Below are positions 1 to 64,000 of a stretch of DNA of 64,000 nucleotides, piece after piece (positions within the stretch are counted from its first letter, which is position 1; every line of letters begins with the position of its first letter). A program made the position numbers and the translations under genes. Source of the stretch: an uncultured delta proteobacterium. Its GTDB lineage: Bacteria; Myxococcota_A; Polyangia; Polyangiales; Houyiibacteriaceae. A model generated the notes under the pieces. It was given only the letters and a program-made list of their open reading frames with translations, was not told the DNA's origin and did no database searches. Location of the stretch: positions 142,348 through 206,347 of the forward strand of contig CAVQHC010000017.1 in the NCBI GenBank assembly GCA_963712235.1, in the 5' to 3' direction.

Positions 1-1270
1 GAAAGGGAATGACGCCGCGGAGGAGCCAAAGCTTGCGGCGGGTCGTGCTCATGTTGGTGAAGGCATAGATGATCGCGCGCTGAGGCCGATAACTCGCGAC
101 GAGCTGACCAAAGTAACCGCGCCGCGTCATGACGACGATCGCTTTGGCGCCCAAAGAGTCGGCAAGACGGCACGCGCCCTGCGCGATGTGCGCGCGCTGG
201 TTGGTAGGCGCAGCGCGCTGCTTGTAGAAGTCGAGACCAGGCCCCGTCTCGATCCGGCGGGCTATCGTGTCAAGCACTTCGACACATCGGGCGGGGTACT
301 TACCGGCCGCCGTCTCCCCGCTGAGCATGATCGCATCGGCCTGCTCGTAGACGGCGTTCGCAACGTCAGTCACCTCGGCCCGCGTAGGCAGGGGATTGTC
401 GATCATCGATTCGAGCAAGTGAGTCGCCACGATGATGGGTTTGCCGGCAATCGCGCAGCTACGGACCATGTCACGCTGAAGAACGGGCAGTTCTTCGAAG
501 GCGACTTCGACACCGAGGTCGCCTCGCGCGACCATGATGCCGTCCGCTGCCTCGAGGATGGCTTCGAAGTTGTCGACGCCCTCTTGGTTCTCGATTTTCG
601 CGATGAGACGTTGGTGACCGCCCGCGTCGTCGACGATCTTCCGAACCTCCAACACGTCTTGAGCGCCGCGAACGAACGAGAGCGCGATGAAATCGACGTC
701 TTGTTCGAGGGCAAAAGCAATGTCTTCGCGATCCTTCTTCGTGATGGAAGGTAGGTTGACGCGGACCCCGGGCAGGTTGACGTGCTTGCGCGACCCCAAG
801 GTGCCGCCATCGAGGACTCTGCACTTGAGGCGATGCTCCAACACTTCGAGCACTTCGAGATTGATCAGGCCGTTGTCGACCGTCACCCGCTCACCGACGC
901 GTAGATCCTTGACCAAATCTAGATAGTTCACGTGGACGCTGCGCTCCTCGGCATCATCGGCGAGGACCGAGAAGTAGAAGACATCGCCGGCCTTGAGGTC
1001 GAGGCTTTCGGCGAGCTCACCTGTCCGTATCTCGGGGCCCTGGAGGTCCATCAAGATCGAAACGGGATGAGCGAGCTTCTTGCTCAGGCTCTTCAGGTTT
1101 CGGATGACCTGCAGATGAGAAGCATGATCGCCGTGCGACATGTTGAGGCGGGCGAGGTTCATGCCCGCATGGGCCAGGCCGGCGAGCCCATCCCAGGTGC
1201 TCGTCGACGGACCGATGGTACAGACAATCTTGGTGAGCCGTGTTTGGGACGGTTGCGGCGGCAGTTTCAT
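1..1270 (-). CDS. pyk: pyruvate kinase (3' end runs off the window)
   Basis: Reverse translation from the ATG at 1270 gives [24 protein letters not shown]...NMSHGDH...[12 protein letters not shown]...[10 protein letters not shown], a classic pyruvate kinase. The frame stays open to position 1. It is absent from the ORF track because it has no stop in the window. The listed + strand ORF 188..754 is its antisense shadow. Confidence 0.9.
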
Positions 1271-1294
1271 GGCTGCGCGGAGCCTAGGCCAGGG

Positions 1295-2368
1295 CTAAAC
1301 CCCTGACAAACGGCGCCTGAGCAAGACGAAGCCCAGCAGGAGGCCAAGAACCAAAATCGGAGAGCGATCGCCGTGGGTCGACTGGACTGCGGCGCACGCG
1401 CTCGCCCGATGGAGCGAACCTCCTTTGGGAACGCTGATCGGATCGACTCCGTCGGCGAGGAACGAGCGCTCGTTCAAGCCCAAGTCAGCGCCGGGCTGAA
1501 ACCGGCTCCCAGCCGCTTCTGCTATCCAAGGGAGATGGGCAGAAAGCAAAGTGTAGACGCCACCGTCGCCGCAGTCCCGCCTCACATCGGAGCGGCCGCG
1601 GGACACGAGACCCACCAGGAAATCGCCTTCCTCGGTCGGAACGTAGAGCGGGCCGCCGGAATCGCCGTAACAGGAGTCGCCGAACTGATCGAGTCGACGC
1701 GTCAGCAACTCCTTCGGGCCCAGGATGTCGATCACCGCGTCCGAGATGTAGAGCTCGCCGTTTAGGTTTTCGTCGAGGTCGTAAATCCCGTAGCCGGCCA
1801 CGAACCCAATATCTCCGTGACGGATTAGCTCTTGCTCACGCGCTTTGCTGAGGAGCGGCGCGTTGGGGATCCCGTCGAACGGCGAGGCGAGCAACAGCAC
1901 TGCGATGTCGTTGGGCGAACCGATGCCGCCTTGGCCTGCACCGCTGCGATTTCGTCCCATGATGAAGTCGTGGTCGTAGCCGTCGTGGACGTGCACCTCG
2001 AAGACGGGCCGAATCATACCTTCGCGCGCTGAGCGGCTCGAAAGATGGCCGGCGACCACCTCGAGTGTGCCCGGCGCCGAGGCTCGCACGACACCGACTT
2101 CGGGCTCGACCACGGCGCAGTGGGCAGCGGTCACGACGACGCTGGGTGAAATCAGCGCGCCGGAGCAAAAGCCCCAACTCGCACCCGTATGACGGATTTC
2201 GACCGTGGCGAAGATCTGCTGATCGGTGGCCGCCCAGCCCCCAACGACGTTTGCGTGGATTTGGCCGATCTCGTCGTCCCAATCCGCCGTGTTCGGCACG
2301 TCGCCACAGCCAAGGGTTATACCCAAAAGGGTTACAGCTAGGGCTTTGTATGCATTGGCGGGACGCAT
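1295..2368 (-). CDS. secreted trypsin-like (S1) serine protease with MYXO-CTERM-like C-terminal sorting tail
   Basis: Has VVGGW start-of-mature motif, TAAHC (catalytic His), DIAVL (Asp) and GDSGGPL (Ser). There is an N-terminal signal peptide. The C-terminus reads ...ASACAAV...PILVLGLLLGFVLLRRRLSGV, i.e. Cys, a hydrophobic helix, then an Arg cluster. Confidence 0.85.
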   Translation of the reverse strand: MRPANAYKALAVTLLGITLGCGDVPNTADWDDEIGQIHANVVGGWAATDQQIFATVEIRHTGASWGFCSGALISPSVVVTAAHCAVVEPEVGVVRASAPGTLEVVAGHLSSRSAREGMIRPVFEVHVHDGYDHDFIMGRNRSGAGQGGIGSPNDIAVLLLASPFDGIPNAPLLSKAREQELIRHGDIGFVAGYGIYDLDENLNGELYISDAVIDILGPKELLTRRLDQFGDSCYGDSGGPLYVPTEEGDFLVGLVSRGRSDVRRDCGDGGVYTLLSAHLPWIAEAAGSRFQPGADLGLNERSFLADGVDPISVPKGGSLHRASACAAVQSTHGDRSPILVLGLLLGFVLLRRRLSGV

Positions 2369-2530
2369 CGTGAAAGGTAGGTGGGTGTATCATGGGTGCA
2401 TCGGCCTTCATAGAGTGAACGGATGCCGCCGACCTGGGATCTGACCGTTGTGTGAGCTGCCAAACCTTTGGCGGATGCGGAAAATTTGGTGCGGATTGCC
2501 TGGGGGAGGAGAGTCGTTCTCGTGGAAGGC

Positions 2531-3136
2531 ATGAACCGTCGAGCGCGCCGCAAAGAGGAGACTCTGCGGCGGATCGAAGAGGCGGGTTGGCGGCTTTTCA
2601 CGAGCCGAGGCTACGAGGCGACGTCGACCCGCGAGATCGCCGCGGCTGCCGACATCGCCGCGGGAACGCTGTTCAACTATTTCTCCGAGAAGCGCAGTCT
2701 TCTGATCCACTTGATGCAGAGTCGGATCGACACCGCACTGGATGAAGCGTTCACAACGATTCCGGCGTCGACCCTCGAGGCGGAGTTGACCCACGTGTTC
2801 TCGGCCTTGACCGAGTGCTACGCGAGAGAACGGCGCTTGAGCCGAGTGTTCATCAAGGAGTTGCTATTCACCGATGGTCATCGACGCGCCAAGTCCGCAG
2901 CGTGGACGTTCAACTTGGTGAGTCGAGTTGCGAGCTTGGTGAGGAACGCACAGCAACGCGGAGAGCTCGACCTGTCGATCGAGCCGATGGAAGCTGCCCA
3001 GCAGATTTTCAGCACACACTACTTTGGCCTCGTGACCTGGTTGGGAGGCACCATCCCATCGCAAGCCGCCCAGGAGAAGCAATTTAAGGCGTCGTTACGC
3101 CTGCTTCTGCGCGGCCTGCGCCGACGCGCGGCTTAG
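2531..3136 (+). CDS. TetR/AcrR family transcriptional regulator
   Basis: HTH region reads YEATSTREIAAAADIAAGTLFNYFSEKRSLL. The ORF track starts at 2468. I prefer the ATG at 2531 (MNRRARRKEETLRRIEEAG), which gives the usual spacing before the HTH. Confidence 0.85.
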   Translation: MNRRARRKEETLRRIEEAGWRLFTSRGYEATSTREIAAAADIAAGTLFNYFSEKRSLLIHLMQSRIDTALDEAFTTIPASTLEAELTHVFSALTECYARERRLSRVFIKELLFTDGHRRAKSAAWTFNLVSRVASLVRNAQQRGELDLSIEPMEAAQQIFSTHYFGLVTWLGGTIPSQAAQEKQFKASLRLLLRGLRRRAA

Positions 3137-4030
3137 CCGAACGTTGACGTCGAGCACGGCCGCCGCGATTTCTTCAGGCACTTCTTCCTGTAGAAAATGG
3201 CCGGCCTGCGTTTCGGTCACCGGCGGATCGCCAAGGAGCGCTTTGGTGCGCTTCAACGCACGGGCAAGAATGGGATCGCGTCGACCCCAGACCATCGCCT
3301 TCGGCCCATCGAAGCTGCCCGCGAAGGCGGCACACTCTTCGAGGGCAGGGATCGATGGATGACCCATGCGATCGACCGCCATGCGCGCGGTCGCCAAAGG
3401 GGCCACCCGGTCGGCGATGTTTCGAAACGGATAGCGGTAGGCGCGCGCGACGTCACCGCGGATGCTGGACTTGTCGCCCTGCGCGAGGTGCAAGGCGGCC
3501 TGAGGCAAGGGCAGCACGCGAAATGCAAAATCGCTGACGAGCGGAAGATGCGAAAAGCGGTGGAACGCCGTTGGCTTGAAGCCAGGCGACGGCGCGTCGA
3601 GCACCGTATTGAGCACGACCATCCCGCCGAGGCGATCTTGACGGCTGGTGAAGGGGTGTGTCCCGAGCGCACCGCCCCAATCTTGGCAAACGAGAATCAC
3701 ATCGTGAAGGTCGAGCTGGTCGATGAGCGAGCCAAGCCACTTGCTGTGATTACGGATGGTGTGCAGCGCAAAGTCGCGGGGCTTGTCGCTGAATCCAAAG
3801 CCGATCAGGTCCGGCATGATCAAACGAAGCCCCTGTCCCTGGAGGCACATGGCCACCTTGCGGTAGAGGAAGCCCCAGGTGGGGTTGCCGTGCACCATCA
3901 GCACCGGCCTTCCCCGACCCGTCTCCATCACATGCATGTGCAGCCCGTCGCCGACGGCAACGCGATATCGAGTGAAAGGAACCTCCTTCGCGATCCACGC
4001 GGGAAGCTCAGGCGCCGGCAGCTGCTCCAC
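3095..4030 (-). CDS. alpha/beta hydrolase, haloalkane-dehalogenase-like
   Basis: Contains VLMVHGNPTWGFLYRKV and the VCQDWGG nucleophile elbow. The ORF-track ATG at 4204 lies inside the IS element and the intervening residues are repeat-derived. The in-frame GTG at 4030 (VEQLPAPELPAWIAKEVPF...) is the likely start. Confidence 0.8.
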   Translation of the reverse strand: MEQLPAPELPAWIAKEVPFTRYRVAVGDGLHMHVMETGRGRPVLMVHGNPTWGFLYRKVAMCLQGQGLRLIMPDLIGFGFSDKPRDFALHTIRNHSKWLGSLIDQLDLHDVILVCQDWGGALGTHPFTSRQDRLGGMVVLNTVLDAPSPGFKPTAFHRFSHLPLVSDFAFRVLPLPQAALHLAQGDKSSIRGDVARAYRYPFRNIADRVAPLATARMAVDRMGHPSIPALEECAAFAGSFDGPKAMVWGRRDPILARALKRTKALLGDPPVTETQAGHFLQEEVPEEIAAAVLDVNVRLSRASAQAAQKQA

Positions 4031-4071
4031 GAGACGAAGCCTACCGCGTCGAGCCCTTCGCGAAAAGCGGA

Positions 4072-4148
4072 CTGCTGGGGCTGCCGCGGGTGTTGGGGGA
4101 GGCGGTGTTCGGCTTGGGCTCCCGCGGGTGTTTGGGGGGGGTGGTTGA
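4072..4148. repeat. left stub of the GC-rich repeat array, cut off by the IS3 insertion
   Basis: Contains two copies of the sub-repeat GCTGCCGCGGGTGTTGG. It aligns by eye with the reverse complement of 12000-12095 and continues at 5411 after the IS. Confidence 0.75.
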
Positions 4149-4202
4149 TGGAGTTGACCCGGTTTCGTGGACACTCGCCCGCTTTCGGGCAAAGGAGTCC
4201 AC

Positions 4203-4520
4203 ATGCCTCAAAGACACAGGCCAGCGTACCCCGCGGAGTTCCGGGAGCGACTGGTGGAGCTGGTCCGCTCGGGACGCAGCCCGGAGGAGCTCGCGAGGGA
4301 GTTTGAGCCCTCGGCCCAGGCGATACGCAACTGGGTGGCACAGGCCGAGCGCGACACGGGCAAGCGAAGCGACGGTCTGACGACCCAGGAGCGCGAAGAG
4401 CTTCGGCGTCTTCGACGCGAAAACAAGACGCTCAAGGTTGAAAAAGAAATCTTGAAAAAAGCCGCCGCCTGGTTCGCGCAGGAGACCGATTCGGTTCCGC
4501 CCAAGAATTCGAATTCGTGA
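4203..4520 (+). CDS. IS3-family transposase OrfA (HTH)
   Basis: Reads MPQRHRPAYPAEFRERLVELVRSGRSPEELAREFEPSAQAIRNWV, then a leucine-zipper-like REELRRLRRENKTLKVEKEILKKAAAWF. The A6G run at 4455-4461 is the likely -1 slippery site. Confidence 0.85.
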   Translation: MPQRHRPAYPAEFRERLVELVRSGRSPEELAREFEPSAQAIRNWVAQAERDTGKRSDGLTTQEREELRRLRRENKTLKVEKEILKKAAAWFAQETDSVPPKNSNS

Positions 4521-5383
4521 GAGCGCATCAGGCTAAATATCCCGTGCGGACGCTTTGTCGGGTGCTCGGTGTCTCCCCGAGCGGCTACTACGCGTACGTG
4601 AAGCGTCCGGCGTCACGGCGTGCGGTCGAAGACGCGGGGCTCCTCGAGCGCATCGAGCACTTCCATGCGCGCTCTCGGGGTACGTACGGAGCGCCGCGCA
4701 TCCACCGCGACCTCCGCGAGGAGGACGCGGTGCGCGTGGGCCAAAAGCGCGTCGCACGGCTCATGCGGCAAGCCCAAATCGTCGGTATCAGTCGCCGCAA
4801 GCGGCGCGTGACGACGACCCGACGCGACGTCAACGGCCGACCGGCGCCTGACCTTGTCGATCGCGATTTCACGGCGACCGGCCCCGACCAGCTCTGGGTC
4901 GCGGACATCACTTACGTCCCGACCCACGCTGGCTTTTTGTACCTCGCGGTGGTCGTCGATGCGTGGAGCCGGCGCGTGGTCGGCTGGTCGATGGCCCATC
5001 ACCTGCGCACCGAGCTCGTCCTCACGGCGCTCGAGATGGCGCTTCAACAACGGCGGCCGGCCGACGTGATTCATCACTCCGACCAAGGCTGCCAATACAC
5101 GTCGTACGCCTTCGGCAAACGCTGCCGACAAGCGGGCGTCCGACCCTCGATGGGCTCGGTCGGCGACGCCTACGACAACGCCATGTGCGAGAGCTTCTTC
5201 GCCACCCTCGAGTGCGAGCTGCTCGACCGACGGCGCTTCCGCTCTCAGACTGAAGCGCGAATGGCCATCTTCGACTTCGTCGAAGGCTGGTACAATCCCA
5301 AGCGACGCCACTCGGCGCTCGATTACCTCTCACCCCTTCAATTCGAACGAATCAACCGAACCCCAATGCGCGCAAGCGCTTAA
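4517..5383 (+). CDS. IS3-family transposase OrfB (DDE integrase core), expressed as OrfAB by -1 frameshift
   Basis: Contains YPVRTLCRVLGVSPSGYY, WVADITYVPT, HHSDQGCQYTS and NAMCESFFATLECEL (DDE/rve core). The frame is -1 relative to orfA and is open upstream back to the A-run. Confidence 0.9.
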   Translation: MRAHQAKYPVRTLCRVLGVSPSGYYAYVKRPASRRAVEDAGLLERIEHFHARSRGTYGAPRIHRDLREEDAVRVGQKRVARLMRQAQIVGISRRKRRVTTTRRDVNGRPAPDLVDRDFTATGPDQLWVADITYVPTHAGFLYLAVVVDAWSRRVVGWSMAHHLRTELVLTALEMALQQRRPADVIHHSDQGCQYTSYAFGKRCRQAGVRPSMGSVGDAYDNAMCESFFATLECELLDRRRFRSQTEARMAIFDFVEGWYNPKRRHSALDYLSPLQFERINRTPMRASA

Positions 5384-5410
5384 CCGTCCACCGAAGCGGG
5401 TGAACTCCAT

Positions 5411-6007
5411 TGATGGGCTTGGTGGGTGGTTTGGTTTAGTTACACCGCCCGCCCACCCCCACCCGTAATCCTCCCTGGCGCGGCATTCGCTTCGCTCTGC
5501 CTTGCCGGCGCGTTCGCGCCGGGCTTCGCCCTTCGGGCTCGCGCTGCCGCGGGTGTTTGGTAGGGCGGGGGCGGGCGTCGCCGTTCGGCTTGGGTGTCAC
5601 CGTTCGGCTTGTGCTGCCGCGGGTGTTGGGGGGGCGGGTCTTGGGTGGGCGGCGTGGTACGGCTTGTTGACACCGCCCCGCCCACCCCCACCCGTAATCC
5701 TCCCTGGCGCGGCATTCGCTTCGCTCTGCCTTGCCGGCGCTTCGCGCCGGGCTTCGCCCTTCGGGCTCGCGCTGCCGCCTGCCGATTGGGAAGGTTGGTG
5801 GTCCTGTCTCCGTAGGGAGGGGCGCGACAAAAACCCGTCATGGGGTGGAGTCGACGTAACGAGTGACAATCTGCAAGACAGCAGCCACCGCAGATTGGCG
5901 CGAGTTCCGAGGCTCGGCTTGCGTGGTCCAGGCCCCCATGTGCTTCCGACCACATCTGCAAGCCGAGCCGTTCGATGGAACCCCGTGTCGGGTTTTTTCC
6001 GCGCCCC
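5411..6007. repeat. GC-rich composite repeat array (two R units plus a 189-bp hairpin module)
   Basis: R units lie at 5441-5550 and 5669-5778 (CACCCCCACCCGTAATCCTCCCTGGCGCGGCATTCGC...GCCGGCGCGTTCGCGCCGGGCTTCGCCCTTCGGGCTCGCGCTGCCGC). The hairpin module at 5819-6007 has 27-nt terminal inverted repeats. An inverted homologue lies at 11624-12095. Confidence 0.85.
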
Positions 6008-6011
6008 GGTT

Positions 6012-6689
6012 CTAGTCGACCGCTTGCGCTCGCCACTTGCGCAGGATGAGTATGCTGATCGCGGCGATCACGACTGCCGCGAGGATGAGGAAAGGCCAGA
6101 GCTGGTCCCAGGGCCAGGTCGCCACAGGGTGCTCTTCGATCCATTTCGCGACACGAACTCCGACCAGCGTCGTCATCAAGGTGAAGGGCGCGACGCCCAA
6201 GACGGTCGCGGCGAGGAACGGGACGAAGGCGACTCGCGACACGCCCAACGCCCACTGCACGGTGGGGGTCGTGTAGAAGATCAGGCGCAGCAGGAAGACC
6301 GTTCGGAATCCGTTCGTTTGGAGTCGCTCATCGAATCGTCGAATGCGAGGAGGGAGCCGTTGTTGAATCCAATCGCGCGCTACGAATCGCGCGACGAGGA
6401 ACGAAAACAAGCCGGTGCCAATCGTGCCGGCCCAGTTGAGCAGAAACGCCTCGGTCGGAGTCCAGATGAGCGGCGCGCTGAGAAGGAAGACGAGCCCGTT
6501 CACACCAAACGGCTGCAGGCATGTGTACGCTGCGATGAAGAGCACGCCACCCCAGGGCCCGGCCTTCTGAAACCAAATCCGCATCGAGGCAGGGTCGAGC
6601 TCCTGGTAGGCGCCGCTCGCGTAGATCCAGGCAACTGCCCCGGCCAGCAGCGCGGCGAATGCGATCTTCAACAGGCTTGCGCGATCCAC
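6012..6689 (-). CDS. TVP38/TMEM64 (DedA/SNARE-associated superfamily) membrane protein
   Basis: Polytopic membrane protein. Contains the family-typical stretch FLLNWAGTIGTGLFSFLVARFVARDWIQQRLPPRIRRFDERLQTNGFRTVFLLRLIF. Confidence 0.7.
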   Translation of the reverse strand: MDRASLLKIAFAALLAGAVAWIYASGAYQELDPASMRIWFQKAGPWGGVLFIAAYTCLQPFGVNGLVFLLSAPLIWTPTEAFLLNWAGTIGTGLFSFLVARFVARDWIQQRLPPRIRRFDERLQTNGFRTVFLLRLIFYTTPTVQWALGVSRVAFVPFLAATVLGVAPFTLMTTLVGVRVAKWIEEHPVATWPWDQLWPFLILAAVVIAAISILILRKWRAQAVD

Positions 6690-6776
6690 CCGGGGAAGCC
6701 TAGCTCAGGACTTGCGGACAACCCTGGACATCCGGAATTCAGCCGGTTAGAAATGCGCGGTGGCTAGGAGGAAACG

Positions 6777-8157
6777 GTGCAGGACGCTGTAGCGCCCGGT
6801 TTGTCGGCCGCCGCGACCAGGCGACTTCCGGCCGTGCGCACCGAGGAGACGGCGCGCGAGTTTGGGGGCTCCTTTGGGGCTGCCTTCATCATGACGCTCT
6901 CGCATGCCCTGATGCTCTACCTCTGGATCGCGTGGCGCTTTCACGACGGAGCGGTGTTCTATCCGGTCTCGCTCTCCGATCTGGGACCGTTCTTCAGACG
7001 TGATTTGGGAGCAGATCGTGACCTACGCGTCACCGACTTGGAGCACGTTCGGCATCTACGGGGCGTTCCTGCTCGTGGAGGGATGGATGGCGGCTTACCT
7101 GCCGGGGTTGGAAATAAAGGGGCTGCCGATCCCGTCGCGGAACGGCCAACGGCTGGTCTACCGCTGCAACGGCATCACCGCGTGGTACCTCACGCTACTC
7201 GCTATCGCGATTTTGCACCTCAGCGGAGTCTTCCCTCTGGAGACGATCTACCAGCAGTTTGGCGCATTCATGATCACTGCGATGATCATCGCGAACGTCG
7301 TTGCGCTCCTCGTTTACTTCGGAGCCAGGGCAACCGGCAACGCGGAGCGGATGTCGGGGAACTTCCTTTACGACTTCTTCATGGGGGCTTGGCTCAATCC
7401 TCGGATCGGACCCTTGGACCTCAAAATGTGGGCGGAGGTCCGCGTCTCCTGGCTGACCCTCTTCTTGCTGACGGCCAGCGGCGCCGCACACCAATACGCG
7501 ACGTATGGCACGGTGAGCACGCCGATGATCTTCATGGTAGTCGCCCATTTTCTCTACACCAATGCCTGCATGAAGGGCGAGGAGTGCATCCCGACGACCT
7601 GGGACATCTTCTACGAGAAGTGGGGCTGGATGCTCGTCTTCTGGAACCTGGCGGGCGTGCCGTTCGTGTACTGTTTCAGCTCGATGTACATCGCATCGCG
7701 ACCGCCGTTCGAGCACTCTGCTGCGTTTACCGTGTTTTGTTTTCTGCTGCTGTTTGGCTCGTACTACGTCTGGGACACGGCGCAAAGCCAGCGAAACCGC
7801 TTTCGCATGCAGCTCAACGGCTCGTACGTGAAACGGAAGGCGTTCCCACAGTTGCCCTGGGGCACGCTGCACAACCCGCGCTACTTGGAAACCGAAGCCG
7901 GGTCCAAGCTACTCGTCGATGGCTGGTGGCGATACGCCCGAAAGATTCACTACACAGCGGACATTCTGATGGCGTTATCCTGGGGCCTGATTTGCGGCTT
8001 CGACCACTTCTTACCGTACCTCTACGTGACCTTCTTCGTGGTCATGATTCTGCACCGCGCCGGGCGGGACATCCGCAGGTGTAAGAAAAAGTACGGCGCA
8101 GACTGGGAGCGCTACTGTGAAGAAGTCCCCTACTTGTTCATTCCGTACGTGTTCTGA
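6777..8157 (+). CDS. ERG4/ERG24-family sterol reductase (C-14/delta-7 type), interrupted by an apparent +1 frameshift near 6996-7002
   Basis: The C-terminus LLVDGWWRYARKIHYTADILMALSWGLICGFDHFLPYLYVTFFVVMILHRAGRDIRRCKKKYGADWERYCEEVPYLFIPYVF is the family signature (ORF 7000..8157). The expected N-terminal segment REFGGSFGAAFIMTLSHALMLYLWIAWRFHDG is in the other frame (ORF 6777.., real only up to about 7001). Confidence 0.8.
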
Positions 8158-8192
8158 ATGAGTAGAACGAACCACCGAAGGAGATAGCAAGC

Positions 8193-8825
8193 ATGTTGAA
8201 TCGATTCGAAACACGGAGCCTTCTGGCTGCATTGGTCGTGCTGAGCTTGGGATCGGCATTGCCTGTCGTAGGTTGCAGCTCGAGTGGGGGCGGCGTGGGC
8301 AGCGCGTTGTCGCGCGTCTTCGGGCAGGCGTTTGCTCCTGAATCCGGGGGCGACCCGAACAACAGCGTTCCCCTTGCCGATGGGACGGTCGTTTTGCTTC
8401 ACTACGACGAAGACGGGAATCTTCAGAGCGCCGAGGTGGGCACGACCGACGCCGACGGCAACTTCGTCGTCGACGTTCAGGTGCAGGCGGTCGTCGCGGT
8501 CGTCGTCAACGGTACGACGAACGACGGCGCTGTCGATATCTCGGGGCTGTACAACCCGGACGGGATGACGATCGAAAAGGACCTCGATCCGGGGACCTCC
8601 ATCGCCTGTATTGCGGGCATCTCGGCAATCGGAGACGACTCGATTACCGAAGAGCAACTCGACGAAGCGCGCGTCCAAAACCTGGAGGACGCCGCCGCCG
8701 AGTATCTCGTCGCCAACCCTGACTTCGACTTCTACGACCAGCTAGATGTGGATGCGGCTGTGGCCGCGGTTCGCAGCGCGACCAAAGATGGCGCGAACCC
8801 CGCCGCTCCGGGGGCCTTCACGTGA
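8193..8825 (+). CDS. hypothetical lipoprotein (carboxypeptidase-regulatory-like beta-sandwich segment)
   Basis: Signal peptide with lipobox LPVVGC. The segment ADGTVVLLHYDEDGNLQSAEVGTTDADGNFVVDV resembles CarboxypepD_reg-type domains. Confidence 0.5.
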   Translation: MLNRFETRSLLAALVVLSLGSALPVVGCSSSGGGVGSALSRVFGQAFAPESGGDPNNSVPLADGTVVLLHYDEDGNLQSAEVGTTDADGNFVVDVQVQAVVAVVVNGTTNDGAVDISGLYNPDGMTIEKDLDPGTSIACIAGISAIGDDSITEEQLDEARVQNLEDAAAEYLVANPDFDFYDQLDVDAAVAAVRSATKDGANPAAPGAFT

Positions 8826-8836
8826 GCAGTGGCGTC

Positions 8837-9493
8837 CTAAAATAGGTAGGCGATGTTGACCTGCAGCTGCTGGTAGCTCGTTCTGTAGGACGTCTTCGTC
8901 GCGCTGTTGAGGCTGATCGAATAGTTGAAGTCGAAATTGAACATCGCCACGTCGAAGTTCACCCCAACGCGTCCAATCGCTTGGTAGATCGCGAAGTCTA
9001 CCTCCTTGGGTTTGAGCTTGATCGTGGTTTCTGGAATTCCCAAGGCTTCGTTGGATCCAAGCGTAGCGATGATCTTCGTATTGAAGTGGTTTACGAATCC
9101 TGCGTAGAGAAACAGTTTGAAGAGGGGGTTCTTGTACGGGATGTACCCCATGATCAGTGGCAACTCGAAGGAGTTCACCTGCGCTTGGAGACTGAGGACG
9201 TTGCCGTCGTCGTCAGCATCCTGCAGGCCGACCGCCCAGCGATTGAACGAGAACAGAATTTCGATGAATGCTTTGCGGCGTCGGACTCGCGCACCGAATC
9301 CGACCTGCCATCCTCCGAAAATCTCTTGTTCGCGACCCGTTTCGAGCAGGGAAACGTAGTTCGTGACGCTACCTCCGAAGAAGACCTTGATGTCCAGCTT
9401 CGGCTGCTGGGCACTGCTAGCAGAGGGCCATGCGAGAACCAGAACCGGAGCCAAGAAGAACAGTGCTATGAGCCAGCGCTTCGTCATGGTCAT
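8837..9493 (-). CDS. outer-membrane beta-barrel protein
   Basis: Signal peptide MTMTKRWLIALFFLAPVLVLAWPSASSAQ starts at the ATG at 9493; the ORF-track start 9586 is upstream. Shows an alternating amphipathic strand pattern and a C-terminal ...NIAYLF. GC is noticeably lower, about 47-55% in lines I counted. Confidence 0.6.
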   Translation of the reverse strand: MTMTKRWLIALFFLAPVLVLAWPSASSAQQPKLDIKVFFGGSVTNYVSLLETGREQEIFGGWQVGFGARVRRRKAFIEILFSFNRWAVGLQDADDDGNVLSLQAQVNSFELPLIMGYIPYKNPLFKLFLYAGFVNHFNTKIIATLGSNEALGIPETTIKLKPKEVDFAIYQAIGRVGVNFDVAMFNFDFNYSISLNSATKTSYRTSYQQLQVNIAYLF

Positions 9494-11110
9494 GCCGGAA
9501 AGAAGTATTCCTTGCCGTCCAGGACGAAACGCTTGTCCATGATGCGCGGCCAGAGCGGCTTCTTTCGGAGCTCGCTCTTCTGCCACTGCTCGTGCTCCTC
9601 ATGAAGCTTCTCGTAGAGCTCAGGCATCTGCTCTTTGAGATTGATCTGCTCGGACTTGTCGGTTTCGAGGTTGTAGAGCTCGGCCCAGCCGTCACGGGTG
9701 CTCAAGATGAGCTTGTACTTGCCATCGCGAATCGCCCAGATGTGATCGGCGCGCCAGAAGAGTTGCTCATGCGGAACCCCATCGGCCGTCCCCTGGAGGT
9801 ACGGCACCAGATTGACGCCGTCGTAGGGACGGTCGCTTGGAAGAACGCCGCCTGCAGCAGCGACCGAGGTGGCGAAAATATCGGTCGAAGAAACTGGGTT
9901 CTGATAGCGCATCCCAGCGGGGAATTTGCCCCTTCCACTTCATCATGAACGGGACGTTGATCCCGCCTTCGAACTGGGTGAGCTTTCCTCCCTTGAGCGG
10001 ACCGTTGTCCGTCGCGTGCGTGTACGACGCGCCGCCGTTGTCGCTCAGAAGGAAAATGAGCGTGTCGTCCTCGATGCCGGTGTCGATGATGGTCTGATGC
10101 ACTTCGCCGATCGCGTCGTCGAGGGCCGAGATCATCGAGTAGTAGACGCGCTTGTTGTCGTCTTCGACGTAGGCGTACTGGCAGTAGTAGTCGACGGGCG
10201 CTTGGAAAGGCACGTGCGGTGCGCTGAACGCCGCGTAGAGGAAGAACGGCTCGTCCTTGTGCTCCCGGATGAATGCCTTCATCCGGTCTCTGAATGCAAA
10301 GGTCAGGTACTGCTCTTCGCGAACCTCTTTCCCGTTCTCGAGGATCATCGCTTCTTCGCGGCGGCCCATGTTCCACTGGTGCTGCGCGCTAAACGAATCG
10401 TGCTCGTGATTGATGATGCCGGCCCAGTTTCGCTCGGGCGTGTACAGGGAAAAGGCACCGTTGAAACCGTACTGGTAGTCGAAGCCGCGCGCGAGGGGCA
10501 CCTGTTTGCGCGACACCCCCAGGTGCCACTTCCCGACGATTCCCGTCGAATAGCCATACTTCTTGAGAATGTTGGCGAGCGTGATCTCCGTCGGTGGAAC
10601 ACCCTGCTTGTGCGCCTGCCACTCCGCTGGAAACGATGGCTTGGCTTTGACCTTGAACTCGCCTGTGTCGACGATCCAGCGACCAGAGATGTACTCGACC
10701 CAGTTGGTCGGGTAGTGCTCCATGATCTGGGTTTCGAAGCCGTAGCGGTTCTGAACCCGGCCCGTCATGATGCCCGCACGTGACGGCGCGCAGGTCGGGG
10801 CGGTCACGTAGCCTTCCTGGAAGACCACACCCTCGGCGCCAATCCGATCGATGTTGGGCGTCGCGATGTGCTCTGCGCCGTAGGCCGAGACTTCGTACTT
10901 GCCCAGGTCATCGGCGAGCAAGATGACGATATTCGGCTGGCGCTTCGTCTTGGCGATCGCGATAGGAGCATCCATGTACGCCGATTTGCCCGAGCGCATG
11001 GGTTTGTCCTTTTTGATCCGCCACTTCGCCCGAGTGATGGAACAACTCACCAACAACAGGGCGAGGCCCACGAGGAGCGTCGACTCGAGTAATCGCTTCT
11101 TCCTGAACAT
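9490..11110 (-). CDS. arylsulfatase-family lipoprotein, split by a 1-nt frameshift in a homopolymer (9919-9922)
   Basis: MFRKKRLLESTLLVGLALLLVSC signal starts at the ATG at 11110. Contains LLADDLG and the formylglycine motif CAPSRAGIMTGR. ...GGINVPFMMKWKGQIP (ORF 9767..) continues as AGMRYQNPVSSTDIFATSVAAAGG... (ORF 9490..9912) if one C of the coding-strand CCCC is removed. Confidence 0.85.
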
Positions 11111-11172
11111 CCCGGCTCGGGGCAAGTGGTACCGGCTAGGCCCTGTGCCTGGCAAAAAAGACGCACCCGCAG

Positions 11173-11285
11173 GCGGCAGCGCGGGCCCGAAGGGCGAAGC
11201 CCGTCGCGAACGCGCCGGCAAGGCGAAACGCAGCGAACGCCGCGCCAGGGAGGATTACGGGTGGGCGTGGGCGGGCGGTGTAACC
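11173..11285. repeat. partial R-unit copy (inverted orientation)
   Basis: GCGGCAGCGCGGGCCCGAAGGGCGAAGCCCGTCGCGAACGCGCCGGCAAGGCGAAACGCAGCGAACGCCGCGCCAGGGAGGATTACGGGTGGGCGTGGGCGGGCGGTGTAACC is the reverse complement of the units at 5441-5550 and 5669-5778. Confidence 0.85.
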
Positions 11286-11295
11286 AAAACCGACT

Positions 11296-11385
11296 CTGGC
11301 ACTGGCACTGGCACTGGCACTGGCACTGGCGCTGGCACTGGCACTGGCACTGGCGCTGGCGCTGGCGCTGGCGCTGGCGCTGGCC
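11296..11385. repeat. hexanucleotide microsatellite (CTGGCR)x15
   Basis: Fifteen perfect 6-bp units, CTGGCA or CTGGCG, read directly from the sequence. Confidence 0.95.
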
Positions 11386-11622
11386 GATCAGCTCAAGAGA
11401 GCTGCACAGAGCGTGGTGCTAAACATCGCGGAGGCTCGAGGGAACGATGCGGGGAATGCGAGAGCGCGGTTCTCAACCGCTTGCGGTTCTGCAAAAGAAG
11501 TACGGGCCGCCCTAAACGTCGCAAGTGACTGGGGCTACATCGAGAGCCACACGGCAACTCACCTCGACGGGAAGCTCGACGAGGTGTGCGCCATCACATG
11601 GTGCTTGGGCAGAAAGCGCTAA
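11380..11622 (+). pseudogene. N-terminally truncated four-helix-bundle protein (23S rRNA IVS protein / Avd-like family)
   Basis: LADQLKRAAQSVVLNIAEARGNDAGNARARFSTACGSAKEVRAALNVASDWGYIE...LDEVCAITWCL matches helices 2-4 of the family. Helix 1 is missing. In frame, the upstream sequence is the microsatellite (ALALAL...) with no start codon. Confidence 0.55.
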
Positions 11623-11623
11623 C

Positions 11624-12095
11624 GGGGCGCGGAAAAAAGCGCGACACGGGGCTGCGTCGAACGGCTCGGCTTGCAAATGTGGTCGGTTGCACTTGGGAGC
11701 TTGGACCACGCAAGCCTCGCCTCGGCGCGCGCGCCAATCTGGGGTGGTTGCTGTCTTGCAGATTGGCACTTGCGACGTCGACTCCGCCCCATATCGCGCT
11801 TTTTTCCGCGCCCCTCCATACGGAGACAGGACCAACAACCTTCCCAAAAAGCAGGCGGCAGCGCGAGCCGGAACGGCGAAGCCCGGCGCCTTGGCGCCGG
11901 CAAGGCAGAGCGCAGCGAATGCCGCGCCAGGGAGGATTACGGGTGGGGGTGGGCGGGCGGTGTAACTAAACCGAACCACGCCACCCACCCAACACCCCAC
12001 CTCCAAACACCCGCGGCAGCACAAGCCGTACGGCGCCGCCCACCCCCCCCAAACACCCGCGGCAGCACAGGCCGCCCAACCACCCGCACCGCAAG
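11624..12095. repeat. GC-rich composite repeat array, inverted copy (191-bp hairpin module, R unit, tail)
   Basis: The hairpin module at 11624-11814 has 28-nt terminal inverted repeats: GGGGCGCGGAAAAAAGCGCGACACGGGG paired with CCCCATATCGCGCTTTTTTCCGCGCCCC. The R unit is at 11855-11966. The tail carries two copies of CAAACACCCGCGGCAGCACA. Confidence 0.85.
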
Positions 12096-12217
12096 AATCA
12101 CAGGTCTCGAGGCGCAAATGTTTCGCTTTCAGCGGGGGAAAGCACGGGTGTACATTCTTCCTTCGGCGCCCTGCTCCGCCACCCATCGGCGGCCAACCCG
12201 GCGCAGGAAGGAAAACC

Positions 12218-13969
12218 ATGACTCAGATGGTTGGAGGCGAGGCGCTGGCGCGGATGTTGGCGGCCGAAGGTGTCGAAGTCGTGTTCGGCATCGTCGACGG
12301 CACCTACATGGGCTTCTTTGCGAGCTTCGAAAAGCACGGCATCCGGATGGTGTCGCCGCGGCACGAAACGAGCGCGGCACACATGGCGGGCGCCTATGCC
12401 CGGCTGACCGGCAAGCTCGGCGTTTGTATGGCGTCAAACGGACCCGGCGTCGCGAACATTTTGCCGGGAGTGGCCGTCGAGAACGGCGAAGGCAACCGCG
12501 TGCTGCTCATCACGTCGAGCCGTCGCACACCGATCGCGTATCCCGATCGCGGAGGCACCTATCAGTACTTCAACCAGACCGGCGTCACGCGCGCGATGAC
12601 CAAGTGGAGTGGCGCGGTGCCATCGTTCGATCGCCTTCCCGAGTTCTTTCGACGCGCGGCTCGCATCAGTTGGGCCGGTCGGCCGGGCGTGGTTCACCTC
12701 GACGTCCCGGAAACCGTCATGAATGGCGTCTTCGAAGCGGACGGCATCGACCTTCGTTCTCCTCAGGCGTACCGGCGAACCGAGCCCGTCGAGCCTTCGG
12801 CGAGCCAGGTCGCACGCACCGCAGAGCTGCTTCGAAACGCGGAGCGGCCGCATATCCATGCCGGAAGCGGAGTCCTGCATGCTCACGCGTCCGACGCGCT
12901 CGAACGAGTGAGCGAAGCCATCGGCGCTCCTGTCACGACGAGCTGGGCCGGACGCGGCGCCCTGCCGGACAATCACGAGCAATTGCTTCCGATTTGGGCC
13001 ATGGAGCCGATCAACCAGGCCCGCAGCGAAGCTGACGTCGTCCTGGTCGTCGGCTCGCGCCTCGGCGAGACCGACTGGTGGGGCAAACCTCCCTACTGGG
13101 GGAAACCAGACGAGCAGAAGTTGATCCAGGTCGACATCGACGAAGAGATTCTCGGGCTCAACAAGGCTACCGAGCTCGCGATCGTCGGCGACGCCAGCAC
13201 GTTTCTGCCCGCGCTCGGTGCGGAGCTCGAGCGGTCGCCGCTCAGCGGCACGCGACTACAGGCGAACCGCGAACGTACGGCTGGCCTCGCAGAAGCCGTG
13301 GGCAAAGTCCGGAGTCAGCTCGATATGGCGCTTCAGAACACCGCAAGCCCCATGCACAGCGCCCAGGTGCCCGCCGCCTGCCAGCGCTTCTTCGATGACG
13401 ACACGGTTCACGTCTTCGACGGAGGCAACGCCACGGTCTGGGCGAGCTTTTTTTCGGAGATCAATCGACCGGACACGCTTCTGTCGACGTTCAAGTTTGG
13501 TATGTTGGGCGCTGGCGTTTCGCAGGCGCTCGCCGGGCAGATCGCAAAGCCGGATTCGAAAGTCGTCTGCATCATCGGCGATGGCGCGATGGGCTTCCAT
13601 TTCCAAGAGCTCGAGACCGCGCTACGCAACAGTCTGCCCGTGATCTATCTCGTCCTTTGCGACAAGCAGTGGGGCATGGTGAAGCTCACGCAGTCGATTG
13701 CGCTTGGGATGCTGCGCCCCGCCATTGGAACCGATCAGCAGGGCACAATCAACGCCGATTTCAAAGAGATCGAGTTCGACAAGGTTGCCGAAGCGATGGG
13801 TTGCCACGGTGAGCGGGTCGCCGATCCGTCCGAGCTCGAAGCGGCGCTCCAACGCTGTGTCGATTCGGGCAAGCCGTCGGTCATTCACGTCGACGTCGAC
13901 CCCAACATGCACCTGTTCGCGCCGGGGCTTCAGGAGTTCAAGGCGATGCACCAGGAGCCCGGCGCCTGA
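12218..13969 (+). CDS. thiamine-pyrophosphate-dependent enzyme (acetolactate-synthase-like family)
   Basis: N-terminal TPP pyrimidine-binding region (GVEVVFGIVDG...HETSAAHMAGAYARLTG...ASNGPGVANILPGV). C-terminal GDGAMGF...N motif (IIGDGAMGFHFQELETALRNSLPVIYLVLCDKQWG). AGGAAGGA RBS precedes the ATG. Confidence 0.85.
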   Translation: MTQMVGGEALARMLAAEGVEVVFGIVDGTYMGFFASFEKHGIRMVSPRHETSAAHMAGAYARLTGKLGVCMASNGPGVANILPGVAVENGEGNRVLLITSSRRTPIAYPDRGGTYQYFNQTGVTRAMTKWSGAVPSFDRLPEFFRRAARISWAGRPGVVHLDVPETVMNGVFEADGIDLRSPQAYRRTEPVEPSASQVARTAELLRNAERPHIHAGSGVLHAHASDALERVSEAIGAPVTTSWAGRGALPDNHEQLLPIWAMEPINQARSEADVVLVVGSRLGETDWWGKPPYWGKPDEQKLIQVDIDEEILGLNKATELAIVGDASTFLPALGAELERSPLSGTRLQANRERTAGLAEAVGKVRSQLDMALQNTASPMHSAQVPAACQRFFDDDTVHVFDGGNATVWASFFSEINRPDTLLSTFKFGMLGAGVSQALAGQIAKPDSKVVCIIGDGAMGFHFQELETALRNSLPVIYLVLCDKQWGMVKLTQSIALGMLRPAIGTDQQGTINADFKEIEFDKVAEAMGCHGERVADPSELEAALQRCVDSGKPSVIHVDVDPNMHLFAPGLQEFKAMHQEPGA

Positions 13970-14943
13970 TGGGCGCAGGCCCCGCGGTCCTGGTGACCGG
14001 GGCGGCTGGCTATGTCGGTCGCCTCTGCGTCGAGGCCCTCGCGAAGCGTCAAAGCGAGCTTTCGGCGCTGGTCGCGCTCGATTGGACAGAGGTCGAGCCA
14101 GCGGAACGCCTTACAGGTGTCGTCTACGAGCAGGGCGACATCTGCGATCCAGCGCTTGGGGAGCTTTTTCGCAAGCACGGAATCAACACCGTCGTCCACC
14201 TCGCTTCGATCGTTCGTGCACCCAAGGGTGCGCCCGAGGACTTGGCGTACCGGGTCGACGTCCTCGGCACGCAAAACATCCTCGAGGCCTGCGAGGCGGC
14301 CCAGGCGACGAGGCTGATCGTCACCTCGAGCGGCGCGGCATATGGATATCATCGGGACAATCCCGATTGGTTGGACGAAAACGATCCCCTGCGGGGCAAC
14401 GACGAGTTCGAATACTCGAAGCACAAGCGGATTGTCGAAGACATGTTGGCGCGCTGGCGCGAAGAACGTCCCGAGCTACGGCAGATCGTATTCCGGCCCG
14501 GCACCGTCGTGGGCCCCGACGTGCACAGTCCGGTCACCGATCTGTTCGAGAAGCCTGTTATTCTAGGCATCGTGGGCTCGGATTCTCCATTCGTCTTCAT
14601 CTGGGACCAAGACTTGGTCGCCTGCCTTGTCGATGCAGTCTTCTCCGACAAGGTCGGTGTCTACAACCAGGCCGGCGACGGCGCGCTTACGCCCCGCGAG
14701 ATTGCAAAGATGCTCAGAAAGCCGTACCTGCCGTTGCCGGCATCGCTCGTGAAGGCGATTCTCTGGGCGCTCAAGGGCGTTGGCTTGACGGAGAACGGGC
14801 CGGAGCGCGTTAACTTCTTGCGGTATCGACCGGTGCTCTCGAACCGGCGACTCAAAGAGGAGTACGGCTACACCCCGAAGCTGAGTAGTCGCGAGGCGTT
14901 CGAGCTCTACGCCCGTGCACGAGGTCTTCTTGGCTCGGCGTGA
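13969..14943 (+). CDS. NAD-dependent epimerase/dehydratase family (extended SDR)
   Basis: VLVTGAAGYVGRLCVEAL Rossmann motif and YSKHK catalytic Y-x3-K. The start overlaps the upstream stop (TGATG). Confidence 0.8.
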   Translation: MGAGPAVLVTGAAGYVGRLCVEALAKRQSELSALVALDWTEVEPAERLTGVVYEQGDICDPALGELFRKHGINTVVHLASIVRAPKGAPEDLAYRVDVLGTQNILEACEAAQATRLIVTSSGAAYGYHRDNPDWLDENDPLRGNDEFEYSKHKRIVEDMLARWREERPELRQIVFRPGTVVGPDVHSPVTDLFEKPVILGIVGSDSPFVFIWDQDLVACLVDAVFSDKVGVYNQAGDGALTPREIAKMLRKPYLPLPASLVKAILWALKGVGLTENGPERVNFLRYRPVLSNRRLKEEYGYTPKLSSREAFELYARARGLLGSA

Positions 14944-15745
14944 TTTCCGAGGACGCACGGTCGTCATCACCGGAGGCGCGGGCGGAATCGGGCGCGCGCT
15001 TGCCCGAAGCTTTGGCGCTGCAGAGGCCAAAATCGCCATCGTCGACCTGTCCGAAAGCCCTTTGATCGAAACCCGTGAGGAGCTGGACGCACTCGGAATC
15101 GAAGCGGTCGTCCTTCCCTGCGACATCACCGACCCCGCCCAAGTGACCTCGACGATGACCACCGTCCGCGAAGCATTCGGAAGCATCGACGTCTTGATCA
15201 ACAACGCCGGCATCGTGCACCGAAGCGCGTTCGCCGAGACCCGGCCCGAAGTCTTTCGCCGCGTGATGGAAGTCAATCTCTTCGGTGCCATTCATTGCAC
15301 GCAGGCCTGCTTGAACGACCTGCTCGACAACCGTGGCTTGATCATCGCCGTGTCGAGCATCGCGGGGTTGGCGCCGCTCTATGGGCGCAGTGGATACGCA
15401 GCCTCGAAGCACGCCATGCATGGCCTATTCGAAAGCCTGGGCGCCGAGCTGGCCGACCGAGGCGTCGGTGTGCTGATGGTCTGCCCTTCGTTCGTCGAAA
15501 CCGGCCTGGAAGGATCGACGCTCGGGGGCGACGGCAAGCGCCTTTCGCGTCCGCGGTCCAAGGTGGGGAAGCTTGACAACGCGGACGATGTCGCTCGGGA
15601 CGTGTTGAAGGCGGCCGAGGCCGGGCGGAGGCGCCTGGTGCTGACCCCCGTCGGCAAGACCAGCGCGGTTCTCTCGCGCCTCGCCCCAGGGCTCTACGAG
15701 CGTCTGATGATTCGAAGCCTGCGCTCCGAGCTCGATGAAGGCTAA
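14915..15745 (+). CDS. short-chain dehydrogenase/reductase (classical SDR)
   Basis: Contains VVITGGAGGIGRALA, NNAG and YAASKHAMHG. The start is uncertain (GTG 14915 or TTG 14930). Confidence 0.85.
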   Translation: MHEVFLARRDFRGRTVVITGGAGGIGRALARSFGAAEAKIAIVDLSESPLIETREELDALGIEAVVLPCDITDPAQVTSTMTTVREAFGSIDVLINNAGIVHRSAFAETRPEVFRRVMEVNLFGAIHCTQACLNDLLDNRGLIIAVSSIAGLAPLYGRSGYAASKHAMHGLFESLGAELADRGVGVLMVCPSFVETGLEGSTLGGDGKRLSRPRSKVGKLDNADDVARDVLKAAEAGRRRLVLTPVGKTSAVLSRLAPGLYERLMIRSLRSELDEG

Positions 15746-15757
15746 ACGCGCCTTCGC

Positions 15758-16750
15758 TCAGCCCTTGGGTGCCGCCAAGCCCTTGACCGGATGCGCGCGA
15801 TACGGCGCTTCGAGCATCGCGACCTCCTCCGGGCTGAGCTCGATCTCGGCGGCGGCGATCGCATCATCGAGGTGCTTGAGCTTGGTCGCGCCCACGATCG
15901 GCGCGGTCACCGCTGGCTTCGAAAGGAGCCAGGCCAGGGCCACGCGAGCAGCAGGCTCGCCCCGTTCGGCCGCGACCTTCTTGACGGCGTCGACGACATC
16001 CCAGTCCGAGGGCTGATCGTACAGAATCTGATCGAGGCCGTCGCTCGAGGAGCGGCTGGTGGAGCTGTCCCCGAGCTTGCGGCGCGTCCCTGCCAGCATG
16101 CCGCGAGCAAGCGGCGACCAGGGGATGACCCCGATCCCTTCGTCCTCGCAAAGCGGCATCATCTCGCGCTCCTCTTCGCGGTAGACGAGGTTGTAGTGGT
16201 TTTGCATCGTGACGAAGCGCGCCCAGCCGTTGCGCTCGGACATCGACAGCAGTCGCTGAAACTGCCAGGCGTACATCGAGCTCGCGCCGATGTACCGAAC
16301 CTTGCCCTGCGTGACGAGCTGGTCGAGCGCAGCCAGCATCTCCTCCATGGGCGTGTGGGGATCCAGACGGTGAATTTGGTAGAGGTCGATGGTGTCGACG
16401 CCCAGACGGCGGAGGCTGCCCTCGCAGGCCTGCTGGATGTGCTTGCGTGAAAGGCCACCCATGTTGGGGCGGTCGTTCATCGGAAAAAAGACTTTCGTGC
16501 CAATGACGAGCTCATCGAGGTTGCCGTACTCACGAAGCCACTTCCCGGTCACTTCCTCGCCCACGCCGAGCGAGTACATGTCGGCGGTGTCGAAAAAATT
16601 GATGCCCGCTTCGATCGCGCGCTTGAAGAACGGCGCCGACGCCTTCGAGTCGTGGACCCACGGCCGCCAGTCCGGTGTCCCGTAGCTCATGCAGCCGAGA
16701 CAGATCCGCGAAACGGTCACACCCGTTCGACCAAGATGCGTGTACTTCAT
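15758..16750 (-). CDS. aldo/keto reductase
   Basis: MKYTHLGRTGVTVSRICLGCMSYG...INFFDTADMYS...IDLYQIHRLD...RYIGASS is typical of the AKR family. Confidence 0.9.
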   Translation of the reverse strand: MKYTHLGRTGVTVSRICLGCMSYGTPDWRPWVHDSKASAPFFKRAIEAGINFFDTADMYSLGVGEEVTGKWLREYGNLDELVIGTKVFFPMNDRPNMGGLSRKHIQQACEGSLRRLGVDTIDLYQIHRLDPHTPMEEMLAALDQLVTQGKVRYIGASSMYAWQFQRLLSMSERNGWARFVTMQNHYNLVYREEEREMMPLCEDEGIGVIPWSPLARGMLAGTRRKLGDSSTSRSSSDGLDQILYDQPSDWDVVDAVKKVAAERGEPAARVALAWLLSKPAVTAPIVGATKLKHLDDAIAAAEIELSPEEVAMLEAPYRAHPVKGLAAPKG

Positions 16751-16795
16751 CGGGCCGATAGTACCTCATCGGAACCGGCCGGCGCACCAGCCCGT

Positions 16796-17488
16796 TCAGC
16801 TCTTGCCGTACACCGGGACCAGAGCGCCGCGCGTGACGGAATTCTGCGGTGAGGCTAGGAACGCCACGGTTTCTGCGATTTCGGCGGGCTTGGGCCAGGC
16901 GCTGTGATCCGCGTCGGGCATCGCGGCGCGATTCGCCTTCGTGTCGATGATGCTGGGGACGATGGCGTTGACCCAGATCGAAGAGGCCGAGAGCTCCTCG
17001 GCGAGCGAAAGCGTCAGCGCCGAAACGGCGGCCTTCGAAGCCGAGTAGGCCGTCATTTGCCCGGTTGGAATGAGAGCCGGACGCGCCGCGACGTTGACGA
17101 TTCGCCCCTCACGCCCTTCCATCGCCCTGACCGCTTCGCGGCAAGAAAGGAAGCAGGTCGTCGCATTCATCCGCATCAAGTGATCCCAAACGTCGACGCC
17201 GGTGGAGCCGATCGGCCCCATGGCAAACCCGCCTGCAATGTGAATGCTCGCGTAGAGAGCGCGAGGTTCGGCGAAGAGACGAGCGACGTCCGCCTCGACG
17301 CTCATGTCCATCTTCTCGTGAAGCTTCACTGCCGGATCGGCGCGATGGGCAAAACTGTCGAGCTCGTTGGATGCGAAGACAGGGACGTGAACGGTTGCGC
17401 CAGCCGCGATGAGCCGCCCAACGACGGCGCTGCCGAGCGCACCGGTTCCGCCCGTGACGACCGCTTCGCGGCCCGAGAAATCCAGCAT
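16796..17488 (-). CDS. short-chain dehydrogenase/reductase
   Basis: Contains VVTGGTGALGSAVVGRL and YSASKAAVSALT. Confidence 0.85.
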   Translation of the reverse strand: MLDFSGREAVVTGGTGALGSAVVGRLIAAGATVHVPVFASNELDSFAHRADPAVKLHEKMDMSVEADVARLFAEPRALYASIHIAGGFAMGPIGSTGVDVWDHLMRMNATTCFLSCREAVRAMEGREGRIVNVAARPALIPTGQMTAYSASKAAVSALTLSLAEELSASSIWVNAIVPSIIDTKANRAAMPDADHSAWPKPAEIAETVAFLASPQNSVTRGALVPVYGKS

Positions 17489-17498
17489 GGGCTCGAGC

Positions 17499-19502
17499 TT
17501 AGTCTAGGAAGCTGTTGACCTCACGTGTCCGATTCGTGAAATCGAGGCGCAGGGACTGTCCGCGATGCCGGAGCGAGATGACCTCGCCTGGAAAATCCGA
17601 CGTCCCGTATGGATTGTCGTACCGAGGGTAATCGGCAACATCGAGCGGGACTCCGTCCTGCGTGAGCGGGCCGTCCCAGCCCATGACCAGACGCCCTTGG
17701 GAAGGAGACCCGTAGTCGACGGTGAGCGCTTCGGCATCGGCGCTCAGCGGAGCGGCGAGGATGGCCTCCTTGAATGTGTCGAAACTCGCAAAGTCTGCCG
17801 CGCTCCCCAGCTCGCAAATCCAGATGGTCTTTTCGCCGTCGGCGATGATCTCGTGGTCACCTAAGTCATCGTGCTCCGGGTCGTCGTTGATGCTCCAATC
17901 GGCGTCCGGATCCGAAGCCCACAGTCCGAGATACGCGTCCCCGTAGCGCGCGAAGAACCAGCCCCCTTCTTTGTAGGCTTCATCGAAGCGGCTCTTGTCG
18001 AGGAAAGCGTGGGTGTAGAGCGGCTGATCCGGAACGTAGAGCTCGGCTTCGGTGTCGACGTCGTACAGCGAGACGACGACGTTCTTGACCTGAATCGCGC
18101 GCGGCATCGTGCCGTAGCCGGTCCAGTAGCGCGGCGTGTCGCCATCCCAGCTCTCCTTGCCCGGGTGGGTCGTGAACGCGACCGCGTCCTTTGCGAGCGT
18201 CGCCTGCCAGATCGATTGCTGGTCTCCGCCAAAGCCTTTGCGCCAGTCCTGCGCGGTGCTGAGCATGTAGCTCGGTGTTCGATAGGTGTAGATGTTGACC
18301 TCCGGACGCATGTTCCGAGTGATGTCTTTTTCAGCTTCGATAGCGAACGCGCTCCGCACCAGCTCGTTCTCGAGGACTTCGCGGAAAGGCTTGAAAAGCC
18401 TGTAGTCGTCGTGCTCCCACCATTTGTACGCGTTCAGCATCTCAACCCAGAGGCCGATGGTGAGCGGATGCGTGTAGGCCTCGAGCGTCATGAAGGTCAT
18501 CCCGTCCTCGAACCGTGACGTGTCGAGTCCCCATTTGGCGGCTTCTTCGAGCTTGATGCCCATTCGCTGGCGGTTTTCAGACTCCGTGCGATCGACGTCG
18601 TGCGCTATCTCGTAGATGACGCGCGGCAAACGATATGTCGTGCTCAGAGCCAGCGCCGAAGCGCTCATGTTCCCCGGGGCAAACTCGTTCAGGCCGAATA
18701 GGAGCGCGAAGGTCGAGCCGGTGTTGTCCCGGGAGCCGCCCATCTTGTTCTCGTAGGTGCGACCGTGGGTGCTGCCGAAGGCTCCGTCGTACTGGTTCAA
18801 GGCCAGGTCGGCGTGAATGAGGTCGAGGACCATCGCCGCGAGCTGCTTGAGCTCCTCGTCTTCGGCGAGCTCGACAAGCGCGACGAGCCCGGGGATGTCC
18901 TCGTCGTAGTAGACGTTCGAGAGCCACTCGCTGAAGCCGGACTTGTAGCGAAGCTCCAGCCAGCGCATGACGCGCGGTCGAAATGTCGCCATCTTTTCCG
19001 CGCAGGTCTCGCCGCTCGCAGCGAACACTTCGTCCGGATAGAGCTGCCCAGCGAGGTATGCGCTGCTCGCGTACAGGATGAAGTGGTTCTCGGTCAGGTA
19101 GACCATGCTGTCGGTCGCAACCGGATTGGGCTCGGTCAGGAGCTCGTCGGGCCAGAGCTTGTGCCCGAGGATCACGTCTTTGGCATTGCTGAGAATCTCC
19201 GCGCTCAGCAGATCCGAGTCGGAGACCTCGTAGAGCATCCAGAGAAGCCCCGGAAGCTTGAAGTCGGAGGTGTCCTCTCGCCTGGTCAAGCGATCGAGGT
19301 CGAACTGGATCTTGGATTCGTCGGGCGCGACGCCTCGAGTCACCCGCATGACTTCGGAATACGTGTTTCGAGGGGCCGCTTCGATCGTGGCGTCGAAGAA
19401 CGCGTCGACCCGAAGGTCGTACCCTGTTGGCTCGAGCGCTTCGGTCGAGGTCGAACATCCAATCGGCGCGATGCCAAGCACCACAAGAGCGAATCCCGCC
19501 AT
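17499..19502 (-). CDS. large hypothetical lipoprotein (667 aa)
   Basis: Signal plus lipobox (LVVLGIAPIGCSTS). It is a long uninterrupted ORF with good codon bias. I recognise no family motif. Confidence 0.5.
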   Translation of the reverse strand: MAGFALVVLGIAPIGCSTSTEALEPTGYDLRVDAFFDATIEAAPRNTYSEVMRVTRGVAPDESKIQFDLDRLTRREDTSDFKLPGLLWMLYEVSDSDLLSAEILSNAKDVILGHKLWPDELLTEPNPVATDSMVYLTENHFILYASSAYLAGQLYPDEVFAASGETCAEKMATFRPRVMRWLELRYKSGFSEWLSNVYYDEDIPGLVALVELAEDEELKQLAAMVLDLIHADLALNQYDGAFGSTHGRTYENKMGGSRDNTGSTFALLFGLNEFAPGNMSASALALSTTYRLPRVIYEIAHDVDRTESENRQRMGIKLEEAAKWGLDTSRFEDGMTFMTLEAYTHPLTIGLWVEMLNAYKWWEHDDYRLFKPFREVLENELVRSAFAIEAEKDITRNMRPEVNIYTYRTPSYMLSTAQDWRKGFGGDQQSIWQATLAKDAVAFTTHPGKESWDGDTPRYWTGYGTMPRAIQVKNVVVSLYDVDTEAELYVPDQPLYTHAFLDKSRFDEAYKEGGWFFARYGDAYLGLWASDPDADWSINDDPEHDDLGDHEIIADGEKTIWICELGSAADFASFDTFKEAILAAPLSADAEALTVDYGSPSQGRLVMGWDGPLTQDGVPLDVADYPRYDNPYGTSDFPGEVISLRHRGQSLRLDFTNRTREVNSFLD

Positions 19503-19661
19503 CCATTACATTTGACCAACCTCCACCCGAAATCGACCGAGCCTCTAGCGCGACTCAGAGGTCATCTCAAGTGCTGCCAGAGCACATTCCGCAATGAAAG
19601 CCCCCACTTCGGGCCCAATACGGTGTATCCTCTCGGGCCCGTCCGAATAGAGGAGTGACCA

Positions 19662-21329
19662 ATGGCCGAACAGCAACTCGTACTCGACGACGCCTACCAC
19701 TGGGAAAGTTCGACGCCTGACCGGGTATGGATGACCCAGCCCATCGGCAATGGCGAAGTACAAACCTACACCTGGGCCGAAGCGATGGATCAGGTGAGGC
19801 GGATGGCGGCACACCTGAAGTCGCTCGACCTTCCCCCCGGGACCCACATCGGGCTCATCTCCAAGAACTGCGCGCATTTCATCCTAACGGACCTGGCGAT
19901 TTGGATGGCCGGACATGTGAGCGTCGCGCTCTATCCCACGCTCAATGCAGACACGATTCAGTATATTCTCGAGCACAGCGAGTCGAAGCTTCTCTTCGTG
20001 GGCAAGCTCGATGGCTGGGACGAAATCAAAAAGGGCATCCCCGACGACATGCCCTGCATCTCGTTTCCGCTCGCCCCCCCGAACGATTACGAGACCTGGG
20101 ATTCGATCATCGCGAAGACCGAACCGCTGCAAGGAAACCCCTCGCGCAGAGCCGACGAGCTCGCGATCATCGTCTACACCTCCGGAAGCACGGGGCGGCC
20201 CAAGGGCGTGATGCACAGCTTTGGTGCAATCGCGGCATCGGTGAAGGGAGCCGATGAGATCTTTCACTCGACCCCGCAGGACCGAATGTTGTCCTATCTT
20301 CCGCTCGCGCATGTCTTCGAGCGATTTTGCGTGGAGACGCAGGGACTGCACACCGGGATGCAGCTCTTCTTCGCGGAGTCGCTGGACACCTTCGTGGCCG
20401 ACCTGAACCGCGCACAGCCGACGATCTTCGTCTCGGTGCCGCGCTTGTGGTTGAAGTTCCAGCTCGGGATCTTTCACAAGCTCCCGCCAGAAAAGCTCTC
20501 GCGGCTCCTTCGGATCCCGCTGCTCAATCGGGTGATCAAAAAGAAGATCCTGACCGGGCTTGGCCTGCAGCACGTACGAATTGCGGCCAGTGGGTCGGCG
20601 CCGATTCCACCAGATCTGATCCAATGGTACCGCAATCTCGGGCTCGAGCTGCTCGAGGGCTACGGCATGAGCGAGGATTTCGCGTACTCCCATGCTACCT
20701 ACCCCGGCCACGGCCGCGTCGGCTACGTCGGCAGCCCGATGCCCGGAGTCGAGGTGAAAATCAGCGAAGAAGGCGAGATCCTGATCAAGTCACCCGGCAA
20801 CATGATGGGCTACTACAAGCAGCCCGAGATGACGGCCGAGTGCTACACCGCGGACGGCTACTTTCGTACCGGCGACCGCGGCGAGCGCGATGAAGAAGGC
20901 CGACTCAAGATCACCGGCCGCGTGAAAGAGCTCTTTAAGACGAGTAAGGGCAAGTACGTCGCCCCCGTCCCGATCGAGAACATCATCAACAATCACGTCC
21001 ATGTCGAAATGTGCTGCGTCACCGGGTCGGGTCATCCCCAGCCGTTTGCCCTGGTGCTCCTCGGTGAGGAGCTCCGGCCGAAGCTGAGTGACCCGAGTGT
21101 GCGTGAGCAGGTCCAAGCCGAGCTCGAGGCGCTGCTGAAGCAGGTCAACCAAGAGGTCGAGGCCTTCGAGCGGCTTCAGTTCCTGACGGTCGTCAAAGAT
21201 GCTTGGCTGATCGAAAACGGCTTTCTCACGCCGACCATGAAGATGAAGCGAGGCATGCTCGAAGACACCTACGGCCCCAGGATGGAAGAATGGTACAGCG
21301 TGGGTCAGGCGGTGGTCTGGGAGGCCTAG
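19662..21329 (+). CDS. AMP-dependent acyl-CoA ligase (long-chain fatty-acid--CoA ligase-like)
   Basis: AMP-binding motif IIVYTSGSTGRPKGVMHSF, plus YFRTGDRGERDEEGRLKITGRVKELFKTSKGKYVAP. GAGGAG RBS is present. Confidence 0.85.
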   Translation: MAEQQLVLDDAYHWESSTPDRVWMTQPIGNGEVQTYTWAEAMDQVRRMAAHLKSLDLPPGTHIGLISKNCAHFILTDLAIWMAGHVSVALYPTLNADTIQYILEHSESKLLFVGKLDGWDEIKKGIPDDMPCISFPLAPPNDYETWDSIIAKTEPLQGNPSRRADELAIIVYTSGSTGRPKGVMHSFGAIAASVKGADEIFHSTPQDRMLSYLPLAHVFERFCVETQGLHTGMQLFFAESLDTFVADLNRAQPTIFVSVPRLWLKFQLGIFHKLPPEKLSRLLRIPLLNRVIKKKILTGLGLQHVRIAASGSAPIPPDLIQWYRNLGLELLEGYGMSEDFAYSHATYPGHGRVGYVGSPMPGVEVKISEEGEILIKSPGNMMGYYKQPEMTAECYTADGYFRTGDRGERDEEGRLKITGRVKELFKTSKGKYVAPVPIENIINNHVHVEMCCVTGSGHPQPFALVLLGEELRPKLSDPSVREQVQAELEALLKQVNQEVEAFERLQFLTVVKDAWLIENGFLTPTMKMKRGMLEDTYGPRMEEWYSVGQAVVWEA

Positions 21330-21355
21330 GCGGCGTGCGCTAGAGTCCGCCCTCG

Positions 21356-22693
21356 ATGAGAGAACAGCCTATTTACGATGTCGTCATCGCAGGCGCCGGC
21401 CCTGCTGGAGCCACCGCGGCGTATTTTCTCGCCAAGGGCGGAAAGCGCGTCGCCCTTCTCGAGAAGGCGTCCTTTCCTCGGGACAAGCGCTGCGGCGATG
21501 CCTGGTGCGAGCCTGCGCTCGAGATTCTCGAGGAGATGGGGGTCGTCCAGGAGCTCGACGCCGAGGGCGCGGTGCAATGGGTTCGCTCCGGTGGCCTGGT
21601 GTCGCCGTCGGGCCTGAGCTTCACCAGCCCCGATGAAGGCGAGCGCGAGGGCGCGCCGCGGGTGGCCGCCATCCGACGGATGGTCTGTGACGAACGCATT
21701 GCGCGGGCCGCCGCACGTGTCGGCGCCGAGCTGTTCGAGGGCGCATCGGTGCACGATGCCAAGCTCGTCGACGGGCGCTGGACGGTGCGATGCAAGGATG
21801 GGCGAAGGTTTTCCGCTCGATGCCTGATCGCCGCCGACGGAGCGAAGAGTAAGATCGCGCGTGCGCTCGGCGTCGTGACGACGGGCGCCAACAGCGTTGC
21901 GAGCCGGCAGTACATCAAGGGGGGCACACATTGCTTCAGCAGTGACGGCGTCCTGCTTTATCCGCACTATGTGCTTCCGGGGTATGTCGCGCTTTTTCGC
22001 CATTCGAACGGAGATATCGATCTCGGCTGTTACCTCCTTCCCGGAGGCCGAGTTCCGCTGACGAAGCTGAAGTCTCTGCTCCAAACCGAGGTCGCCTCAG
22101 ACCCGTACGTACGCGCAGCGCTAGGCGAACACGCCGAGCCGCTGGAACCTCCGGGCCTGTCTCCTCTTCGCCTTGGAGGCGAGCCCCGGACGCATGGGGA
22201 ACGACTCCTCGTCGTGGGCGATGCGGCAGGACAAACCGATCCACTCACGGGCGAGGGCATTCACACTGCGATGGTCGCCGCGAAAATCGCAGCCCGACTG
22301 CTCGACGAGGCCTTCGCTGCGGGGGACCTCAGTGCGCGGCGGCTATCGGCGTACCATCGCGCCTGGATGAGGCAGTTCGGTCGCGACTTCTCCATATCGG
22401 CCGCTGCCGGCCGGGCAATCCATCGCTTTCCGGTACTGCTGGACACCGCCGCGATTGCGGCCCAGCGCAACGGGGCGAGCTTCATGGACAACTTCGGCGC
22501 GGCCATGACCGGCGTGAAGCCGAAATCGCTTTTCCTGTCTCCGAGCATGTCGATTCCCCTCGTTGCGGCGCTGCTCGGACTCCTGAGCTCGCGAGCACAC
22601 ACCAAGTATGCGTTGGGACCGCGCGGCGAGCCGACGCACGCTTTCAGCTTCGCCATGAACGCCCTCCAAATGAGCACCGGCGGCGCGCTATGA
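21356..22693 (+). CDS. FAD-dependent oxidoreductase, geranylgeranyl-reductase family
   Basis: YDVVIAGAGPAGATAAYFLAKGGKRVALLEKASFPRDKRCGD dinucleotide-binding N-terminus, and a GDAAGQTDPLTGEGI motif. Confidence 0.8.
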   Translation: MREQPIYDVVIAGAGPAGATAAYFLAKGGKRVALLEKASFPRDKRCGDAWCEPALEILEEMGVVQELDAEGAVQWVRSGGLVSPSGLSFTSPDEGEREGAPRVAAIRRMVCDERIARAAARVGAELFEGASVHDAKLVDGRWTVRCKDGRRFSARCLIAADGAKSKIARALGVVTTGANSVASRQYIKGGTHCFSSDGVLLYPHYVLPGYVALFRHSNGDIDLGCYLLPGGRVPLTKLKSLLQTEVASDPYVRAALGEHAEPLEPPGLSPLRLGGEPRTHGERLLVVGDAAGQTDPLTGEGIHTAMVAAKIAARLLDEAFAAGDLSARRLSAYHRAWMRQFGRDFSISAAAGRAIHRFPVLLDTAAIAAQRNGASFMDNFGAAMTGVKPKSLFLSPSMSIPLVAALLGLLSSRAHTKYALGPRGEPTHAFSFAMNALQMSTGGAL

Positions 22694-23822
22694 AGCTCTT
22701 CTTGCTGCGCCTGCTGTTAGGGCTCGCCATTTTGATGGCGACTTTGGCGATTGTCCTCCATCTTCGGTACGGCGGGGGGGAACCGTATCCAGACCTCAGC
22801 GGAGCACCGCTCTTCGATGAACGTGCGCTCGAAGTCGCGGTGACCAGCGCCGAGCCGATCGGCAACGTCGCAGTGTCCGCAGATGGGCGCGTGTTCTACA
22901 CGATTCACCCGGAGAGCCGCCCGAGCGGGGCCAAGTTGCTCGAATGGGTCGACGGCACGCCAAAGCCCTTTCCAAGCGAAGAAGCGCAGGCGCAATTCGA
23001 GACGCCACTCGGGGTCGCCATCGACCAACAAGGTCGGCTTTGGACGATCGACCACGGCAACCACGGCACCGGGCAGGCTAAGCTTTTGGCGTTTGACCTA
23101 GGGACGGGGGGCTCGTCCACGAGCACATGTTCGATTCCTCGGTTGCGCAGCTGGGTTCGTTTCTGCAGGACCTGCAGGTCGATTCTACCGGCACGCATGT
23201 CTTCATCGCCGATGTGAGCTTCTGGCGAAAAAACCCTGGCTTGATCGTCTACGACGTCGAGCGGGGCAAGGCGCGCCGCGTTCTGGACAGCGACCCTTCG
23301 GTGTCCGCGCAGGATTGGCTCATTCGTAACCCGACCAAGGACATGAAGTTTTTCGGCGGTCTAGTGGTGCTCAAGCCTGGTGTAGATGGAATCGCCATCA
23401 GCCGTGACGACAAATGGATCTACTACGGCGCGATGGCGCATGACACGATGTACCGCGTCAAGGTCGCCGACCTACTCGTCGACACGCTGAGCGATGGAGC
23501 ACTGGCAGCGAGGGTTCAAGCGCTTGGTGCGAAGCCACTCAATGATGGGCTGAGCACGGACGACCAAGGGAACCTGCTGATCACGGACGTCGAGCACGGC
23601 GCGGTCATCCGAATGACGCCCGCCGGTGAGCTCACGACGCTGGCTCGAAGCGAGAAGATTCGCTGGGCGGATGCCTTGAGCTACGGCCCCGATGGGTGGC
23701 TCTATGTCGCCGACAGCGCGATTCCCGATCAGATGCTGCGGTCGAAGACGCATATCCAAGCCCACTCTCCGTACTACATCTTCCGCTTCAAGCCAGGCAT
23801 CGACGGAGTGCCTGGGCAATAG
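22690..23822 (+). CDS. membrane-anchored MRJP/yellow-like beta-propeller protein, split by a frameshift in a G6 run (23106-23111)
   Basis: ORF 22690..23217 (...PLGVAIDQQGRLWTIDHGNHGTGQAKLLAFDLGTG) continues as LVHEHMFDSSVAQLGSFLQDLQVD...VDGIAISRDDKWIYYGAMAHDTMYRV in ORF 23127..23822 if one G is added. Confidence 0.6.
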
Positions 23823-23835
23823 CGCGGGGCACACG

Positions 23836-24342
23836 ATGACGCGACGCAGGACACGACCGGATACCTCTGGGAAGCCCGGCTACATCACGCCGGACGGCTA
23901 TAGGCGCTTTGAAGAAGAGGCGGATCGCCTTTGGAACGTCGATCGCCCGAAGATGGCAAAGGCCGTGCAGGTTGCGGCGGCCGAAGGCGACCGATCCGAA
24001 AACGCGGAGTATCAGTACAGCAAGCAGCGCCTCGCTGCGATCGATCGGCGACTTCGTTTCTTGGGGCGTCGGCTCAAGGTGCTGACCATCGTCGACGAGA
24101 TGCCGCCGGATGACGGCCGAGTGTACTTCGGAAGCTGGGTCACGATCGAAGACGAGGACGGCAATACGCAGACTTATCGCATCGTGGGACCCGACGAAAT
24201 CGACGCCGAGAAAAAATGGATCAGTATGGAGTCACCGGTCGGGAAGGCCTTGCTCTCGCGCGAGCAGGGCGACGAAATCACGCTCCGCCGCCCCAAGGGC
24301 GAGGTGCGCTGCGAGATCATCGAAGTGCGCAACACGCCCTAG
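23836..24342 (+). CDS. greB: transcription elongation factor GreB
   Basis: ITPDGYRRFEEEADRLWNVDRP...GDRSENAEYQYSKQRLAAIDRRLRFL...VYFGSWVTIEDEDG...IVGPDEID closely parallels E. coli GreB. The ATG at 23836 is in frame within ORF 23692... Confidence 0.9.
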   Translation: MTRRRTRPDTSGKPGYITPDGYRRFEEEADRLWNVDRPKMAKAVQVAAAEGDRSENAEYQYSKQRLAAIDRRLRFLGRRLKVLTIVDEMPPDDGRVYFGSWVTIEDEDGNTQTYRIVGPDEIDAEKKWISMESPVGKALLSREQGDEITLRRPKGEVRCEIIEVRNTP

Positions 24343-24536
24343 TTTTCGGTTCCCAAAACACCGATGCCGACACGCCAGACCTGCGTCCCGAAGAGGTTGG
24401 TCACGTAGAGCGAGCAGGGATCGTACTCGCCCTGGCCGAACGCAAGGCTTGCGGGCTTGGAGACGCCCTCGACAATGATGGTGACGGTTCCATCCGGGGA
24501 CGTCCTTCCAGAGTCGCGACTCGGGTCGCCGAGCGC
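24339..24536 (-). pseudogene. orphan 3' fragment of a beta-propeller (SMP-30/gluconolactonase/NHL-like) gene
   Basis: The stop-to-stop frame on the minus strand reads ALGDPSRDSGRTSPDGTVTIIVEGVSKPASLAFGQGEYDPCSLYVTNLFGTQVWRVGIGVLGTEN*. This looks like a typical last blade. It has no start codon and nothing upstream. Confidence 0.45.
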
Positions 24537-24795
24537 TTATAACGCAAACCGGCCTGATGACGCAGCGCGCAAAATGTGCACTTCTTTCGCAAGAGAAATT
24601 CAAAGCGCATGATTTGCACTTCCGCTGGTGCCCCAGCGCATCGATCATTCGCGCCACCCAAGCAAGTCGAGAGAGATCATGGGACGTCGGGCGGGTGCAT
24701 CGTTTTGGCACAGAAGCTGCTTATCCGCAGCGTGCCCCTGCGTACCTGCAACTTGCCGCGCATATTCTGCGGGGGGGAAAACGGAAGACCTCTCG

Positions 24796-26463
24796 ATGAC
24801 TCACAGCAGTAGCCTCGACGCGGAATCGCTACGACTCGTTCTCGATTCGCTCGATGATTTCGCCAAAGCAAACCTCAGCGACGAGAAACTCCTCGAGCTC
24901 GATGAGAAGGACATCTTTCCAGAGGAGCTCGTCCGCGCGATCGGCAGCGAAGAGCTCGGAGTGCAGCTGGTGTTCATCCCCGAAGAGCACGGTGGGATGG
25001 GCGGCGGGGCCTTCGACGTGTATCGGGTCTGCGAAGCGATGGCCCGGATCGATGTCGGCCTAGCCACCGGCGTCCTGGCGACCTTTCTCGGCAGCGACCC
25101 CATCGTGTTCGGCGGGACGCCCGAGCAAAAAGAACACTGGCTGAGCCGTATCGCGGAAGAAGGTTTGCTCATGGCTTACGGGGCCACCGAACCAGCTGCC
25201 GGCAGCGACCTTGCCGCGCTCAAGACGGTGGCGGTCCCCGTCGAAAAGGATGGCAGCGTCGTTGGATACGAGATCACCGGGAACAAGCAGTGGATCTCGA
25301 ACGGCGGGTACGCCGATGTGTACACCGTGCTTGCGAAGGCACCGGGTGGTCCCAGCTGGTTTGTCGTCGAACGCGGCGCCGAGGGCTTTTCTGCGGGGAA
25401 ACCCGAGGACAAGCACGGTATCCGGCTGAGCAATACGACCGCCTTGGTTCTCGAAAACGTCTACGTCGACGCCGGTCAGCTCGTGGGGCTCGAGGAAGGC
25501 CAAGGGCTGCAGCAGGCTCAGCTGGTCTTCGGGTTCACGCGACTGATGGTGGCGGCCTTCGGGCTTGGCGCGGGCTGGGCGGCTCTCGACCGGACGATCG
25601 AATACTCGACCGAACGCATTCAAGGTGGGGCGCCGCTCTCGGAAAAGCAGGGCTACACGCACAAGCTCATCGTGCCGCATGCGGTGCGCCTGGAGGCCGC
25701 GCGAGCCTACATCGAGCAAACGGCAGAGGCCATCGACAAGGGCGGCGACGACTTGCTGAACACCGAGGGCGCGATCGCCAAATACCTCGCGAGCGAGGCG
25801 GGCAACGCCGCGGCAGACGCAGCCATTCAAGGGCACGGCGGCTACGGGTACACCAAAGAGTACATGGTCGAGAAGATCAAGCGCGACGTTCGAATCACCA
25901 CGATCTACGAGGGCACCTCCGAAATCATGGAAATGACGATCGGACGCGACCGCTGGCAGCATCACCTCAAGACCCGCGGGCAGCACTATCACGACCTCGG
26001 GCGGCGGCTCGAAGGCGTACACAGCGAGCACCCCAAGGTCGGTGCCGACATCGCGGCGCTGGCCGCACACGCCCTCGCAGAAGTCATGGAACGCGCACGC
26101 GAGAAACGTCTCACGCGCAACCAGCACGTATTGTTTCGAATCGGTGAGCTCGCCTCCTATGTCGAAGGTGCGGCGGCGTTTGCTCGACGCGCAGTCCGTG
26201 CCGAGCTCGATGAGCTCAATCCAAAGTCCCCAAGGCGATTTTCGCCGCCGGCTGTTGCGGCAATGGCGCGGGTTTTCGCGCGTGAAGCCGCGCAGCGCGT
26301 TGCCGTAGACGGCATGCGTTGGGTCATCGGCGCCGAAGCGCCGGGGAGCGCAGACGTCCCGTCGCTCGAAACGAGCGCGGGCCTGTCGAACGTTTATGCA
26401 GCCCAAGCGGGGTTGATCGAAGACATGAATCAGGTGGGGGACGCGCTTTACGAGCGCTCCTGA
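24796..26463 (+). CDS. acyl-CoA dehydrogenase family protein (555 aa, with C-terminal extension)
   Basis: Contains [37 protein letters not shown] and [14 protein letters not shown]. The ATG at 24796 ([12 protein letters not shown]...) is in frame within ORF 24628... Confidence 0.9.
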
Positions 26464-26482
26464 CCAAGCAGGGAGCCCGCAG

Positions 26483-29400
26483 ATGCAAGATCAGGTACAT
26501 CGAGCCATAGCTGTCGTCGGGGTCGGCGCAGTACTTCCGGATGCACAGAACGCCAAGGAGCTCTGGAACAACGTTTCAACCGGGCGCTACAGCATCAGCG
26601 AAACACCCGTCGACCGTTGGGACCCGGCGCTTTATTACGATGCAGACCCAAAGGCCCCCGACAAGACCTATTCGAAGATCGGGGGCTGGGTTCGCGAGTT
26701 CAACTGGGAGCCCCTGAAGTGGAAGCTGCCGATTCCGCCGAAGGTGGCGGAGTCGATGGACCGCACGCAGAAGTGGTCGATCATGTCGGCGCGAGAGGCG
26801 CTTCTCGATTACGGCTATCCAGAGCGCCCGCTCGATGGCGATCGAACCGCGGTGATCCTCGGGAACGCCATGGCAGGCGACCAGCATTACAAGACGGCGC
26901 TTCGCATCTTTTTTCCCGAGTTCTCGCGTGAGCTCGACGGAGCGCCGAGCTTTCAAGCGCTCCCAGGGGACGTCAAAGCCGCAATCGTCGAAGAAACGAT
27001 GGGACGCATGCGGGAGCACTTTCCGACCATCACCGAGGACACGATGCCCGGCGAGCTCGCGAACATCATCGCCGGCCGTGTGGCGGCGGTCTTCAACTTT
27101 CACGGTCCCAACTTCACGGCAGATGCGGCCTGTGCGTCGGCCATGGCCGCCTTCAGCGCTGCCATCTCGGGGCTCGAAGAAGGGGACTACGACGCCGTGC
27201 TCACCGGCGGCATCGACAGCAACATGAGCGCGCCGAGCTACACGAAGTTCTGCAAGATTGGCGCGCTCTCGGCCACCGGGACGCGGCCTTACGACGAAGG
27301 CGCCGACGGTTTCGTGATGGGCGAAGGCGCGGCGGTCTTTCTTCTAAAGCGTTTGGAAGACGCCGAGGAAGCGGGCGACAAGATCTACGCCGTGGTTCGG
27401 GGAATCGGCGGGTCGAGCGACGGCAAAGGCAAGGGGATCACCGCGCCCAACCCGATCGGACAGAAGCTCGCGATCGAGCGCGCATGGGCTCATGCCGGCG
27501 AGGATTTGGCGACGGTGAGCCTGATTGAGGGCCACGGCACGTCGACGCGGGTTGGCGATGTGGTCGAGGTGCAAAGTATGGTCGACGCGTTCGCCGATGC
27601 GGGGCTGCCCAATTCGAGCGTTCCAATCGGCTCGGTCAAGTCGAACATCGGTCACCTCAAGGGAGCCGCTGGCGCCGCCGGCCTGCTCAAAGCCACCCTC
27701 GCACTGCACCACAAGCAGCTGCCCCCGAGCATCGGATTCCAGACACCCAACCCGAAGATCGGGTTCGGTCACATCCCGTTTTACGTCAACACCGAGCTCA
27801 GGCCTTGGGATGACTTCAAAGAAGTTCGGCGAGCGGGCGTCAGCGCATTCGGTTTCGGAGGGACGAATTTCCATGCCGTCCTCGAAGAGCACGTGCCTGG
27901 GAGGATTCAACGAAAGAAGCGGACCTCGGTATCGGTGCCCTCCGGCTCCTCGACGCCAACGGCGACCGGCGCCGTTGCGATGGCTGACAAGGCCCCGATG
28001 CGCGGTTCTTTGGTCCTGGGCGCCGGCTCGACTAAGGAGTTGGCGATCAAGCTCGATGCGGTGCTCGAAGACGCGAAGGCCGGGCGCGCGCCCAATCGCC
28101 AGCCGCCAGCCGCTTCGGATCTCCATGCCGCGGGAAGGCTGGCGATCGACTTCGGTGACGCAGCCGAGCTCGCCAAGAAGGCGACGAATGCCGCCAAGGG
28201 GCTTCGCGCCGACAACGCGGCGATGTGGAAGGCGCTGCGAGCGCAGGGCATCTTTTACCGAACGGGGGCCGCACCAAAAACAGCGTTCCTTTTCACGGGC
28301 CAGGGTTCGCAATACGTGAACATGCTGCGAGAGCTTCGCGAGGTGGAGCCGATCGTGGCTGACACTTTCCGAGAAGCCGACGACGTGATGAAGCCACTGC
28401 TCGGTCAGCCGCTGAGCGAAATCATCTTCGTCGATCCGAACGACAAAGCAGCGGTCGCCGAAGCGGACGAGGCGCTTCGGCAGACCGCGATCACCCAGCC
28501 GGCGGTGCTCGCAACCGACCTTGCGCTGACGCGGCTTCTGGCCGCTTATGGCACGACCCCTGACATGGTCATGGGACATAGCCTCGGAGAGTACGGTGCC
28601 TTGGTGGCGAGTGGGGCGCTCGGCTTTCGCGAGGCGCTCGAGGCGGTCAGCGCGCGCGGACGGGAGATGACCAAGGTCTCGGTCGACGACAACGGCTTGA
28701 TGGCCGCCGTCCTCGCGCCGATTGATGAGGTGCAGGCGATTGTGAGCTCGGTCGATGGATACGTGGTCATCGCCAACATCAACAGCTTCGGCCAGTCTGT
28801 GATTGGTGGTTCGACCCCGGGTGTGACGGCGGCGATTGAGGCGATCGCGAAGGCCGGCCACCAGGCTATCCCGCTCCCGGTCAGTCACGCGTTTCACACC
28901 GAGGTCGTTGCCCCAGCAAGCGGCCCGCTCAAAAAAGAGATCGCACGGCTCGGCATCGAATCGCCGAAGATTCCAATCGTCGCCAACGTCAGCGGTGAGT
29001 TCTACCCGATGGGGCCGAACGTCGCCGAAGAGATGATCGAGCTCCTCGGTCGGCAAATCGCCTCGCCGGTGCAATTCGTGAAGGGGCTCGAGACTTTGTA
29101 CGACGCGGGGGCACGGGTCTTCGTCGAAGTCGGTCCGAAGTCCGCTCTGGCGCGATTTGCCGAAGATGTGCTTGGCAGCAAGGCCGACTCCCTGTCCCTG
29201 TTCACCAACCACCCGAAGATCGGGGACGTCGCGGCCTTCAACGCAGCGCTCACCGGGCTCTATGCGAGCGGGCACGGCGCGCCCAAGAGCGAGCGCAGAT
29301 TGCAAGAGCTGAGCAGCAACGGAGCAGCGACCCGCGTGGCTGCTGCAGCGGCTCCGGCCGTGCCCCCGACGCTTACCGTTTCGGCGCGTCGGGCGCCCCA

Positions 29401-32400
29401 ACGGGCATCATCCGCCGTGGGAGGCGATCGCTATGCCCAACTCGGCCGCTTGTTTGCCGATTTCCTCGACCAAGGGATGGAGATCTATCGCGGCGGGACC
29501 GCCGTCGATTCCGGAGAGCCGGTGGTCGTCACCGGAGCGACCATCGGACTGCCCGGCGGGGAGAAGGTCTTTGCGGACGAAAACGTCGACCGGATGCTGC
29601 ACGGTCAGAGCTTCATCGACGCGATCCCGGTGGGGCTTCGTCGTGCGATGGCGGACAAGAAGATCACCCGCCTCGTGAAATCGGAAAAAGGCGGGGCGCG
29701 CTTCGAAACGATCGACTCGCCCGCCGACGTGATCAAGCTCGCCGGCCGGGCTGGCGACATCGCCTTGTCGAGCGATTTCGGCATTCCCGAGGAGCGCGCG
29801 GCCGCGATGGACTCGACGACACGAATGGCCGTTGCCGCAGGAGTGGAGGCGCTACGCGACGCGGGGATTCCGCTCGTGATGCACTACAAGACGACGACCA
29901 AGGGAACGAAGCTTCCCGACCGCTGGGGCTTACCCGCGGAGATGCAAGACGAGACCGGCGTCATCTTCGGTTCGGCGTTCCCCGGCTCCGACATGTTCAT
30001 GGGCGAGGCTCGGCGATACTACGAGAGCGAGACGCAGGAGAGACTGCTCGATGAGCTGCGCAGCTTAAGGGCGCGCATGGCAAGCAACGGCGGCGACCCG
30101 CTAGGCGCAGAAATCGACCGTCGAATCGCGGAAATCGAAAGCGACCGTCAGCGCGATCCGTACACGTTCGACCGGCGCTTCCTGTTCAAAGCGCTGTCGA
30201 TGGGCCACTCTCAGCTCGCGGAGTACATCGGCGCGCGCGGGCCGAACACCCAAATCAACTCGGCGTGTGCCAGTGGAACGCAGGCTGTGGCGCTAGCCGA
30301 GGATTGGATCATGCGCGGTCGGTGCAGGCGCGTCGTGGTCGTCACCGCGGACAACGTGACGAGCAACAATTTGATGGAATGGATCGGTGCGGGTTTCCTG
30401 GCCAGCGGCGCCGCGGCGACGGACGAGGTACTCGAGGACGCCGCCCTTCCCTTCGATCGTCGACGTCACGGCCTCATCCTTGGAATGGGCGCTTCGGGCA
30501 TGGTCATCGAAAGCGCGGACGCGGCCCGCGAACGCGGTCTGAGGCCAATCGCACAGGTGCTCGGTACGGTGACCGCCAACAGCGCCTATCACGGCAGCCG
30601 TTTGAACATCGAGCACATTCAGGGTTTGATGGAAAAGCTGGTCGCAGACTGTGAGGCGCGGCACGGCATCGATCGCGCGGCGATCGCGCCGAACACGGTA
30701 TTCGTTTCACACGAGACGTACACACCGGCACGCGGCGGTAGCGCTCAGGCGGAGATCAGCGCGCTTCGCAAGGTCTTTGGCGCCAACGCGGACAGCATCG
30801 TAATCGCAAACACGAAGGGCATGACGGGTCATGCGATGGGTGCGGGGGTGGAAGACGCGACCGCCATGAAGATTCTCGAGACGGGTTTGGTCCCGCCGGT
30901 GGCAAACTTCAAAGAGGTGGACCCGGAGCTAGGTGCGCTAAACCTCTCGAGAGGCGGGAGCTACCCCGTTCAGTATTCACTTCGACTGGGCGCTGGGTTC
31001 GGCTCCCAGATTAGCCTGTCGCTCTGCCGTTGGGTCCCGAGCCCAGACGGGCGTCGACCGGCGCCAAGGGAGCTGGGCTACACGACTCGGGTCGAGGATC
31101 GAGCGCTCTTCGAACGCTGGGTTGCGTCCGCCACCGGCTACGCCTCGCCGGAGTTGGAAGTGGTGAATCGGACCCTGCGGGTGAAGGATCAGGGTCCCTC
31201 GGCCGCAGTCGCGGTGTCAGCGTCAACGGCAGTGTCAGCGTCAGTGCCAGCGTCAGTGCCAGCGTCAGCGCCAGTGCCGGCGTCAGCGCCAGTGCCGGCG
31301 CCGGCGCCGGCCATCGACCCCGTGACGGCGAAGGTCTTGTCGATCGTCTCCGAGCAGACGGGATATCCCTCCGACATGCTCGACCTCGAGCTCGACCTCG
31401 AGGCCGACCTCGGGATCGACACCGTCAAGCAGGCGGAGACCTTTGCTGCAGTGCGCGAGGCGTACGATATCGAGCGCGAGGACAATCTCGAGCTTCGGGC
31501 GTTCCCGACGCTCGGGCACGTGGTTCAGTTCGTCCGCGACCGCCGACCAGACTTGATGGCCGCGCCATTGCCAGCGCCAGCGTCAGCGCCAGCGTCAGTG
31601 TCAGTGCCAGTGCCAGTGCCAGTGCCGGCAATCGACCCCGTGACGGCGAAGGTCTTGTCGATCGTGTCCGAGCAGACTGGGTATCCCTCCGACATGCTCG
31701 ACCTCGAGCTCGATCTCGAAGCAGACCTCGGGATCGACACCGTCAAACAAGCAGAGACCTTTGCTGCAGTGCGCGAGGCGTACGATATCGAGCGCGAGGA
31801 CAATCTCGAGCTTCGGGCGTTCCCGACCCTCGGGCACGTGGTTCAGTTCGTCCGCGACCGCCGACCAGACTTGGCGGCAGCGCCAGTGTCAGCGCCAGCG
31901 CGAGTGTCAGCGTCAGTGCCAGCGCCAGCGCAGCGACCCGGTGACCGCGAAGGTACTCGCGATCGTGTCCGAGCAGACTGGGTATCCCTCCGACATGCTC
32001 GACCTCGAGCTCGACCTCGAAGCGGACCTCGGGATCGACACCGTCAAGCAGGCCGAGACCTTTGCCGCCGTGCGCGAGGCGTACGATATCGAGCGCGAGG
32101 ACAATCTCGAGCTTCGCGACGTTCCCGACCCTCGGGCACGTGGTGCAGTTCGTCCGCGACCGCCGCCCGGATCTGGTGCCAGCGCCAGCGCCAGCGTCAG
32201 TGCCAGCGTCAGTGCCAGCGCCGGCGTCAGAAGATTTGATCACCCAGAAGGTGCTCGAAGTCGTCGCGTCGGTCACCGGCTACCCGCCCGTAATGCTCGA
32301 GCTCGACCTGGACCTCGAGGCGGACCTCGGAATCGACACGGTCAAGCAAGCCGAGACTTTTGCCGCCGTGCGCGAAGCGTATGGAATTCCTCGCGACGAC

Positions 32401-35022
32401 AAGCTCGAGCTTCGAAATTTCCCGACGCTCCATCACGTCATCGCCTGGGTGAAAGAATCCATTCCCGAGGCTGCGGCGTCGGCAGCCGCTCAGGCCGAAG
32501 CCGCCGACGCTTCACCTGCCGCAGTGGCAGCGCACGAACCGGCGGAAGGGCTGCGCCGTGTTCCCGTGGCCGTGCTCAGGCCTCCGCTATCCGCCTGCAA
32601 GCCGACCGGCGTCAATTTCGTCGAAGGGGCACGCGTCGTCGTGATGGCCGATCGGGGACCGGTCGGAAAGGCGCTGGTCAAGCAGTTGAAGAAGCTCGGC
32701 GTCGAGCTGCTCGTCGTCGACGACACACCTTCTGCGGAAGAGCTCAGTCTGAGGCTCGAAGGCTGGATGAAGGACGGTCCGATCCTCGGCGTTTACTGGC
32801 TCCCGGGGCTCGATCGAGAAGACCCAATCGCCGATCTCTCCCCGGACGACTGGACCAGCGCGGTCCAAAGGCGCGCCAAGCTCTTGTTCACGACGATGCG
32901 CACGCTTTACGAGCAGATCTCGGGGCCGGGCAGGTTCCTGATGTCGGCGACGCGCTTTGGCGGGAAGCACGGCTTCGACGAGCCTGGCGCGGTGGCGCCA
33001 CTTGGAGGCGCCGTTGGCGGCTTCACCAAGACTTACAAACGCGAGAAACCCGAGGCGACGGTCAAGGTCGTCGACTTCGAGGCGAAAGTGAAGGCAAGCA
33101 CCGTCGCCGAACGACTCATCGCGGAGACCTTGTCGGACCCCGGGGCATGCGAGCTTGGCTACACCGGAGACGAACGCTGGGCGATCACGGCATCTTTTGA
33201 AGCGGCGCCGACCTCGCGCCCGTTCGCACTCGGGCAAGACAGCGTCTTTGCGATCACTGGCGCTGCCGGGTCGATCGTGTCTGCGATTGTCCAGGACCTG
33301 GCCAAGGCGTCGGCTGGAACCTTCCATCTGCTCGACCTCACGCCCGAGCCGGATGCCGACGACCCCGACCTTCAACGCTTCGCGAGCGACCGCGATGGCC
33401 TTCAGCGTGAGCTCTTCGAGCGGCTGAAGCAGAGCGGAGAGAAGGCGACGCCGGTAGCGGTGCAACGCCTGCTCAGCGAGCTCGAGCGAAAGCACGCTGC
33501 GCTCCGGGCCATCGAATCGGTTCGCGCTGCGGGCGGCAAGGTGCACTATCATTCCGTAAATCTGCTGGATCGCGAGGCGGTCGCTGCGACGATCGAGGTC
33601 ATTCGGGAGCAGAGCGGACGTATCGATGCCCTGGTGCACGCGGCCGGGCTCGAGATCAGTCACTTCCTACCCGACAAGAAACCGTCGGAGTTCGATTTGG
33701 TCTTCGATGTTAAGGCGACCGGCTGGTATCACCTCTTGTCGTCGATCGGAGACATGCCGCTCGGCGCCGCGGTGGTCTTCAGCTCGATTGCGGGTCGATT
33801 CGGCAATGGCGGTCAAACCGATTACAGCGCCGCCAACGAGCTTCTGGCCAAGTCGGTTTCGAGCTTCCGAAACGCGCGGCCAGGCACGCGGGGCATCGTC
33901 GTCGACTGGACCGCCTGGGCAGACATCGGCATGGCATCCCGCGGATCCATCCCCAAGATGATGGAGTTGGCCGGCATCGACATGTTGAAGCCTGCGGACG
34001 GCCTTCCGGTCGTACGTACCGAGCTCGAAGCGGGCACATCCGGTGAGGTCGTGATTGGCGGCGCGCTCGGAATCCTCATGCAGGAATGGGACGAAACCGG
34101 CGGGCTCGACCCGAGGAACCTTCAAGCGGTCCGTCGAGGCCCGATGAGCACGCATCTGGTCTCGATGGGCATTCATTCCGGTCTCCAGGTCGAGACTACG
34201 CTGGACCCGCGGGAGCAGCCTTTCCTCTACGACCACAAGATCGGCGGTACGGCCGTCTTGCCGGGTGTGATGGGGCTCGAGGGCTTCGGTGAGATCAGTG
34301 AGGCGCTTTTTCCCGACTGGCACGTCCGAGCTATTGAAGGCGTCGATTTCCTCGCGCCGTTCAAGTTCTATCGGGACGAGCCCAGAACGCTAACGCTGAC
34401 CGCGCAGTTCACCACCGACGGCAACGAGCTGCTGGCGCGCTGCCGCTTGATCGGCACGCGACCGATCCTGGGTAGAGACGAGGTGAAGACCCATTTCGCC
34501 GCAACCGTCCGGCTCGCGCGCGAGCCCGTCGACAGACACAGATCGGAAGCCCCCCCTCACGCCTCCGACGCGAGCGTGGCCGACAAGGACATCTACCAGG
34601 TTTACTTTCATGGCCCGGCCTATCAGGTGTTGGACACCGCATGGCGTGACAATGGCGTGGTGGTCGGCCGAATGCGCGAGCAACTCCCCGACGATCGCCA
34701 GCCAGCGGACCTCGAAATGGTGACGGAGCCACGGCTGGTCGAGCTCTGCTTCCAGACCGCAGGTGTATGGCAGATCGGCACGACCGGCCGGATGGGACTG
34801 CCGCAACACATCGACGAGCTCGAATGCGTTCGGTCCGCCGATGCGGTCGAAGGGCGGCTGCACGCCGTGGTGAGTCCGCGGGATGGTGGAAAATCGTTCG
34901 ACGCGCATGTGACGGATGAAGCCGGCAACCTCTACGTGGTACTCCGTGGATACCAGACGGCGGAGCTCCCCGAGGACGTGGACCCAGAAAAGCGGAAGCC
35001 TCTCCGCGCGGCGATGGACTGA
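26483..35022 (+). CDS. iterative-type type I polyketide/fatty-acid megasynthase, KS-AT-KS-ACPx4-KR-DH, carrying two +1 frameshifts around ACP3
   Basis: KS1 spans 26498-27890 (Cys codon 27131 in DAACASA; His 27533 and 27653). AT spans 28284-29160 (GQGSQ; GHSLGEY, Ser codon 28580). KS2 spans 29515-31035 (INSACASG, Cys codon 30266; [20 protein letters not shown]). The ACP array spans 31316-32460. KR spans about 32610-34060 (ITGAAGSIV; Tyr codon 33823). The hot-dog DH spans about 34140-35019 ([14 protein letters not shown], His codon 34234). ORF pieces: 26483..32239, 31761.. (ACP3 body) and 32062..35022. Confidence 0.9.
31316..32460 (+). repeat. tandem array of four carrier-protein (ACP-like) coding repeats with Pro/Ala/Ser/Val linkers
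   Basis: The unit [79 protein letters not shown] is repeated with offsets of 318, 301 and 298 nt. Copies 1-3 are nearly identical in DNA. Copy 4 has diverged. Confidence 0.9.
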
Positions 35023-35028
35023 ACGAAG

Positions 35029-38000
35029 ATGGGCAATATGACCTTCACGCGAATTGCAATCGTAAACCGCGGCGAACCTGCGATGCGATTCATCATCGCC
35101 GCGCGGGAGTACACGCAGGAGCATCGCGAGGCGCTTCACACGATCGCGCTTTACACGGATCCCGACCGCCGAGCGATGTTCGTACGCGAGGCCGACGAAG
35201 CGTACGCGCTCGGCCCTGCAACCTTCGTGACCAAGGACGGCCATCGCAAGTCGAGCTACCTCGACTACGACCGCCTCGAGCGCGCCCTCATCGAAACACG
35301 TGCCGAAGCGGTTTGGCCAGGATGGGGCTTCGTGGCCGAGCACCCCAGGTTTGCAGACCTCTGCGAACGACTCGGGCTCGTCTTCATCGGGCCGACGGGG
35401 GACATGATGCGCAAGCTGGGCGACAAGATCGCCTCCAAGCAGCTCGCAGAAAAGGCGGAGGTTCCGGTCGCACCCTGGAGCGGTGGTGAGGTGGCGACGC
35501 TCGACGATGCGCGTACGCACGCGGCGCGCCTCGGCTACCCTCTGATGATCAAGGCGACCGCAGGTGGCGGAGGCCGTGGGATCCGCCGCGTACAAAGCGA
35601 GTCCGAGCTGGCTGACGCGTTTCAAAGCGCGAGATCGGAGGCCGAGAAGTCTTTCGGAGACCCTGCGGTGTTCCTAGAGCGAATGGTGACTGGGGCGCGC
35701 CACGTCGAGGTTCAGATTATCGCGGACGACGAAGGAACGACTTGGGCGCTGGGCGTGCGCGACTGTACCGTCCAACGGCGCAACCAGAAGATTCTCGAAG
35801 AGACCCCTTCGCCGGCGCTGAGCGAGGAGCAACAGACTGAGCTCGAGCAAGCCGCAATCCGGCTGACCCAAGCGATCGGCTATCGAAACGCGGGAACGGT
35901 GGAATTCCTTTATCACCAGCCGACGCGGCAGTTCTCGTTCATGGAGGTCAACGCGCGGCTGCAGGTCGAGCACCCGGTCTCGGAGATTGTCACCGGCGCC
36001 GACCTCGTGAAGCTACAGATCCACGTCGCGCGAGGCGGCCGACTGGACGCGGTACCCCCCGTCAAGCGTGGGTACGCGATCGAAGCGCGGCTGAACGCCG
36101 AGGATCCGGAAGACAACTTCGCGCCCTCGCCTGGGCTCGTCGAACAACTTCGGCTGGCGAGCGGCCCCGGCCTGCGGGTCGATACCGGCATTGCGGAAGG
36201 CGATCGAATCCCGTCCGAATTCGATTCGATGATCGCCAAGATCATCGCCCACGGGCGCACGCGTGAGGAGGCGCTCGCCCGGCTTCGGCGGGCGCTCCTC
36301 GAAAGCGAGGTCGTGATTCGCGGGGGCGCCTCCAACAAGGGCTTTCTTCTCGGCTTGGTGGACAATCCAGCGGTTCGCTCTGGCGAGGTCGATGTGGGCT
36401 GGGTCGACCGCCTCGTCGCTGAGGGGAGGCACCTGCCCCGCGAGGGAGCGGAACTCGCCCTCCTGCAGGCTGCAATTGAAACCTATGACGCAGAGCTCGA
36501 TGTGGAGCGCGCGCAGTTCTACACCGCCGCGGCGCGAGGGCGTCCGCAGGTGGAAGACACACACGGACAGGCGATGGAGCTCACCCATGCCGGACATACC
36601 TACGAGCTCACCGTCTTTCGCCTGGGCCCAGACCGCTACCGGATCGACGTCGATGCGCAGCGCATCGAAGTCGTGGTGGAACGCTTCGAAGGCGCAGAGC
36701 GTCGGCTCCGGATCGGCAATCGGCACGCGCGAATTCAGTCGGTCGACCAGGGGCTGAGTGTCCTCGTGGAGGTCGACGGTGTGCCGCACCGCATCTCTCG
36801 AGACCGTGGCGGCCTCGTCCGTGCACCATCGCCAGCAGTCGTGGTCAATGTGCTCGTTTCGGAGGGCCAAGACGTCGCGGTTGGAGATGGGCTCGTCGTC
36901 CTCGAAGCGATGAAAATGGAAATGGTCATCGGCGCGAAGTTTGCCGGCAAGGTGCGCGAGGTCATGGTGATGAACAACGTGCAGATCGCGATCGGCGCGC
37001 CGATGTTGCTCATCGAGCCGAGCGGTGGCGAAGCCGCTTCTGCGTCGGACGAGCGCTTGAGCTTTTCCACCCTCTCGGTCGAGCAGGATCAAGACTATTC
37101 GGTCTACCGGCACAATCTAATCGAGCTCAAACGCCTAATCATGGGCTTCGACGCGGACCGTGTGGAGCTTTCGCGTGAAATCGAGGATGGCAACATCGTT
37201 ACCGCAAGCGTGGCGCCCGACGATTCTGGACGCCTTGCGCTCGAAGACCAGATCCTCAACGTCTTCGTGGATCTGTGCTCTTTGTTCCGCCGGCAGTCGC
37301 GCTACGAGGACGGGTCTGAAGACTTCGGAAAACACACCGCCGAAGAGTATTTGTTCACGTTCCTCCGCGACCTCGTCGTTCGTCGTGAAGAGGAGCTCCC
37401 GGCATCGTTCGTCTCCAAGCTTCGTAGGGCCATTGGCCACTTCGGTCTGGCCGAAATTCAGCGCAACGCCGAGCTGCAAGGGGTGCTGTTTCGGATCTGC
37501 AAAGGAAACAAGCGGATCGACGAACAGGTCGCACCAGTGCTGAGCTTGCTGCAGGGCCGCCTCGATAACATCGGCACGCTTCGCGAGGCGGTTGGAGACG
37601 ACTTCCGCGAGCTCTTGTCTCGAATGATCATCGAGACTCAGGATCGCTACCCCGCCATCCATGATCTGGCACGCGAGCTGCAGTATCACTACTTCGAGCG
37701 CCCAATTCAGGAGCGCGTCGAAAAAGAGACACTAGCCAAGGTCGATCGGATTCTCGCGCAGCTAGTCGCGGACCCGCAGGGCCCGGACAGAGCCGCACGC
37801 ATCGCAGAGCTCGTCGCCGTTCCCCAACCTCTCAAGGGGTTCATGTCGCGGCGGCTGGAGCAGGCGAGCCATGACGAACGTCTGATCATGCTCGAGACCC
37901 TCGCCCGCCGATACTACAAGATGTGCGATCTGAGGGACTTCGAACTGCTCTCCGACGGCGGAATTGACATTTCCAAGTGCTGGTATGAGTACGAAGGCAA

Positions 38001-40590
38001 GAAGATTCACTTCTTCGCCACGCACGTCGCCGGCGAGCAGCTGCCCGATGCGATTTCCGAGCTGAAGCGTCACGTCGAAGCTGCTCCAGAAGCCGACGAC
38101 GTCGTCGTAGATTTCTATGTGTTGCATCGCGACCAGCTCGAGAGCCCAGACAAGACGTCAGAGGGGCTTACGCGCCTGCTCGGAACGTTCGAGCCCGCAA
38201 GACCGATCCGTCGCGTCATCGTCTCCGTAACTGGAAGTGAAACCGGGCTCGGAGCAAACGAGTTGCAGGCGTTCACGTTTCGAATGGGTGAAGATGGCTT
38301 TCGCGAGGAGCTGATTTACCGCGGCATGCACTCTATGCTGAGCAAACGTCTGCTCTTGTGGCGCCTAAAAGACCTGAGCACAGAGCGAGTCGATTCGGCA
38401 GAAGACGTGAATCTCTATCGTGTGACCGGAAAGGACGAGCGTCTGATTTGCCTCGCCGAGGTGCGCGATCTGACGCCGGTCCGTGACGCCTCGGGCCGCG
38501 TAGTCGCCCTCCCCAACCTCGAGCGAACGCTTTCGAAGTGCCTAATTGCCATTCGACGCGAGCAGAGCACGAGAACCTCGGGAAGGCGCTTTCAATGGAA
38601 CCGAGTTCACCTCTTCCTCTGGCCGCCGCTGGACCTGAGCCAAGAAGAGATCAACGGCATCATTCACAAGCTCGCACCGGAGACGACCGGACTTGGACTC
38701 GAGCGAATCGTCGTCCAGGGGACCATTCGCAACCCAGCAAGCGGCAAGCTCGAGGAGAAGCTGCTCGACGTGTCGAATCGTGGCCGCCAGGGACTCAGCG
38801 TCCGGCTTCGCGACCTTCCAACCCATCCGATGCGGCCCCGCAGCGCGTACGAGCAAAACGTCGTCCGGTTGAGCCAGCGGGGTTTGATGCACCCGTACGA
38901 GATCATCTCCATGCTCACGCCTGGAGAGGACAGTGACGTTCAGTCGGATTTCCCGCATGGCGAGTTTCGCGAGCTCGACCTCGACGAGGCCAATCAGCTC
39001 GTCCCCGTGGAAAGGCCCCCTGGAAACAACAGCGCCAACATCATCGTCGGCCTGCTAACCAGCTTCACCGACAAGTATCCCGAAGGAATGACGCGCGTTG
39101 CGCTCTTGGGAGACCCGAGTCGAGGCATGGGCGCTCTCGCCGAACCCGAGTGCCGCCGCATCATTGCCGGCCTCGACCTCGCCGAGCAGATGCGGGTACC
39201 CTTGGAATGGTACGCAGTCTCCGCGGGCGCCAAGATTTCCATGGAAAGCGGTACGGAGAACATGGACTGGATCTCGGCGGTCTTGCGACGACTGATCGAG
39301 TTCACGCAGGCAGGGTCCGAGGTGAACGTCCTGGTCTGCGGCATCAACGTTGGCGCCCAGCCGTACTGGAACGCCGAGGCCACGATGCTCATGCACACCA
39401 AGGGCATCCTCATCATGTGCCCGGGCAGTGCGATGGTGCTCACCGGCAAGCAGGCGCTCGACTACTCGGGGGGCGTATCGGCCGAAGACAACACCGGAAT
39501 CGGCGGATACGATCGAATCATGGGGCCCAATGGTCAGGCGCAATACGCTGCGCGCGACCTCGCGGACGGCTGCCACATTCTTCTTCGTCACTACGACCAC
39601 AGCTACGTCATGCCCGGCGAACGTTTTCCGCGGCGCGCCGCGACGAAGGATGCAATCGACCGGGACGTTTGCGATTCGCCGCACGGCCATATCGGTGCTT
39701 CGACCTTTGCGACCGTGGGCGAGGTCTTCAATCCAATGACCAATCCAGGCCGAAAACGCCCCTTCGACATTCGCAAGGTAATGCGTGCCGCGACGGACCA
39801 GGACCACGACGTGCTCGAGCGATGGTATGGGATGCGCGACGCGGAGACCGCCGTGGTCTGGGACGCTCACATCGGCGGGTTTCCAGTCTGTCTGATTGGA
39901 CTCGAATCACAGCCCTTGTCCCGCCTCGGCTTCGTCCCGGCGGATGGGCCCGCAGTTTGGACGGCGGGAACCTTGTTCCCGATGTCTTCGAAGAAGGTGG
40001 CCCGAGCAATCAACGCAGCAAGCAACAACCGGCCCGTGGTCGTACTGGCGAACTTGTCCGGCTTTGACGGCTCTCCAGAGTCGTTGAGGCAGCTTCAGCT
40101 CGAGTACGGGGCCGAGATTGGCCGCGCCGTGGTCAACTTCAAGGGGCCGATGGTGTTCTTGGTGATCTCACGATACCACGGTGGGGCCTTCGTTGTGTTC
40201 TCCACCAAGTTGAATCCGTCGTTGGAAGTGTCGGCGCTCGAGCATACCTATGCCTCGGTCATCGGCGGCGCGCCGGCAGCGGCGGTGGTGTTTGCCGGTT
40301 CCGTGCGCAAGCGAACCCTCTCGGACGAGCGGATCATGGCGCTGCAGCAGGAGCTCGATCGGGCTGTCGGTGCCGAACGCGTGGCGCTCCGGGATCGCCT
40401 CGGCAAAATGGAGAAGGTCGTGCACTCGGAGAAGCTGCGCGAGGTGGCCGAGGAATTCGACAGCGTCCACAGTGTGCATCGAGCGCAAGAGGTCGGCTCC
40501 GTCCACCGAATCATTCCTGCCAGCACTCTGCGGCCGTACTTGGTGGACGCGATCGAGCGCGGGATTCAACGCGAGCAGTCTCAGGGATGA
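35029..40590 (+). CDS. single-polypeptide biotin-dependent acyl-CoA carboxylase (BC - BCCP - central region - CT), 1853 aa
   Basis: The N-terminal biotin carboxylase/ATP-grasp domain reads FTRIAIVNRGEPAMRFI...GYPLMIKATAGGGGRGIR...MEVNARLQVEHPV. The biotinyl motif is VVLEAMKMEMV (Lys codon 36913). The C-terminal carboxyltransferase reads ...GMGALAEPECRRI...VCGINVGAQPYWNAEATM...GFDGSPESLRQLQLEYGAEI... Confidence 0.9.
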   Translation: MGNMTFTRIAIVNRGEPAMRFIIAAREYTQEHREALHTIALYTDPDRRAMFVREADEAYALGPATFVTKDGHRKSSYLDYDRLERALIETRAEAVWPGWGFVAEHPRFADLCERLGLVFIGPTGDMMRKLGDKIASKQLAEKAEVPVAPWSGGEVATLDDARTHAARLGYPLMIKATAGGGGRGIRRVQSESELADAFQSARSEAEKSFGDPAVFLERMVTGARHVEVQIIADDEGTTWALGVRDCTVQRRNQKILEETPSPALSEEQQTELEQAAIRLTQAIGYRNAGTVEFLYHQPTRQFSFMEVNARLQVEHPVSEIVTGADLVKLQIHVARGGRLDAVPPVKRGYAIEARLNAEDPEDNFAPSPGLVEQLRLASGPGLRVDTGIAEGDRIPSEFDSMIAKIIAHGRTREEALARLRRALLESEVVIRGGASNKGFLLGLVDNPAVRSGEVDVGWVDRLVAEGRHLPREGAELALLQAAIETYDAELDVERAQFYTAAARGRPQVEDTHGQAMELTHAGHTYELTVFRLGPDRYRIDVDAQRIEVVVERFEGAERRLRIGNRHARIQSVDQGLSVLVEVDGVPHRISRDRGGLVRAPSPAVVVNVLVSEGQDVAVGDGLVVLEAMKMEMVIGAKFAGKVREVMVMNNVQIAIGAPMLLIEPSGGEAASASDERLSFSTLSVEQDQDYSVYRHNLIELKRLIMGFDADRVELSREIEDGNIVTASVAPDDSGRLALEDQILNVFVDLCSLFRRQSRYEDGSEDFGKHTAEEYLFTFLRDLVVRREEELPASFVSKLRRAIGHFGLAEIQRNAELQGVLFRICKGNKRIDEQVAPVLSLLQGRLDNIGTLREAVGDDFRELLSRMIIETQDRYPAIHDLARELQYHYFERPIQERVEKETLAKVDRILAQLVADPQGPDRAARIAELVAVPQPLKGFMSRRLEQASHDERLIMLETLARRYYKMCDLRDFELLSDGGIDISKCWYEYEGKKIHFFATHVAGEQLPDAISELKRHVEAAPEADDVVVDFYVLHRDQLESPDKTSEGLTRLLGTFEPARPIRRVIVSVTGSETGLGANELQAFTFRMGEDGFREELIYRGMHSMLSKRLLLWRLKDLSTERVDSAEDVNLYRVTGKDERLICLAEVRDLTPVRDASGRVVALPNLERTLSKCLIAIRREQSTRTSGRRFQWNRVHLFLWPPLDLSQEEINGIIHKLAPETTGLGLERIVVQGTIRNPASGKLEEKLLDVSNRGRQGLSVRLRDLPTHPMRPRSAYEQNVVRLSQRGLMHPYEIISMLTPGEDSDVQSDFPHGEFRELDLDEANQLVPVERPPGNNSANIIVGLLTSFTDKYPEGMTRVALLGDPSRGMGALAEPECRRIIAGLDLAEQMRVPLEWYAVSAGAKISMESGTENMDWISAVLRRLIEFTQAGSEVNVLVCGINVGAQPYWNAEATMLMHTKGILIMCPGSAMVLTGKQALDYSGGVSAEDNTGIGGYDRIMGPNGQAQYAARDLADGCHILLRHYDHSYVMPGERFPRRAATKDAIDRDVCDSPHGHIGASTFATVGEVFNPMTNPGRKRPFDIRKVMRAATDQDHDVLERWYGMRDAETAVVWDAHIGGFPVCLIGLESQPLSRLGFVPADGPAVWTAGTLFPMSSKKVARAINAASNNRPVVVLANLSGFDGSPESLRQLQLEYGAEIGRAVVNFKGPMVFLVISRYHGGAFVVFSTKLNPSLEVSALEHTYASVIGGAPAAAVVFAGSVRKRTLSDERIMALQQELDRAVGAERVALRDRLGKMEKVVHSEKLREVAEEFDSVHSVHRAQEVGSVHRIIPASTLRPYLVDAIERGIQREQSQG

Positions 40591-41255
40591 CGATACGCTG
40601 GAGGCTCCTTGCTGCATCCGAGCTGCCACAAGGGGACGGCTGGCTCATAGCAGAAGAGCGGAAGGTCCTAGCGGGACTCCGGTTTCAAAAGAGGCGCGCT
40701 GACTGGCGACTCGGACGGTTGGTAGCGAAGCGTACCGTGTCTTCAGTCGTCGGGGTCGATGACCTAAATCGGATTCACATCCTCGCGGCAAAAGACGGCG
40801 CCCCCGAAGCGTGGATCGACGGACAAAGGCTCGACTCGGAAATCTCGATCAGCCATCGCAACGGGCTGGCCGCGTGCGCGATTGCGCCGGGCGCTGGCGT
40901 CGGCTGCGACCTGGAGGCCGTCGAGCCGCGGAGCTCACGCTTCGTGAATGACTTCTTCACCGAGCGCGAACGCAGGGTGGTTGGGACGACGGCCGAGGCT
41001 CATCGAGATCGTGTCGTTGCCTTGACCTGGAGCGCCAAGGAAAGCGCACTGAAGGTTTTGCGGGTGGGTCTGCGGCGGGACACGCGTAGCGTCGAAGTGG
41101 TACTCGACCATGTCGAAGCGGCTGAAGCCGGCTGGCATCCATTGCGCGCCGCTGTCAGGCCAGAGGGCCAAAACTTTCGAGGTTGGTGGCGCCAAGAAGC
41201 CGGGATCGTGTTGACGATCATGAGCGACGAGGAAACCCAATCCATCGCCAACTAG
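40587..41255 (+). CDS. Sfp-type 4'-phosphopantetheinyl transferase
   Basis: Contains ISISHRNGLAACA, GVGCDLE and WSAKESALKVL motifs. The start overlaps the carboxylase stop (ATGA at 40587-40590). Confidence 0.85.
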   Translation: MTIRWRLLAASELPQGDGWLIAEERKVLAGLRFQKRRADWRLGRLVAKRTVSSVVGVDDLNRIHILAAKDGAPEAWIDGQRLDSEISISHRNGLAACAIAPGAGVGCDLEAVEPRSSRFVNDFFTERERRVVGTTAEAHRDRVVALTWSAKESALKVLRVGLRRDTRSVEVVLDHVEAAEAGWHPLRAAVRPEGQNFRGWWRQEAGIVLTIMSDEETQSIAN

Positions 41256-41260
41256 CCGAA

Positions 41261-41536
41261 TCAGGACTTGCTGAACCAGCCGCGCAGTCGGCTCAAAATG
41301 CCGCCCTTTTCTTTCGCGATCTGTTTTTGAATCTTCCCGAGCGTCCTCGATGAGGTTTCGAGCGGATCAAAGCTCGAAGCGAGCGCAGCAATCGAATCTT
41401 GAAAGTCTTTGACGACTTGGGCGAGGCTGGGGTCGGCCGCGAGGAGCGCTTCGAGCTCTTTTTCGTCTTCCTCTGAGGCCGCACCGGCCGCATGGAGCGC
41501 CGCTAGGAGCTCCGCTCGTTCTCGCTCTTCGTTCAT
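41261..41536 (-). CDS. small soluble anti-sigma-factor-like protein (RskA N-terminal-like, no TM segment)
   Basis: ELLAALHAAGAASEEDEKELEALLAADPSLAQVVKDFQDSIAALA resembles anti-sigma N-terminal domains. The start overlaps the ECF sigma stop by 4 nt. Confidence 0.45.
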   Translation of the reverse strand: MNEERERAELLAALHAAGAASEEDEKELEALLAADPSLAQVVKDFQDSIAALASSFDPLETSSRTLGKIQKQIAKEKGGILSRLRGWFSKS

Positions 41537-42120
41537 GTCTTCATCGCCCTGTGAATGATGGGGAGAGTGGTGCGCAGCGAGCGCATGCCCGCGAGGATTC
41601 GAGACTTGACCGTGCCGACGGGTAACTTGAGCGTGTCGGCGATCTGGCCGTGCGACATCCCTTGGAAATACGAGAGCTCGAGCACGGCCCGCTGCTCTGC
41701 ATCGAGGCGCTGAAACGCTTGCCTGAGGGCCTGGTGCCAGCGCGTCGATGAGGCCATCACATCGGGACGTTTTCGCTCGGTCATCAGAGCATCCCCTTCC
41801 TGGTACTCGAATTGCCGATCGCCATGGCGGCGCTTGCGCGCGCGAAGTGAATCCAGGGCACGGCTTCGGGCGACGGTGACAACCCAGGCGATGACGCTGC
41901 CTCTAGAGCTGTCGAATTGAGAGGCGCGCCGCCAGAGCTCCACGAACACGTCCTGTAGGAGCTCCTCTGCCTCCGCAGGAGAACCAAGCATCTTCGTCAG
42001 GAGTGCAAGAACGGTGCTCGCATACTGCTCGTAGAACGCGCTCAAGGCTCGATCCGAATCGCCCGCCGCCATCGCCGCGACGAGCTCCTCCGGGTCTTGG
42101 GGACGTGCTTCGGTCATCAT
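41533..42120 (-). CDS. ECF-type RNA polymerase sigma-70 factor
   Basis: Region 2 reads LLQDVFVELWRRASQFDSSRGSVIAWVVTVARSRALDSLR. Region 4 reads LSYFQGMSHGQIADTLKLPVGTVKSRILAGMRSLR. Confidence 0.9.
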   Translation of the reverse strand: MMTEARPQDPEELVAAMAAGDSDRALSAFYEQYASTVLALLTKMLGSPAEAEELLQDVFVELWRRASQFDSSRGSVIAWVVTVARSRALDSLRARKRRHGDRQFEYQEGDALMTERKRPDVMASSTRWHQALRQAFQRLDAEQRAVLELSYFQGMSHGQIADTLKLPVGTVKSRILAGMRSLRTTLPIIHRAMKT

Positions 42121-43877
42121 GGATCTGTAAAGGCCGGCTTGGCGTGAATGGTCCCGAGATTGCCAAATTCCGAGTCGAGCTCTCTGTGTACCTTAATCTC
42201 TTCGCCAAAGGTCTCCCACCATTGCGCAGCCTGCTGCTGCGACCATGGCGCGATTGGCAAGGCTTGAAGCCGCTCGGCGATTTCGACGCAGGAAGCGGGT
42301 CGCTCGCCGGGCTTCTTTTCCAAGCACTGAATGATGAGCTGTTCGAGATCCTCATTCAGAACGCGGTCCGCCCTCGATGAAGGCGGCTCGGGGGCCGTGC
42401 TGACGTGCTGCGCACAGATCTCGATCGCATTCGTCCCTTCGAATACGAAACAGCCGCTGAGCAGGAAGTAGCCCACCGCGCCCAGGGAGTAGACGTCCGA
42501 GCGCGCGTCGACCGCCGGCGGGTCGAGGATCTGCTCTGGGCTCATGAAACGCGGGGTACCGATGATCGCTTCGGTCCAGGTTCTGGTGGCATCGAGATTG
42601 GAGTCGACGTTCTTTACCAGGCCGAAGTCCAAGACTTTCGTCACGTCGTGCGCGCCTCCCTGTTGGGTCAGCATGATGTTGTTCGGCTTGATATCCCTAT
42701 GAACGAGACCCATCGAATGCGCCTCGTGGAGCGCCATGGCGCATTGAGCCAGAATGTGAATCACCCGCGACTCCGGCATGGGACCCTCGTTTCGTACGAT
42801 CTCCACCAGGGTCACCCCATCGAGGAGCTCCATCGCATAATAGAATGCCCCTTCGTCGGTTCGTCCGTAGTCGTAGATCGTCACCGTATTCGGGTGCTTC
42901 AGCTTCGCAGTCATCTGCACTTCACGTCGAAACCGATCGAGGTCTTCAGGAGCGTTTAGCTCCGGGCTCAGGACTTTGATGGCGGTCGGTCGCTTGAGGA
43001 GGCCATGCTGTGCGCGGTACACCGTACCCATCCCTCCCTCGCCTAGCTTCTTTTCGATGAAATACTGGCCGAGCTTCTTGGCGTCGCGCGCGTCTTTGCG
43101 AAGTCCGTAGATGACGCGCGTTGCCCACGCCGCGAGAAGGGTCGTAAGCGCCCAGGCGAATCCGATCTGAATCGACTGACTGCGCGCTAGGGTGCTCGTG
43201 TCTTCGATCTTTCGGAAGAACCCGTGACTGTTCCAGACTTCAATGTCGACGGTGAGGAAGTTCAAGTAGACCGCGATGACGAGAGGGATCCCGATTGCCA
43301 AGCCGAGCCAGGCGGTATGGCTCGCAGTGCTGGGAACGAAGATCGCACGCGCGATGAGTCCGAAAGACAAGGCGTACGCCGTCGTCGTCGCAGCACCCGC
43401 GGCTGCTGGGAGATAGCCGCCCATCACGACAAGACCCACGCTCGTCAATACCAATCCAATGCCTTCGACGAGTTGGATGGTTCGTGTTTCGAGCTGGCGC
43501 GAACGACAGATGAGCCAGACGCATGCAACGGGAAGCCAGGCTGCCGCGTGTGCCCAGAACGAGGGATGCCCGAGCTCGCCCAATAGATACCCGAACGCCA
43601 GGCCTAGAATGACCCGGCTGAGCAGGGACAGGAGGAGGATCACCGCGACGGCAAAGCCAAACGCGGCAACGCGCTGCTGCAAGAACTCCGGGCTATCGGT
43701 GCTTTGGCCTACTCCGGTAGTCACGCAACCTCGGCCGCATATTGCGTCGAGCAAGCGATTTCGCCAAGAGATTATCGAGCCGGCGCGGTCAGTTGCAGTC
43801 GCCCGGGCCGTCTTCCCGGCCGCCGATGTCCGGGCTGCTCCCATTGAAGTCGCCGGCGGCATCGCCGTTGAGGTCAT
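42117..43877 (-). CDS. Ser/Thr protein kinase with polytopic N-terminal membrane domain
   Basis: About six hydrophobic helices by eye, then a Hanks kinase domain (LGEGGMGTVYRA, AIKVL, HRDIKPNNIML, DFGL, GTPRFMSPE). The ORF-track start at 43877 overlaps the upstream gene. An internal start (TTG 43754 or GTG 43724) is likely. Confidence 0.85.
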   Translation of the reverse strand: MTSTAMPPATSMGAARTSAAGKTARATATDRAGSIISWRNRLLDAICGRGCVTTGVGQSTDSPEFLQQRVAAFGFAVAVILLLSLLSRVILGLAFGYLLGELGHPSFWAHAAAWLPVACVWLICRSRQLETRTIQLVEGIGLVLTSVGLVVMGGYLPAAAGAATTTAYALSFGLIARAIFVPSTASHTAWLGLAIGIPLVIAVYLNFLTVDIEVWNSHGFFRKIEDTSTLARSQSIQIGFAWALTTLLAAWATRVIYGLRKDARDAKKLGQYFIEKKLGEGGMGTVYRAQHGLLKRPTAIKVLSPELNAPEDLDRFRREVQMTAKLKHPNTVTIYDYGRTDEGAFYYAMELLDGVTLVEIVRNEGPMPESRVIHILAQCAMALHEAHSMGLVHRDIKPNNIMLTQQGGAHDVTKVLDFGLVKNVDSNLDATRTWTEAIIGTPRFMSPEQILDPPAVDARSDVYSLGAVGYFLLSGCFVFEGTNAIEICAQHVSTAPEPPSSRADRVLNEDLEQLIIQCLEKKPGERPASCVEIAERLQALPIAPWSQQQAAQWWETFGEEIKVHRELDSEFGNLGTIHAKPAFTDP

Positions 43878-46513
43878 AGGAGACCAGATCGTCGCCGCCG
43901 TCGATCAGCGTAGACGCGCCGAGGCAGTAGAGGTCCGGATCCCCGGGCGTGGCGCTGGTGTAGAGCGGGTCGACGCTGTACTCCCAGAACGATCCGGGAG
44001 GGAGACAGGCGCAGGCAAGGCACTCGTCACCACCGCAGGAGCCGCCGCTGTTGTTGAAGTCGTTGTTGCCGTAGGACGTGGAGGGTGACAAGGGCGCACG
44101 ACACGACGAGCTGGTGTCGAACGTGACGACCTTGTCGCCGTTGCAGACCGAAATCCGCGTTACCGGTGACGTTGTTGTTGCGGAGGCAAACCTCGAAAGA
44201 GTCGTCCCCGTAGAACTTGAGGCCGGAGCCGCCGTTGTCGGCGATCGTGTTGTGATCGACCATGAGCCCTGTAACCTTGCGGATTTGCACTCCGTCCATC
44301 GCGTTGAGCCCCACCGTGTTGCCGGCGACGACCGAGCCGAGTCGAATCCTTGATGATGATGGCCGCGACTTCGTCGGTTGGCGACATTCATCCCACCGGT
44401 AATGACGTTGTCCAGAATCTGAGCGCTGTCCCCGCCATCGACGTAAGATCCCGCGGCGCTCGAACCCTTCGAACACGCAGTTCCGCACGGTGTTGTTGTC
44501 GCCCTGTGATCAGCGCGATGTCCTCGGCGTTCAACACGTTCACCACGTGCACGCCGTCGATCACATTGTTGTCCCCGCTGACTTCGAAGACCAAGCGATC
44601 GCCACCGGAGTTCGACCGTCAGAGTCGCGCCCGCGAGCTGCCGAATGGTCAGCGCCCGCATCGTCATCGAGCTTGGGTGCGCCAGTGGTCATGGTGAAGT
44701 CACCTAGAACGATGTAGTCGTCGCCCTGCTGTACTGTTGGCTGAGTCGAGCGCCGTCTCGTACGACGCTTCGCTGGTCGCCACGAGACACCGAGACCCAC
44801 CGCTGTTCGGGTTGGTTCCGCAGAAGGTCTCGAAGCAGTCGACTTGGGGGTCACCATCGGAATTCGTCGTGCAATCGAGATCGCAAGTCGGAACCGCATC
44901 GTCACAATCGCTATCGGTGCAGTAGCCGTCTGCATCAACATCGGTACAGACGGCTGCGCAGAGCGGCTTGTCGTCATCGCAATCGCCCAGCGCGCAGGTT
45001 CCGTCCCCGTCGGCGTCCAGGCCGTCATTGCAGGGATCGAACACGGTGACGGCGCAGTCGTCGCAGCTGTCGCCATCCGTATCCGCGCAGACCGAGCCGT
45101 CCCCGTCGTTCGAGTCGGTCGTCGTGTCGACGCAGCCCACGTTGCCCCCGGTTGCCGTCGCCCAGACCATCGCCGTCGGCGTCGACGCAATCATCACCGC
45201 TGTCGCAAATACCGTCCGCGTCGCTGTCTACACCGTCGTCCAGCGGATCGAAGGAGCCCGCGCTGCAGTCATCGCAGCCGTCGCCATCGGTGTCGGCGCA
45301 GATGGTGGCTACGCCGACGTTCGAATCGGTCGTCGCGCTGGCACAGCCCACGTTGCCCCCGGTGCCATCACCCAGGCCATCGCCATCCGTATCGACGCAG
45401 ACGTCGCCGGCGTCGCAAATGCCGTCGCTGTCGGTGTCCGTGCCATCGTCCAGCGGATCGAAAGATCCACTGCTGCAGTCGTCGCAGCTATCGCCATCGG
45501 TATCGGCGCAGACCGCTCCGTCCCCGTCGTTGGAATCCGTCGTGGTGTCGACGCAGCCTGCATTGCCCCCGGTGCCATCACCCAGGCCATCGTCGTCCGA
45601 ATCGACGCAGACGTCGCCGGCGTCGCAAATGCCGTCGCTGTCGGTGTCCGTGCCGTCGTCCAGCGGATCGAAAGGTCCACTGCTGCAGTCGTCGCAGCTA
45701 TCGCCATCGGTATCGGCACAGACCGCTCCGTCCCCGTCGTTGGAATCTGTCGTGGTGTCGACGCAGCCTGCGTTGCCCAGCGTGCCATTTCCCAGTCCGT
45801 CGCCATCGCCATCGACGCAGACGTCGCCGGCATCGCAAATGCCGTCCGCGTCGCTGTCTACGCCGTCGTCCAGCGGGTCAAAAGACCCACTGCTGCAGTC
45901 GTCACAGCTATCGCCATCGGTGTCGGCACAGACCATGCCGTCGTCATCATTCGAGTCGGTCGTCGCATTGACGACAGCCCGTATTGCCCAAGGTGCCGTC
46001 GCCCAGGCCGTCGGAGTCGAGGTCTACGCAATCGCCATTTCCACCGGAACACTCGCCGGTTTCGATCGAACACTGTTGGTTCGCAAAGCAACCTTCGCCG
46101 GAGAACGCGCCGAGCTCGACGAAGTAGCTATCGAGAGGCGCGGCGTCGATGCTCACATCGTCACAGCCTGCGCCGACCACTGCACAGTTGGAATCCTGGG
46201 CAACGGCGTAAAGCCCGTATTGGCCGGGTTCGGGGATGCCGATCGCTGGCCCTGCACTTCCATCGCGGAGAACGAACATGCTGTCGAGGGCGTCGCCGGG
46301 GCGGTCTCCCATCACGACCGAATCGCAGGAACCCAGCAGGTACACCTCGACGCGAACGGCTTCGTCGCGAGCTGCCCGGGGCACTCCGGGTGCGAAGGTC
46401 ACGTCCACACTGAGCCCCTCTGAGCCCGCTTCGCCGCCGCAGCCCGCTGTGACCAACGCCAGCAGGCCGATCGTAGCGGCTGCGATGCGTAAGTTATGGA
46501 AGGACGTATTCAC
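43789..46513 (-). pseudogene. lipoprotein with thrombospondin-type-3-like Ca-binding repeats and a C-terminal parallel beta-helix region, broken by about nine frame changes
   Basis: The signal plus lipobox is LALVTAGCGG. 70-aa repeats read DTDGDSCDDCSSGSFDPLDDGTDTDSDGICDAGDVCVD.DGDGLGDGT.GN.GC. Beta-helix segments (NTVGLNAMDGVQIRKVTGLMVDHNTIADNGGSGLKFY; VFEVSGDNNVIDGVHVVNVLN; SYVDGGDSAQILDNVITGG) are scattered over all three minus frames. These are ORFs 45947..46513, 45025..45936, 44700..45197, 44561.., 44388..44594, 44027..44488 and 43789..44667. Confidence 0.6.
44975..46020. repeat. 210-bp tandem coding repeats (about 5 units) of the TSP3-like protein
   Basis: The unit start GACGCAGACGTCGCCGG recurs at 45394, 45604 and 45814, an exact 210-nt period. 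More diverged units flank these. Confidence 0.85.
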
Positions 46514-47391
46514 CAGCTCACCGTGACGCCGCCCGCTGAGGGCTGGCTCTGCTTAGAGCTCTTGGAGATCAGGACACCCGCGGTGACCCCGCCCGCGACC
46601 ACAACGGCAGCGGCGGCCACGATCCAGGGCCACTTCTTTTTCTTCTTCGCGCTGGGCTCATCGACGGGGCCCCTGTACTCGGGCATCTGAAAGACGCTTG
46701 GCGATTGCGCTGGCACCGGGGTTGGCAGCGGCGGCGGGGGTGGCTCCGCTGCCACCGGAAGCGGCTTCAGAAGCGTGCCCTCGATGCTTGCGCTGAACAA
46801 CACGGTACCCCGCCTGGTCTCGGCCTTGGCGTCGCAGCCTTGGTGTTCGCCCGAATTGGGAAGCGCAAGTTTCGCCCTGGTTCCCTGGGCGGTGCGGGCC
46901 ATGAGTCTGCCGTCCGGCTGGACTCTGCACTGCAAAGCGACACGGTAAACGAGATCCGTCGGAACCCGTTCGACGCGGGCCACGACGAATGGCTTCCCGT
47001 CCAATGCTTTCTCTTCCACCAGGAGCTCGACACCCAGTGTTCCGCCGTTTGCCGCGAGCATATCGTCGAACGCTTCGCGCACCGGGGGGGGCGCGAGCCC
47101 GCTGAGCTCATGGCCCGGGCGAAGCGCGCCGACGCGCTCCAGGTCCCGGAGCATCGCCGTCTTGTTGCCCATCGCGTGATGAACCAGTGCTCTCATTTCA
47201 AAGAGCAGGAGAAGCTCCTCCACCGAGAGGTCCGCGTCCCTGGCGGCGAGGTTGAAAGTACGAAGCGCCGCCTGGAAGTCGGCGTCCTCATAGGACGCGA
47301 TCGCGTCGTCTAAGAGGTAGTGGGCCTTTGCCTCGTTCGAAAGAAGGCAAAGAACGACCAAAAGCCCCATGATTCCGAGTTTTGTAGACAT
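46510..47391 (-). CDS. hypothetical signal-peptide protein with C-terminal membrane anchor
   Basis: N-terminal signal MSTKLGIMGLLVVLCLLSNEAKA. A Pro-rich linker, a KKKKK stretch and a TM helix (WPWIVAAAAVVVAGGVTAGVLI) follow. The stop overlaps the start of the downstream TSP3 gene by 4 nt. Confidence 0.45.
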   Translation of the reverse strand: MSTKLGIMGLLVVLCLLSNEAKAHYLLDDAIASYEDADFQAALRTFNLAARDADLSVEELLLLFEMRALVHHAMGNKTAMLRDLERVGALRPGHELSGLAPPPVREAFDDMLAANGGTLGVELLVEEKALDGKPFVVARVERVPTDLVYRVALQCRVQPDGRLMARTAQGTRAKLALPNSGEHQGCDAKAETRRGTVLFSASIEGTLLKPLPVAAEPPPPPLPTPVPAQSPSVFQMPEYRGPVDEPSAKKKKKWPWIVAAAAVVVAGGVTAGVLISKSSKQSQPSAGGVTVSW

Positions 47392-47439
47392 ATGACCTGG
47401 TCCAGATAAGTTAGCAAAAGTGCAGTATCAATCAAAACT

Positions 47440-47470
47440 TTTACTAATAACGGCTGAGCTGCGCTATAAA
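47440..47470 (+). promoter_or_regulatory. possible sigma-70-like promoter in an AT-rich divergent intergenic region
   Basis: TTTACT (47440-47445), a 19-nt spacer, then TATAAA (47465-47470). It sits in the only strongly AT-rich stretch of this region, 14 nt before the GTG at 47484. The spacing is suboptimal, so support is weak. Confidence 0.2.
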
Positions 47471-47483
47471 AGAGTGGGGAATC

Positions 47484-49163
47484 GTGAGCTTGAGCACTAA
47501 AGAAGCGGAGGCCGGGGAGGGACGGGAATCAGCTCCCCCGGGACCGATGGCAGAGACCATCCCGCCGGAGCTGGCGACGCCGGGGCGGATCGGCCGCTAT
47601 GAGCTCCGCTTTGAGCTCGCGTCGGGCGGCATGGGCTCGGTCTACCTTGCGAGGCTCGATGGGACGGCAGGATTCGAGAAGCTGGTCGCGCTCAAACGGA
47701 TCCACCCTCACCTTGCAAAGGAAGCCGACTGCATCGAGATGTTTCTCGACGAGGCGAAGATAGCCTCGCGCATCACGCATCCGAACGTGTGCAGCGTCTT
47801 CGACTTCGGCCAAGCAGACGGTGAGTACTACATCGCGATGGAGTATCTCGTCGGCGAGCCCTTGGCACGCCTCTTTACGCAGGTCGCCAAGCTCCCAGAG
47901 CAGCGCCGGAGCCCGCTGCTGCCCCTGCGAATGGCTCGGATCATTGCGGACGCTTGCGAGGGGCTGCACGCGGCGCACGAGCTCAAGGATGCCAGTGGGG
48001 ATCTGCTCAACGTCGTGCACCGCGACGTCTCTCCACGAAACCTGTTCATCACATACGACGGAGCAGTGCAGCTGGTCGATTTCGGAGTGGCCAGTGCGCG
48101 GGAGCGCTTACACAAGACGTCCACGGGGGATGTAAAGGGGACCATCGCATATATGGCGCCAGAGCAACTCAAGGCGGGCAGCATCGACCGAAGGATCGAT
48201 ATCTGGGCCCTGGGCGCCGCGCTTTGGGAGGCGCTGGCCGTCAAACGGCTATTCAAACGTGACACGACGGCGAATACGATGTTCGCGTTGCTCTACGAAG
48301 AGATCGACCCGCCGTCGAAGTACCGTCCCCAGGTCCCCAAGGAGCTCGATGAGATCGCATTGAAAGCGCTTGCACGTGACCCGAACGGACGCTGGCAATC
48401 CGCGCGGGAGATGGGACAGGCGCTGCGGCGTTTCTTGAGCAGGCACGAAGAGCTGATCGGCCCGGCGGAGCTCTCCCAGTGGATGAGCGAGCTCTTTCCC
48501 CAGGGGGAGGCGCGTAAGAATCAGCTCATGGAGCTCGCGCGGATGCAACGTGCTCCGGTGCTATCGATCCCAGTGGCCGACGAGTTCGACATGACCCAGG
48601 CCCCAACTCTCGCAGGGACTGCTCCGCTAGACCGCAGAGGTGGACGGTCGCGAACCATGGTCATCGCGCTGGTCGCTGGCCTCGTCGCCATCGGCGGCAC
48701 CGTTGCCGCCGCGCTGTACTCCGGGCATTCGAGAGAGAATGACGAACCGTCGGCAGCCATCATCGCGGAAGCCTCGCCCGTGAAAGCGGTGCCTGCGCCT
48801 GAGGCCCTGCCCGCACCCGAGCCGGAGGTCGCAGCGGTCGCGCCCGAACCGGTCGATGAGATCCCCGCTGCACTACCGCCCGTGGAGTCCAAGGTCAAAG
48901 CCGCGGCACCTGCCCGCAGGCGCCGTGCGCGTTCAAAACCGCAGCCGAGCGGCAAGCCTGGCACCGTCAACCTCGTCACGCGCGGGGGCTGGGCCGAGGT
49001 ATTCAAGGACGGTAAGTCCTTGGGGAGCACGCCGAGACGACTGACCCTTCCTGCCGGACGTCACAAGCTGGTGCTGAAGCGCTCGGGGAACGGGCCCCCG
49101 AAACGGATCTTCGTCGACGTCAAAGCAGACACGACGAAGCAAGTCTCGATCGACCTCAAGTGA
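47484..49163 (+). CDS. Ser/Thr protein kinase with TM segment and C-terminal PEGA domain
   Basis: Kinase motifs LASGGMGSVYLARL, VALKRI, HRDVSPRNLFI, DFGVA and GTIAYMAPE. The C-terminus GTVNLVTRGGWAEVFKDGKSLGSTPRRLTLPAGRHKLVLKR is PEGA-like. Confidence 0.9.
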   Translation: MSLSTKEAEAGEGRESAPPGPMAETIPPELATPGRIGRYELRFELASGGMGSVYLARLDGTAGFEKLVALKRIHPHLAKEADCIEMFLDEAKIASRITHPNVCSVFDFGQADGEYYIAMEYLVGEPLARLFTQVAKLPEQRRSPLLPLRMARIIADACEGLHAAHELKDASGDLLNVVHRDVSPRNLFITYDGAVQLVDFGVASARERLHKTSTGDVKGTIAYMAPEQLKAGSIDRRIDIWALGAALWEALAVKRLFKRDTTANTMFALLYEEIDPPSKYRPQVPKELDEIALKALARDPNGRWQSAREMGQALRRFLSRHEELIGPAELSQWMSELFPQGEARKNQLMELARMQRAPVLSIPVADEFDMTQAPTLAGTAPLDRRGGRSRTMVIALVAGLVAIGGTVAAALYSGHSRENDEPSAAIIAEASPVKAVPAPEALPAPEPEVAAVAPEPVDEIPAALPPVESKVKAAAPARRRRARSKPQPSGKPGTVNLVTRGGWAEVFKDGKSLGSTPRRLTLPAGRHKLVLKRSGNGPPKRIFVDVKADTTKQVSIDLK

Positions 49164-49199
49164 GGGGACGGGACACGGTAGACTCGGACCCGGCGAAAA

Positions 49200-50636
49200 T
49201 CAGGGCTTGAGCTTGATGGTCATGTCGATCAGGCGTTCCTGCTTGCCCGTGTACGGCGGATAGAACCAGTGCAGGAGCGAAAACCACGGGTTTGTGAAGA
49301 CGGGGCGCATTTTGCTGAACTCCACGAAGCCCTCGTAGCCGTGGTAGTGGCCGATGCCGCTCGCGCCGACGCCACCAAACGGTAGGTCGTGTTGGGCGAC
49401 GTGGATGATGCAGTTGTTGATGGTGACGCCACCTGAAATCGTGCTGTAGAGGAGCTTGTGCTTCCGCGCGCGATCGTTGGTGAACACATAGAATCCGAGC
49501 GGCCGGTCTCGATGGGTCACGTACTCGATGGTCTCGTCCAGATCCTTGTACGTCATCACCGGGAAAAGAGGCCCGAAGATCTCTTCCTTCATGATCATCA
49601 TATCCTCGGTCACGTTGAGCACGAGGTACGGCGGGAACTTGCGGAGCACATCGTTGAACGACGCATTGGGGACCAGCGGGACGAGCTTTGCCCCCTTTGC
49701 CTCGGCATCTTCGAGCGTCATGCGCAAACGCCGATAGGCCTTGTCATCGATGACCGAGGTGTAGCTGTCGTCGTTCGTATCCGGATAGCGCTCCGCGACG
49801 AGGCGTTGTGCTGTAGAAACGAATCGATCCTCGGTGCCCTCCGGCAGGAAGAGGTAGTCGGGCGCCAAGCAGGTCTGGCCAGCGTTGACGAGCTTCGCGT
49901 ACATGATTCGCGAGGCTGCCTCGTCGATGTCGAAATCGTCACAGACGATCGTCGGCGACTTGCCGCCGAGCTCGAGCGTGACCGGCGTCAGATTCTCGGC
50001 GGCCGATTGCATGACCGTACGACCCACGTCCGCGGAGCCCGTGAAGATGATGTGGTCGTACGGCAGCGTGGAGAAGTCCTGAGCGCGAACGCCCGGCAGA
50101 ATCGCGATGACCTCTTCTGGAAACACCTCGCCAAACTTGTCGGCGAGCAGGCGGCAAAGGTGCTGCGAGTTGCTTGCCATCTTGATCATCGCCCGGTTGC
50201 CGGCGGCCAAGACGCTGACGAGAGGACTCAAGGTGAGGAACAGCGGGTAGTTCCAAGGCGAGACGATCCCCACGACGCCCTTGGGCTGTGGGATGAGTCG
50301 GTTGGAGCCGGTCGCAAAGAGCCACGAAATAGGCCGGCGCTGCGGCTTCATCCATTTGCGAAGCTTCTTCCGCGTGTGACGCAGCCCGTCGATGACGGGA
50401 AAGATCTCGAGGATCTTCGACTCTTCGGCACAGCGGTGCCCAAAGTCCTGGGAAATCGCCTCGACGATCGCGTCGGTGTTTTCCAGCAGGATTCGCTCGA
50501 GCGCGTCCAGGCGCGCCTTTCGTTCCTGGAGACTCGGGTATGGGTCGCGCAAGTACGCTTCGCGTTGGAGTTTGTAGACGCGCTGCGCCTCGTTTTCGAT
50601 GGACTGGATCGAGCGGATTTGAGCGGTTTGGGCCAT
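49200..50636 (-). CDS. aldehyde dehydrogenase (class-3 / coniferyl-aldehyde-dehydrogenase-like)
   Basis: Contains VSPWNYP, ELGGKSP and the catalytic Cys in NAGQTCLAPDY, plus EEIFGPLFPV. Confidence 0.9.
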   Translation of the reverse strand: MAQTAQIRSIQSIENEAQRVYKLQREAYLRDPYPSLQERKARLDALERILLENTDAIVEAISQDFGHRCAEESKILEIFPVIDGLRHTRKKLRKWMKPQRRPISWLFATGSNRLIPQPKGVVGIVSPWNYPLFLTLSPLVSVLAAGNRAMIKMASNSQHLCRLLADKFGEVFPEEVIAILPGVRAQDFSTLPYDHIIFTGSADVGRTVMQSAAENLTPVTLELGGKSPTIVCDDFDIDEAASRIMYAKLVNAGQTCLAPDYLFLPEGTEDRFVSTAQRLVAERYPDTNDDSYTSVIDDKAYRRLRMTLEDAEAKGAKLVPLVPNASFNDVLRKFPPYLVLNVTEDMMIMKEEIFGPLFPVMTYKDLDETIEYVTHRDRPLGFYVFTNDRARKHKLLYSTISGGVTINNCIIHVAQHDLPFGGVGASGIGHYHGYEGFVEFSKMRPVFTNPWFSLLHWFYPPYTGKQERLIDMTIKLKP

Positions 50637-50701
50637 AGCCGACTAGTTGTAGCGTTACCCTACGGTCGACCGCAAGCCCCACCCTCGGGGACTCGATCGG
50701 G

Positions 50702-52603
50702 TCACCCGTCAGCGACTTTGGACTCGAGCTCCATCCAGCGCGTCATCATTTGGTCGATCTGCGCTTGGAGCTTGCCCTGGCGCGCCACGATCGCCGGGAC
50801 TTCTTCAGCGCGATCGGCGTATAGCGCCGGGTCGTTCAGGAGGGCTTCGACCTCCCCGGCCTCCGTTTCGGCTCGTTCGATCTCACCCGGGAGCCGCTGG
50901 AGCTCCTGCTTTTCCTTGTATGAGAGCTTGATGCCTTTGCCGGTCGAAACGCTTTTGGGCTTGGGGCCAGCCTTGTCGGCGCTTCGCTTACGCTCTGCCC
51001 GACCTGCCGCGCGCTGATCCCGATAGTCGCTGTAGTTCCCCGCATAGGCGATGACCCGGCCGTCTCCTTCGAAGGCGAGAATCTTCGTGGCGACGCGGTC
51101 GAGGAAATACCGATCGTGGCTGACGATGAGCGCGGTTGAATCGGAGGCCACCAGCATTTCTTCGAGCGCCGCGAGCGTGGCCACATCGAGGTCGTTCGTA
51201 GGTTCGTCGAGGACGAGTACGTTGGCCGGCGCGAGCAACAACTTTGCCAAGGCGACGCGCGCTCGCTCACCTCCGGACAGCGAGGACACCTTGTCCCGCG
51301 TGCGATGTGGCGCGAAGAGGAAGCGCTTCAGATAGCTCCGGATGTCGATCGAGCGGCCTTGGAAAGTCACTTGCGGCCTGTCGGGCGCAACGTTCTGCTG
51401 AACGGATTCATCTTCGATGAGACCGCTTCTGCCCTGGTCGAAGTAGGCGAGCTTCGTATTCGCTCCAATGACGACGCGTCCCTGCGTAGGTTCGAGCTCG
51501 CCTAGGAGGACGCGCAGCAAGGTGGTCTTACCGGCGCCGTTCGGACCGACAATCCCGAGACGATCCCCGCGCGACAAGATCAGGTCCAGGGAGTGGACGA
51601 GCTCGAGCTCGCCGAGCTGCACCCCGAGGCCGTGCGCTTCGAGCACGGTTCCGCCGAGCCGTTTGTTCTGCGCCGCGAATCTTGCGACCTGCTCGGCCTT
51701 GGGACCGGTGGCATCGCGAAGCGCCTCGGCACGACCGACGCGCGCTTTCGACTTGCTGGTTCGGGCCTTGGGAGACCGGCGGAGCCATTCGAGCTCGGTG
51801 CGGAGGAGGTTCTGACGGTTTGCCTCGGCGCGATCGGCATGGGCCAATCTGTCTGCTTTGGCCTCCAAATACGCGTGCCACCCGCCGTCGTAGCTGTACA
51901 CCTTGCCTTGATCGATTTCGAGGGTTCGGTTGACCACTCGATCGAGGACGTAGCGGTCATGCGTGATCAGAACGAGCGCACCGCGGTATTGTTCGCGCAG
52001 GTAGGTCTCGAGCCATTCGATGGTGTCGGCGTCGAGGTGGTTGGTCGGCTCATCGAGAATCGCCAAGCTGGGCTCCTCGACCAGGAGCCGCGCGAGCGCA
52101 ACGCGTCGCCGCTCGCCGCCGCTCATCTCATCGACGCTCCGATTCATTTCAACGAGGCCGAGTTGCTGGAGGAGCACATCGACGCGAAGGCTGTTTTCCC
52201 AGCCGCCAAGACGTTCGACTTCCTGGGCAGCGGCCGCCTGTGGCTCCGTGTACGCTTCCCATCCCGGTTCTTGCGCGGCGATCAGCCGGCTGAGCTCCTC
52301 GTGTCTCTCGAAGGCCTCGGCCCAGGCACCGAGCCCGTCGAGGACGACGTCCCTCGCATTGCGGCCGCCAGGCAGGTCGGGTTCTTGCGATAAATAGCGA
52401 ATGGTCGCTTCGCGGCGGCGGGCGACACGCCCCGCGTCAGCCTGCTCTTCACCGACCAAGATGCGCGCCAAAGTCGACTTGCCCGAGCCGTTGTTCCCGA
52501 CGAGCCCAACTCGCTCCCCTTCGTGAACCGAAAGGCCGACGCCATCGAGAAGTCGGGTCTCGCCGTAGGCCTTGCAAAGGCCTTCAGCCACCAAGATAGG
52601 CAT
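50702..52603 (-). CDS. ABC-F family ATPase (Uup-like), two ABC domains
   Basis: Two Walker A motifs (GNNGSGKST; GPNGAGKTT), two LSGGE signatures and a C-terminal coiled coil. The ATG at 52603 (MPILVAEGL...) is preferred over the ORF-track start at 52774. Confidence 0.9.
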   Translation of the reverse strand: MPILVAEGLCKAYGETRLLDGVGLSVHEGERVGLVGNNGSGKSTLARILVGEEQADAGRVARRREATIRYLSQEPDLPGGRNARDVVLDGLGAWAEAFERHEELSRLIAAQEPGWEAYTEPQAAAAQEVERLGGWENSLRVDVLLQQLGLVEMNRSVDEMSGGERRRVALARLLVEEPSLAILDEPTNHLDADTIEWLETYLREQYRGALVLITHDRYVLDRVVNRTLEIDQGKVYSYDGGWHAYLEAKADRLAHADRAEANRQNLLRTELEWLRRSPKARTSKSKARVGRAEALRDATGPKAEQVARFAAQNKRLGGTVLEAHGLGVQLGELELVHSLDLILSRGDRLGIVGPNGAGKTTLLRVLLGELEPTQGRVVIGANTKLAYFDQGRSGLIEDESVQQNVAPDRPQVTFQGRSIDIRSYLKRFLFAPHRTRDKVSSLSGGERARVALAKLLLAPANVLVLDEPTNDLDVATLAALEEMLVASDSTALIVSHDRYFLDRVATKILAFEGDGRVIAYAGNYSDYRDQRAAGRAERKRSADKAGPKPKSVSTGKGIKLSYKEKQELQRLPGEIERAETEAGEVEALLNDPALYADRAEEVPAIVARQGKLQAQIDQMMTRWMELESKVADG

Positions 52604-52616
52604 GTGCTTCGGTTCC

Positions 52617-53699
52617 TCAGGGGTTTGTGAATAGGTCGTCGCCGAAGCTCGCGGAGACGGGGACGCACCATACGCTGATGCCGTCGAGATCGTCGAATGT
52701 CCGGTTCTCTGGAAGTTGGGCGTAGACTGATTCCGAGCCATCGTAGCCGCCGGCGCGGCGCAAATCCTCTTCACTCATCGAAAAGCCACCGGTGTAGTCA
52801 CCAGCGAGGCCGCCGTAAAAACGGACATCGATGCCGGTACCATCGTAGACGAAATCGTCCACACGCACTGTGCAGTCGTCGACGATCACCGCTGTGCCCG
52901 AGACCTGGTGAGCGAAGGTTCGAAGCTCCGCGACCTGTCCAATCTTGCTGTGGGTGGCGTCGCATGGACGCAGCCCGCTGGTCCCACCCCCGCCTCCGGT
53001 GCCGCCCGTCCCCCCTTCGTTTGCAAGTACGAATGCGACGAGGTCGACGAGCTCTTCATCGCTGAGCCGATCTTCGGCCCAAAAGGGCATCCGGCCGCCC
53101 GTGAGTCCTTCGTAGACGGCACTGTTGCTGGCACCGCTGGTTCTCACGCGACGCCCAATCGTCTCGGCGTCTAGAAGTGAGCCGCGAAGGGCGAGCGCAC
53201 GTTCGGTTCCGCTGGCGTCGACGCCGTGGCAGACGACGCAAGATGCGTTGAACAAGTCTTGGCCCGCCATTTCGTCGCCGCCGCCGAGCTCCGTCGGCGG
53301 GCTGACGATTTGATAACTCAGCGGAGGCGCGGGCGAGCTCCCGGCCGCATCCGTCAGGTATTCCGACAGGGCGAGCCACCGTGGGTCCGAGTCGCTGAAT
53401 GCCGGAGCCGCCATCCATTCCACGCGACAGCTATTGACGGCATCGAGCAGCGCATCGAGCTGGCCGTTTTTGAATGACGGTCGATTCGCCGCGTCCCCGA
53501 TAGGGTGGCCGGGGCGCCGAATCCCGTCTGGGGTGGGCTCCTCGAGCGCGTGGCAGCTTGCGCAGGCGAAGGTGTTTCCGTCGCTGTGCGGCTCGAGGTA
53601 GAGCGCCTCGCCTGACACTGGGGAGTCGGTTCCGGAATCGCTGCAGCCCAGGATCCCGGTCGCCACCATCAAGAACAGTGGTAAACCAAAGCGTTTCAT
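52617..53699 (-). CDS. lipoprotein: diheme c-type cytochrome fused to a DM13-like domain
   Basis: Signal MKRFGLPLFLMVATGILGC (ATG 53699). Two CxxCH motifs (CASCH, CVVCH). The C-terminus ...FAHQVSGTAVIVDDCTVRVDDFVYDGTGIDVRFYGG...LDGISVWCVPVSASFGD resembles DM13. Confidence 0.7.
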   Translation of the reverse strand: MKRFGLPLFLMVATGILGCSDSGTDSPVSGEALYLEPHSDGNTFACASCHALEEPTPDGIRRPGHPIGDAANRPSFKNGQLDALLDAVNSCRVEWMAAPAFSDSDPRWLALSEYLTDAAGSSPAPPLSYQIVSPPTELGGGDEMAGQDLFNASCVVCHGVDASGTERALALRGSLLDAETIGRRVRTSGASNSAVYEGLTGGRMPFWAEDRLSDEELVDLVAFVLANEGGTGGTGGGGGTSGLRPCDATHSKIGQVAELRTFAHQVSGTAVIVDDCTVRVDDFVYDGTGIDVRFYGGLAGDYTGGFSMSEEDLRRAGGYDGSESVYAQLPENRTFDDLDGISVWCVPVSASFGDDLFTNP

Positions 53700-54057
53700 G
53701 AGGCGACCGTACCCACGATTTCGCACGATCGGCAAGGCCGCCCATCCGGCGAGTCCTCTGTTGACGAGGCGTATCATAGGCGAACGCCGGGGGTCGTGCC
53801 GACGCTTCCGGCTGCACAGCAGGGGGATACCCTCCTCGTCGGGTGTCCACTGATTCAGAGCCGGTTCCGTCAATGCCTTGAACCATGAAATTGGTTCGAT
53901 CTCGTACCGCAACCGCCCTGTTAATCTCTAGGCATAATCCACGTAGAATGGCCTATCGGATGCCAGGAGATTGAGCCGCCATTGTCCTTGAACATCGATC
54001 CCGGGACATCCTATGCTGCGGAGTCAAGACGAACATTGAACAGGAGTCTCATGTCTT

Positions 54058-55281
54058 ATGATCACTAACACGCTACACCTGACGCCACGCAATTTCGTTT
54101 CGCTCATGGTCCTGATCCTGCTGTCGGCCTGCTCGAGTAATGATGGCGATAACTCACTCACCGTTACCTCCTACAATATGGGGCTAGCACTGAATTTCGT
54201 TCCCTACACACAGGAGCGGCTGGTCGCCAATGAAACCCTCGTCCAGACTCTTGAAAGCGACGTAATCTGCTTTCAGGAAGTGTGGCTGGACGAGCAAGTC
54301 GACGCGATAATCAACGCCATCTCGGATGATTTTCCTTATGTCTATCTTGTTGACCCTGAGCAAATATTTTCAGAGACGGCAGCATGTACCAACGCCGAGG
54401 TCGCGGATCTCGCAGATTGTGCCAACACAGAGTGCCCCGGCCAGTCAGGCTCCGACCTGGTAGGCTGCGTGACCGCAAGCTGCGGCTCCTTCTTCGCCGC
54501 CCTCAGCGCAACATGCTTTGATGCTATCATCGGCAGTGTCGGTATTCCGAATATCACTGTTGAAGCGCTGGTGGCGGCGGTCACCCAGCCTGCCGGAAAA
54601 TTTGCCTTTGACGGCTCGCTCGGGCTGATCCTCGCTTCACGTTACGAATTAAGGAATACGGAGTTCCAGGACTTCATCGATAACTCCACTGGTAACCATC
54701 GTGGCGCCCTCTATGCAGAAATTGAGGTCAATCAACAAACACAGGTTCTGGGCTGCACACACCCTACGGCCAACCTGTCAGCGACTATTGATTACCCAAG
54801 CTCGGGGAATTTCGACTCCTGGGAGGCTGAGAACCGCTTCATGCAGGAACAGATGATCGCCTTTGTTGACAACAAGGCCGGCGACAATCCGATCTACTTC
54901 GCAGGTGACTTCAATTGCAGTATTGGCAATGCCAGCAACGGAGTCGATGAGGATTTTCCCGACAACTGCCAGTTGTGGTTGGATGACGGTTTCGCAGACC
55001 CCGTTGCCGAACAACTAGGCTGCTCTTTCTGTTCGGAAGAAAACCTGGTCCTCAACCCGCAACAGGTTGCCGGCGGCGGCGGCGGAGAAGGCAATACCCT
55101 CCTCGACCACATTTTCGTGAAGAATGTCGAGAATGCGAGCGCGATAACTGCCGAACGCGTTTTTGATGAGCCGTTGGAGATCGAGGCGCTTGACCCTCCA
55201 CAGGAGTTGCCCGTCGAGGAGTCGCCGTTGCTGACTCACCCCTCCGATCACTTTGGGGTACGGATAGCTGTTCCTCTATAG
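54058..55281 (+). CDS. endonuclease/exonuclease/phosphatase (EEP) family lipoprotein
   Basis: Signal plus lipobox LILLSAC. Contains LTVTSYNMG...DVICFQEVW and a C-terminal PSDHFGV. The gene is about 50-53% GC in lines I counted, well below its neighbours. Confidence 0.75.
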   Translation: MITNTLHLTPRNFVSLMVLILLSACSSNDGDNSLTVTSYNMGLALNFVPYTQERLVANETLVQTLESDVICFQEVWLDEQVDAIINAISDDFPYVYLVDPEQIFSETAACTNAEVADLADCANTECPGQSGSDLVGCVTASCGSFFAALSATCFDAIIGSVGIPNITVEALVAAVTQPAGKFAFDGSLGLILASRYELRNTEFQDFIDNSTGNHRGALYAEIEVNQQTQVLGCTHPTANLSATIDYPSSGNFDSWEAENRFMQEQMIAFVDNKAGDNPIYFAGDFNCSIGNASNGVDEDFPDNCQLWLDDGFADPVAEQLGCSFCSEENLVLNPQQVAGGGGGEGNTLLDHIFVKNVENASAITAERVFDEPLEIEALDPPQELPVEESPLLTHPSDHFGVRIAVPL

Positions 55282-55299
55282 GAAGGCTGCCCTAGCGCC

Positions 55300-55695
55300 T
55301 CAGGTGAAGATCCGAAGCGCAACGGCGATCTGAGCGCCGAAGCCGGCGAGATACGCGACGGTTCGAATTCCTGGCAGGCCGAAGGTGATCGCGGGGAAGT
55401 GAACGAGTCGTGCCCAGAAATAGACTTGGGTCGCGGCCAAGATGCCGGGCTCCTCGCCCTTGCCCATCGCGAAGGCCACGAGGACCAAGGTCGCGAAGAC
55501 GACGAGGTTCTCGACAGCGTTGTAGTGCCCGCGCTTCGCTCGACGCGCCCAAAGGGCCTGCCGGAGCTCGTCTTCGGGGTCGACTGGTTTCAAGGCTCCC
55601 AAAATGCCCAAGGACACCATGCGCTCCAAGACGTACGGAACCCAAAACAGGGCCGTCATCAGTGCCGAAGCTGCTAGCCATTCGAGTGCGCTCAT
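55300..55695 (-). CDS. MAPEG-family membrane protein (microsomal glutathione-S-transferase-like)
   Basis: 131 aa with four hydrophobic helices. The RAKRGHYNAVENLVVFA motif region is typical of MAPEG. Confidence 0.65.
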   Translation of the reverse strand: MSALEWLAASALMTALFWVPYVLERMVSLGILGALKPVDPEDELRQALWARRAKRGHYNAVENLVVFATLVLVAFAMGKGEEPGILAATQVYFWARLVHFPAITFGLPGIRTVAYLAGFGAQIAVALRIFT

Positions 55696-55774
55696 CGAAA
55701 CCTCCCGTTCAAAATGCCTGCGGCAGCGCCCACGCTATCCCAGCCGAGACCTGGGTGGCAAGGCTGCTCAGGCC

Positions 55775-57199
55775 CTAAAACGGATACGACTGCAGGGTGT
55801 CGAGGGCCATGGTCATGAGCATCTGCACCGCTTCGGGGCTGTCGAGGGGGATGCCTGCAGCGCCGCCCCCGTAGATCGCGGAGCTTTGCGGCTTGGCGTC
55901 GCGGTGCTCGTGGGCGTAGGCGACCGCCTCCGCGAGGTCCACTGCGAAGGCGTCGGCAATTCCGGTCCGTGTTTGGGGCCGGGTCACGCACATGTGAATT
56001 GCGGACGGGTGCTGCTGCCCGTTGAATCGCCAGCCACGGGTCTTCATGAAGTCGTTGACGTGGTAGATGTCGAATTCATCCGACCGAAACGAGAAGCAGA
56101 ATGTCGGTGAGCCCATCAACGCAAGCTCGGGGAAGCTCTTGACTGAGCCCTGCATCTCGAACGAGGTTTCGAAGATCTGCTTGGCGTAGCGCAGATACCC
56201 TTCTTTGCCATAGCGCACCATGGCGGCCCAGGTCGCCGCGATGAGGCCGCCGGAACGGCTGCCGGCCAGCCCATTGGACGCGTAGATACCGCCCTTCCAG
56301 CTCGGCTCGATGTAGTACTGATGCTTGCGGAAAGTCGCGTCGCGGTAGACCACGACCGAGGTGCCCTTGAGGCCGTAGCCGTACTTGTGGGTGTCGGCGG
56401 AGATCGAGGTCACGCCTGGCAAACGGAAATCAAAGGCGGGGATGTCATAGCCGAGCGCTTCGCCCCACGGCAGGATGAAACCGCCAAGACAGCCGTCGAC
56501 GTGCAGGCCGATGCCGTGCTGCACCGCCAAGTCCGAGAGTGCATCGATGGGGTCGATGGTGCCGTACGGGTAATTGCCCGCCGAGCCGACGAGGGCGATG
56601 GTCCTGTCGTCGATCTGGTCGCGCACGAAGTCCACGTCGACCAGGGTGCTGACGGGATCGGTCGGTGCGTGGACGACCTCGATCCCGAGCAGTTGCGCGC
56701 CTTTGCGGAAGGCCGGGTGAGCGGTGTCCGGGACGATGACCTTGGGACGATCGATGTCACGCTCCTCGCGAGCCTTGTCGCGGTAGATGAGCAAGGGGTT
56801 GATGATGCTCTCGGTGCCGCCAAAACCGACGGCGCCGCAAGCCTCGTGAGCGGGGTTCTGCTTTTTGACCTCGTCGCCGTGCATCAGGTCGAGGGTCATC
56901 GCGATGATGTCCGACTCGAACCGCGTCATGCTGGGGCAGATGTCGCGCTGCAGCGAGTTCACGTAAGAAAAAAGCGCGCAGACCGCGTTCAGGAAATCGT
57001 AGTGCTCGTGGTCGCCGCTGTACATCGTGCCCGAGCATCGGCCGTTTTCCCAGGCTTCGTCCTCTTTGGCCGCGACGGAGCGGAGCTCTTCGAGGATCGC
57101 CTCGGTCGAACGCCCCAACGAGGGGAAGTCGCGGATCACACCGTGGCTTTCCGCGTAGGGGTAGAGGCCTCGCATCAAGGATTCAATCGTGTCGGTCAT
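55775..57199 (-). CDS. PLP-dependent sphingosine-1-phosphate-lyase-like enzyme (group II decarboxylase fold)
   Basis: GFGGTESI and VTSISADTHKYGYGLKGTSVVVYRD...PSWKGGIYASNGLAGSRSGG parallel the eukaryotic S1P lyase active-site region (SADTHKYG..KG... GGIYASP..AGSRPG). Confidence 0.85.
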   Translation of the reverse strand: MTDTIESLMRGLYPYAESHGVIRDFPSLGRSTEAILEELRSVAAKEDEAWENGRCSGTMYSGDHEHYDFLNAVCALFSYVNSLQRDICPSMTRFESDIIAMTLDLMHGDEVKKQNPAHEACGAVGFGGTESIINPLLIYRDKAREERDIDRPKVIVPDTAHPAFRKGAQLLGIEVVHAPTDPVSTLVDVDFVRDQIDDRTIALVGSAGNYPYGTIDPIDALSDLAVQHGIGLHVDGCLGGFILPWGEALGYDIPAFDFRLPGVTSISADTHKYGYGLKGTSVVVYRDATFRKHQYYIEPSWKGGIYASNGLAGSRSGGLIAATWAAMVRYGKEGYLRYAKQIFETSFEMQGSVKSFPELALMGSPTFCFSFRSDEFDIYHVNDFMKTRGWRFNGQQHPSAIHMCVTRPQTRTGIADAFAVDLAEAVAYAHEHRDAKPQSSAIYGGGAAGIPLDSPEAVQMLMTMALDTLQSYPF

Positions 57200-58758
57200 G
57201 GCTCACTCCCAACGTTCAGCGCTCGAAACACGGAACGATTCTTCCTGAACGCGCGGACGAACTGCGCAAACATCGAATCATAGCGCGCGGCGAGCTCTGG
57301 CCGCGGCGCATAGGTCGCCGCAACCGGTACGCTCGCCTGCATCTCTTCCAGGCTGAGCTCGCCTAGATGGTGAAAGCCGAGCAGCGCAAGTCCGCGGCAT
57401 GCGGCGTACTCCGGCTCGCGGAGTTGCTCTACTGGAAGCTGGAGGATGTCGGCAAAGATCTGCGCCCAGATCGACGAGAGTGCGCCTCCGCCGTAAAACC
57501 GGATGCGCGAAATGTCCCGCTTGGCAAAGCGAGCGACCCGCCCTTGAACCCATCGGAGGTTGAAGGCCACACCCTCGAGCACCGCCCGGCCTAGATGCTC
57601 GCGTGTCGTTTGAAGGGAAAGATTCAAAAAGCCGCCGCGTACCTTGCCGTCTTCGGCGGGCGTCACCGAACCGGTCAGCCAGGGTAGAAAGAGGACGCCG
57701 CCACTGCCCGGGTCGATCGCCGCGACCGCGCGAGCCAAAACCGAGAACGGCTCGGCGAGGCTATGGTCACCGAAGTCGTCCTTCGCGAAGACGAGACGCT
57801 CGAGGAAGTAGTCCAAGGCGCCGCCACCGATTCCCGCTTCGGCCATGACGAAGTATCGGCCGGGGAACGGGGATGGCATGCTCACCAGCGAGTTCAGGGT
57901 ATCGGTTCTCTTGAAGTCGACGTGGGTGACACAGACTCCGGTCGTGCCGATCGAGATGCCGGCGTGGTCGCCGGCAAATGCCGCTGCGCCAACGCCGCCG
58001 GCCTGCGTGTCGTTGATCGAAGGAAAGACGAGCGTGTCTTCTGCAAGCCCGAGCCGTTCGGCGACCTCGGGGAGCACCGGCCCGAGCGGCTCGTCGACGG
58101 GAACGAGCTTCGGCAGCTTTCGGGGATCGAGGCCGGACCATTCGAGCAAGGTCGGGTGGTAGACCACATCGGAACGCCGGTTGTCGGTCAGCAACATCAG
58201 GAAGCTGGAGCAACGGTTGGTGACCGGCCGGCCCGATAGGCGCATCGCCACATAGTCCATGGGCTCGACGAACGTTGCCGTCCGTTCGTAGACGTCGGGG
58301 CGCGCGAGCTTGAGCCAGCGCATGTGGGCAAGGGAGTCCGCGCCCGAGTCGAGCGGAGGGATGCCGTGAATCTGCACCCAGCGCCCCATTTGATAGAGAT
58401 TCGGCTTCATGCGCTGGCCGCCCGGCAGCTTCTTCAGGCGCGCCGGCGCGCCGCGCTGATCCATCCACACGACCATGTTGGCGGTGGGACGACCGTCGCG
58501 GTCTACTGGAACGATCGAGGAGTATTGGCTCGCGCAGGCGATGCCGCGGACCTCGCGCCGGTTCGGCAGGGATGCGAGTGCCTGGTCGGCGGCATCGAGG
58601 ACGGTCTGCCAGACCTGCTCTGCATCTTGCTCGGCGCCGCCGTCTGGGGTGTGAATGGTCTCAATCGATCCGCTTCCGGTGCCGAGCAGCGTCCCGTGGC
58701 GATCGACGACGGCTGCCTTGACGTTCGAGGTGCCAAGATCGATGGCTAGAATCGGCAA
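57196..58758 (-). CDS. FGGY-family kinase (xylulokinase/glycerol-kinase-like)
   Basis: The N-terminus ILAIDLGTSNVKAAVVD plus a GGGALS region. TTG start with a GGAGGTGG RBS. The stop overlaps the lyase start (ATGA at 57196-57199). Confidence 0.85.
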   Translation of the reverse strand: MPILAIDLGTSNVKAAVVDRHGTLLGTGSGSIETIHTPDGGAEQDAEQVWQTVLDAADQALASLPNRREVRGIACASQYSSIVPVDRDGRPTANMVVWMDQRGAPARLKKLPGGQRMKPNLYQMGRWVQIHGIPPLDSGADSLAHMRWLKLARPDVYERTATFVEPMDYVAMRLSGRPVTNRCSSFLMLLTDNRRSDVVYHPTLLEWSGLDPRKLPKLVPVDEPLGPVLPEVAERLGLAEDTLVFPSINDTQAGGVGAAAFAGDHAGISIGTTGVCVTHVDFKRTDTLNSLVSMPSPFPGRYFVMAEAGIGGGALDYFLERLVFAKDDFGDHSLAEPFSVLARAVAAIDPGSGGVLFLPWLTGSVTPAEDGKVRGGFLNLSLQTTREHLGRAVLEGVAFNLRWVQGRVARFAKRDISRIRFYGGGALSSIWAQIFADILQLPVEQLREPEYAACRGLALLGFHHLGELSLEEMQASVPVAATYAPRPELAARYDSMFAQFVRAFRKNRSVFRALNVGSEP

Positions 58759-58770
58759 ACCACCTCCGGA

Positions 58771-59421
58771 CTACTGTTCGATGCAATAGAGGCCTAGCAA
58801 AGTGGAGCAGGCCGGAGTGATGTTCTCGGTCCAGGTCGACGTCGTCGAGTTGCTCGCGCCGCATAGGGCGACGACGGCCATGGAGTCCGTCGTGAAAGCT
58901 GCGCAGTCACTGCTGGGATACGAGTCGCCCGTGGCGAGGGTTCCGGTCCAAATCTCGCCGCGGCGGAACACGCCGTTCGCGTCCAGGTCGATCGGAGCGA
59001 GGATCGAGCCGTCGACGAGATCGGCCCAGTCGTCGGCCACCCTGGTCCCGTCCACGAGGACGTACGGGCCGCTGGCTTGGGTTACGCGATTCGCGACAGG
59101 CGAGGCGATCGTCGAGAGCCAGGCTTTGAACTCGCCGTCGAGACCTGCGGCCAGGGCTTGCGCCGCGCAGATCGCATCGGCGCCGGCGATGCCGCCGAGG
59201 TTCGCGCTCTGGTTGGTGTCGGTTCGAAAGATCCGCCGCTCGGCCGTGCCGGCGTCAGGGCCAGCGTCAGGGCCAGCGTCAGGGCCAGCGTCAGGGCCGG
59301 CGTCAGGGCCAGCGTCAGTGGCTGCGTCAGGCCCAGCGCCGGTGACGGCATCTGTGCCCGTACAGGCGGGGGATGCGGTCATGGCAAGGGCGAGAAGGAG
59401 GTTGAGCACGCTGCGTTTCAT
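58771..59421 (-). CDS. lipoprotein with (DAGP)n linker and endostatin-like / DUF1554-type domain
   Basis: Signal [20 protein letters not shown] (ATG 59421). [29 protein letters not shown]...SDCAAFTT...[13 protein letters not shown] aligns by eye with endostatin ([32 protein letters not shown]...SYCETWRT...SCHHAYIVLCIEN), including all four Cys. Confidence 0.6.
   Translation of the reverse strand: [216 protein letters not shown]
59249..59330. repeat. 12-bp tandem repeat (GCGTCAGGGCCR) encoding (DAGP)n on the minus strand
   Basis: Read directly: GGCGTCAGGGCCAGCGTCAGGGCCAGCGTCAGGGCCAGCGTCAGGGCCGGCGTCAGGGCCAGCGTCAG... Confidence 0.9.
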
Positions 59422-59464
59422 TCGTGTCCTTTCGCACGCTACGTGCTTCGGAACAACCACCGGC

Positions 59465-59917
59465 CTAGCCGAGCGGGTCCACTCGTAGGCGCGTGAGCTT
59501 GAGCTTGCTGATGCGCCAGCTGCCCTTCTCTTTGCGGTACTCCTCGTGGTAGTGGCCGTAGCCGCGGATGCCGCGTGAGGGTTTGAACTCGACGTAGTCT
59601 TCCATGGCCCAGACCCCTTGCGCGTCGCTTGGGCTGAGCAGCTCGATCTCGGGCATGTGGCCGTGGTGGACGGTGGTCGCTCTGCCGACGGCCTTGCGAA
59701 TGAAGTCCACGACTTCCGCCCGGCCCACAATGGTGCCACCGGGAGCGTGCTTGTCGTGCGAGACGTCGACGACGACGTCGTCGGTGAATACCTGCGAGAA
59801 CGGCAGCCACTGCTTGGTATCCATCAATCGGAAGTAGCGAGCCTTGAGCTGCTTTATCGCCTCGAGCTCCAGGAGTTGCTCGGCGGGGGAGAGAGCCAGG
59901 TTTTCTGGGTCTGACAT
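59465..59917 (-). CDS. NTF2-like / SnoaL-like superfamily protein
   Basis: 150 aa. The N-terminal helix LLELEAIKQLKARYFRLMDTKQW and overall size are typical of SnoaL_4-type proteins. Confidence 0.55.
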   Translation of the reverse strand: MSDPENLALSPAEQLLELEAIKQLKARYFRLMDTKQWLPFSQVFTDDVVVDVSHDKHAPGGTIVGRAEVVDFIRKAVGRATTVHHGHMPEIELLSPSDAQGVWAMEDYVEFKPSRGIRGYGHYHEEYRKEKGSWRISKLKLTRLRVDPLG

Positions 59918-60005
59918 AGGACGAGATTACAGCAGACGGTTGCGCTTTGGGAGCGCGGTCTCTGCTCCCGGTGCTGAGACAGAAGGTGAAGAAGCGGATT
60001 TCGGG

Positions 60006-60437
60006 CTAGTTGTCGTCTCGTCGAACGCGGGCTCGGTGTTTCTTCTTCTCACTTTGACGGCGCTTGTCTTGAAGCCGGCGACGCTTCTGGGACTTCGATG
60101 GCTTCGTCGCGACGCGACGCTTGGGAACGACGAGCGCTTTGAGAATCAATCGACGCAGGCTTGCGCGCGCCCGCTCGAGATTCTGGCGCTGCGAGCGTTC
60201 GGCCTGAGCGCTGATCAGAATTCCTCCTTCGGCGTCCAGGCGACGACCTGCAAGCTTGCGCAGGCGCCGCTTCTGAGCTTGGGTCAACGCAGCCGTTCCA
60301 TCGAGGTCAAAGCGAAGAATGACCTTCGTCGCAACCTTATTCACGTTCTGGCCGCCAGGGCCGGACGAGCGGGCAGCGTTCCACGAGAGGTCGCCGCTGG
60401 GAATGCTCAGCTGGTCATGGATCGCGAGGCCCTTCAT
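60006..60437 (-). CDS. arfB: alternative ribosome-rescue factor ArfB (peptidyl-tRNA hydrolase, GGQ)
   Basis: Contains SSGPGGQNVNKVATKV, followed by a Lys/Arg-rich C-terminal tail (KRRRLQDKRRQSEKKKHRARVRRDDN). Confidence 0.85.
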   Translation of the reverse strand: MKGLAIHDQLSIPSGDLSWNAARSSGPGGQNVNKVATKVILRFDLDGTAALTQAQKRRLRKLAGRRLDAEGGILISAQAERSQRQNLERARASLRRLILKALVVPKRRVATKPSKSQKRRRLQDKRRQSEKKKHRARVRRDDN

Positions 60438-60467
60438 GCTTGCCCCGCTCGATATGCCTCGCCGTGC

Positions 60468-61607
60468 TCAGGGTCGCCAGCTCAGGGCGATCTGGTTTGG
60501 GACCTGCGCGAGGGTGTTGTAGGCGTCTCGGTAGAGCTTCAGGTCGCGCGCCGGCGAGGACCTGTGCATTGATTTGCAAGGCCAAACCCGGGCGGGGTCG
60601 CGCGCGAGCGATGCCCCGGGTGTCGCGACCCAAACTAGGGTGCCGCGTAGGTGTACAGTCGCCGTCGTGCCCGGGGGCCTGAGCTCGAGCCAGAGGGTGG
60701 CGTTCTTTGGCGGCGGGTCGAGCGTTCGCACATAGATCCCGGTCTGGCTCATGTTGTAGGTCAGGCCGTACTCGGGGGAGAACTCACCCTCCGTTCGAAA
60801 GCTGCAGATCGTATCGAACAAGTATCGGGGCGACTGCCGTCCCTGACGGCAACCGTCTCTCAGCAAGTCGTTTGCCAAAAAGAGCAGGTGGTCGTGAGGG
60901 GCGTTTTCCGAGATGGTGGCCGAGTGCGGGAACTCGGCGTCCAGCATGATTCGAGTCGACGCCGTCGCTGAGACAACGACAAAACGCGTCTTCGGCGCAC
61001 TGGCCGCCCGCCTGGCTTCTTCAATCTTAGTCACAGGCAGGAGCTGGTCGGACACGACGACCAGATCTGGCTCCAGCTCCGATGCCATGGCGGCTATGAT
61101 TTCGTTCGCATCGACCGCAAAGTGCACATCGAAGCAGGCCTGGCGAAGCACGCGTCCGAGAAGCCGTCGATATTCGTCGACGTGATGACTGATCACAACA
61201 CGACCTCGGGAGACCGGTGGACGCGCAGTCGGATCAAAATTTTGAAGGTTCGCGATGCGGCGGGTGACGCCCCCAACGTTCGAACGCAGGATCACATCGT
61301 CCGCTCCCTTTCGGTACGCTTGCACGAAGGAGGCATCGCGGAGGTCCGTGACCATCGCGATCACCGGTGTCGGAAACAGGAAAGGATCCTCGCGAATCCA
61401 GGTCGTCGTCGTCTCGAGCTCCCCGGTCTCACCATCGACGAAAATACACTTCGGACGCAGCTCGGAAATATCGTCTTGCGAACCTACGATGGTCCTCGAC
61501 ACGTAGGAACCGGAGTTCGCTCGCTCGACGGCCCTTCGAAGCATGGCGCCCTGCGCGCGATCGAACGTTCCGATCAAAGCAGGGCTTCCGAAGTCTCGCG
61601 CTTCCAT
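60468..61607 (-). CDS. PilZ-domain protein with two degenerate receiver-like N-terminal domains
   Basis: The C-terminal PilZ motifs are RQSPR (RxxxR) and NMSQTG ((D/N)xSxxG), within ...ICSFRTEGEFSPEYGLTYNMSQTGIYVRT. The upstream flavodoxin-like segments lack clear phospho-acceptor motifs. Confidence 0.55.
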   Translation of the reverse strand: MEARDFGSPALIGTFDRAQGAMLRRAVERANSGSYVSRTIVGSQDDISELRPKCIFVDGETGELETTTTWIREDPFLFPTPVIAMVTDLRDASFVQAYRKGADDVILRSNVGGVTRRIANLQNFDPTARPPVSRGRVVISHHVDEYRRLLGRVLRQACFDVHFAVDANEIIAAMASELEPDLVVVSDQLLPVTKIEEARRAASAPKTRFVVVSATASTRIMLDAEFPHSATISENAPHDHLLFLANDLLRDGCRQGRQSPRYLFDTICSFRTEGEFSPEYGLTYNMSQTGIYVRTLDPPPKNATLWLELRPPGTTATVHLRGTLVWVATPGASLARDPARVWPCKSMHRSSPARDLKLYRDAYNTLAQVPNQIALSWRP

Positions 61608-61913
61608 ACCCCCAGACTAACGGAGCCGTCGCCCCCCCTCCAAACGGACGCCAGAAGGCAGGGGCCCGTCCTTCGGAGACAAGATCCGGCCAGCAACGCT
61701 TTGGTCGATTTTCGGACCTAAAACGACCGAAGCGGCGGGACGGGCCTGGTGCGGTGGAAAGCGTGGCCGAGGGCGAGGTCGCCGCGCAGATCGGACGTCT
61801 GGGGGCATTCTTGCCGCGCGGAGCTTTTCTGCATTGACCGGGTAAACGTCGACGTTTCATTCTGCGCGTCGCTTCGGTCGTTGAGCGGGTTGGAGCCCTG
61901 GAAGGAGACGAGG

Positions 61914-62357
61914 ATGCAGACGACAGAGCTCACGATGACGCTCGACGGGACGACATTCCGCGGGCGCGTCCGTCGCTCGACGAACGAGACAAGCTCTCAG
62001 CGCGGCTCGGAAATCCGACCGCGAGAGCGACGCGCCTTCGACGCGAAAGTCGCGCAGAGCATTTTCGTCCACAAGCTTTGTGGGCCCGAAGCGTTTAAGT
62101 TCTGCAGGCTCTTCTGCGCGATGAGCGTCGAGACCATCGCCGGCCTACTTCAAGTCGACCCGAGCACCGTGCAACGGTGGGAGAACCAGGAGAGCGAGAC
62201 CCCCGCGTGGGCGATGCTGTTGGTGTCGAAGATCGGGGAAGAGAGCTCCAGGGGGCGCACCTCGACGCATACCTGGCTCCGGCAGCTCGCGGACGACACG
62301 GGGAGGCCGACGGAGATCGACGTCGATTCCTTGCGATCAGCGACGCTCGAGCGATAG
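61914..62357 (+). CDS. hypothetical protein with XRE-like helix-turn-helix
   Basis: ATG at 61914 preceded by GAAGGAGACGAGG. The HTH-like segment is MSVETIAGLLQVDPSTVQRWENQE. Confidence 0.35.
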   Translation: MQTTELTMTLDGTTFRGRVRRSTNETSSQRGSEIRPRERRAFDAKVAQSIFVHKLCGPEAFKFCRLFCAMSVETIAGLLQVDPSTVQRWENQESETPAWAMLLVSKIGEESSRGRTSTHTWLRQLADDTGRPTEIDVDSLRSATLER

Positions 62358-62456
62358 CCCGTCGCGGACGCGCGCGATCGACCAATGGAGTCGATATTCG
62401 GGGTGCACTCGAGATGGCTAGCGGGTAACTTCTGGCTCCGGAGGGAGCTGTAGCTG

Positions 62457-62953
62457 ATGTTCAACCCGAAAAGAATCATTCCGAACTTGGCCGTGGCGGC
62501 CTTGGCCCTGACCGGTTGCGGCGAAACAGACAGCCTGGACGGGTTCGGTCTACTGGCGGGACTGGCGGCACTGCGGGGACCGGGGGCACTGCAGGGACCG
62601 GCGGAACTGTGGGGACCGGCGGAACTGTGGGGACCGGCGGGACGGGTGGCTCGAACGGTACAGGCGGAACGAGCGGAACCGGGGGCACGAATGGGACGAC
62701 CCTGGCCAGCTCGCTGCAAGCATTTTGCATGAAACTGATCGAGTGTTTTCCCGGCTACTACGACAACACCGAAGACTGCGTCAGCTACCTGACCACGGCC
62801 TATTACTTAGACGGACCCATCAGCAGCGAATGCGAAGCCGCGGCCATCAGCTACTTCCAATGCGGCGCGCCGCTGACCTGTCAGGAGCTCGCAAACCCCG
62901 AAGGAAACAGCTGCGACGACGAGTTCAACGCCGCAGCCCAGGCGTGCAGCTAG
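62457..62953 (+). CDS. lipoprotein with Gly/Thr-rich linker and Cys-rich C-terminal domain, with an apparent frameshift near 62520-62550
   Basis: The signal plus lipobox MFNPKRIIPNLAVAALALTGC is in frame 0 (ORF 62457..). GGTGGTAGTGG...SSLQAFCMKLIECFPGYYDNTEDCVSYL...NSCDDEFNAAAQACS is in the -1 frame (ORF 62516..62953), which has no signal peptide of its own. Confidence 0.45.
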
Positions 62954-62972
62954 GAGCGCAGCCGGACGCTCG

Positions 62973-63839
62973 ATGATCATCGTCACCGGCACGAAACGCT
63001 CGGGCACCTCGATGTGGATGCAGCTCCTCACGGCCGCAGGCTTTCCTCCCATCGGCGACGCGTTCCCTCGCAACTGGGAGACCACCCTGAAGGATGCGAA
63101 TCCCGGTGGCTTCTGGGAGTCCGAGCTGCGCCGTGGGATCTTCTACCAGACCAACCCTGACCCGAAGACAGGGACGTACCTCTTTCCGGAGCAGACGGAG
63201 CGGCACGCAGTCAAAGTGTTCATTCCTGGGCTCCTCAAGACCGACCGCGCGTTCATTGGCAAAGTCGTCGCAACGATTCGCCCCTGGCGGCAGTATGTCA
63301 GCTCCGTCAATCGGCTCTACGCGATCGAGATCGAAGCGAAGCAAGCCGCACGCAAGGACACGAGCAAGCCACTGCCGCCCCCCGTAGTCATGTCGCCGAT
63401 TGTCGAGTGGTGGGTCGAGAATTTTTCGTTGATCAGTGACATCGTGACGCGTCGCTATCCGTTCTACATGGTGGCCTACGACTCGGTGCTGGACGCTCCC
63501 GAAGAGACGCTGCATGCAATCTTCCACTGGCTTGGAGAGGGCGACGCCAAGGCCGCGATCCAAAAGGTCGAGCCCAGGCTGCGGACACAGGATCGCGAAT
63601 CCCCCCCAGAGGTACGCGAAGAAGAAGACAGCCTGCAGCCCGAAGTCATCGAGGTCTTCGACGCGCTCTACGACCTCGTCTTGAAGCAGGCTCCGCTCGA
63701 ACAGGCCTTTGTCGATCGCCTCAACGAGACCAACGAAGCGCTCGGCTCGAAAATCGAAGAAGCCGTGAAGGAGGTTGCAGCGGCGCGGCTCGAACGAAAA
63801 CGCTTCTTGGAAGAGCTACGCAAGCCTGGAATTGACTAG
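62973..63839 (+). CDS. sulfotransferase-family protein (putative)
   Basis: The N-terminal IIVTGTKRSGTSMW resembles the 5'-PSB loop (PKSGTTW). ...MVAYDSVLDAPEETLHAIFHWLG is typical of bacterial sulfotransferase C-terminal regions. Confidence 0.5.
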   Translation: MIIVTGTKRSGTSMWMQLLTAAGFPPIGDAFPRNWETTLKDANPGGFWESELRRGIFYQTNPDPKTGTYLFPEQTERHAVKVFIPGLLKTDRAFIGKVVATIRPWRQYVSSVNRLYAIEIEAKQAARKDTSKPLPPPVVMSPIVEWWVENFSLISDIVTRRYPFYMVAYDSVLDAPEETLHAIFHWLGEGDAKAAIQKVEPRLRTQDRESPPEVREEEDSLQPEVIEVFDALYDLVLKQAPLEQAFVDRLNETNEALGSKIEEAVKEVAAARLERKRFLEELRKPGID

Positions 63840-63865
63840 CGGCGGTCCCCCGGTAGCATCCTGTA

Positions 63866-64000
63866 TGCGACCGTCGAGGCCTCCCTCAGAGCCCGTGAAC
63901 TGGCCCGACGACGCCGGGCGCGATCGTCTCATTGGCGATTGGCACATATTTCAGCGTTCGGGGGGACATCGCACCAGTACAGACGACCTGGTCACGGCTT
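63866..64000 (+). CDS. SAM-dependent methyltransferase, 5' fragment (tRNA m6A37 YfiC/TrmN6-like)
   Basis: IGDWHIFQRSGGHRTSTDDLVTA resembles the conserved N-terminal Q..GGxRFSxDxxLLA region. The gene is truncated by the window end. Confidence 0.4.

Follow-up and report, generated by a model that had tools for sequence, protein, structure and literature searches.

Our results define a family of non-coding elements of 190 nt or slightly more, here called module B, that is real, widespread and undescribed and comprises at least 154 full copies. Selection acts on a branched fold formed by one strand of B, and B constitutes the gene-proximal, polar end module of composite intergenic cassettes in which other upstream modules can substitute. 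Two copies lie in the window, the whole 64,000-nucleotide stretch of DNA analysed here. They are 81–82% identical and were first noticed as a module of about 190 bases with inverted arms (5819-5846 and 5980-6007 in copy 1), a description that proved exact in every quoted sequence and coordinate of both copies. The original prediction also placed copy 1 against the stop codon of the TVP38 gene and copy 2 against that of a four-helix-bundle fragment, and the distances are 4 nt and 1 nt, respectively. Three further features had been overlooked, namely a longer homology on the 5' side, a U-U mismatch in copy 1 and conserved boundary motifs.

Module B and its distribution

The two window copies, the helices of copy 1 and the abutting genes are as follows.

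5819..6007, plus strand: module B copy 1; MFE -108.3 kcal/mol, z -9.96; 192 bits with covariance model R1
5819-5846 with 5980-6007, plus strand: P1, closing helix of copy 1
5850-5854 with 5972-5976, plus strand: P2 of copy 1, a 5-bp helix
5855-5909, plus strand: P3 hairpin of copy 1, with a conserved 15-17-nt loop (AAGACAGCAGCCACC)
5911-5969, plus strand: P4/P5 hairpin of copy 1, with a variable loop
5867-5874/5890-5897 and 5911-5922/5958-5969, plus strand: inner stems of copy 1
5803..5818, plus strand: 5' boundary motif of copy 1 (CTGTCTCCGTAGGGA), which adjoins nearly all copies regardless of the sequence further upstream
6012..6689, minus strand: VTT/TVP38 gene, convergent, stop codon 4 nt from the 3' end of copy 1
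11624..11814, minus strand: module B copy 2, of a different P1 subfamily from copy 1; MFE -122.3 kcal/mol, z -12.8; 221.9 bits with R1
11413..11622, plus strand: 23S_rRNA_IVP four-helix-bundle gene, C-terminal fragment, convergent, stop codon 1 nt from the 3' end of copy 2

The fold of the window copies begins with a P1 of about 28 bp, in which an A run is paired to a U run and the arm of copy 1 has a single mismatch (U-U), and continues through a purine-rich internal loop and P2 to a three-way junction that carries two hairpins, P3 and P4 with P5. Shuffled versions of copy 1 reach -68.8 +/- 4.0 kcal/mol against -108.3 kcal/mol for the native sequence, and none of 200 shuffles folds as well as either copy. 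The opposite strands of the two copies fold worse (z -7.3 for copy 1 and -7.5 for copy 2). A coding function for B was rejected given arm indels of 1-3 nt between copies. An exact-match look-up of the neighbouring VTT protein of the window returned no record.

A scan of species-representative genomes with a 19-mer common to both window copies gave at least 107 loci, and among those listed 66 hold B, the remainder being chance matches in coding regions of unrelated bacteria. The genomes that carry B, frequently at more than one locus per MAG, come from at least 17 species of uncultured Polyangiales/Myxococcota MAGs. A metagenome scan with a different motif gave at least 120 loci; among the matches listed all hold B, 109 of them at full length. 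Two alignment sets were built from these scans, one of 56 distinct copies from 17 MAG species and one of 98 distinct metagenome copies. Occurrence at a single locus, which had been put forward as the outcome that would refute the element, is thus not the case, with at least 154 distinct full copies in hand. No copy of B was found among viral contigs, phage records or plasmid records. The Rfam comparison proposed at the outset gave no match to the window at the gathering score in Rfam 15 and nothing in 12 further loci, and when the threshold was relaxed to E values of up to 10 over 5350-6060 only chance microRNA matches appeared, on a hairpin upstream of module A copy A2 (described below). A tRNA/tmRNA scan returned nothing, and a literature search found no description of B. 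With at least 154 aligned examples of a 190-nt fold, 25-32 covarying pairs and no entry in Rfam, B is a well-supported new structured motif of a poorly studied, uncultured branch of the myxobacteria, and covariance model R1 can be used to annotate it.

Copies within a genome are diverged, the closest pair being 97% identical and none identical, and for 30 of the 56 copies the nearest relative lies in another species. This makes the subfamilies old, with no recent burst visible. Many copies lie at contig ends, and B elements probably explain many of the contig breaks in Polyangiales MAGs. At several loci (cited here by L number) a partial tandem B follows a few bases after a full copy; the partial copy comprises the 3'-terminal ~48 nt in L034 (7619-7666), L097 (140-187) and L098 (3271-3316), and a 3' part of ~108 nt in L042 (902-1010) and L119 (3009-3116).

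Selection on a branched fold of one strand

Selection on secondary structure, as originally proposed, is strongly supported by the numerous copies and by covariation far above controls. RNAalifold applied to a MAFFT alignment of the 56 MAG copies, one of the checks first suggested, recovers the same fold, with 97.6% of cells paired and two-sided change at 25 of 60 pairs. The covariation score is 0.314, compared with 0.04-0.07 when partners are slid by 1-3 columns, and none of 500 shuffles reaches any of the measures. Because the 19-mer used to obtain this set predetermines one strand of P4, the analysis was repeated on the 98 metagenome copies. The fold is again the same, with 97.7% of cells paired (37-43% in slid controls) and two-sided change at 32 of 60 pairs, and here P2 covaries too (A-U 57, G-C 40), likewise outer P4 (C-G 56, G-C 41), bearing in mind that both alignments include related sequences, so that cell counts overstate the independent events. 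Three points speak against an artefact: the slid controls, the use of two sets fished independently of each other, and the occurrence of multiple pair types within single columns.

The pairing is specific to one strand. G-U and U-G pairs outnumber A-C and C-A oppositions by 202 to 15 in the 56 copies and by 463 to 30 in the 98 copies, and in P3 one U-G pair occurs in 55 of 56 copies of the first set and in all 98 of the second. The sense strand is also the more stable in 54 of the 56 copies (-117.2 compared with -108.5 kcal/mol). This excess of G-U over A-C means that a single strand folds, as RNA or single-stranded DNA, and excludes the symmetric DNA cruciform that had been offered as one source of the selection.

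Within B, the closing helix P1 (about 26-30 bp) is the most variable part and drifts by compensatory changes, with arm variants that include AAAAA/UUUUU, GGCGG/CCGCC, GGGGG/CCCCC and GAAUUC/GAAUUC. The junction, P3 and the P3 loop (AAGACAGCAACCACC) are nearly invariant, and the P4/P5 loop is variable. This pattern of conservation is the reverse of that of a transposon end. The arm difference first observed between the window copies, CCCG in copy 1 replaced by GCGCG in copy 2 on both arms with pairing kept, was read correctly and the compensation is genuine, but it does not record a change in situ, as the two copies represent different old subfamilies common to other species. In two species B occupies the same orthologous spacer, which separates convergent E2- and exbD-like genes (L041, 6541-6729; L107, 7247-7438). 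It abuts the exbD-like stop codon in each, and the two copies differ in P1 subfamily and in linker, either through compensatory evolution in situ or through replacement. A search for pseudoknots or long-range covariation within B returned only subfamily correlations. Pairing of the P3 loop with the linker or 5' motif (CTGTCT, GGTGGT) was considered and dismissed, as copies with other loops keep the same motif and no covariation was seen.

Composite cassettes at gene ends

Homology between the window copies extends ~430 nt 5' of B (5591-5818 compared with 11815-12042) and ends exactly at the 3' end of B. The window copies are consequently parts of one larger repeated cassette and not independent 190-bp insertions. 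Two such cassettes, each in the order D repeats, module A, linker and B, lie inverted and 5.6 kb apart in the window, with their B ends touching gene ends. Their remaining parts are listed below.

5413..5552, plus strand: module A copy A1, an extra A unit absent from the 95-97% identical contig L228
5641..5781, plus strand: module A copy A2, in the orientation of B copy 1 and 37 nt upstream of it
11852..11992, minus strand: module A copy A3, upstream of B copy 2 and in the same orientation
11170..11303, minus strand: module A copy A4, with no B of its own, between a hexamer array and a sulfatase gene
5782..5802, plus strand: type 1 linker (GGGAAGGTTGGTGG...) between A2 and the 5' motif of B
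5553..5640 (5543-5640 at the widest) and 4080-4143, plus strand, and 11993-12075, minus strand: D repeats (CCGTTCGGCTTGTGCTGCCGCGGGTGTT, then a G run), in tandem with A and forming the cassette end furthest from B
4146-5413: IS3-family element with orfA (4167-4520) and orfB (4517-5383) and inverted ends of ~28 bp starting TGATGGAGTT

Module A is a second repeat family of ~140 nt, with four copies in the window, that may occur without B; at least 37 matches, some of them partial, were found across the window and the loci of the first scan (at least 107). It folds on the same strand as B, with an invariant G-U pair, three hairpins that show compensatory changes and loops of UUCG or UGCG closed by C-G, and it has no match in Rfam. 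In A2 the C-rich 5' half pairs with a G-rich stretch just upstream and is followed by three small hairpins, one with a UUCG loop. The type 1 linker recurs at copy 2 (11830-11851) and at many other loci. D repeats take the form GCTGCCGCGGGTGTT followed by a G run, with 8 matches where 0.41 are expected, and the window and contig L228 (95-97% identical) have different numbers of them.

Across the 56 loci, module A occupies the 5' side of B in 25, in fixed order and orientation. Other 5' neighbours are a palindromic module of ~150 nt, (CTGGCA/CTGACA)n hexamer arrays and, occasionally, four-helix-bundle genes. The palindromic module runs from GGAGGACGGCTCGCGACGGGCGTGCTCGCGA to CCCATCCCGAGCCGTCCTCC; it lies directly 5' of B in L010, L021, L022, L046, L096 and others and is sometimes found on the 3' side of B. 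CTGGCA/CTGACA arrays border B on either side at many loci (for example L010, L074, L096 and L101), and similar arrays occur within long ORF regions of the window (31186-32250 and 59218-59392). A (CTGGCA/CTGGCG)n array at 11285-11385 of the window, in frame as (Leu-Ala)n, stands in place of the N-terminal half of the four-helix-bundle gene. Four-helix-bundle genes adjoin B in only 8 loci, in both orientations and with no reverse transcriptase noted, and a link to Avd-like four-helix-bundle proteins and diversity-generating retroelements was set aside on these grounds. Pieces of such a gene lie on both sides of B in L093 (7376-7998), and in L101 (4704-5278) a short B-like hairpin (4945-5037, 26.6 bits) lies at the meeting point of two such genes in convergent orientation.

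Even close relatives differ by gain and loss of cassettes, as some of them have empty orthologous sites. The spacer between the VTT gene and the adjoining alpha/beta hydrolase (abhydrolase) gene illustrates this presence/absence polymorphism, with a whole cassette gained at this site and B alone missing in L229.

L228, VTT 99% identical to the window: spacer holds B, linker, A and three D repeats
L229, VTT 88% identical: spacer holds A and only the last 9 nt of B
L230, L232 and L235, VTT 83%, 80% and 73% identical: spacer without A or B
L231 and L233, VTT 79% and 76% identical: spacer of 62-64 nt, empty

Compared with L228, the window has one additional A-D unit and the IS3 element. The latter is a later insertion; it sits in the G-rich part of the cassette, is absent from L228 and has ends unrelated to those of B.

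The placement of B relative to genes is polar. Based on gene calls from a simple ORF and third-position G+C caller, which are crude, 99 of the 125 ORFs that lie closest to the 3' end of B are convergent with it, on the other strand; the intervening gap has a median of 22 nt and does not exceed 30 nt in 54 cases. On the 5' side the closest ORF is 180-280 nt away. As the 3' end of B is usually found no more than about 20 nt from a stop codon of the opposite strand, the folding strand of B is antisense to the abutting gene. Where both neighbours could be called (72 copies), the genes around B are convergent in 34, tandem and antisense to B in 28, tandem and sense to B in 8 and divergent in 2. Two head-to-head copies of B occur between convergent genes in L117 and L175, each copy touching one stop codon. 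The abutting genes are mutually unrelated housekeeping genes whose translated C-termini, compared by eye, resemble those of rpoD, groEL, guaB, uvrA, exbD and a 2-oxoacid dehydrogenase E2; one orthologue may abut B in one genome and face the far end of a cassette in another.

The boundaries of B are equally regular. A motif of 13-16 nt, (C/A)TGTCNNCGTAYGGA, stands before the 5' arm of P1 in almost every copy, and the 3' arm is followed by GGT; among 138 copies, A occupies position -1 of the 5' boundary in 132, G position -3 in 122 and G position -7 in 121. Copy boundaries had been singled out as the place to look for target-site duplications, and those of the same 138 copies show none; the longest word shared by the two 24-nt flanks of a copy averages 4.28, compared with 4.06 when flanks of different copies are combined. 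The 3 kb around each of about 150 copies contain no recurrent family of transposases, reverse transcriptases or integrases; the neighbours that do recur are orthologous housekeeping genes. Neither TnpA, TnpB nor an IS110 recombinase was found over the same distance. No RAYT (Y1) gene was found in blocks of up to 8 kb around copies, and no parent element with B-type ends across 235 loci.

Function and mobility of module B

Strand, position, head-to-head pairs and the A-run/U-run variants together suggest that B acts as a polar RNA terminator or insulator, a reading that we favour tentatively and with confidence that falls a little short of even. The cassette strand would be transcribed towards the gene, either by read-through from a convergent gene or from the promoter region on the far side, and at the border of the gene the B RNA would adopt a fold of extreme stability. 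This structure would then end transcription, or block 3' exonucleases, before antisense RNA enters the coding region. The near-palindromic helix with its A run and U run could also end the mRNA of the abutting gene itself. The conserved junction core is a predicted protein-binding site, and the factor that binds it may also place copies of the cassette at further gene ends. For the 28 tandem contexts this reading must assume some origin of the antisense transcription. Were B to act in this way, its copies would mark the borders of transcription units.

Terminator-like features are unevenly distributed among the subfamilies. An A run and U run resembling those of a two-way terminator are present in about half of copies and the rest have no U run; a U tract follows the G+C-rich hairpin in the subfamilies with an A run and U run, to which both window copies belong, and is lacking in the GGCGG/CCGCC, GGGGG/CCCCC and GAATTC subfamilies. 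A simple terminator scan called a U-run site only in window copy 2. A scan of both window cassettes for sigma-70-type promoters found none, and the conserved 5' half of module A (TTACAC...CGTAAT) was rejected as a promoter given its spacing of 18-20 nt and its pairing with the upstream G-rich segment. Two further points weigh against termination as the role of B. Termination alone gives no reason for a conserved three-way core and loop, since a plain hairpin would be enough. Further, the mRNA of the abutting gene would carry the reverse complement of B, with A-C mismatches at three conserved positions, and transcription of this reverse complement is likely to occur, judging from a stop codon only 0-30 nt away.

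The terminator or insulator reading thus leaves the conserved core and the spread of B unexplained. Both are explained if B is a selfish, non-autonomous mobile element whose one-strand fold, as single-stranded DNA or an RNA intermediate, serves as substrate for an unlinked enzyme acting in trans, such as a recombinase, a reverse transcriptase or an HUH/Y1 transposase (of REP-RAYT or IS200/IS605 type). Only well-folded copies would then be copied, hence the kept structure, and the host would gain nothing. This is possible but somewhat unlikely, and the two readings are compatible. Many dispersed copies per genome, the gain of a cassette at one orthologous site, the lack of target-site duplication and a strand-specific pairing tolerant of G-T are all consistent with such an element, as are the short conserved motif at the 5' boundary, the fixed polarity relative to the target gene end and the partial tandem copies of the 3' 48 nt beside full copies; a conserved core with a variable closing helix would also suit recognition by a protein. 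Against this, no recurrent transposase, reverse transcriptase or integrase family accompanies B in the 3-kb surroundings of about 150 copies, no genome holds identical copies (97% at most) or signs of a recent burst, and in REPINs it is the ends that are conserved, not the core as in B. An IS608-like mechanism would moreover put the folding strand on the lagging-strand template and so orient rpoD and groEL head-on to replication. The original prediction called the module MITE-like or structured-RNA-like. A classical MITE, a deletion derivative of a DDE transposon recognised by its terminal inverted repeats and generating target-site duplications, finds some likeness in the small size, the terminal inverted repeats of ~28 bp, the many copies and the intergenic location of B. 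It is nevertheless very improbable, since target-site duplications are absent, the pairing is strand-specific, conservation is lowest in the terminal repeats, which change by compensation, and highest in the interior, no transposase recurs within 3 kb of the copies, and no parent with these ends was found in 235 loci, the only transposon nearby, the IS3 element, being a later insertion with unrelated ends. Alternatively, the A-linker-B cassettes might form a family of independent genes, each encoding a structured non-coding RNA some 330-600 nt long whose P3 loop acts in trans on a protein or RNA. The fixed order and orientation of A and B in 25 of 56 loci, their folding on the same strand, the UNCG tetraloops of A, the conserved P3 loop sequence and the terminator-like end of B in many copies would fit such genes, which we consider quite improbable; no promoter was found, the 5' half of A is hairpinned with the upstream G-rich stretch and is not a free promoter region, and many copies of B have no A, being preceded instead by a hexamer array, another palindromic module or, immediately, the end of a gene. 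A trans-acting RNA would also be unusual in having dozens of diverged paralogues in one genome, and no covarying long-range or loop pairing was found. Two further candidates were discarded, a group II intron remnant (GAGCCGT looks like the beginning of domain V), which has no Rfam intron match, and an integron attC site, as the copies are scattered, do not form cassette arrays and lack the GTTRRRY core.

Among known repeats, ERIC elements of enterobacteria and comparable imperfect palindromes that are transcribed are intergenic, 100-200 nt long, form long RNA hairpins with compensatory changes and are dispersed next to gene ends. B is likewise dispersed in non-coding intergenic copies near gene ends with a hairpin kept by compensatory substitutions, but differs in its three-way junction with conserved core and loop, its variable closing helix, its fixed polarity with the 3' end at a convergent stop codon and its place as one module of larger cassettes; the sequences are unrelated and the phylum is different. 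REP units measure 20-40 nt, a REPIN is a simple doublet hairpin with conserved ends, and RAYT is a Y1 transposase. Like REP, BIME and REPIN sequences, B is palindromic, extragenic and found at gene 3' ends and between convergent genes. It also resembles BIMEs in its mosaic combination with other motifs, and REP and REPIN in its compensatory hairpins, its lack of target duplication and a slow, old population as opposed to recent bursts. With ~190 nt, a branched conserved interior and a variable closing helix it is nonetheless distinct from REP and REPIN. The Correia/NEMIS elements of Neisseria are MITEs with a TA target duplication and conserved ends; they are co-transcribed with neighbouring genes and have roles as terminators and RNase III substrates. 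B shares their size class and terminal inverted repeats of about 26-28 bp, but has no duplication, variable ends and a conserved core.

Two-way Rho-independent terminators offer another parallel, as B combines a G+C-rich helix with an A run and U run in about half of copies and is located from a few to about 30 nt after stop codons and between convergent genes. In B, however, the helix encloses a conserved branched core of 130 nt, an extra covarying helix of 9 bp lies outside the U run and half of copies have no U run. Palindrome-associated elements of the IS200/IS605 type and IS110 bridge RNAs share with B the folding of one strand, the lack of target duplication and a short conserved boundary sequence. 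B is distinguished from these by having no TnpA, TnpB or IS110 recombinase nearby and by loops that do not match the flanks beyond chance; guide-like matches of the P3 and P4 loops to either flank score the same for own and mismatched flanks (for example 4.73 and 4.68). Rfam includes RNA models for IS605-type elements, and in the loci compared B matches neither these nor any other Rfam model. Polar docking at stop codons, a conserved core within a drifting closing helix and transient modular cassettes set B apart from any described bacterial repeat family. B and its cassette could even constitute a new class of structured element, with a novel recognising factor and polar placement behind stop codons, representing either a new targeting mechanism that leaves no target-site duplication and has no enzyme nearby or an RNA device that shields genes from antisense transcription, although we regard this as unlikely.

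Some minor features of the window were also observed. The region 6777-8157 on the plus strand is split into overlapping ORFs in different frames (6777-8084 and 7000-8157), the first with no Pfam match, and its orthologue in L228 and other loci is a protein of 459-467 residues of the ERG4/ERG24 family (sterol reductase-like); the split may reflect a frameshift or a sequence error. Tandem repeats that apparently lie in coding sequence are present at 31246-32414 (3-4 copies of ~300-nt units) and at 44993-45993 (5 copies of 210-nt units).

Follow-up and report, generated by a model that had tools for sequence, protein, structure and literature searches.

An ERG4-Type Sterol Reductase Gene in an Uncultured Member of the Polyangiales and a Frameshift of Probable Assembly Origin

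In this work, we describe a sterol reductase gene found in a stretch of 64,000 nucleotides from an uncultured member of the Polyangiales (hereafter the window). Positions 6777–8157 very probably represent the Polyangiales orthologue of Coxiella burnetii CBU1206/Stmp1, with an extra T that is a consensus error. In the given sequence the full-length frame is interrupted, being split by one extra base at 7001.

Members of the ERG4/ERG24 family have been known from bacteria, in the genomes of Coxiella and Legionella, for more than 15 years. The present gene is therefore of a kind already known, and proteins 96% identical to its product are public with the same annotation. In the studies referenced within PMC8787468, eukaryote-like sterol reductases are described for Coxiella (CBU1158 and CBU1206) and for Legionella drancourtii, and homologues have also been noted in Chlamydiae and in sponge-associated MAGs (PMC10070321).

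Results

Gene Structure and Family Assignment

The gene lies on the forward strand and runs from a GTG start at 6777 to a TGA stop at 8155–8157, the exact limits given in a preliminary description of the locus. Other features are listed in table 1. The AGGAGGAA block upstream of the gene and the GTGCAGGA start are kept in the DNA alignment with three intact relatives (L001, L002 and L004). Read in frame 0 up to about position 7000, the sequence translates as ...EFGGSFGAAFIMTLSHALMLYLWIAWRF...GPFFRR and matches residues 1–75 of intact homologues of 459 aa. Frame +1, which translates from 7000 as VIWEQIVTYASPTW..., stays open to the TGA stop, giving an ORF (7000–8157) of 385 aa, and the part from 7002 onwards corresponds to TM2–TM10 and the catalytic half. 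When T7001 is left out, the CDS has 1377 nt and 459 codons with zero stops, and its alignment with those of 13 relatives is collinear and free of gaps; several segments of transmembrane strength appear in the hydropathy profile of the corrected protein.

Table 1. Features of the Sterol Reductase Locus and Single-Base Indels Elsewhere in the Window
Feature	Position	Strand	Remarks
IS3-family insertion between hydrolase and VTT genes	4146..5592	+	HTH_Tnp_1 and rve domains
TVP38/TMEM64 (VTT/DedA-superfamily) membrane protein, divergent	6012..6689	-	PF09335 on orthologues
Shine-Dalgarno AGGAGG	6766..6771	+	5 nt before GTG start; window sequence
Sterol reductase CDS, N-terminal part	6777..7000	+	Codons 1–74 and two bases of codon 75; frame 0
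First transmembrane helix TM1, FGAAFIMTLSHALMLYLWIAWRF	6873..6941	+	aa 33–55; hydropathy peak; upstream of frame break
Extra T, CGG to CGTG, +1 shift	7001..7001	+	Outside homopolymer; DNA alignment
Sterol reductase CDS, remainder	7002..8157	+	Codon 75 third base to codon 459 and TGA; frame +1
Signature motif 1, GNFLYDFFMGAWLNPR	7357..7404	+	aa 194–209; regex match, corrected protein
Signature motif 2, ILHRAGRDIRRCKKKYGADWERY	8047..8115	+	aa 424–446; regex match; region aligns to MaSR1 C-terminus
Private 1-base insertion, sulfatase gene 9490–11221	9923..9923	-	Lengthens G run
Private 1-base deletion, MRJP/NHL-like gene 22690–23822	23109..23109	+	L073 copy intact
Extra base, PfaA-like PKS third ACP repeat	32119..32119	+	Alignment of internal repeats

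The ERG4_ERG24 profile of Pfam (PF01222) matches ORF 7000–8157 along profile positions 64–432 of 432 with E = 2.2e-122, and the score of 409 bits exceeds the gathering threshold of 27, which confirms the family membership that had been proposed from the sequence. The upstream frame gives a weak match to profile positions 2–44. Both family signatures, the PROSITE patterns G-x2-[LIVMF]-[YH]-D-x-[FYWI]-x-G-x2-L-N-P-R and [LIVM]2-[HRQ]-R-x2-R-D-x3-C-x2-K-Y-G, are intact in the corrected protein. The first starts at aa 194 and the second at aa 424. An NCBIfam search returned no model for the sterol reductase protein.

Using the fused (frame-corrected) protein as query, we found 1090 homologues, the best of them intact proteins of 459 aa. 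The closest were an intact metagenome protein (P0001, 96% identity), P0002 (91%) and P0004 (88%), and all the named top matches carry the name delta24(24(1))-sterol reductase in JGI and NCBI. A Coxiella burnetii protein with this name (P0077, 459 aa), which we equate with CBU1206 from its name, is 68% identical over the full length and scores 721 bits, against 218 bits for the highest-scoring delta14 reductase of the PDB. The latter is MaSR1 of Methylomicrobium alcaliphilum (PDB 4QUV), whose residues 66–427 align to ORF 7000–8157 with E = 2e-63. Based on the identity to the Coxiella protein, the delta24 names, the weaker delta14 score and the intact motifs, we assigned the gene to the ERG4-type clade and, judging from its sequence, it is a member of the bacterial delta24(24(1))-sterol reductase (CBU1206) clade.

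A Single Extra Base at Position 7001

DNA alignment with the same three intact relatives placed the break at T7001, inside the interval (6996–7002) where a switch from frame 0 to frame +1 had been described. At this point the relatives read ...GACG-GAT/C... and the window ...GACGTGAT..., that is, the codons TTC-GGA-CGG-ACC/ATT-TGG in the relatives correspond to TTC-AGA-CGT-G-ATT-TGG in the window. The alignment thus gives CGG to CGTG, in accordance with the earlier remark that the switch is not in a homopolymer, and the frame breaks after codon 74, past the first transmembrane helix (aa 33–55), also as first described.

The extra T was absent from L001, L002 and L004, from the 13 collinear CDSs, from four metagenome contigs that cover this position (retrieved with a pattern that permitted either allele) and from the sister contig L074, which has 95–98% nucleotide identity to the window. 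The gene is in one frame in 64 of 72 loci, none of which has T7001, and no break at this site was found among about 70 relatives.

Purifying selection on the gene is strong, with dN/dS values of 0.06–0.15 against the 13 relatives. The changes unique to the window lineage are eight nonsynonymous, all conservative, and seven synonymous, compared with three and six in the L001 lineage; this is compatible with a slight relaxation, with counts too small to carry meaning.

Other Single-Base Indels in the Window and in Sister Assemblies

At least four further private frame-breaking single-base indels were found in conserved genes of the window, namely one in a sulfatase gene, one in an MRJP-like gene and two in a PfaA-like PKS gene. 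At about 9923, the sulfatase gene reads GGGGAATTT in the window and GGGAATTT (or GGGGATTT) in 15 relatives, and its sulfatase domain is divided between two frames. The MRJP/NHL-like gene encodes an intact protein of 377 aa in L073 and is spread over two frames in the window. In the PfaA-like PKS gene (26483–35022), a frame change at about 31930 accompanies the extra base listed in table 1; its homologues are single polypeptides of 2851–3076 aa that map onto three window frames. A G run at 24771, at the 5' end of an ACAD gene, has seven G against six G, a difference without polarity.

The sister assembly shows the same condition at other sites. On L073/L074 (ENA ERZ25039499, contig_15573, a Flye-style name) at least ten private insertions of a single base fall within CDSs along about 30 kb, including extra bases at the window-equivalent positions 9790, 14043, 15598, 16885, 18444, 18623 and 31666, and the genes that they break are intact in the window. 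The L074 copy of the ERG4 gene has three extra Gs, at window-equivalent 7054, 7197 and 7205, which sum to +3 and leave an ORF of "460 aa" in which about 50 codons are garbled. An MFD MAG (L068) has three private frameshifts in its ERG4 gene and one in its sulfatase gene. MFD long-read MAGs were assembled from Nanopore reads only, with Flye --meta followed by one round of Medaka (PMC12313526). In total, single-base indels that are not shared occur at roughly one per 3–15 kb between strains 95–98% identical.

Genomic Context and Distribution

Upstream of the sterol reductase gene lies the divergent TVP38/VTT gene, which adjoins it in about 30 loci. The order TetR, alpha/beta hydrolase, TVP38/VTT and, divergently, ERG4 is kept in about 30 MAG loci of the Polyangiales/Myxococcales. 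Such conservation of gene order in the Polyangiales clade indicates that the ERG4 gene is chromosomal and vertically stable. The idea of a bacterial accessory cassette, put forward in the preliminary description, could not be upheld in the face of this synteny, and the IS3 element alone is lineage-private. This element (orfA 4158–4517, orfB 4442–5383) is missing from the sister contig L074 and is private to the window lineage. The segment that comprises the VTT, ERG4, lipoprotein, OMP and sulfatase genes is enclosed by two blocks of inverted repeats, roughly 0.6 kb in size (5411–6011 and 11169–12077), which are present in relatives too and gave zero Rfam matches.

Scanning one genome per species, we found 64 loci with an ERG4-type gene. 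The members from the Polyangiales/Myxococcales MAG clade are 79–95% identical to the window protein. At 55–77% identity are those from Vicinamibacterales, Chloroflexota, Alphaproteobacteria, Arenicellales, Nitrospinota and Gemmatimonadota, many of them sponge-associated, as well as those from the intracellular Legionellales, Coxiellaceae and Rickettsiales. The ERG4-type clade, a tight one at 55–96% identity, is present in at least eight bacterial phyla.

A survey of the 64-kb window with Pfam and NCBIfam revealed no oxidosqualene or squalene cyclase, squalene epoxidase, CYP51 or sterol methyltransferase, and the Pfam survey of the remaining ORFs bears out the earlier statement that the window holds no cyclase or other core sterol genes. 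Likewise, no oxidosqualene cyclase, squalene epoxidase or C-14/C-4 demethylation genes were found within 10 kb on either side of the locus in relatives.

The myxobacterial C-24 sterol reductase Bsr belongs to the GGR superfamily (PMC12004948), and the window has a GGR-family flavoprotein gene 13 kb away from the ERG4 gene (21356–22693, 445 aa). This protein is 100% identical to one encoded on a 249-kb contig present in NCBI and ENA. As a candidate Bsr it leans negative: the length differs, the YxWxFP motif is absent, and none of its best 120 matches is a Bsr of a cultured myxobacterium. On these sequence features, we leave this gene out of the sterol genes.

Discussion

Consensus Error or Genuine Frameshift

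We consider it very likely that T7001 entered the sequence as a consensus error, in a metagenome assembly made from long reads, probably from Nanopore reads alone. The extra base is private to the window, and both the window and its Flye-style sisters are full of private indels, which makes a consensus error much the likelier reading. In fact, an indel rate such as the one found here, together with dN/dS near 0.1, resembles consensus errors and not pseudogenization. If T7001 arose in this way, the organism probably has an intact and functional gene.

Some observations count against an artifact. T7001 lies outside a homopolymer, the classical site of Nanopore errors, but the same nonhomopolymer kind of private indel is seen in the sister assemblies. 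The IS3 element, too, counts against this reading, as its arrival 1.2 kb upstream of the gene indicates that the region is not untouched.

A real frameshift would mean that a very recent 1-nt insertion inactivated the gene and turned it into a young pseudogene. A ribosome starting at 6777 would then make TM1 and continue out of frame for about 360 residues, because frame 0 is open to 8084, and the catalytic part would be missing. The T is, after all, present in the given sequence and outside a homopolymer, the lineage-private IS3 insertion is 1.2 kb away, broken copies also exist in three relatives (L043, L056 and L072), and the unique changes of the window lineage are slightly rich in nonsynonymous ones. 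Nevertheless, no further decay accompanies the break: there are zero stops, both motifs are intact and dN/dS is about 0.1. Moreover, the same explanation would demand at least four more independent young pseudogenes in the window, each made by a single-base indel, and at least ten different ones in the sister contig, including three indels in ERG4 that happen to total +3. We therefore regard a genuine inactivation as unlikely. Neither a biological role for the frameshift nor the status of a dead relic for the gene finds support in a break that is private to the window sequence and has private indels in conserved genes all around it.

Another alternative is that the break is functional, by programmed +1 frameshifting, by transcriptional slippage or by production of a separate TM1-less enzyme of 385 aa from the GTG at 7000. 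This GTG stands exactly at 7000, and the ORF that it opens keeps all that aligns to MaSR1 residues 66–427. On the other hand, the sequence before 7000, which reads TTCTTCAGACGTG, has neither a slippery or stall motif nor a Shine-Dalgarno. Frame 0 lacks a nearby stop, being open to 8084, which makes translational coupling impossible, and as none of about 70 relatives is broken at the site, a recoding signal is not conserved. With slippery site, Shine-Dalgarno and conservation all absent, we rejected both a programmed frameshift and an internal restart, the functional break being extremely improbable.

Proposed Function of the Enzyme

Starting from a consensus error at T7001, the intact product would be an integral membrane enzyme of 459 aa with roughly 10 transmembrane segments. 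By homology, it would bind NADPH in a pocket of its C-terminal half (TM6–10), as in the MaSR1 structure, and reduce a side-chain double bond of a sterol, at C24(28) or C24(25), by hydride transfer and protonation. The substrate may be an endogenous sterol or one acquired from prey or from the environment; several families of Polyangiales are sterol producers. Our main guide here is CBU1206, homology to which suggests that the window protein would use NADPH to reduce the side chain of a sterol. CBU1206 complements a yeast erg4 deletion (PMC5418226) and, as Stmp1, was described as homologous to delta24 reductases (PMC8787468).

It could also be that the protein, although a family member, acts here on something other than a sterol, such as another polycyclic or isoprenoid lipid. 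Neither a cyclase nor any other sterol gene lies near it in the window, many of the phyla in which the clade is found are not known as sterol makers, and even for Coxiella Stmp1 it is not known what the enzyme acts on in vivo (PMC8787468). Against this stand the 68% identity to a protein that reduces yeast ergosterol precursors and the strict conservation of the family signature motifs. In addition, sterol synthesis is documented in three families of Myxococcota, Polyangiaceae among them (PMC12004948). A nonsterol substrate thus seems to us improbable.

Comparison with Known Sterol Reductases

The closest parallel is Coxiella CBU1206/Stmp1, which shares with the window protein its length, the Pfam family and the name given by NCBI and JGI. 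Both are bacterial "orphan" sterol reductases with no cyclase nearby. They differ in their hosts, Coxiella being an intracellular pathogen and the window host a free-living, uncultured soil member of the Polyangiales. The window copy is further set apart by its conserved TVP38/VTT neighbor and by its 1-nt insertion, itself probably an artifact.

The likeness to Erg4 of Saccharomyces cerevisiae (C-24(28) reductase, EC 1.3.1.71) is one of family, naming and complementation: the two proteins belong to the same family, the KEGG-style JGI name of the closest homologues denotes the Erg4 reaction, and the Coxiella orthologue complements erg4-delta (PMC5418226). Unlike Erg4, the bacterial clade has diversified separately, in at least eight phyla. 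MaSR1 resembles the window protein in the aligned TM2–TM10, including the C-terminal NADPH-pocket region, but belongs to the C-14 reductase subfamily (ERG24/TM7SF2-type) and is far less similar to it than the delta24 clade is, with 218 bits against 721. In related myxobacteria, Bsr reduces the sterol side chain in an analogous manner (PMC12004948), although it is a FAD flavoprotein of unrelated fold, outside the ERG4/ERG24 family.

Implications

As a discovery, the gene is a minor one, near-identical proteins from soil Myxococcota MAGs being already annotated. The locus is instructive as a caution: it resembled a dying relic, yet its frameshift looks in every respect like a consensus error from long reads, which is why pseudogene calls from long-read assemblies need support at the level of reads.

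For the organisms themselves, the data point to a vertically stable, selected reductase, paired with TVP38/VTT, in an uncultured clade of Polyangiales, and they add a candidate side-chain reductase to sterol metabolism in Myxococcota. We may further speculate that ERG4, from a widely transferred clade, and TVP38/VTT form a dedicated module in bacteria with no sterol synthesis of their own, with uptake or flipping of exogenous sterols (from prey, fungi or hosts) followed by saturation of their side chains. We think that such a module is rather doubtful. If it did exist, the editing of sterol side chains would be widespread in bacteria, which would affect the interpretation of sterane biomarkers.

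Repeats and neighbouring genes

We found the sterol reductase gene ERG4 in a segment that also carries the genes for the membrane protein VTT, a lipoprotein, an OMP and a sulfatase, and that is enclosed by two inverted repeat blocks. Copies of these blocks are also present in relatives, and neither window block has a match in Rfam. In the case of the IS3-family element, the frames of orfA and orfB overlap, as usual, and the element is missing from the sister contig L074, which is 95-98% identical.

A second ERG4/ERG24-family paralogue, with ~31% identity, was observed 7-8 kb from the ERG4-type gene in MAGs of Alphaproteobacteria and Arenicellales, one of them from a sponge, Spongia. This recalls the CBU1158/CBU1206 pair of Coxiella. 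Three relatives carry genes for a Rieske oxygenase whose C-terminal domain is of the KshA type, along with a SnoaL-like protein and an FNR/ferredoxin-type reductase, all from steroid-oxygenase-like families, ~7 kb past the VTT side; the corresponding place is just outside the left end of the window.

The myxobacterial C-24 sterol reductase Bsr and the geranylgeranyl-reductase-family flavoprotein, whose gene adjoins that of an acyl-CoA ligase, are members of one superfamily. The flavoprotein, however, has 445 aa and is devoid of the YxWxFP motif. The lipid or polyketide cluster encodes an acyl-CoA dehydrogenase as well as a PfaA-like PKS, the latter spread over three frames with breaks at ~31930 and 32119.

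Features of the window and of related loci (L numbers)
Feature	Locus	Position	Strand	Remarks
IS3-family insertion sequence	window	4146-5592		between hydrolase and VTT genes
IS3 orfA	window	4158-4517		HTH_Tnp_1 domain
IS3 orfB	window	4442-5383		rve domain
Inverted repeat blocks	window	5411-6011, 11169-12077		each ~0.6 kb; 82-98% complementary
Perfect direct duplication	window	5448-5550, 5677-5778		103 nt
(CTGGCA)n hexamer array	window	11272-11397
Sulfatase	window	9490-11221	-	split by one extra base, ~9923
Flavoprotein	window	21356-22693	+	TIGR02032 above cutoff
MRJP/NHL-like gene	window	22690-23822	+	broken; one base missing at 23109
Lipid or polyketide cluster	window	24628-41255
PfaA-like PKS	window	26483-35022		KS-AT-tandem ACPs-KR-DH
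Biotin carboxylase + BCCP + carboxyltransferase fusion	window	35029-40590		1853 aa; after PKS; unusual
PPTase	window	40587-41255		after fusion gene
ERG4 copy	L074	8531-9913		private indels: three extra Gs, sum +3
ERG4 copy	L068	10001-11380		private indels: three frameshifts
Second ERG4/ERG24-family paralogue	L031	2901-3881
Second ERG4/ERG24-family paralogue	L032	2745-3761
Second ERG4/ERG24-family paralogue	L034	17226-18218
Second ERG4/ERG24-family paralogue	L061	2892-3881
Rieske/SnoaL-like/FNR-type group	L002	90-2316
Rieske/SnoaL-like/FNR-type group	L004	293-2840
Rieske/SnoaL-like/FNR-type group	L074	17167-19732

Indels in the window and in related long-read contigs

At the sulfatase break GGGAA has become GGGGAA in the window, and within ~130 nt of it L068 (an MFD MAG) and L074 each carry a private indel of their own that differs from it. 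The MRJP/NHL-like gene is unbroken in the sister contig L073 (377 aa). Further downstream, ~770 bp of L073 are absent from the window (at 24342-24506 / 24497), comprising most of a 308-aa SGL/gluconolactonase-like gene, of which just the C-terminal 55 codons are left. At 24771, in the 5'-terminal part of the gene for acyl-CoA dehydrogenase, a run of 7 G in the window stands against 6 G in L073, and either length may be the correct one.

ERG4 itself was called in L074 as an "intact" 460-aa ORF because its extra bases restore the frame, with ~50 codons garbled. Together with the L068 copy, this case warns that gene calls in these assemblies can be wrong and nonetheless appear intact.

Follow-up and report, generated by a model that had tools for sequence, protein, structure and literature searches.

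A PfaA-like synthase cassette with two ketosynthases and threonine-type carrier domains in a myxococcotal genome

How does a PfaA-type synthase that has no enoyl reductase (ER) finish its reduction cycle, and which residue of its carrier domains holds the growing chain when threonine occupies the place of the cofactor-bearing serine? Both questions are raised by a run of four genes, coding for an acyl-CoA dehydrogenase (ACAD), a megasynthase, a carboxylase and a PPTase, all of which lie on the + strand and in one direction at positions 24796-41255 of a 64-kb stretch of DNA from an uncultured delta proteobacterium. The whole of this stretch is referred to below as the window.

The cassette and the reading frame of its synthase gene

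The genes of the cassette, the domains that they code for and two interruptions of the reading frame are located as follows:

24796..26463, + strand: ACAD; ATG at 24796, stop at 26461-26463, 555 aa
26483..35022, + strand: PfaA-like megasynthase, KS1-AT-KS2-ACPx4-KR-DH; ATG at 26483, stop at 35020-35022, frame broken twice
26501..27937, + strand: KS1, a PfaA/PKS-type ketosynthase (PF00109, PF02801, PF16197)
28286..29188, + strand: AT, with GHSLG and HAFH (PF00698; fabD TIGR00128, 196 bits)
29480..31180, + strand: KS2, a FabF-like but divergent ketosynthase, N-terminal half with insertions (TIGR03150, PDB matches)
31316..31555, + strand: carrier 1, frame 2 (PF00550); Thr codon 31421-31423 at the phosphopantetheine-Ser position
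31634..31873, + strand: carrier 2, frame 2 (PF00550); Thr codon 31739-31741
~31900..31934, + strand: first frame break (+1), in the linker that joins ACP2 to ACP3 (three-frame translation, repeat alignment)
31935..32175, + strand: carrier 3, in frame 0 to ~32118 and then in frame 1; Thr codon 32040-32042
32115..32122, + strand: second frame break, an extra A at ~32119 (repeat alignment)
32230..32460, + strand: carrier 4, frame 1 (PF00550); Thr codon 32338-32340
33253..33924, + strand: KR, with YSAAN (PF08659)
34174..34983, + strand: DH, a PKS-type double-hotdog dehydratase (PF21089, PF14765)
35029..40590, + strand: single-chain eukaryote-type acetyl-CoA carboxylase (ACC), 1853 aa (Pfam BC, BCCP and CT)
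35044-36408, BC; 36817-37011, BCCP (AMKM); central region; CT to 40557, + strand: subdomains of the carboxylase (Pfam)
40587..41255, + strand: Sfp/HetI-type PPTase, 222 aa, translationally coupled via ATGA (PF01648, PF17837)

The longest ORF for the ACAD begins at a GTG at 24628, but its relatives measure 553-570 aa and the start was accordingly placed at ATG 24796. A gap of 19 nt that holds GGGAG (26464-26482) separates the ACAD and megasynthase genes, the gap to the carboxylase gene is 6 nt (35023-35028), and the carboxylase and PPTase genes overlap by an ATGA at 40587-40590. The ORF coordinates thus bear out the co-directionality, the two gaps and the overlap that had been reported in an initial annotation of this DNA. 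Scans for promoters and terminators returned counts equal to those expected from shuffled sequence. Beyond the closest relative, L007, conservation with the cassette stops both upstream (an AMP-binding enzyme, an FAD monooxygenase, an SGL-like propeller and GreA) and downstream (an ECF sigma factor and a Ser/Thr kinase), and for this reason the flanking genes were left out of it. The interval is a self-contained cassette that looks co-transcribed.

The initial annotation also took the megasynthase to be a single ORF spanning 26483-35022. This did not hold, as two +1 shifts split the reading frame in the deposited sequence. The frame 2 ORF (26483-32239) codes for KS1-AT-KS2-ACP1-ACP2 and then runs on through about 100 aa of out-of-frame text. 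Upon three-frame translation, ACP3 was readable only in frame 0, from 31935, and ACP4-KR-DH was found in frame 1 (ORF 32062-35022). Because the Ala/Pro/Ser/Val-rich linker is of low complexity, the first break cannot be fixed to an exact base. In the alignment of the repeats, the second break reads CTTCGCG[A]CGTTCCC, as against CTTCGGGCGTTCCC in ACP1/ACP2. Removal of two bases yields a 2845-aa protein that is colinear with the intact orthologues of loci L005 (2848 aa) and L006 (2756 aa); intact orthologues span 2756-3028 aa.

These breaks could mean that the present copy is a decaying pseudogene, in which both shifts are genuine and leave the synthase split or without activity, and neither shift lies within a homopolymer. 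However, the domains on either side of the breaks are free of stops and keep every catalytic residue, identity to L005 is 88% for KR and 74% for DH, and the ACC and PPTase genes are intact. Moreover, a third frameshift, in a G6 run of an unrelated gene of the window, has an intact orthologue in L007, and comparable breaks interrupt the carrier repeats of three other MAG loci (L001, L010 and L075). Together, these observations favor assembly error, and they make the pseudogene an improbable reading. Since close relatives carry an intact gene, we conclude that assembly error most likely accounts for both interruptions of the carrier repeats.

Catalytic domains and threonine carriers

The domain order KS1-AT-KS2-four carriers-KR-DH was supported by Pfam and NCBIfam HMMs, which also recover the second KS and the BC, BCCP and CT domains of the carboxylase. 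TIGR02813 (PfaA) is the best match of both KS1-AT and KR-DH, in agreement with the PfaA-like core proposed initially; KS1 alone scores 404 bits, and the frame-corrected 2845-aa protein 1008.5 bits, a borderline value that falls below the curated threshold of 1010.1. Across 47-83 relatives (20 sequences in the case of the PPTase), the catalytic residues do not vary, except for a single substitution of the DH-motif Gly. Cys-His-His of KS1 is found in 69/69 relatives, GHSxG and the malonyl-type motif HAFH of the AT in 75/75 sequences, and the Tyr and Asn of KR in 61/61; in the DH motif, HxxxGxxxxP, His and Pro are present in 58/58 and Gly in 57/58. Among the ORFs of the 64-kb window that were scanned against Pfam, several others being unscanned or without a match, none codes for an ER, TE, CLF or FabA-type DH, as the initial annotation had stated, nor did we find a release enzyme (TE or other).

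KS2 is 23% identical to KS1. It scores only 142 bits against fabF (TIGR03150, residues 241-508), its best PDB matches are FabF enzymes, and its relatives from several phyla are 60-94% identical to it. An AlphaFold model of KS2 was of low confidence (mean pLDDT 60.7) and was not used for a fold search. The catalytic residues C263, H411 and H451 are invariant in 83/83 sequences; there is thus, as first proposed, a second complete KS, placed after the AT and ahead of the carriers. The same residues rule out that KS2 is a chain-length factor (CLF), which would be without the active-site cysteine.

All four carriers of the window contain DLGIDT, in which threonine replaces the serine of cofactor attachment. 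The carriers match in fold and motif (PF00550, PROSITE PS00012), but at the start of helix II, where a serine is expected, they have threonine, and this threonine aligns on the Ser of solved ACPs. Threonine, encoded by any of its four codons, also occupies the phosphopantetheine-Ser position in 261/261 carriers of related loci; most relatives have 3-5 carriers, and some up to 7. The carriers of the family, with DTVKQAE, form a Thr-type clade that is separate from the PUFA-type clade with DSIKRVEI. The initial annotation makes no mention of the carrier threonines. We know of no carrier protein in which the bearer of phosphopantetheine is other than a serine, and phosphopantetheinylation of threonine is, to our knowledge, without precedent. 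No report of threonine-linked phosphopantetheine was found in the literature searched, which left most subscription journals outside its scope.

The Type R family and its distribution

Secondary lipid synthases designated Type R, with the organization KS-MAT-'CLF'-ACP(3-6)-KR plus a PPTase gene, have been described from distant phyla, the hosts including Koribacter versatilis, Solibacter usitatus, Elusimicrobium minutum and Roseiflexus spp. (Shulse & Allen, 2011; PMC3098273). In Koribacter, the genes for the synthase and the PPTase are separated by one for an ACC, and the sections of that paper on Type R give the product as uncharacterized. By this published description, the cassette is a member of the "Type R secondary lipid synthase" family: its synthase is a single pfaA homologue in which Pfam and NCBIfam recognize KS1-AT-KS2-4 carriers-KR(-DH), and the ACC gene (35029-40590) is followed by that for the PPTase (40587-41255) in a Koribacter-like arrangement. 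The second domain of Type R synthases is termed a CLF in PMC3098273, whereas the KS2 of the family keeps its Cys-His-His in 83/83 sequences; the Type R passages of the paper are silent on an upstream ACAD, on the DH, on ETF genes and on carrier threonines. The statement of the initial annotation that no characterized cluster of this composition could be named therefore stands in part. No characterizing paper was found, but the composition had been catalogued, as Type R, in 2011. In the literature searched, with most subscription journals outside its scope, we found neither a characterization of the cassette nor a link to a product, and no report of a constant ACAD, a Cys-His-His KS2 or all-Thr carriers in the family.

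Relatives of KS2 occur in at least 590 species genomes. Synteny of the cassette extends across at least six phyla, with the ACAD upstream and on the same strand in 68/68 loci, KR and DH in 65/66, the ACC in 49/60 and the PPTase in 33/35. The order ACAD-synthase-(ACC)-PPTase is shared by Acidobacteriota, Actinomycetota, Myxococcota and other groups; the recurrence of the four-gene order in other Myxococcota and in other phyla, which the initial annotation had put forward as a check, was thus found. Parts of the cassette are ~60-70% identical between phyla, and colinear relatives with 61-70% identity include a Korobacteraceae MAG (L053) and Bryobacteraceae MAGs (L041, L047 and L073), from what we take to be the families of Koribacter and Solibacter. 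For these comparisons, full-length synthases were taken from the loci because the homologue listing gave proteins of less than 1000 aa, and L002 (Nostocoides), where a KS2-like fragment stands alone among unrelated genes, was set aside. The window locus is a typical member of the family.

The carboxylase has the organization of the eukaryote-type multidomain ACCs (group V, PMC6491548), BC-BCCP-central region-CT, with a CT nearest to that of eukaryotic ACC. Its CT half matches the CT domains of eukaryotic ACCs in the PDB with E values of 3e-18 to 6e-14, and the lone non-eukaryotic PDB match of its C-terminal 1183 aa is a geranyl-CoA carboxylase β-subunit (9e-6). The MKM Lys is invariant (47/47). 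PF08326 (ACC_central) was not detected in the window carboxylase but is present in the L001 orthologue. By description, the protein resembles the "actinobacterial homodimeric" ACC SACE_4237 of Saccharopolyspora erythraea, also a chain of ~200 kDa with BC-BCCP-central region-CT and a eukaryote-like CT, which, in the part of PMC6491548 that deals with it, carboxylates only acetyl- and propionyl-CoA; a supply of malonyl-CoA is presumed for both. SACE_4237 was, however, studied as an essential housekeeping ACC, whereas the ACC gene of the window sits within a synthase operon and is not kept by all members of the family. A long-chain carboxylase of the MapLCC/PaLCC type was considered and rejected. 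The single-chain LCCs are of ~120 kDa, with CT N-terminal and BC-BCCP C-terminal, and belong to a separate CT clade, according to the relevant part of PMC6491548; the window protein has 1853 aa, with BC N-terminal and a eukaryotic ACC-like CT C-terminal, and no LCC chain was present among the best 60 of its 76 PDB matches.

In the PPTase, the Mg-binding D/E (GCDLE) and WxxKExxxK (WSAKESALK) are those of Sfp-type enzymes and are invariant in 20/20 sequences. The gene is found downstream in 22/24 loci that contain an ACC and in 11/11 that do not, as suits a dedicated partner, and the suggestion that the pathway has its own means of carrier activation is thereby upheld. The parallel suggestion of an own extender-unit supply fared less well. 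A dedicated carboxylase is there, but the eukaryote-type ACC, together with the malonyl-type HAFH of the AT, indicates that the extender is most likely ordinary malonyl-CoA, and 11/60 loci with an otherwise identical cassette have no ACC.

The acyl-CoA dehydrogenase and the possible product

The ACAD consists of three ACAD domains (PF02771/PF02770/PF00441) and a conserved C-terminal helical extension of ~170 aa; its catalytic Glu sits in YEG, which is invariant in 67/67 relatives. With an AlphaFold model of low confidence (mean pLDDT 65.5), used for architecture only, the top Foldseek matches were 3owa, 2z1q, VLCAD and ACAD9, over ~570-600 columns. The predicted architecture is VLCAD-like and extended, with a dimeric-type fold and a C-terminal extension that it would share with the VLCAD-type extended ACADs. 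By sequence, the protein falls in the Bcd/SCAD/MCAD group, which includes physiological ETF-dependent enoyl-CoA reductases (clostridial Bcd/EtfAB, AcrC and CarC, and the 2-methyl-branched-chain enoyl-CoA reductase of Ascaris). The ACAD homologue of Ascaris mitochondria is an enoyl-CoA reductase driven by ETF and rhodoquinol. In 42 loci, all from Acidobacteriota or Verrucomicrobiia, the ACAD gene is immediately preceded by genes for an EtfD-like FeS/CCG protein, EtfB and EtfA; ETF genes thus adjoin the cassette in Acidobacteriota, but none was found in the 64-kb window. Partners of the EtfD-like kind are known from beta-oxidation, which proceeds in the oxidative direction, and it is this direction that the EtfD/ETF pair of Mycobacterium tuberculosis serves. 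Pairwise distances of the ACAD correlate with those of KS1 and KS2 (r = 0.91-0.95), which fits co-inheritance and, equally, a shared species phylogeny.

On balance, we think that the cassette probably codes for a lipid synthase that works iteratively, is fed with malonyl-CoA and has the ACAD as its redox partner in trans. The ACC would make malonyl-CoA, the PPTase would place phosphopantetheine on the carriers, for which the attachment site in this family would have to be the conserved threonine, and the AT would load malonyl units. KS1 and KS2 would then perform successive decarboxylative elongations, probably over different ranges of chain length, as happens with the KS pair of PUFA synthases. 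KR and DH would convert each beta-keto group to a trans-2-enoyl, and the neighboring ACAD, acting on the tethered chain, would supply the redox step that is lacking. That the ACAD acts with ETF as a trans-acting enoyl reductase is the reading that we prefer, though with some reserve; as an enoyl reductase, it would lead to a largely saturated long-chain acyl lipid, presumably produced at high flux. Tandem ACPs boost flux in PUFA synthases.

Instead, the ER-less core might form a conjugated polyene or a polyhydroxy chain in the manner of the enediyne PksE, in which case the ACAD might desaturate the chain once, at the alpha,beta- or gamma,delta-position, or process the starter unit. By description, PksE and the window synthase are both iterative and ER-less, with the order KS-AT-ACP-KR-DH, a resemblance that had been noted initially, and a dedicated PPTase function, and no PfaD/NMO or MDR enoyl reductase was seen among the Pfam-scanned ORFs of the window. 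Carrier-acting ACAD dehydrogenases exist, the ACAD has weak NCBIfam matches to prolyl-PCP dehydrogenases of the RedW/PigA type, and the oxidative direction of the M. tuberculosis pair would agree with such a role. PksE, however, again by description, contains a single KS and a single carrier, its PPTase is fused, and its partner is a hotdog TE; the cassette differs in having a second KS and no hotdog thioesterase of the PksE kind. Moreover, 3-7 tandem carriers and a dedicated ACC point to lipid made in bulk and not to a metabolite made in traces, and a cross-phylum identity of ~60-70% is unusual among the PKSs of specialized metabolism. We regard this PksE-like reading, with the roles that it gives to the ACAD, as unlikely.

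It is very unlikely that the carboxylase makes an unusual long-chain carboxy-acyl extender, with KS2 performing a head-to-head Claisen condensation like that of mycolate synthesis by Pks13. The place of the carboxylase gene, between those for the synthase and the PPTase, and the deep branching of KS2 among KSs would accord with it. Against it, the CT half matches eukaryotic acetyl-CoA carboxylases and not AccD4/LCC types, the domain order of LCCs is the opposite and their CT clade a different one, and SACE_4237 accepts only acetyl- and propionyl-CoA (in the part of PMC6491548 concerned); the malonyl-type HAFH of the AT is constant (75/75), and the ACC is dispensable (absent from 11/60).

An ordinary omega-3 PUFA synthase (pfa) locus, finally, is hardly credible: PfaA (TIGR02813) is the best curated match, and as in PfaA of pfaABCDE the order is KS-MAT...tandem ACP-KR-DH with Ala/Pro-rich linkers between the carriers, but the score lies just under the cut-off, an additional, active KS stands between the AT and the carriers, these have DTVKQAE and not the DSIKRVEI of the PUFA-type clade, and the locus has an ACAD and a eukaryote-type ACC where most larger ORFs of the 64-kb window were scanned against Pfam and gave no pfaB (AT), pfaC (KS-CLF-FabA DH) or pfaD (ER).

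Taking the malonyl-CoA-fed synthase with its ACAD partner a step further, we tentatively suggest that the family may represent a third, self-contained style of bacterial fatty-acid-type synthase, in which the co-encoded PPTase would place phosphopantetheine on threonine and an ETF-coupled, VLCAD-like ACAD would reduce in trans, to give an abundant lipid. If true, this would mean an abundant lipid in soil Acidobacteriota, Actinomycetota and Myxococcota. Threonine-linked phosphopantetheine, if it exists, would revise a textbook motif, add a new post-translational modification and offer an orthogonal carrier/PPTase pair for engineering. Solving the cassette would show how an ER-less PfaA-type synthase finishes its reduction cycle. 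At least 590 species-level genomes, which represent six or more phyla and include many dominant soil Acidobacteriota, have a relative of KS2, and the solution would reveal a lipid within the biosynthetic reach of a large share of soil bacteria.

Gene layout and reading frames of the cassette

The cassette comprises four co-directional genes in the window, as established by an ORF listing and direct reading; its domains were assigned with Pfam and NCBIfam.

24796-26463: ACAD, TGA stop at 26461-26463 (ORF listing; three ACAD domains, Pfam/NCBIfam)
26483-35022: megasynthase, ATG at 26483, TGA at 35020-35022 (ORF listing and direct reading)
within the megasynthase: KS1 (PF00109, PF02801, PF16197)
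within the megasynthase: AT (PF00698)
within the megasynthase: second KS (KS2) and PP-binding carriers (Pfam/NCBIfam)
within the megasynthase: KR (PF08659)
within the megasynthase: DH, a PKS-type dehydratase (PF21089, PF14765)
35029-40590: carboxylase, 1853 aa (BC, BCCP and CT; Pfam/NCBIfam)
40587-41255: PPTase, 222 aa, start within an ATGA overlap with the carboxylase (ACPS and 4PPT_N)

The spacer between ACAD and megasynthase is 19 nt and includes GGGAG; that between megasynthase and carboxylase is 6 nt. The ORF listing thus bears out the coordinates of the operon proposed in the initial annotation (19-nt gap, 6-nt gap and ATGA overlap), and Pfam and NCBIfam back every domain on its list, including the second KS and the carboxylase domains. 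The megasynthase had also been taken as a single ORF, which it is not in the window sequence: the reading frame is interrupted twice, so that three frames are needed. Frame 2, open from 26483 until the stop at 32239, encodes KS1-AT-KS2-ACP1-ACP2 followed by about 100 out-of-frame residues; ACP3 is legible in frame 0 only, from 31935; and frame 1 (ORF 32062-35022) encodes the end of ACP3, ACP4, KR and DH. Alignment of the four 318-nt carrier repeat units placed the first break, a +1 shift, in a low-complexity linker upstream of ACP3, and the second at an additional A around 32119 (CTTCGCG[A]CGTTCCC, versus CTTCGGGCGTTCCC in ACP1 and ACP2). Deletion of two bases yields a 2845-aa protein colinear with the uninterrupted orthologues in L005 (2848 aa) and L006 (2756 aa), the closest two of the long loci, and with 2805-3028-aa proteins of other phyla.

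Read literally, the two interruptions would make the window megasynthase a genuine pseudogene, which we regard as improbable. The breaks are probable assembly errors or sequencing frameshifts, because the catalytic residues are intact on both sides of them, the genes downstream are intact, a break of this kind also occurs in the carrier repeats of three metagenome-assembled genomes (related loci L001, L010 and L075), and a third frameshift sits in an unrelated gene of the window. The latter, an SGL/NHL/MRJP-like beta-propeller gene (22690-23822), is broken at a G6 run (23105-23111) and reads as two overlapping ORFs, and its orthologue in L007, a close relative, is a single intact 377-aa ORF (3845-4978, ~80% identical). 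This frameshift at a homopolymer suggests indel errors in the window assembly. In L007 itself (CP070713.1, Myxococcales bin5; 7004-11716), the synthase ORF has KS2 as its last domain (1570 aa), and the genes beyond it are unrelated; none of the carriers, KR, DH, eukaryote-type ACC or PPTase was found. Either this part has been deleted, or the carrier repeats caused a misassembly.

Elsewhere in the window lie an ERG4/ERG24-family sterol reductase homologue (7000-8157, 409 bits) and a 3-beta-HSD/epimerase-like SDR (13969-14943), which may be sterol-modifying genes of this Polyangiales (Myxococcota) genome. An IS3-family transposase (4167-5383) has the usual orfA/orfB arrangement, with overlapping ORFs for HTH_Tnp_1 (4167-4520) and an rve integrase core (4517-5383). 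Immediately downstream of the cassette (41533-43877, 47484-49163) lie genes for an ECF sigma factor and for two Ser/Thr protein kinases; the operon converges with the sigma factor gene and with the first of the kinase genes, and none of these genes is conserved beside the cassette in the other loci compared.

Spread of the family and its match to Type R

A search with KS2 returned 1300 related proteins; identity is 60-66% for those of Actinomycetota, Acidobacteriota, Gemmatimonadota and Proteobacteria, and reaches 83% for those of Polyangiales. From a KS2 scan using one genome per species, 80 loci were fetched, onto which the window proteins were mapped. These loci are mostly from Acidobacteriota, the others from Actinomycetota (including Mycobacterium sp., Acidimicrobiales, Microthrixaceae and Ilumatobacteraceae), Myxococcota, Verrucomicrobiia, Calditrichia, KSB1 and Steroidobacteraceae. 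The gene order recurs across them, with the ACC optional: the ACAD gene immediately precedes the synthase, in the same orientation, in 68/68 evaluable loci, KR and DH lie downstream in 65/66, and a PPTase was found in 33 of 35 evaluable loci. The ACC is placed between DH and PPTase in 49 of 60 loci, and in the remaining 11 the PPTase directly follows DH. Among the loci compared, no neighbour outside the cassette is conserved across phyla, with the sole exception of ETF genes: an EtfD-like FeS/CCG protein, EtfB and EtfA are encoded directly upstream of, and co-directionally with, the ACAD in 42 loci, all from Acidobacteriota except one Verrucomicrobiia MAG (e.g., L001 at 790-4744, L012, L018, L037 and L076). 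ETF genes were found neither in the 64-kb window nor in the Actinomycetota and Myxococcota loci. In L002 (Nostocoides australiense HG764815.1), a lone KS2-like fragment (10001-11804, 61% identity) adjoins transposase genes; the neighbourhood is unrelated and lacks the other cassette genes, and the fragment is probably a remnant.

Matched through its published description, the cassette is a Type R cluster. As described in a catalogue of pfa-like clusters (Shulse and Allen, 2011; PMC3098273), Type R has one pfaA homologue (KS-MAT-CLF-ACP(3-6)-KR) followed by a PPTase gene, with members from Koribacter, Solibacter, Elusimicrobium and Roseiflexus; the Koribacter cluster has an ACC gene separating the two, and the Type R product is given there as unknown. 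Colinear relatives are present in Korobacteraceae and Bryobacteraceae MAGs (L053, L041, L047 and L073). No characterisation of Type R after 2011 was found in the full-text literature, the coverage of which excludes most subscription journals. The gene set, at first thought unusual, is not: a KS2 relative is present in at least 590 species genomes, and the window locus typifies a family that is very widespread and was catalogued in 2011. Of the dedicated lipid pathway proposed initially, a PfaA/PksE-like system with its own carrier activation and malonyl-CoA supply remains reasonable; its singularity does not.

Ketosynthases and threonine carriers

KS1 is of the PfaA/PKS type (404 bits against TIGR02813, KS alone). 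FabF models alone match KS2, with a low score (142 bits) that is confined to the C-terminal 270 residues; the N-terminal half of KS2 carries insertions. The two are 23% identical, and KS2 is therefore no recent duplicate. Since Cys263, His411 and His451 are kept in 83/83 sequences, KS2 would by the usual criterion be an active condensing enzyme, and its designation as a CLF was ruled out. The frame-corrected synthase scored 1008.5 bits against the PfaA model (cut-off, 1010.1), so that PfaA is the nearest curated family and the synthase lies at its boundary.

All four window carriers have Thr at the position of the phosphopantetheine Ser (codons 31421-31423, 31739-31741, 32040-32042 and 32338-32340), within a motif shared with the related loci (DLG[IV]DTVKQAE). 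This Thr aligns exactly with the phosphopantetheine Ser of solved ACPs (PigH, ...DLGVDSIA...; FAS ACPs, ...DLDVDSLS...). An HMM search detected 266 carrier domains across 81 related loci (L001, L003-L082), 261 with Thr and five truncated at that position. The position draws on all four Thr codons (ACC 153, ACG 84, ACT 16, ACA 12) and on no Ser codon, though Ser is one mutation off. When ACP1 was searched against 1.84 billion representative proteins, the best 150 matches split into two clades, with 393 Thr-type and 195 Ser-type domains, the latter bearing the PUFA-synthase motif (DSIKRVEI). Most of the Thr-type proteins checked by KS2 HMM or motif have a KS2-type domain, many of the others being fragments; none of the Ser-type proteins checked has one (KS2 HMM, at most 20 bits). 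Tandem carriers of the Thr type are also present in other architectures, as in P0305 and P0347 (~4,020-4,040 aa): some proteins are extended at length at the N-terminus and have an additional KS-like domain, some lack KS1 (P0276, P0324) and a few lack KS2 (P0369, P0375). The clade with Thr carriers thus reaches beyond the window-type cassette.

Strong purifying selection acts on the synthase, and the PPTase is almost always co-encoded; for these reasons the simplest inference from sequence is that this PPTase would phosphopantetheinylate the carrier Thr. We know of no precedent for phosphopantetheinylation of threonine, and none was found in the literature covered, most subscription journals being outside it.

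Carboxylase and ACAD

Over the C-terminal 1183 residues of the carboxylase, the PDB matches are CT domains of eukaryotic ACC (E 3e-18 to 6e-14), the sole non-eukaryotic match being a geranyl-CoA carboxylase β-subunit (9e-6). The ~120-kDa MapLCC type was ruled out: its CT, in the account of Livieri et al. (PMC6491548), is N-terminal and belongs to a separate CT clade, and the window order is BC-BCCP(AMKM)-central-CT. The closest characterised bacterial enzyme with the window architecture is SACE_4237, a homodimeric acetyl/propionyl-CoA carboxylase. Because the AT has GHSLG and a malonyl-type HAFH motif in 75/75 relatives, and 11/60 cassettes have no ACC, the best reading of this enzyme is that it supplies malonyl-CoA locally rather than making a special extender unit.

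The ACAD retains its catalytic Glu (YEG, 67/67) and falls by sequence in the Bcd/SCAD/MCAD group, members of which include the physiological ETF-dependent reductases AcrC, Bcd and CarC. A ~170-aa C-terminal helical extension is conserved. The AlphaFold model is of low confidence (mean pLDDT 65.5; 83-97 in the extension), and its best whole-length structural matches appear to be extended dimeric ACADs (3owa, 2z1q, VLCAD and ACAD9). Since the synthase has KR and DH and no ER, and no ER was found among the window ORFs scanned against Pfam, no candidate other than the ACAD is left for the redox step that the synthase lacks. Reductive operation with ETF has precedents among ACAD homologues: one is the clostridial Bcd/EtfAB complex, and another is the 2-methyl-branched-chain enoyl-CoA reductase of Ascaris, for which rhodoquinol provides the driving force via ETF. 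By its potential (~-74 mV), menaquinol could in principle reduce an enoyl thioester (~-10 mV). Chemically, the reaction could equally well run the other way, as a desaturation. The family is worth experiments for its universal ACAD partner, its apparently active second KS and, above all, its threonine carriers.

Follow-up and report, generated by a model that had tools for sequence, protein, structure and literature searches.

All four tandem acyl carrier protein (ACP)-type repeats encoded at positions 31316-32460 of the window, the 64,000-nucleotide stretch of DNA from an uncultured delta proteobacterium analysed here, carry threonine at the phosphopantetheine Ser position. This observation is genuine, and the sequence evidence suggests a natural Thr-linked phosphopantetheine arm in a large lipid/polyketide synthase of many soil bacteria. 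To our knowledge, every characterised acyl, peptidyl and aryl carrier protein attaches phosphopantetheine to Ser, a residue taken for granted by motif definitions, by annotation rules and in the design of 'dead-ACP' controls. We found no description of a Thr-linked phosphopantetheine arm in the open-access literature, a search that could miss a report in a subscription journal.

The repeats form part of a PfaA-like iterative megasynthase within an operon of conserved order: acyl-CoA dehydrogenase, synthase, fused acetyl-CoA carboxylase (ACC) and Sfp-type 4'-phosphopantetheinyl transferase (PPTase) (Table 1). Only 6 nt separate the synthase stop from the ACC start, and the ACC stop overlaps the PPTase start by 4 nt (ATGA). 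The acyl-CoA dehydrogenase is found in synteny, with 60-70% identity, in nearly all related loci. Its top NCBIfam matches, the acryloyl-CoA reductase AcrC and FadE, both lie far under cutoff; the protein may supply the missing enoyl reductase or act as a desaturase on the tethered chain. Genes for ETF/Fe-S proteins are present at many related loci. The carboxylase, presumed to be the source of malonyl-CoA, is syntenic in most related loci, and the ACC-then-PPTase order is likewise kept in most. As read from the sequence, KS1 has its active-site Cys (DAACAS) and two His (HGTST, NIGHLK), and KS2 also retains the Cys (NSACASG) and both His.

Table 1. Features of the synthase operon (positions are those of the window).
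Feature	Position	Strand	Evidence or remark
Acyl-CoA dehydrogenase family protein, 611 aa, operon gene 1	24628..26463	+	Pfam Acyl-CoA_dh_N/M/1
PfaA-like iterative megasynthase, KS-AT-KS2-ACPx4-KR-DH, 3 frames	26483..35022	+	Pfam domains, collinearity with P0291
KS1 domain	26501..27937	+	Pfam ketoacyl-synt, Ketoacyl-synt_C, KAsynt_C_assoc
Acyltransferase (malonyl-type AT)	28286..29188	+	Pfam Acyl_transf_1 2.8e-43; NCBIfam FabD-like
KS2, second KS-like domain, approximate boundaries	29490..31040	+	Pfam ketoacyl-synt, Thiolase_N on 29300-31320
ACP copy 1	31316..31558	+	Thr codon ACC 31421-31423
ACP copy 2	31634..31876	+	Thr codon ACC 31739-31741
ACP copy 3, other frame than copies 1-2	31935..32175	+	Thr codon ACC 32040-32042
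ACP copy 4, diverged, third frame	32233..32460	+	Thr codon ACG 32338-32340
Ketoreductase domain	33253..33924	+	Pfam KR 3e-27
PKS-type dehydratase domain	34174..34983	+	Pfam PKS_DH_N, PS-DH
Single-chain acetyl/acyl-CoA carboxylase, BC-BCCP-CT, 1853 aa	35029..40590	+	Pfam Biotin_carb_N, CPSase_L_D2, Biotin_carb_C, Biotin_lipoyl, Carboxyl_trans
Sfp-type (group II) 4'-phosphopantetheinyl transferase	40587..41255	+	Pfam ACPS 58.2 bits vs 25

The first-pass annotation had placed the four Thr codons, ACC in copies 1 to 3 and ACG in copy 4, exactly where we find them, and its statement that the three residues on either side of the Thr include no Ser holds in each copy. Copies 1-3 share 91-96% DNA identity, whereas identity between these and copy 4, which has another Thr codon, drops to about 69%. 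The repeats are recognisable carrier domains, single copies scoring 26.3 and 28.3 bits against the Pfam PP-binding model (PF00550; gathering score 20.8), except that the Ser attachment residue expected of PF00550 carriers is absent from all four, with Thr in its place. Alignment to solved ACPs (phmmer) pairs this Thr with the Ser of their D-S-L motif. In an AlphaFold2 model of the domain (pLDDT 92.6), a small helical bundle that superimposes on the E. coli and T. maritima ACPs with a TM-score of about 0.8 (Foldseek), the residue (Thr36) is the first of helix II.

A feature absent from the first-pass annotation is that the four copies occupy three reading frames (mod-3 = 2, 2, 0, 1). The frame switches by +1 twice, at about 31932-31942 and at about 32122-32126, so that the ORF 26483-32239 ends within the ACP array; the second switch is a 1-nt insertion that breaks copy 3 after ...LELR. 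Two frameshifts within the array and a copy truncated in frame could be taken as marks of a pseudogene in which the Thr would be meaningless, but such a reading seems extremely improbable. The close relatives L082 (97% identical) and L083 (89%) have four copies with frame changes elsewhere, and show further breaks, such as an ACC split into four ORFs, a pattern typical of long-read indel errors. Apart from these shifts, the 16.6-kb window operon is intact. Intact single-ORF homologues share the Thr motif, among them P0291 (2851 aa), with which the window synthase is collinear across frames 2, 3 and 1, and the Thr is kept in hundreds of independent genomes. The two +1 shifts are probably long-read assembly errors.

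Conservation among relatives strongly supports the earlier claim that the Thr is conserved rather than a copied error. Across 83 related loci from several phyla, Thr occupies this position in 272 of 272 motif copies and Ser in none. Copies from a single protein do not count as independent, since gene conversion homogenises tandem repeats. The codons used are ACC (132), ACG (112), ACT (17) and ACA (11), with Ser a single nucleotide away. The same holds for all 266 complete ACP domains (81 loci and the window), a regularity far beyond chance, and the ACP domain has no conserved Ser elsewhere. The family extends to at least 588 genomes at species level, most of which are uncultured MAGs, many of these from soil or peat. 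It is very frequent in Acidobacteriota and extends to Myxococcota, Chloroflexota and Actinomycetota; the related loci include Korobacteraceae and Chloroflexota genomes, and one relative comes from a MAG labelled Heimdallarchaeota. Database names for its proteins are limited to 'SDR family oxidoreductase' or 'acyl carrier protein'.

Intact domains of the 148 top representatives show no residue but Thr (423) or Ser (166) at the acceptor column; copies with another residue there (D, G, Q or P) have lost the entire motif. The acceptor therefore likely needs a hydroxyl group. Homologues with Ser, which according to the first-pass annotation would point to an error or a strain-specific change, do exist, but only in minority lineages. 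The all-Ser protein P0332, for instance, shares 54% identity with the all-Thr P0359, groups with it as sister in a crude NJ tree and has the same fused PPTase type, and three proteins (P0321, P0317, P0264) mix both residues. The position of P0332 inside a Thr clade indicates interchange of Ser and Thr at a hydroxyl acceptor, not error.

By published architecture and gene order, the window operon matches the Type R secondary lipid synthases, an uncharacterised type with members in Koribacter versatilis, Solibacter usitatus, Elusimicrobium minutum and Roseiflexus spp. (Shulse & Allen 2011, PLoS One 6:e20146, PMC3098273). Type R loci have one pfaA homologue, of organisation KS-MAT-'CLF'-ACP(3-6)-KR, and downstream of it a PPTase gene, with an acetyl-CoA carboxylase gene between the two in Koribacter (PMC3098273). 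The window likewise has KS, AT, a second KS-like domain, four ACPs and KR (as well as DH), then ACC and PPTase, and the phyla overlap with those of our related loci (Acidobacteriota, Chloroflexota). Unlike what we find here, the published description omits the upstream acyl-CoA dehydrogenase and ETF/Fe-S genes, and the window counterpart of the 'CLF', KS2, retains an active-site Cys. As the words serine and threonine do not occur in that paper, the Thr acceptor went unremarked by its authors.

The top NCBIfam match of the synthase is PfaA (TIGR02813), with ORF pieces scoring 722.8 and 219.1 bits, under the cutoff of 1010.1. PfaA also has tandem ACPs with Pro/Ala-rich linkers between AT and KR-DH, and the window ACP matches a PfaA ACP repeat at profile positions 1311-1380; the PfaA motif, DLGIDSIKRVEI, has D-L-G-I-D-x-[IV]-K-x-x-E in common with that of the window. 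The acceptor, however, is Ser in PfaA and Thr in the window synthase, which has an extra KS-like domain upstream of its ACPs. No pfaB, pfaC or pfaD (FMN-type ER) was found near the synthase, and no PfaC- or PfaD-like ORF within 17.5-44.7 kb. Canonical PfaA arrays in the representative search have Ser throughout, and Type-R-like arrays have Thr throughout.

The first-pass annotation had left two options: loading of the Thr by the co-transcribed PPTase, or a non-canonical role of the domains. The evidence favours the former, and we consider it likely, from these sequence comparisons, that the Thr is the native phosphopantetheine acceptor of working ACPs, loaded by the dedicated PPTase of the operon. 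The PPTase has the pseudo-dimeric two-lobe Sfp-type fold and the motifs of group II enzymes. Its AlphaFold2 model (pLDDT 93.4) has TM-scores of 0.7-0.8 to AASDHPPT, PptT and Sfp (2cg5, 4qjl, 4mrt), and it shares with these and HetI the motifs (I/L)SxSH, GxDxE and WxxKE(S/A)xxK; matches to 4PPT_N (21.8 vs 27 bits) and to the HetI equivalog NF042922 (34.7 vs 370 bits) are under cutoff. GCDLE (Mg2+ ligand) and WSAKESALK (catalytic Glu/Lys) are present in at least 97% of 69 orthologues. Almost all related loci with enough flank have the gene in synteny, and in about 15 cluster representatives it forms a fusion with a Thr-ACP synthase, the Thr-only P0367 having the Pfam order KS-AT-PP-binding x4-KR-DH-ACPS. 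All characterised Sfp-type PPTases known to us load Ser, whereas the carriers found in synteny with this family, or fused to it, are Thr-only. Against loading of the Thr counts that the PPTase family has no obvious active-site change to account for Thr use, the PPTases fused to Ser-type and to Thr-type synthases looking alike. No Ser-type carrier was found in the cluster flanks, bar an unrelated AcpP in L049.

Replacing Ser by Thr is a classic way of obtaining an unmodifiable apo carrier in E. coli, where ACP S36T serves as one and is not known to be modified by AcpS. AcpS-type enzymes, at least, therefore appear not to load Thr. The substitution is the same as that seen here and falls in the same structural place, the residue that opens helix II, but it was engineered in E. 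coli, while the Thr of the window is a natural, selected state paired with a group II PPTase. A plasmid encoding the mutant, pBAD-CBP-ACP(S36T), is listed in PMC10607373. The mutant lends weight to the idea that the Thr domains are never phosphopantetheinylated and act as structural, scaffold or regulatory apo pseudo-carriers, with the PPTase serving another carrier elsewhere in the genome; the degenerate copies of some members likewise imply that non-functional copies can persist. This seems distinctly unlikely, as the whole PPTase/partner-recognition motif DLGxDTVKQAE is invariant in Thr-type ACPs, unlike in the degenerate copies, and the acceptor column takes only hydroxyl residues. Furthermore, the KS, AT, KR and DH domains all need a tethered substrate in a synthase that has no other carrier domain, and PPTases are fused in cis to Thr-only synthases.

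Another explanation, which we regard as unlikely, is that any broad-spectrum Sfp-type PPTase would load Thr, group II enzymes treating Thr and Ser almost alike and the residue being a near-neutral or mildly adaptive lineage substitution fixed by concerted evolution, rather than the mark of a specialised PPTase/carrier pair. The PPTase domains fused to Ser-type and Thr-type orthologues are indeed very similar, and the mixed proteins and at least one reversal to Ser inside the Thr clade fit such a view. A neutral state, on the other hand, would not hold in 272 of 272 copies across phyla with Ser one mutation away and four Thr codons in use. Retention of the PPTase in, or its fusion to, almost every cluster fits a dedicated enzyme, an argument weakened by ordinary pfa clusters keeping pfaE too.

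In the mechanism that we propose, the operon PPTase would bind CoA-Mg2+ through the Asp/Glu of GCDLE, the Glu of WSAKES would deprotonate the Thr hydroxyl, and transfer of 4'-phosphopantetheine would yield O-phosphopantetheinyl-threonine. The AT could then charge the arm with malonyl units from the co-encoded carboxylase, and KS, KS2, KR and DH, probably along with the acyl-CoA-dehydrogenase-like flavoprotein, would elongate and process the chain, the multiple ACPs increasing throughput as in PUFA synthases. Preference for Thr might shield the carrier from housekeeping AcpS-type enzymes or from hydrolases, or might make the phosphodiester more resistant to beta-elimination.

Beyond loading of the Thr by the operon PPTase in the window, it is quite possible, if somewhat doubtful, that O-(4'-phosphopantetheinyl)-threonine is native throughout this widespread family of lipid/polyketide synthases, its co-encoded or fused Sfp-type PPTases being Thr-competent where AcpS-type enzymes are not. 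Modification of the Thr, if it occurs, would widen the accepted chemistry of PPTases, and would be the first exception to the 'Ser-only' rule of phosphopantetheinylation, with a natural orthogonal carrier/PPTase pair that could serve for tagging in protein labelling and synthase engineering. Automated pipelines probably mislabel or mis-score Thr carriers. Such carriers would offer a first biochemical handle on the Type R lipid pathway, whose product may be an abundant, unassigned environmental lipid, given how common the pathway is in Acidobacteriota and its occurrence in three further phyla, Myxococcota, Chloroflexota and Actinomycetota.

The first-pass annotation had placed threonine, not serine, at the phosphopantetheine attachment position of all four tandem ACP copies, and four approaches agree on this column. 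Single copies score above the gathering threshold of the Pfam PP-binding model, phmmer searches against all PDB chains set the Thr opposite the Ser of D-S-L/I (PigH and the Streptomyces, Aquifex and E. coli ACPs), and the ACP unit aligns to one ACP repeat of the TIGR02813 PfaA profile. In an AlphaFold2 model (44 homologues, pLDDT 92.6), which matches solved ACPs with a TM of ~0.8 and an rmsd of ~1.5 Å, helix II begins at Thr36. An alternative attachment residue was sought within the domain, where zero conserved Ser were found. The other invariant hydroxyls are those in TGYP and PTL, and these were rejected as attachment sites, their positions being typical of structural ACP motifs.

DLG[IV]DTVK is found in all of the best 120 homologues of copy 1 (120/120) and in every ACP copy of 120 ACP-KR-DH homologues; apparent Ser matches among the latter were rejected, as they correspond to the KR motif FSSIAGRFG. 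At least 588 related loci were found when GTDB species, each represented by one genome, were scanned. Among those listed, the majority are from Acidobacteriota, and the other phyla include Myxococcota, Chloroflexota, Actinomycetota (with the isolate Spirillospora sp. NPDC048911), Gemmatimonadota, KSB1 and more. Thr occupies the site in 266/266 complete domains across 81 fetched loci and the window and, by motif count, in 272/272 copies from 83 loci (Ser in 0), numbers in which genomes and not copies are the independent units, tandem copies being homogenised by gene conversion. All four Thr codons are used over the 272 motif copies (ACC 132, ACG 112, ACT 17, ACA 11), and codons differ between copies of one array in 49/81 loci, which bears out the initial description of the Thr as conserved. 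As every Thr codon lies one nucleotide from Ser, these sequence comparisons indicate that selection favours Thr over Ser at this site.

Each repeat encodes an ACP-like unit of ~80 aa, with linkers of Pro/Ala/Ser/Val encoded by GCCAGY hexamers. Copies 1-3 share 91-96% DNA identity with each other, copy 4 only ~69% with copies 1-3, and the codons originally reported (three ACC, and ACG in the diverged copy 4) were read again at the same positions. The distribution of the array over three reading frames had been missed at that stage. Alignment with the intact single-ORF homologue P0291 (a cluster representative protein of 2851 aa) locates two +1 frame switches inside the array; one ORF ends within it and KR-DH is read from a different frame. 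The loci of the close relatives L082 (97%) and L083 (89% identity, ACP4-KR-DH product) contain four copies each. Their frame changes sit at positions other than those of the window, with further breaks elsewhere, and the L082 carboxylase is broken into four ORFs. Since the breaks in these relatives are found at other positions, the window frameshifts are likely indel errors of a repeat-rich long-read assembly, and the true synthase gene is probably a single ORF of ~2,860 aa.

Coordinates of the features discussed (window positions, except where a related locus in another genome is named)
Feature	Position	Detail
Four head-to-tail ACP repeats	31316-32460	~300-318 nt each (TRF period 318)
Thr codon, copy 1	31421	ACC, frame 2
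Thr codon, copy 2	31739	ACC, frame 2
Thr codon, copy 3	32040	ACC, frame 0
Thr codon, copy 4	32338	ACG, frame 1
First +1 frame switch	~31932-31942	
Second +1 frame switch	~32122-32126	
ORF ending within ACP array	26483-32239	
ORF for KR-DH	32062-35022	
Region collinear with P0291	26483-35016	
KS2	~29490-31040	
KS2 active-site Cys (NSACASG)	~30260-30275	PKS aa ~1262
AMP-binding (acyl-CoA/adenylate ligase) and FAD-dependent monooxygenase genes	19662-22693	operon strand, ~2-5 kb upstream
ECF sigma factor and Ser/Thr protein kinase genes	41533-43877	minus strand, convergent with operon end
ETF beta and ETF alpha genes	L035:1365-3278	
Full-length Fe-S/CCG oxidoreductase gene	L045:20228-22177	downstream of PPTase
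GMC-oxidoreductase-like gene	L057:20555-22483	after PPTase

The repeats belong to a megasynthase (KS-AT-KS2-ACPx4-KR-DH) with an acyl-CoA dehydrogenase (ACAD) family gene upstream. Two genes follow downstream, one for a single-chain biotin carboxylase-BCCP-carboxyltransferase of 1,853 aa and one for a PPTase of 222 aa. It is the spacing along these four genes (a 19-nt gap, a 6-nt gap and a 4-nt overlap) that points to co-transcription; a promoter and terminator scan of the operon found no promoter, and terminator-like sites did not rise above background. Nearly all related loci whose flanks are long enough show this four-gene order, and cross-phylum identity is unusually high (60-70% for the ACAD, 55-66% for KS-AT). 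KS2 retains its active-site Cys and both His, and on these residues may be a second active ketosynthase, not the chain-length factor (CLF) that Shulse & Allen (PMC3098273) termed the second KS-like domain.

Several other genes accompany the operon or its relatives (Pfam-confirmed clusters alone were used for flanking genes, as single-linkage clusters of flank ORFs contained antisense ORFs). In many Acidobacteriota (~37 loci, L005-L057) the ACAD gene is immediately preceded by genes for ETF beta and ETF alpha, and upstream of these, at the 5' edge of ~35 loci, is a gene for a membrane Fe-S/CCG-domain oxidoreductase. This association implies an electron-transfer chain that delivers electrons to the ACAD or takes them from it; both the ETF and the Fe-S/CCG oxidoreductase genes are absent from the operon of the window. 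A GMC-oxidoreductase-like gene follows the PPTase gene in 13 loci (L057 and 12 others), and the enzyme it encodes could act in tailoring the cluster product. In the window itself, the AMP-binding and monooxygenase genes are not conserved beside the operon in other related loci, and the ECF sigma factor and Ser/Thr kinase genes are shared with L082 and L083.

Searched with a profile, 1.84 billion cluster representatives yielded 6,814 matches at E ≤ 1e-3 (1,462 at E ≤ 1e-30), and the Ser or Thr state was tallied for the best 148 of the 6,814; full-length orthologues were taken from this search, word-indexed homologue searches returning proteins of up to ~1.75x the query length. Among these 148, 96 are Thr-only, and in another ~16 the Thr copies come with a gap or one degenerate copy. 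A further 29 are Ser-only, and 3 (P0321, P0317 and P0264) are mixed. The Ser-only set is made up of canonical PfaA (DLGIDSIKRVEI), a group reading DLGIDSIKKAQL, and P0332, which reads DLGIDSVKVAEIF. Apart from the mixed trio, the array of each protein is uniform, either all-Thr or all-Ser. The three mixed proteins carry Thr-type ACPs and one Ser-type or divergent ACP (DLGVDSIKQAEAF precedes two DTVKQAE copies in P0321, and the terminal domain of P0317 reads GITSIKMVEV); both acceptor types are therefore possible in one polypeptide.

The all-Ser P0332 shares 54% identity over ~2,000 aa with the Thr-type P0359 (BLASTP), and pairs with it within the Thr group in a crude, midpoint-rooted NJ tree without support values, used solely for this close pairing, which BLASTP backs. 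P0332 (3234 aa, NCBI MCY3414055.1) bears the source label of a Candidatus Heimdallarchaeota MAG, which could reflect horizontal transfer or a binning contaminant. Copies with D, G, Q or P at the site have lost the entire motif. It follows from this loss, and from the nesting of P0332 among Thr-type proteins, that the site accepts hydroxyl residues only and that reversal to Ser has happened. An O-linked acceptor would be expected to show such tolerance.

The PPTase of the window matches Pfam ACPS, and alignment with human AASDHPPT sets its GCDLE opposite GIDIM and its WSAKESALK opposite WALKESFIK. At least 97% of 69 orthologues keep these motifs, and the 38 sequences of a second alignment show no variation in them; the AlphaFold2 model (pLDDT 93.4) has a TM of 0.7-0.8 to AASDHPPT, PptT, PptAb and Sfp. 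The synthase C-terminus carries a fused PPTase in ~16 of the best 148 representatives, and 14 or 15 of these fusions bear Thr-type arrays, some with one degenerate copy (P0365, P0367, P0386, P0299, P0373, P0323, P0357, P0371, P0333, P0385, P0308, P0359 and P0278 are fusions to Thr-ACP synthases). Extra Thr-type ACPs occur near the N-terminus of P0367 (aa 528) and P0275 (aa 509 and 627). The cluster flanks hide no Ser-type ACP other than an AcpP beside a fab-like KS in locus L049, rejected as the cluster carrier since it is unrelated. Fusion to Thr-type synthases, along with the lack of a Ser-type carrier in the clusters, argues in Rosetta-stone fashion for the Thr domains as the target of the PPTase. 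Nothing obvious emerged as a Thr-specific active-site change when the PPTase domains of Thr-type and Ser-type synthase fusions were compared (in an alignment that also contained an Sfp sequence), a likeness that would fit either broad competence across the PPTase family or a very subtle specificity.

The gene arrangement of the window matches the Type R secondary lipid synthase clusters of Shulse & Allen 2011, in which a pfaA homologue (KS-MAT-CLF-ACP(3-6)-KR) is accompanied by a PPTase and, in Koribacter, the two are separated by an ACC gene (PMC3098273). The synthase scores below the TIGR02813 cutoff and the pfaBCD genes were not found nearby; it is therefore not a bona fide PfaA. The cluster type is already known, and we could not find a report of a Thr acceptor in the open-access literature. 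There, the only relevant match on a Thr acceptor or Type R was Shulse & Allen 2011 (PMC3098273), in which the words serine and threonine are absent; a Thr acceptor is not the subject of the swf PKS, ACP-engineering and DSL-motif preprint texts.

It is difficult to reconcile unmodified Thr domains with an invariant recognition motif, a PPTase joined to the synthase in many relatives, and a synthase without any other carrier. The most economical reading, and one we hold to be reasonably probable, takes Thr as the native phosphopantetheine acceptor, loaded by a dedicated group II PPTase. As a matter of speculation, Thr at this position may shield the carrier against housekeeping AcpS or hydrolases, may render the phosphodiester more resistant to beta-elimination, or may limit the motion of the arm.
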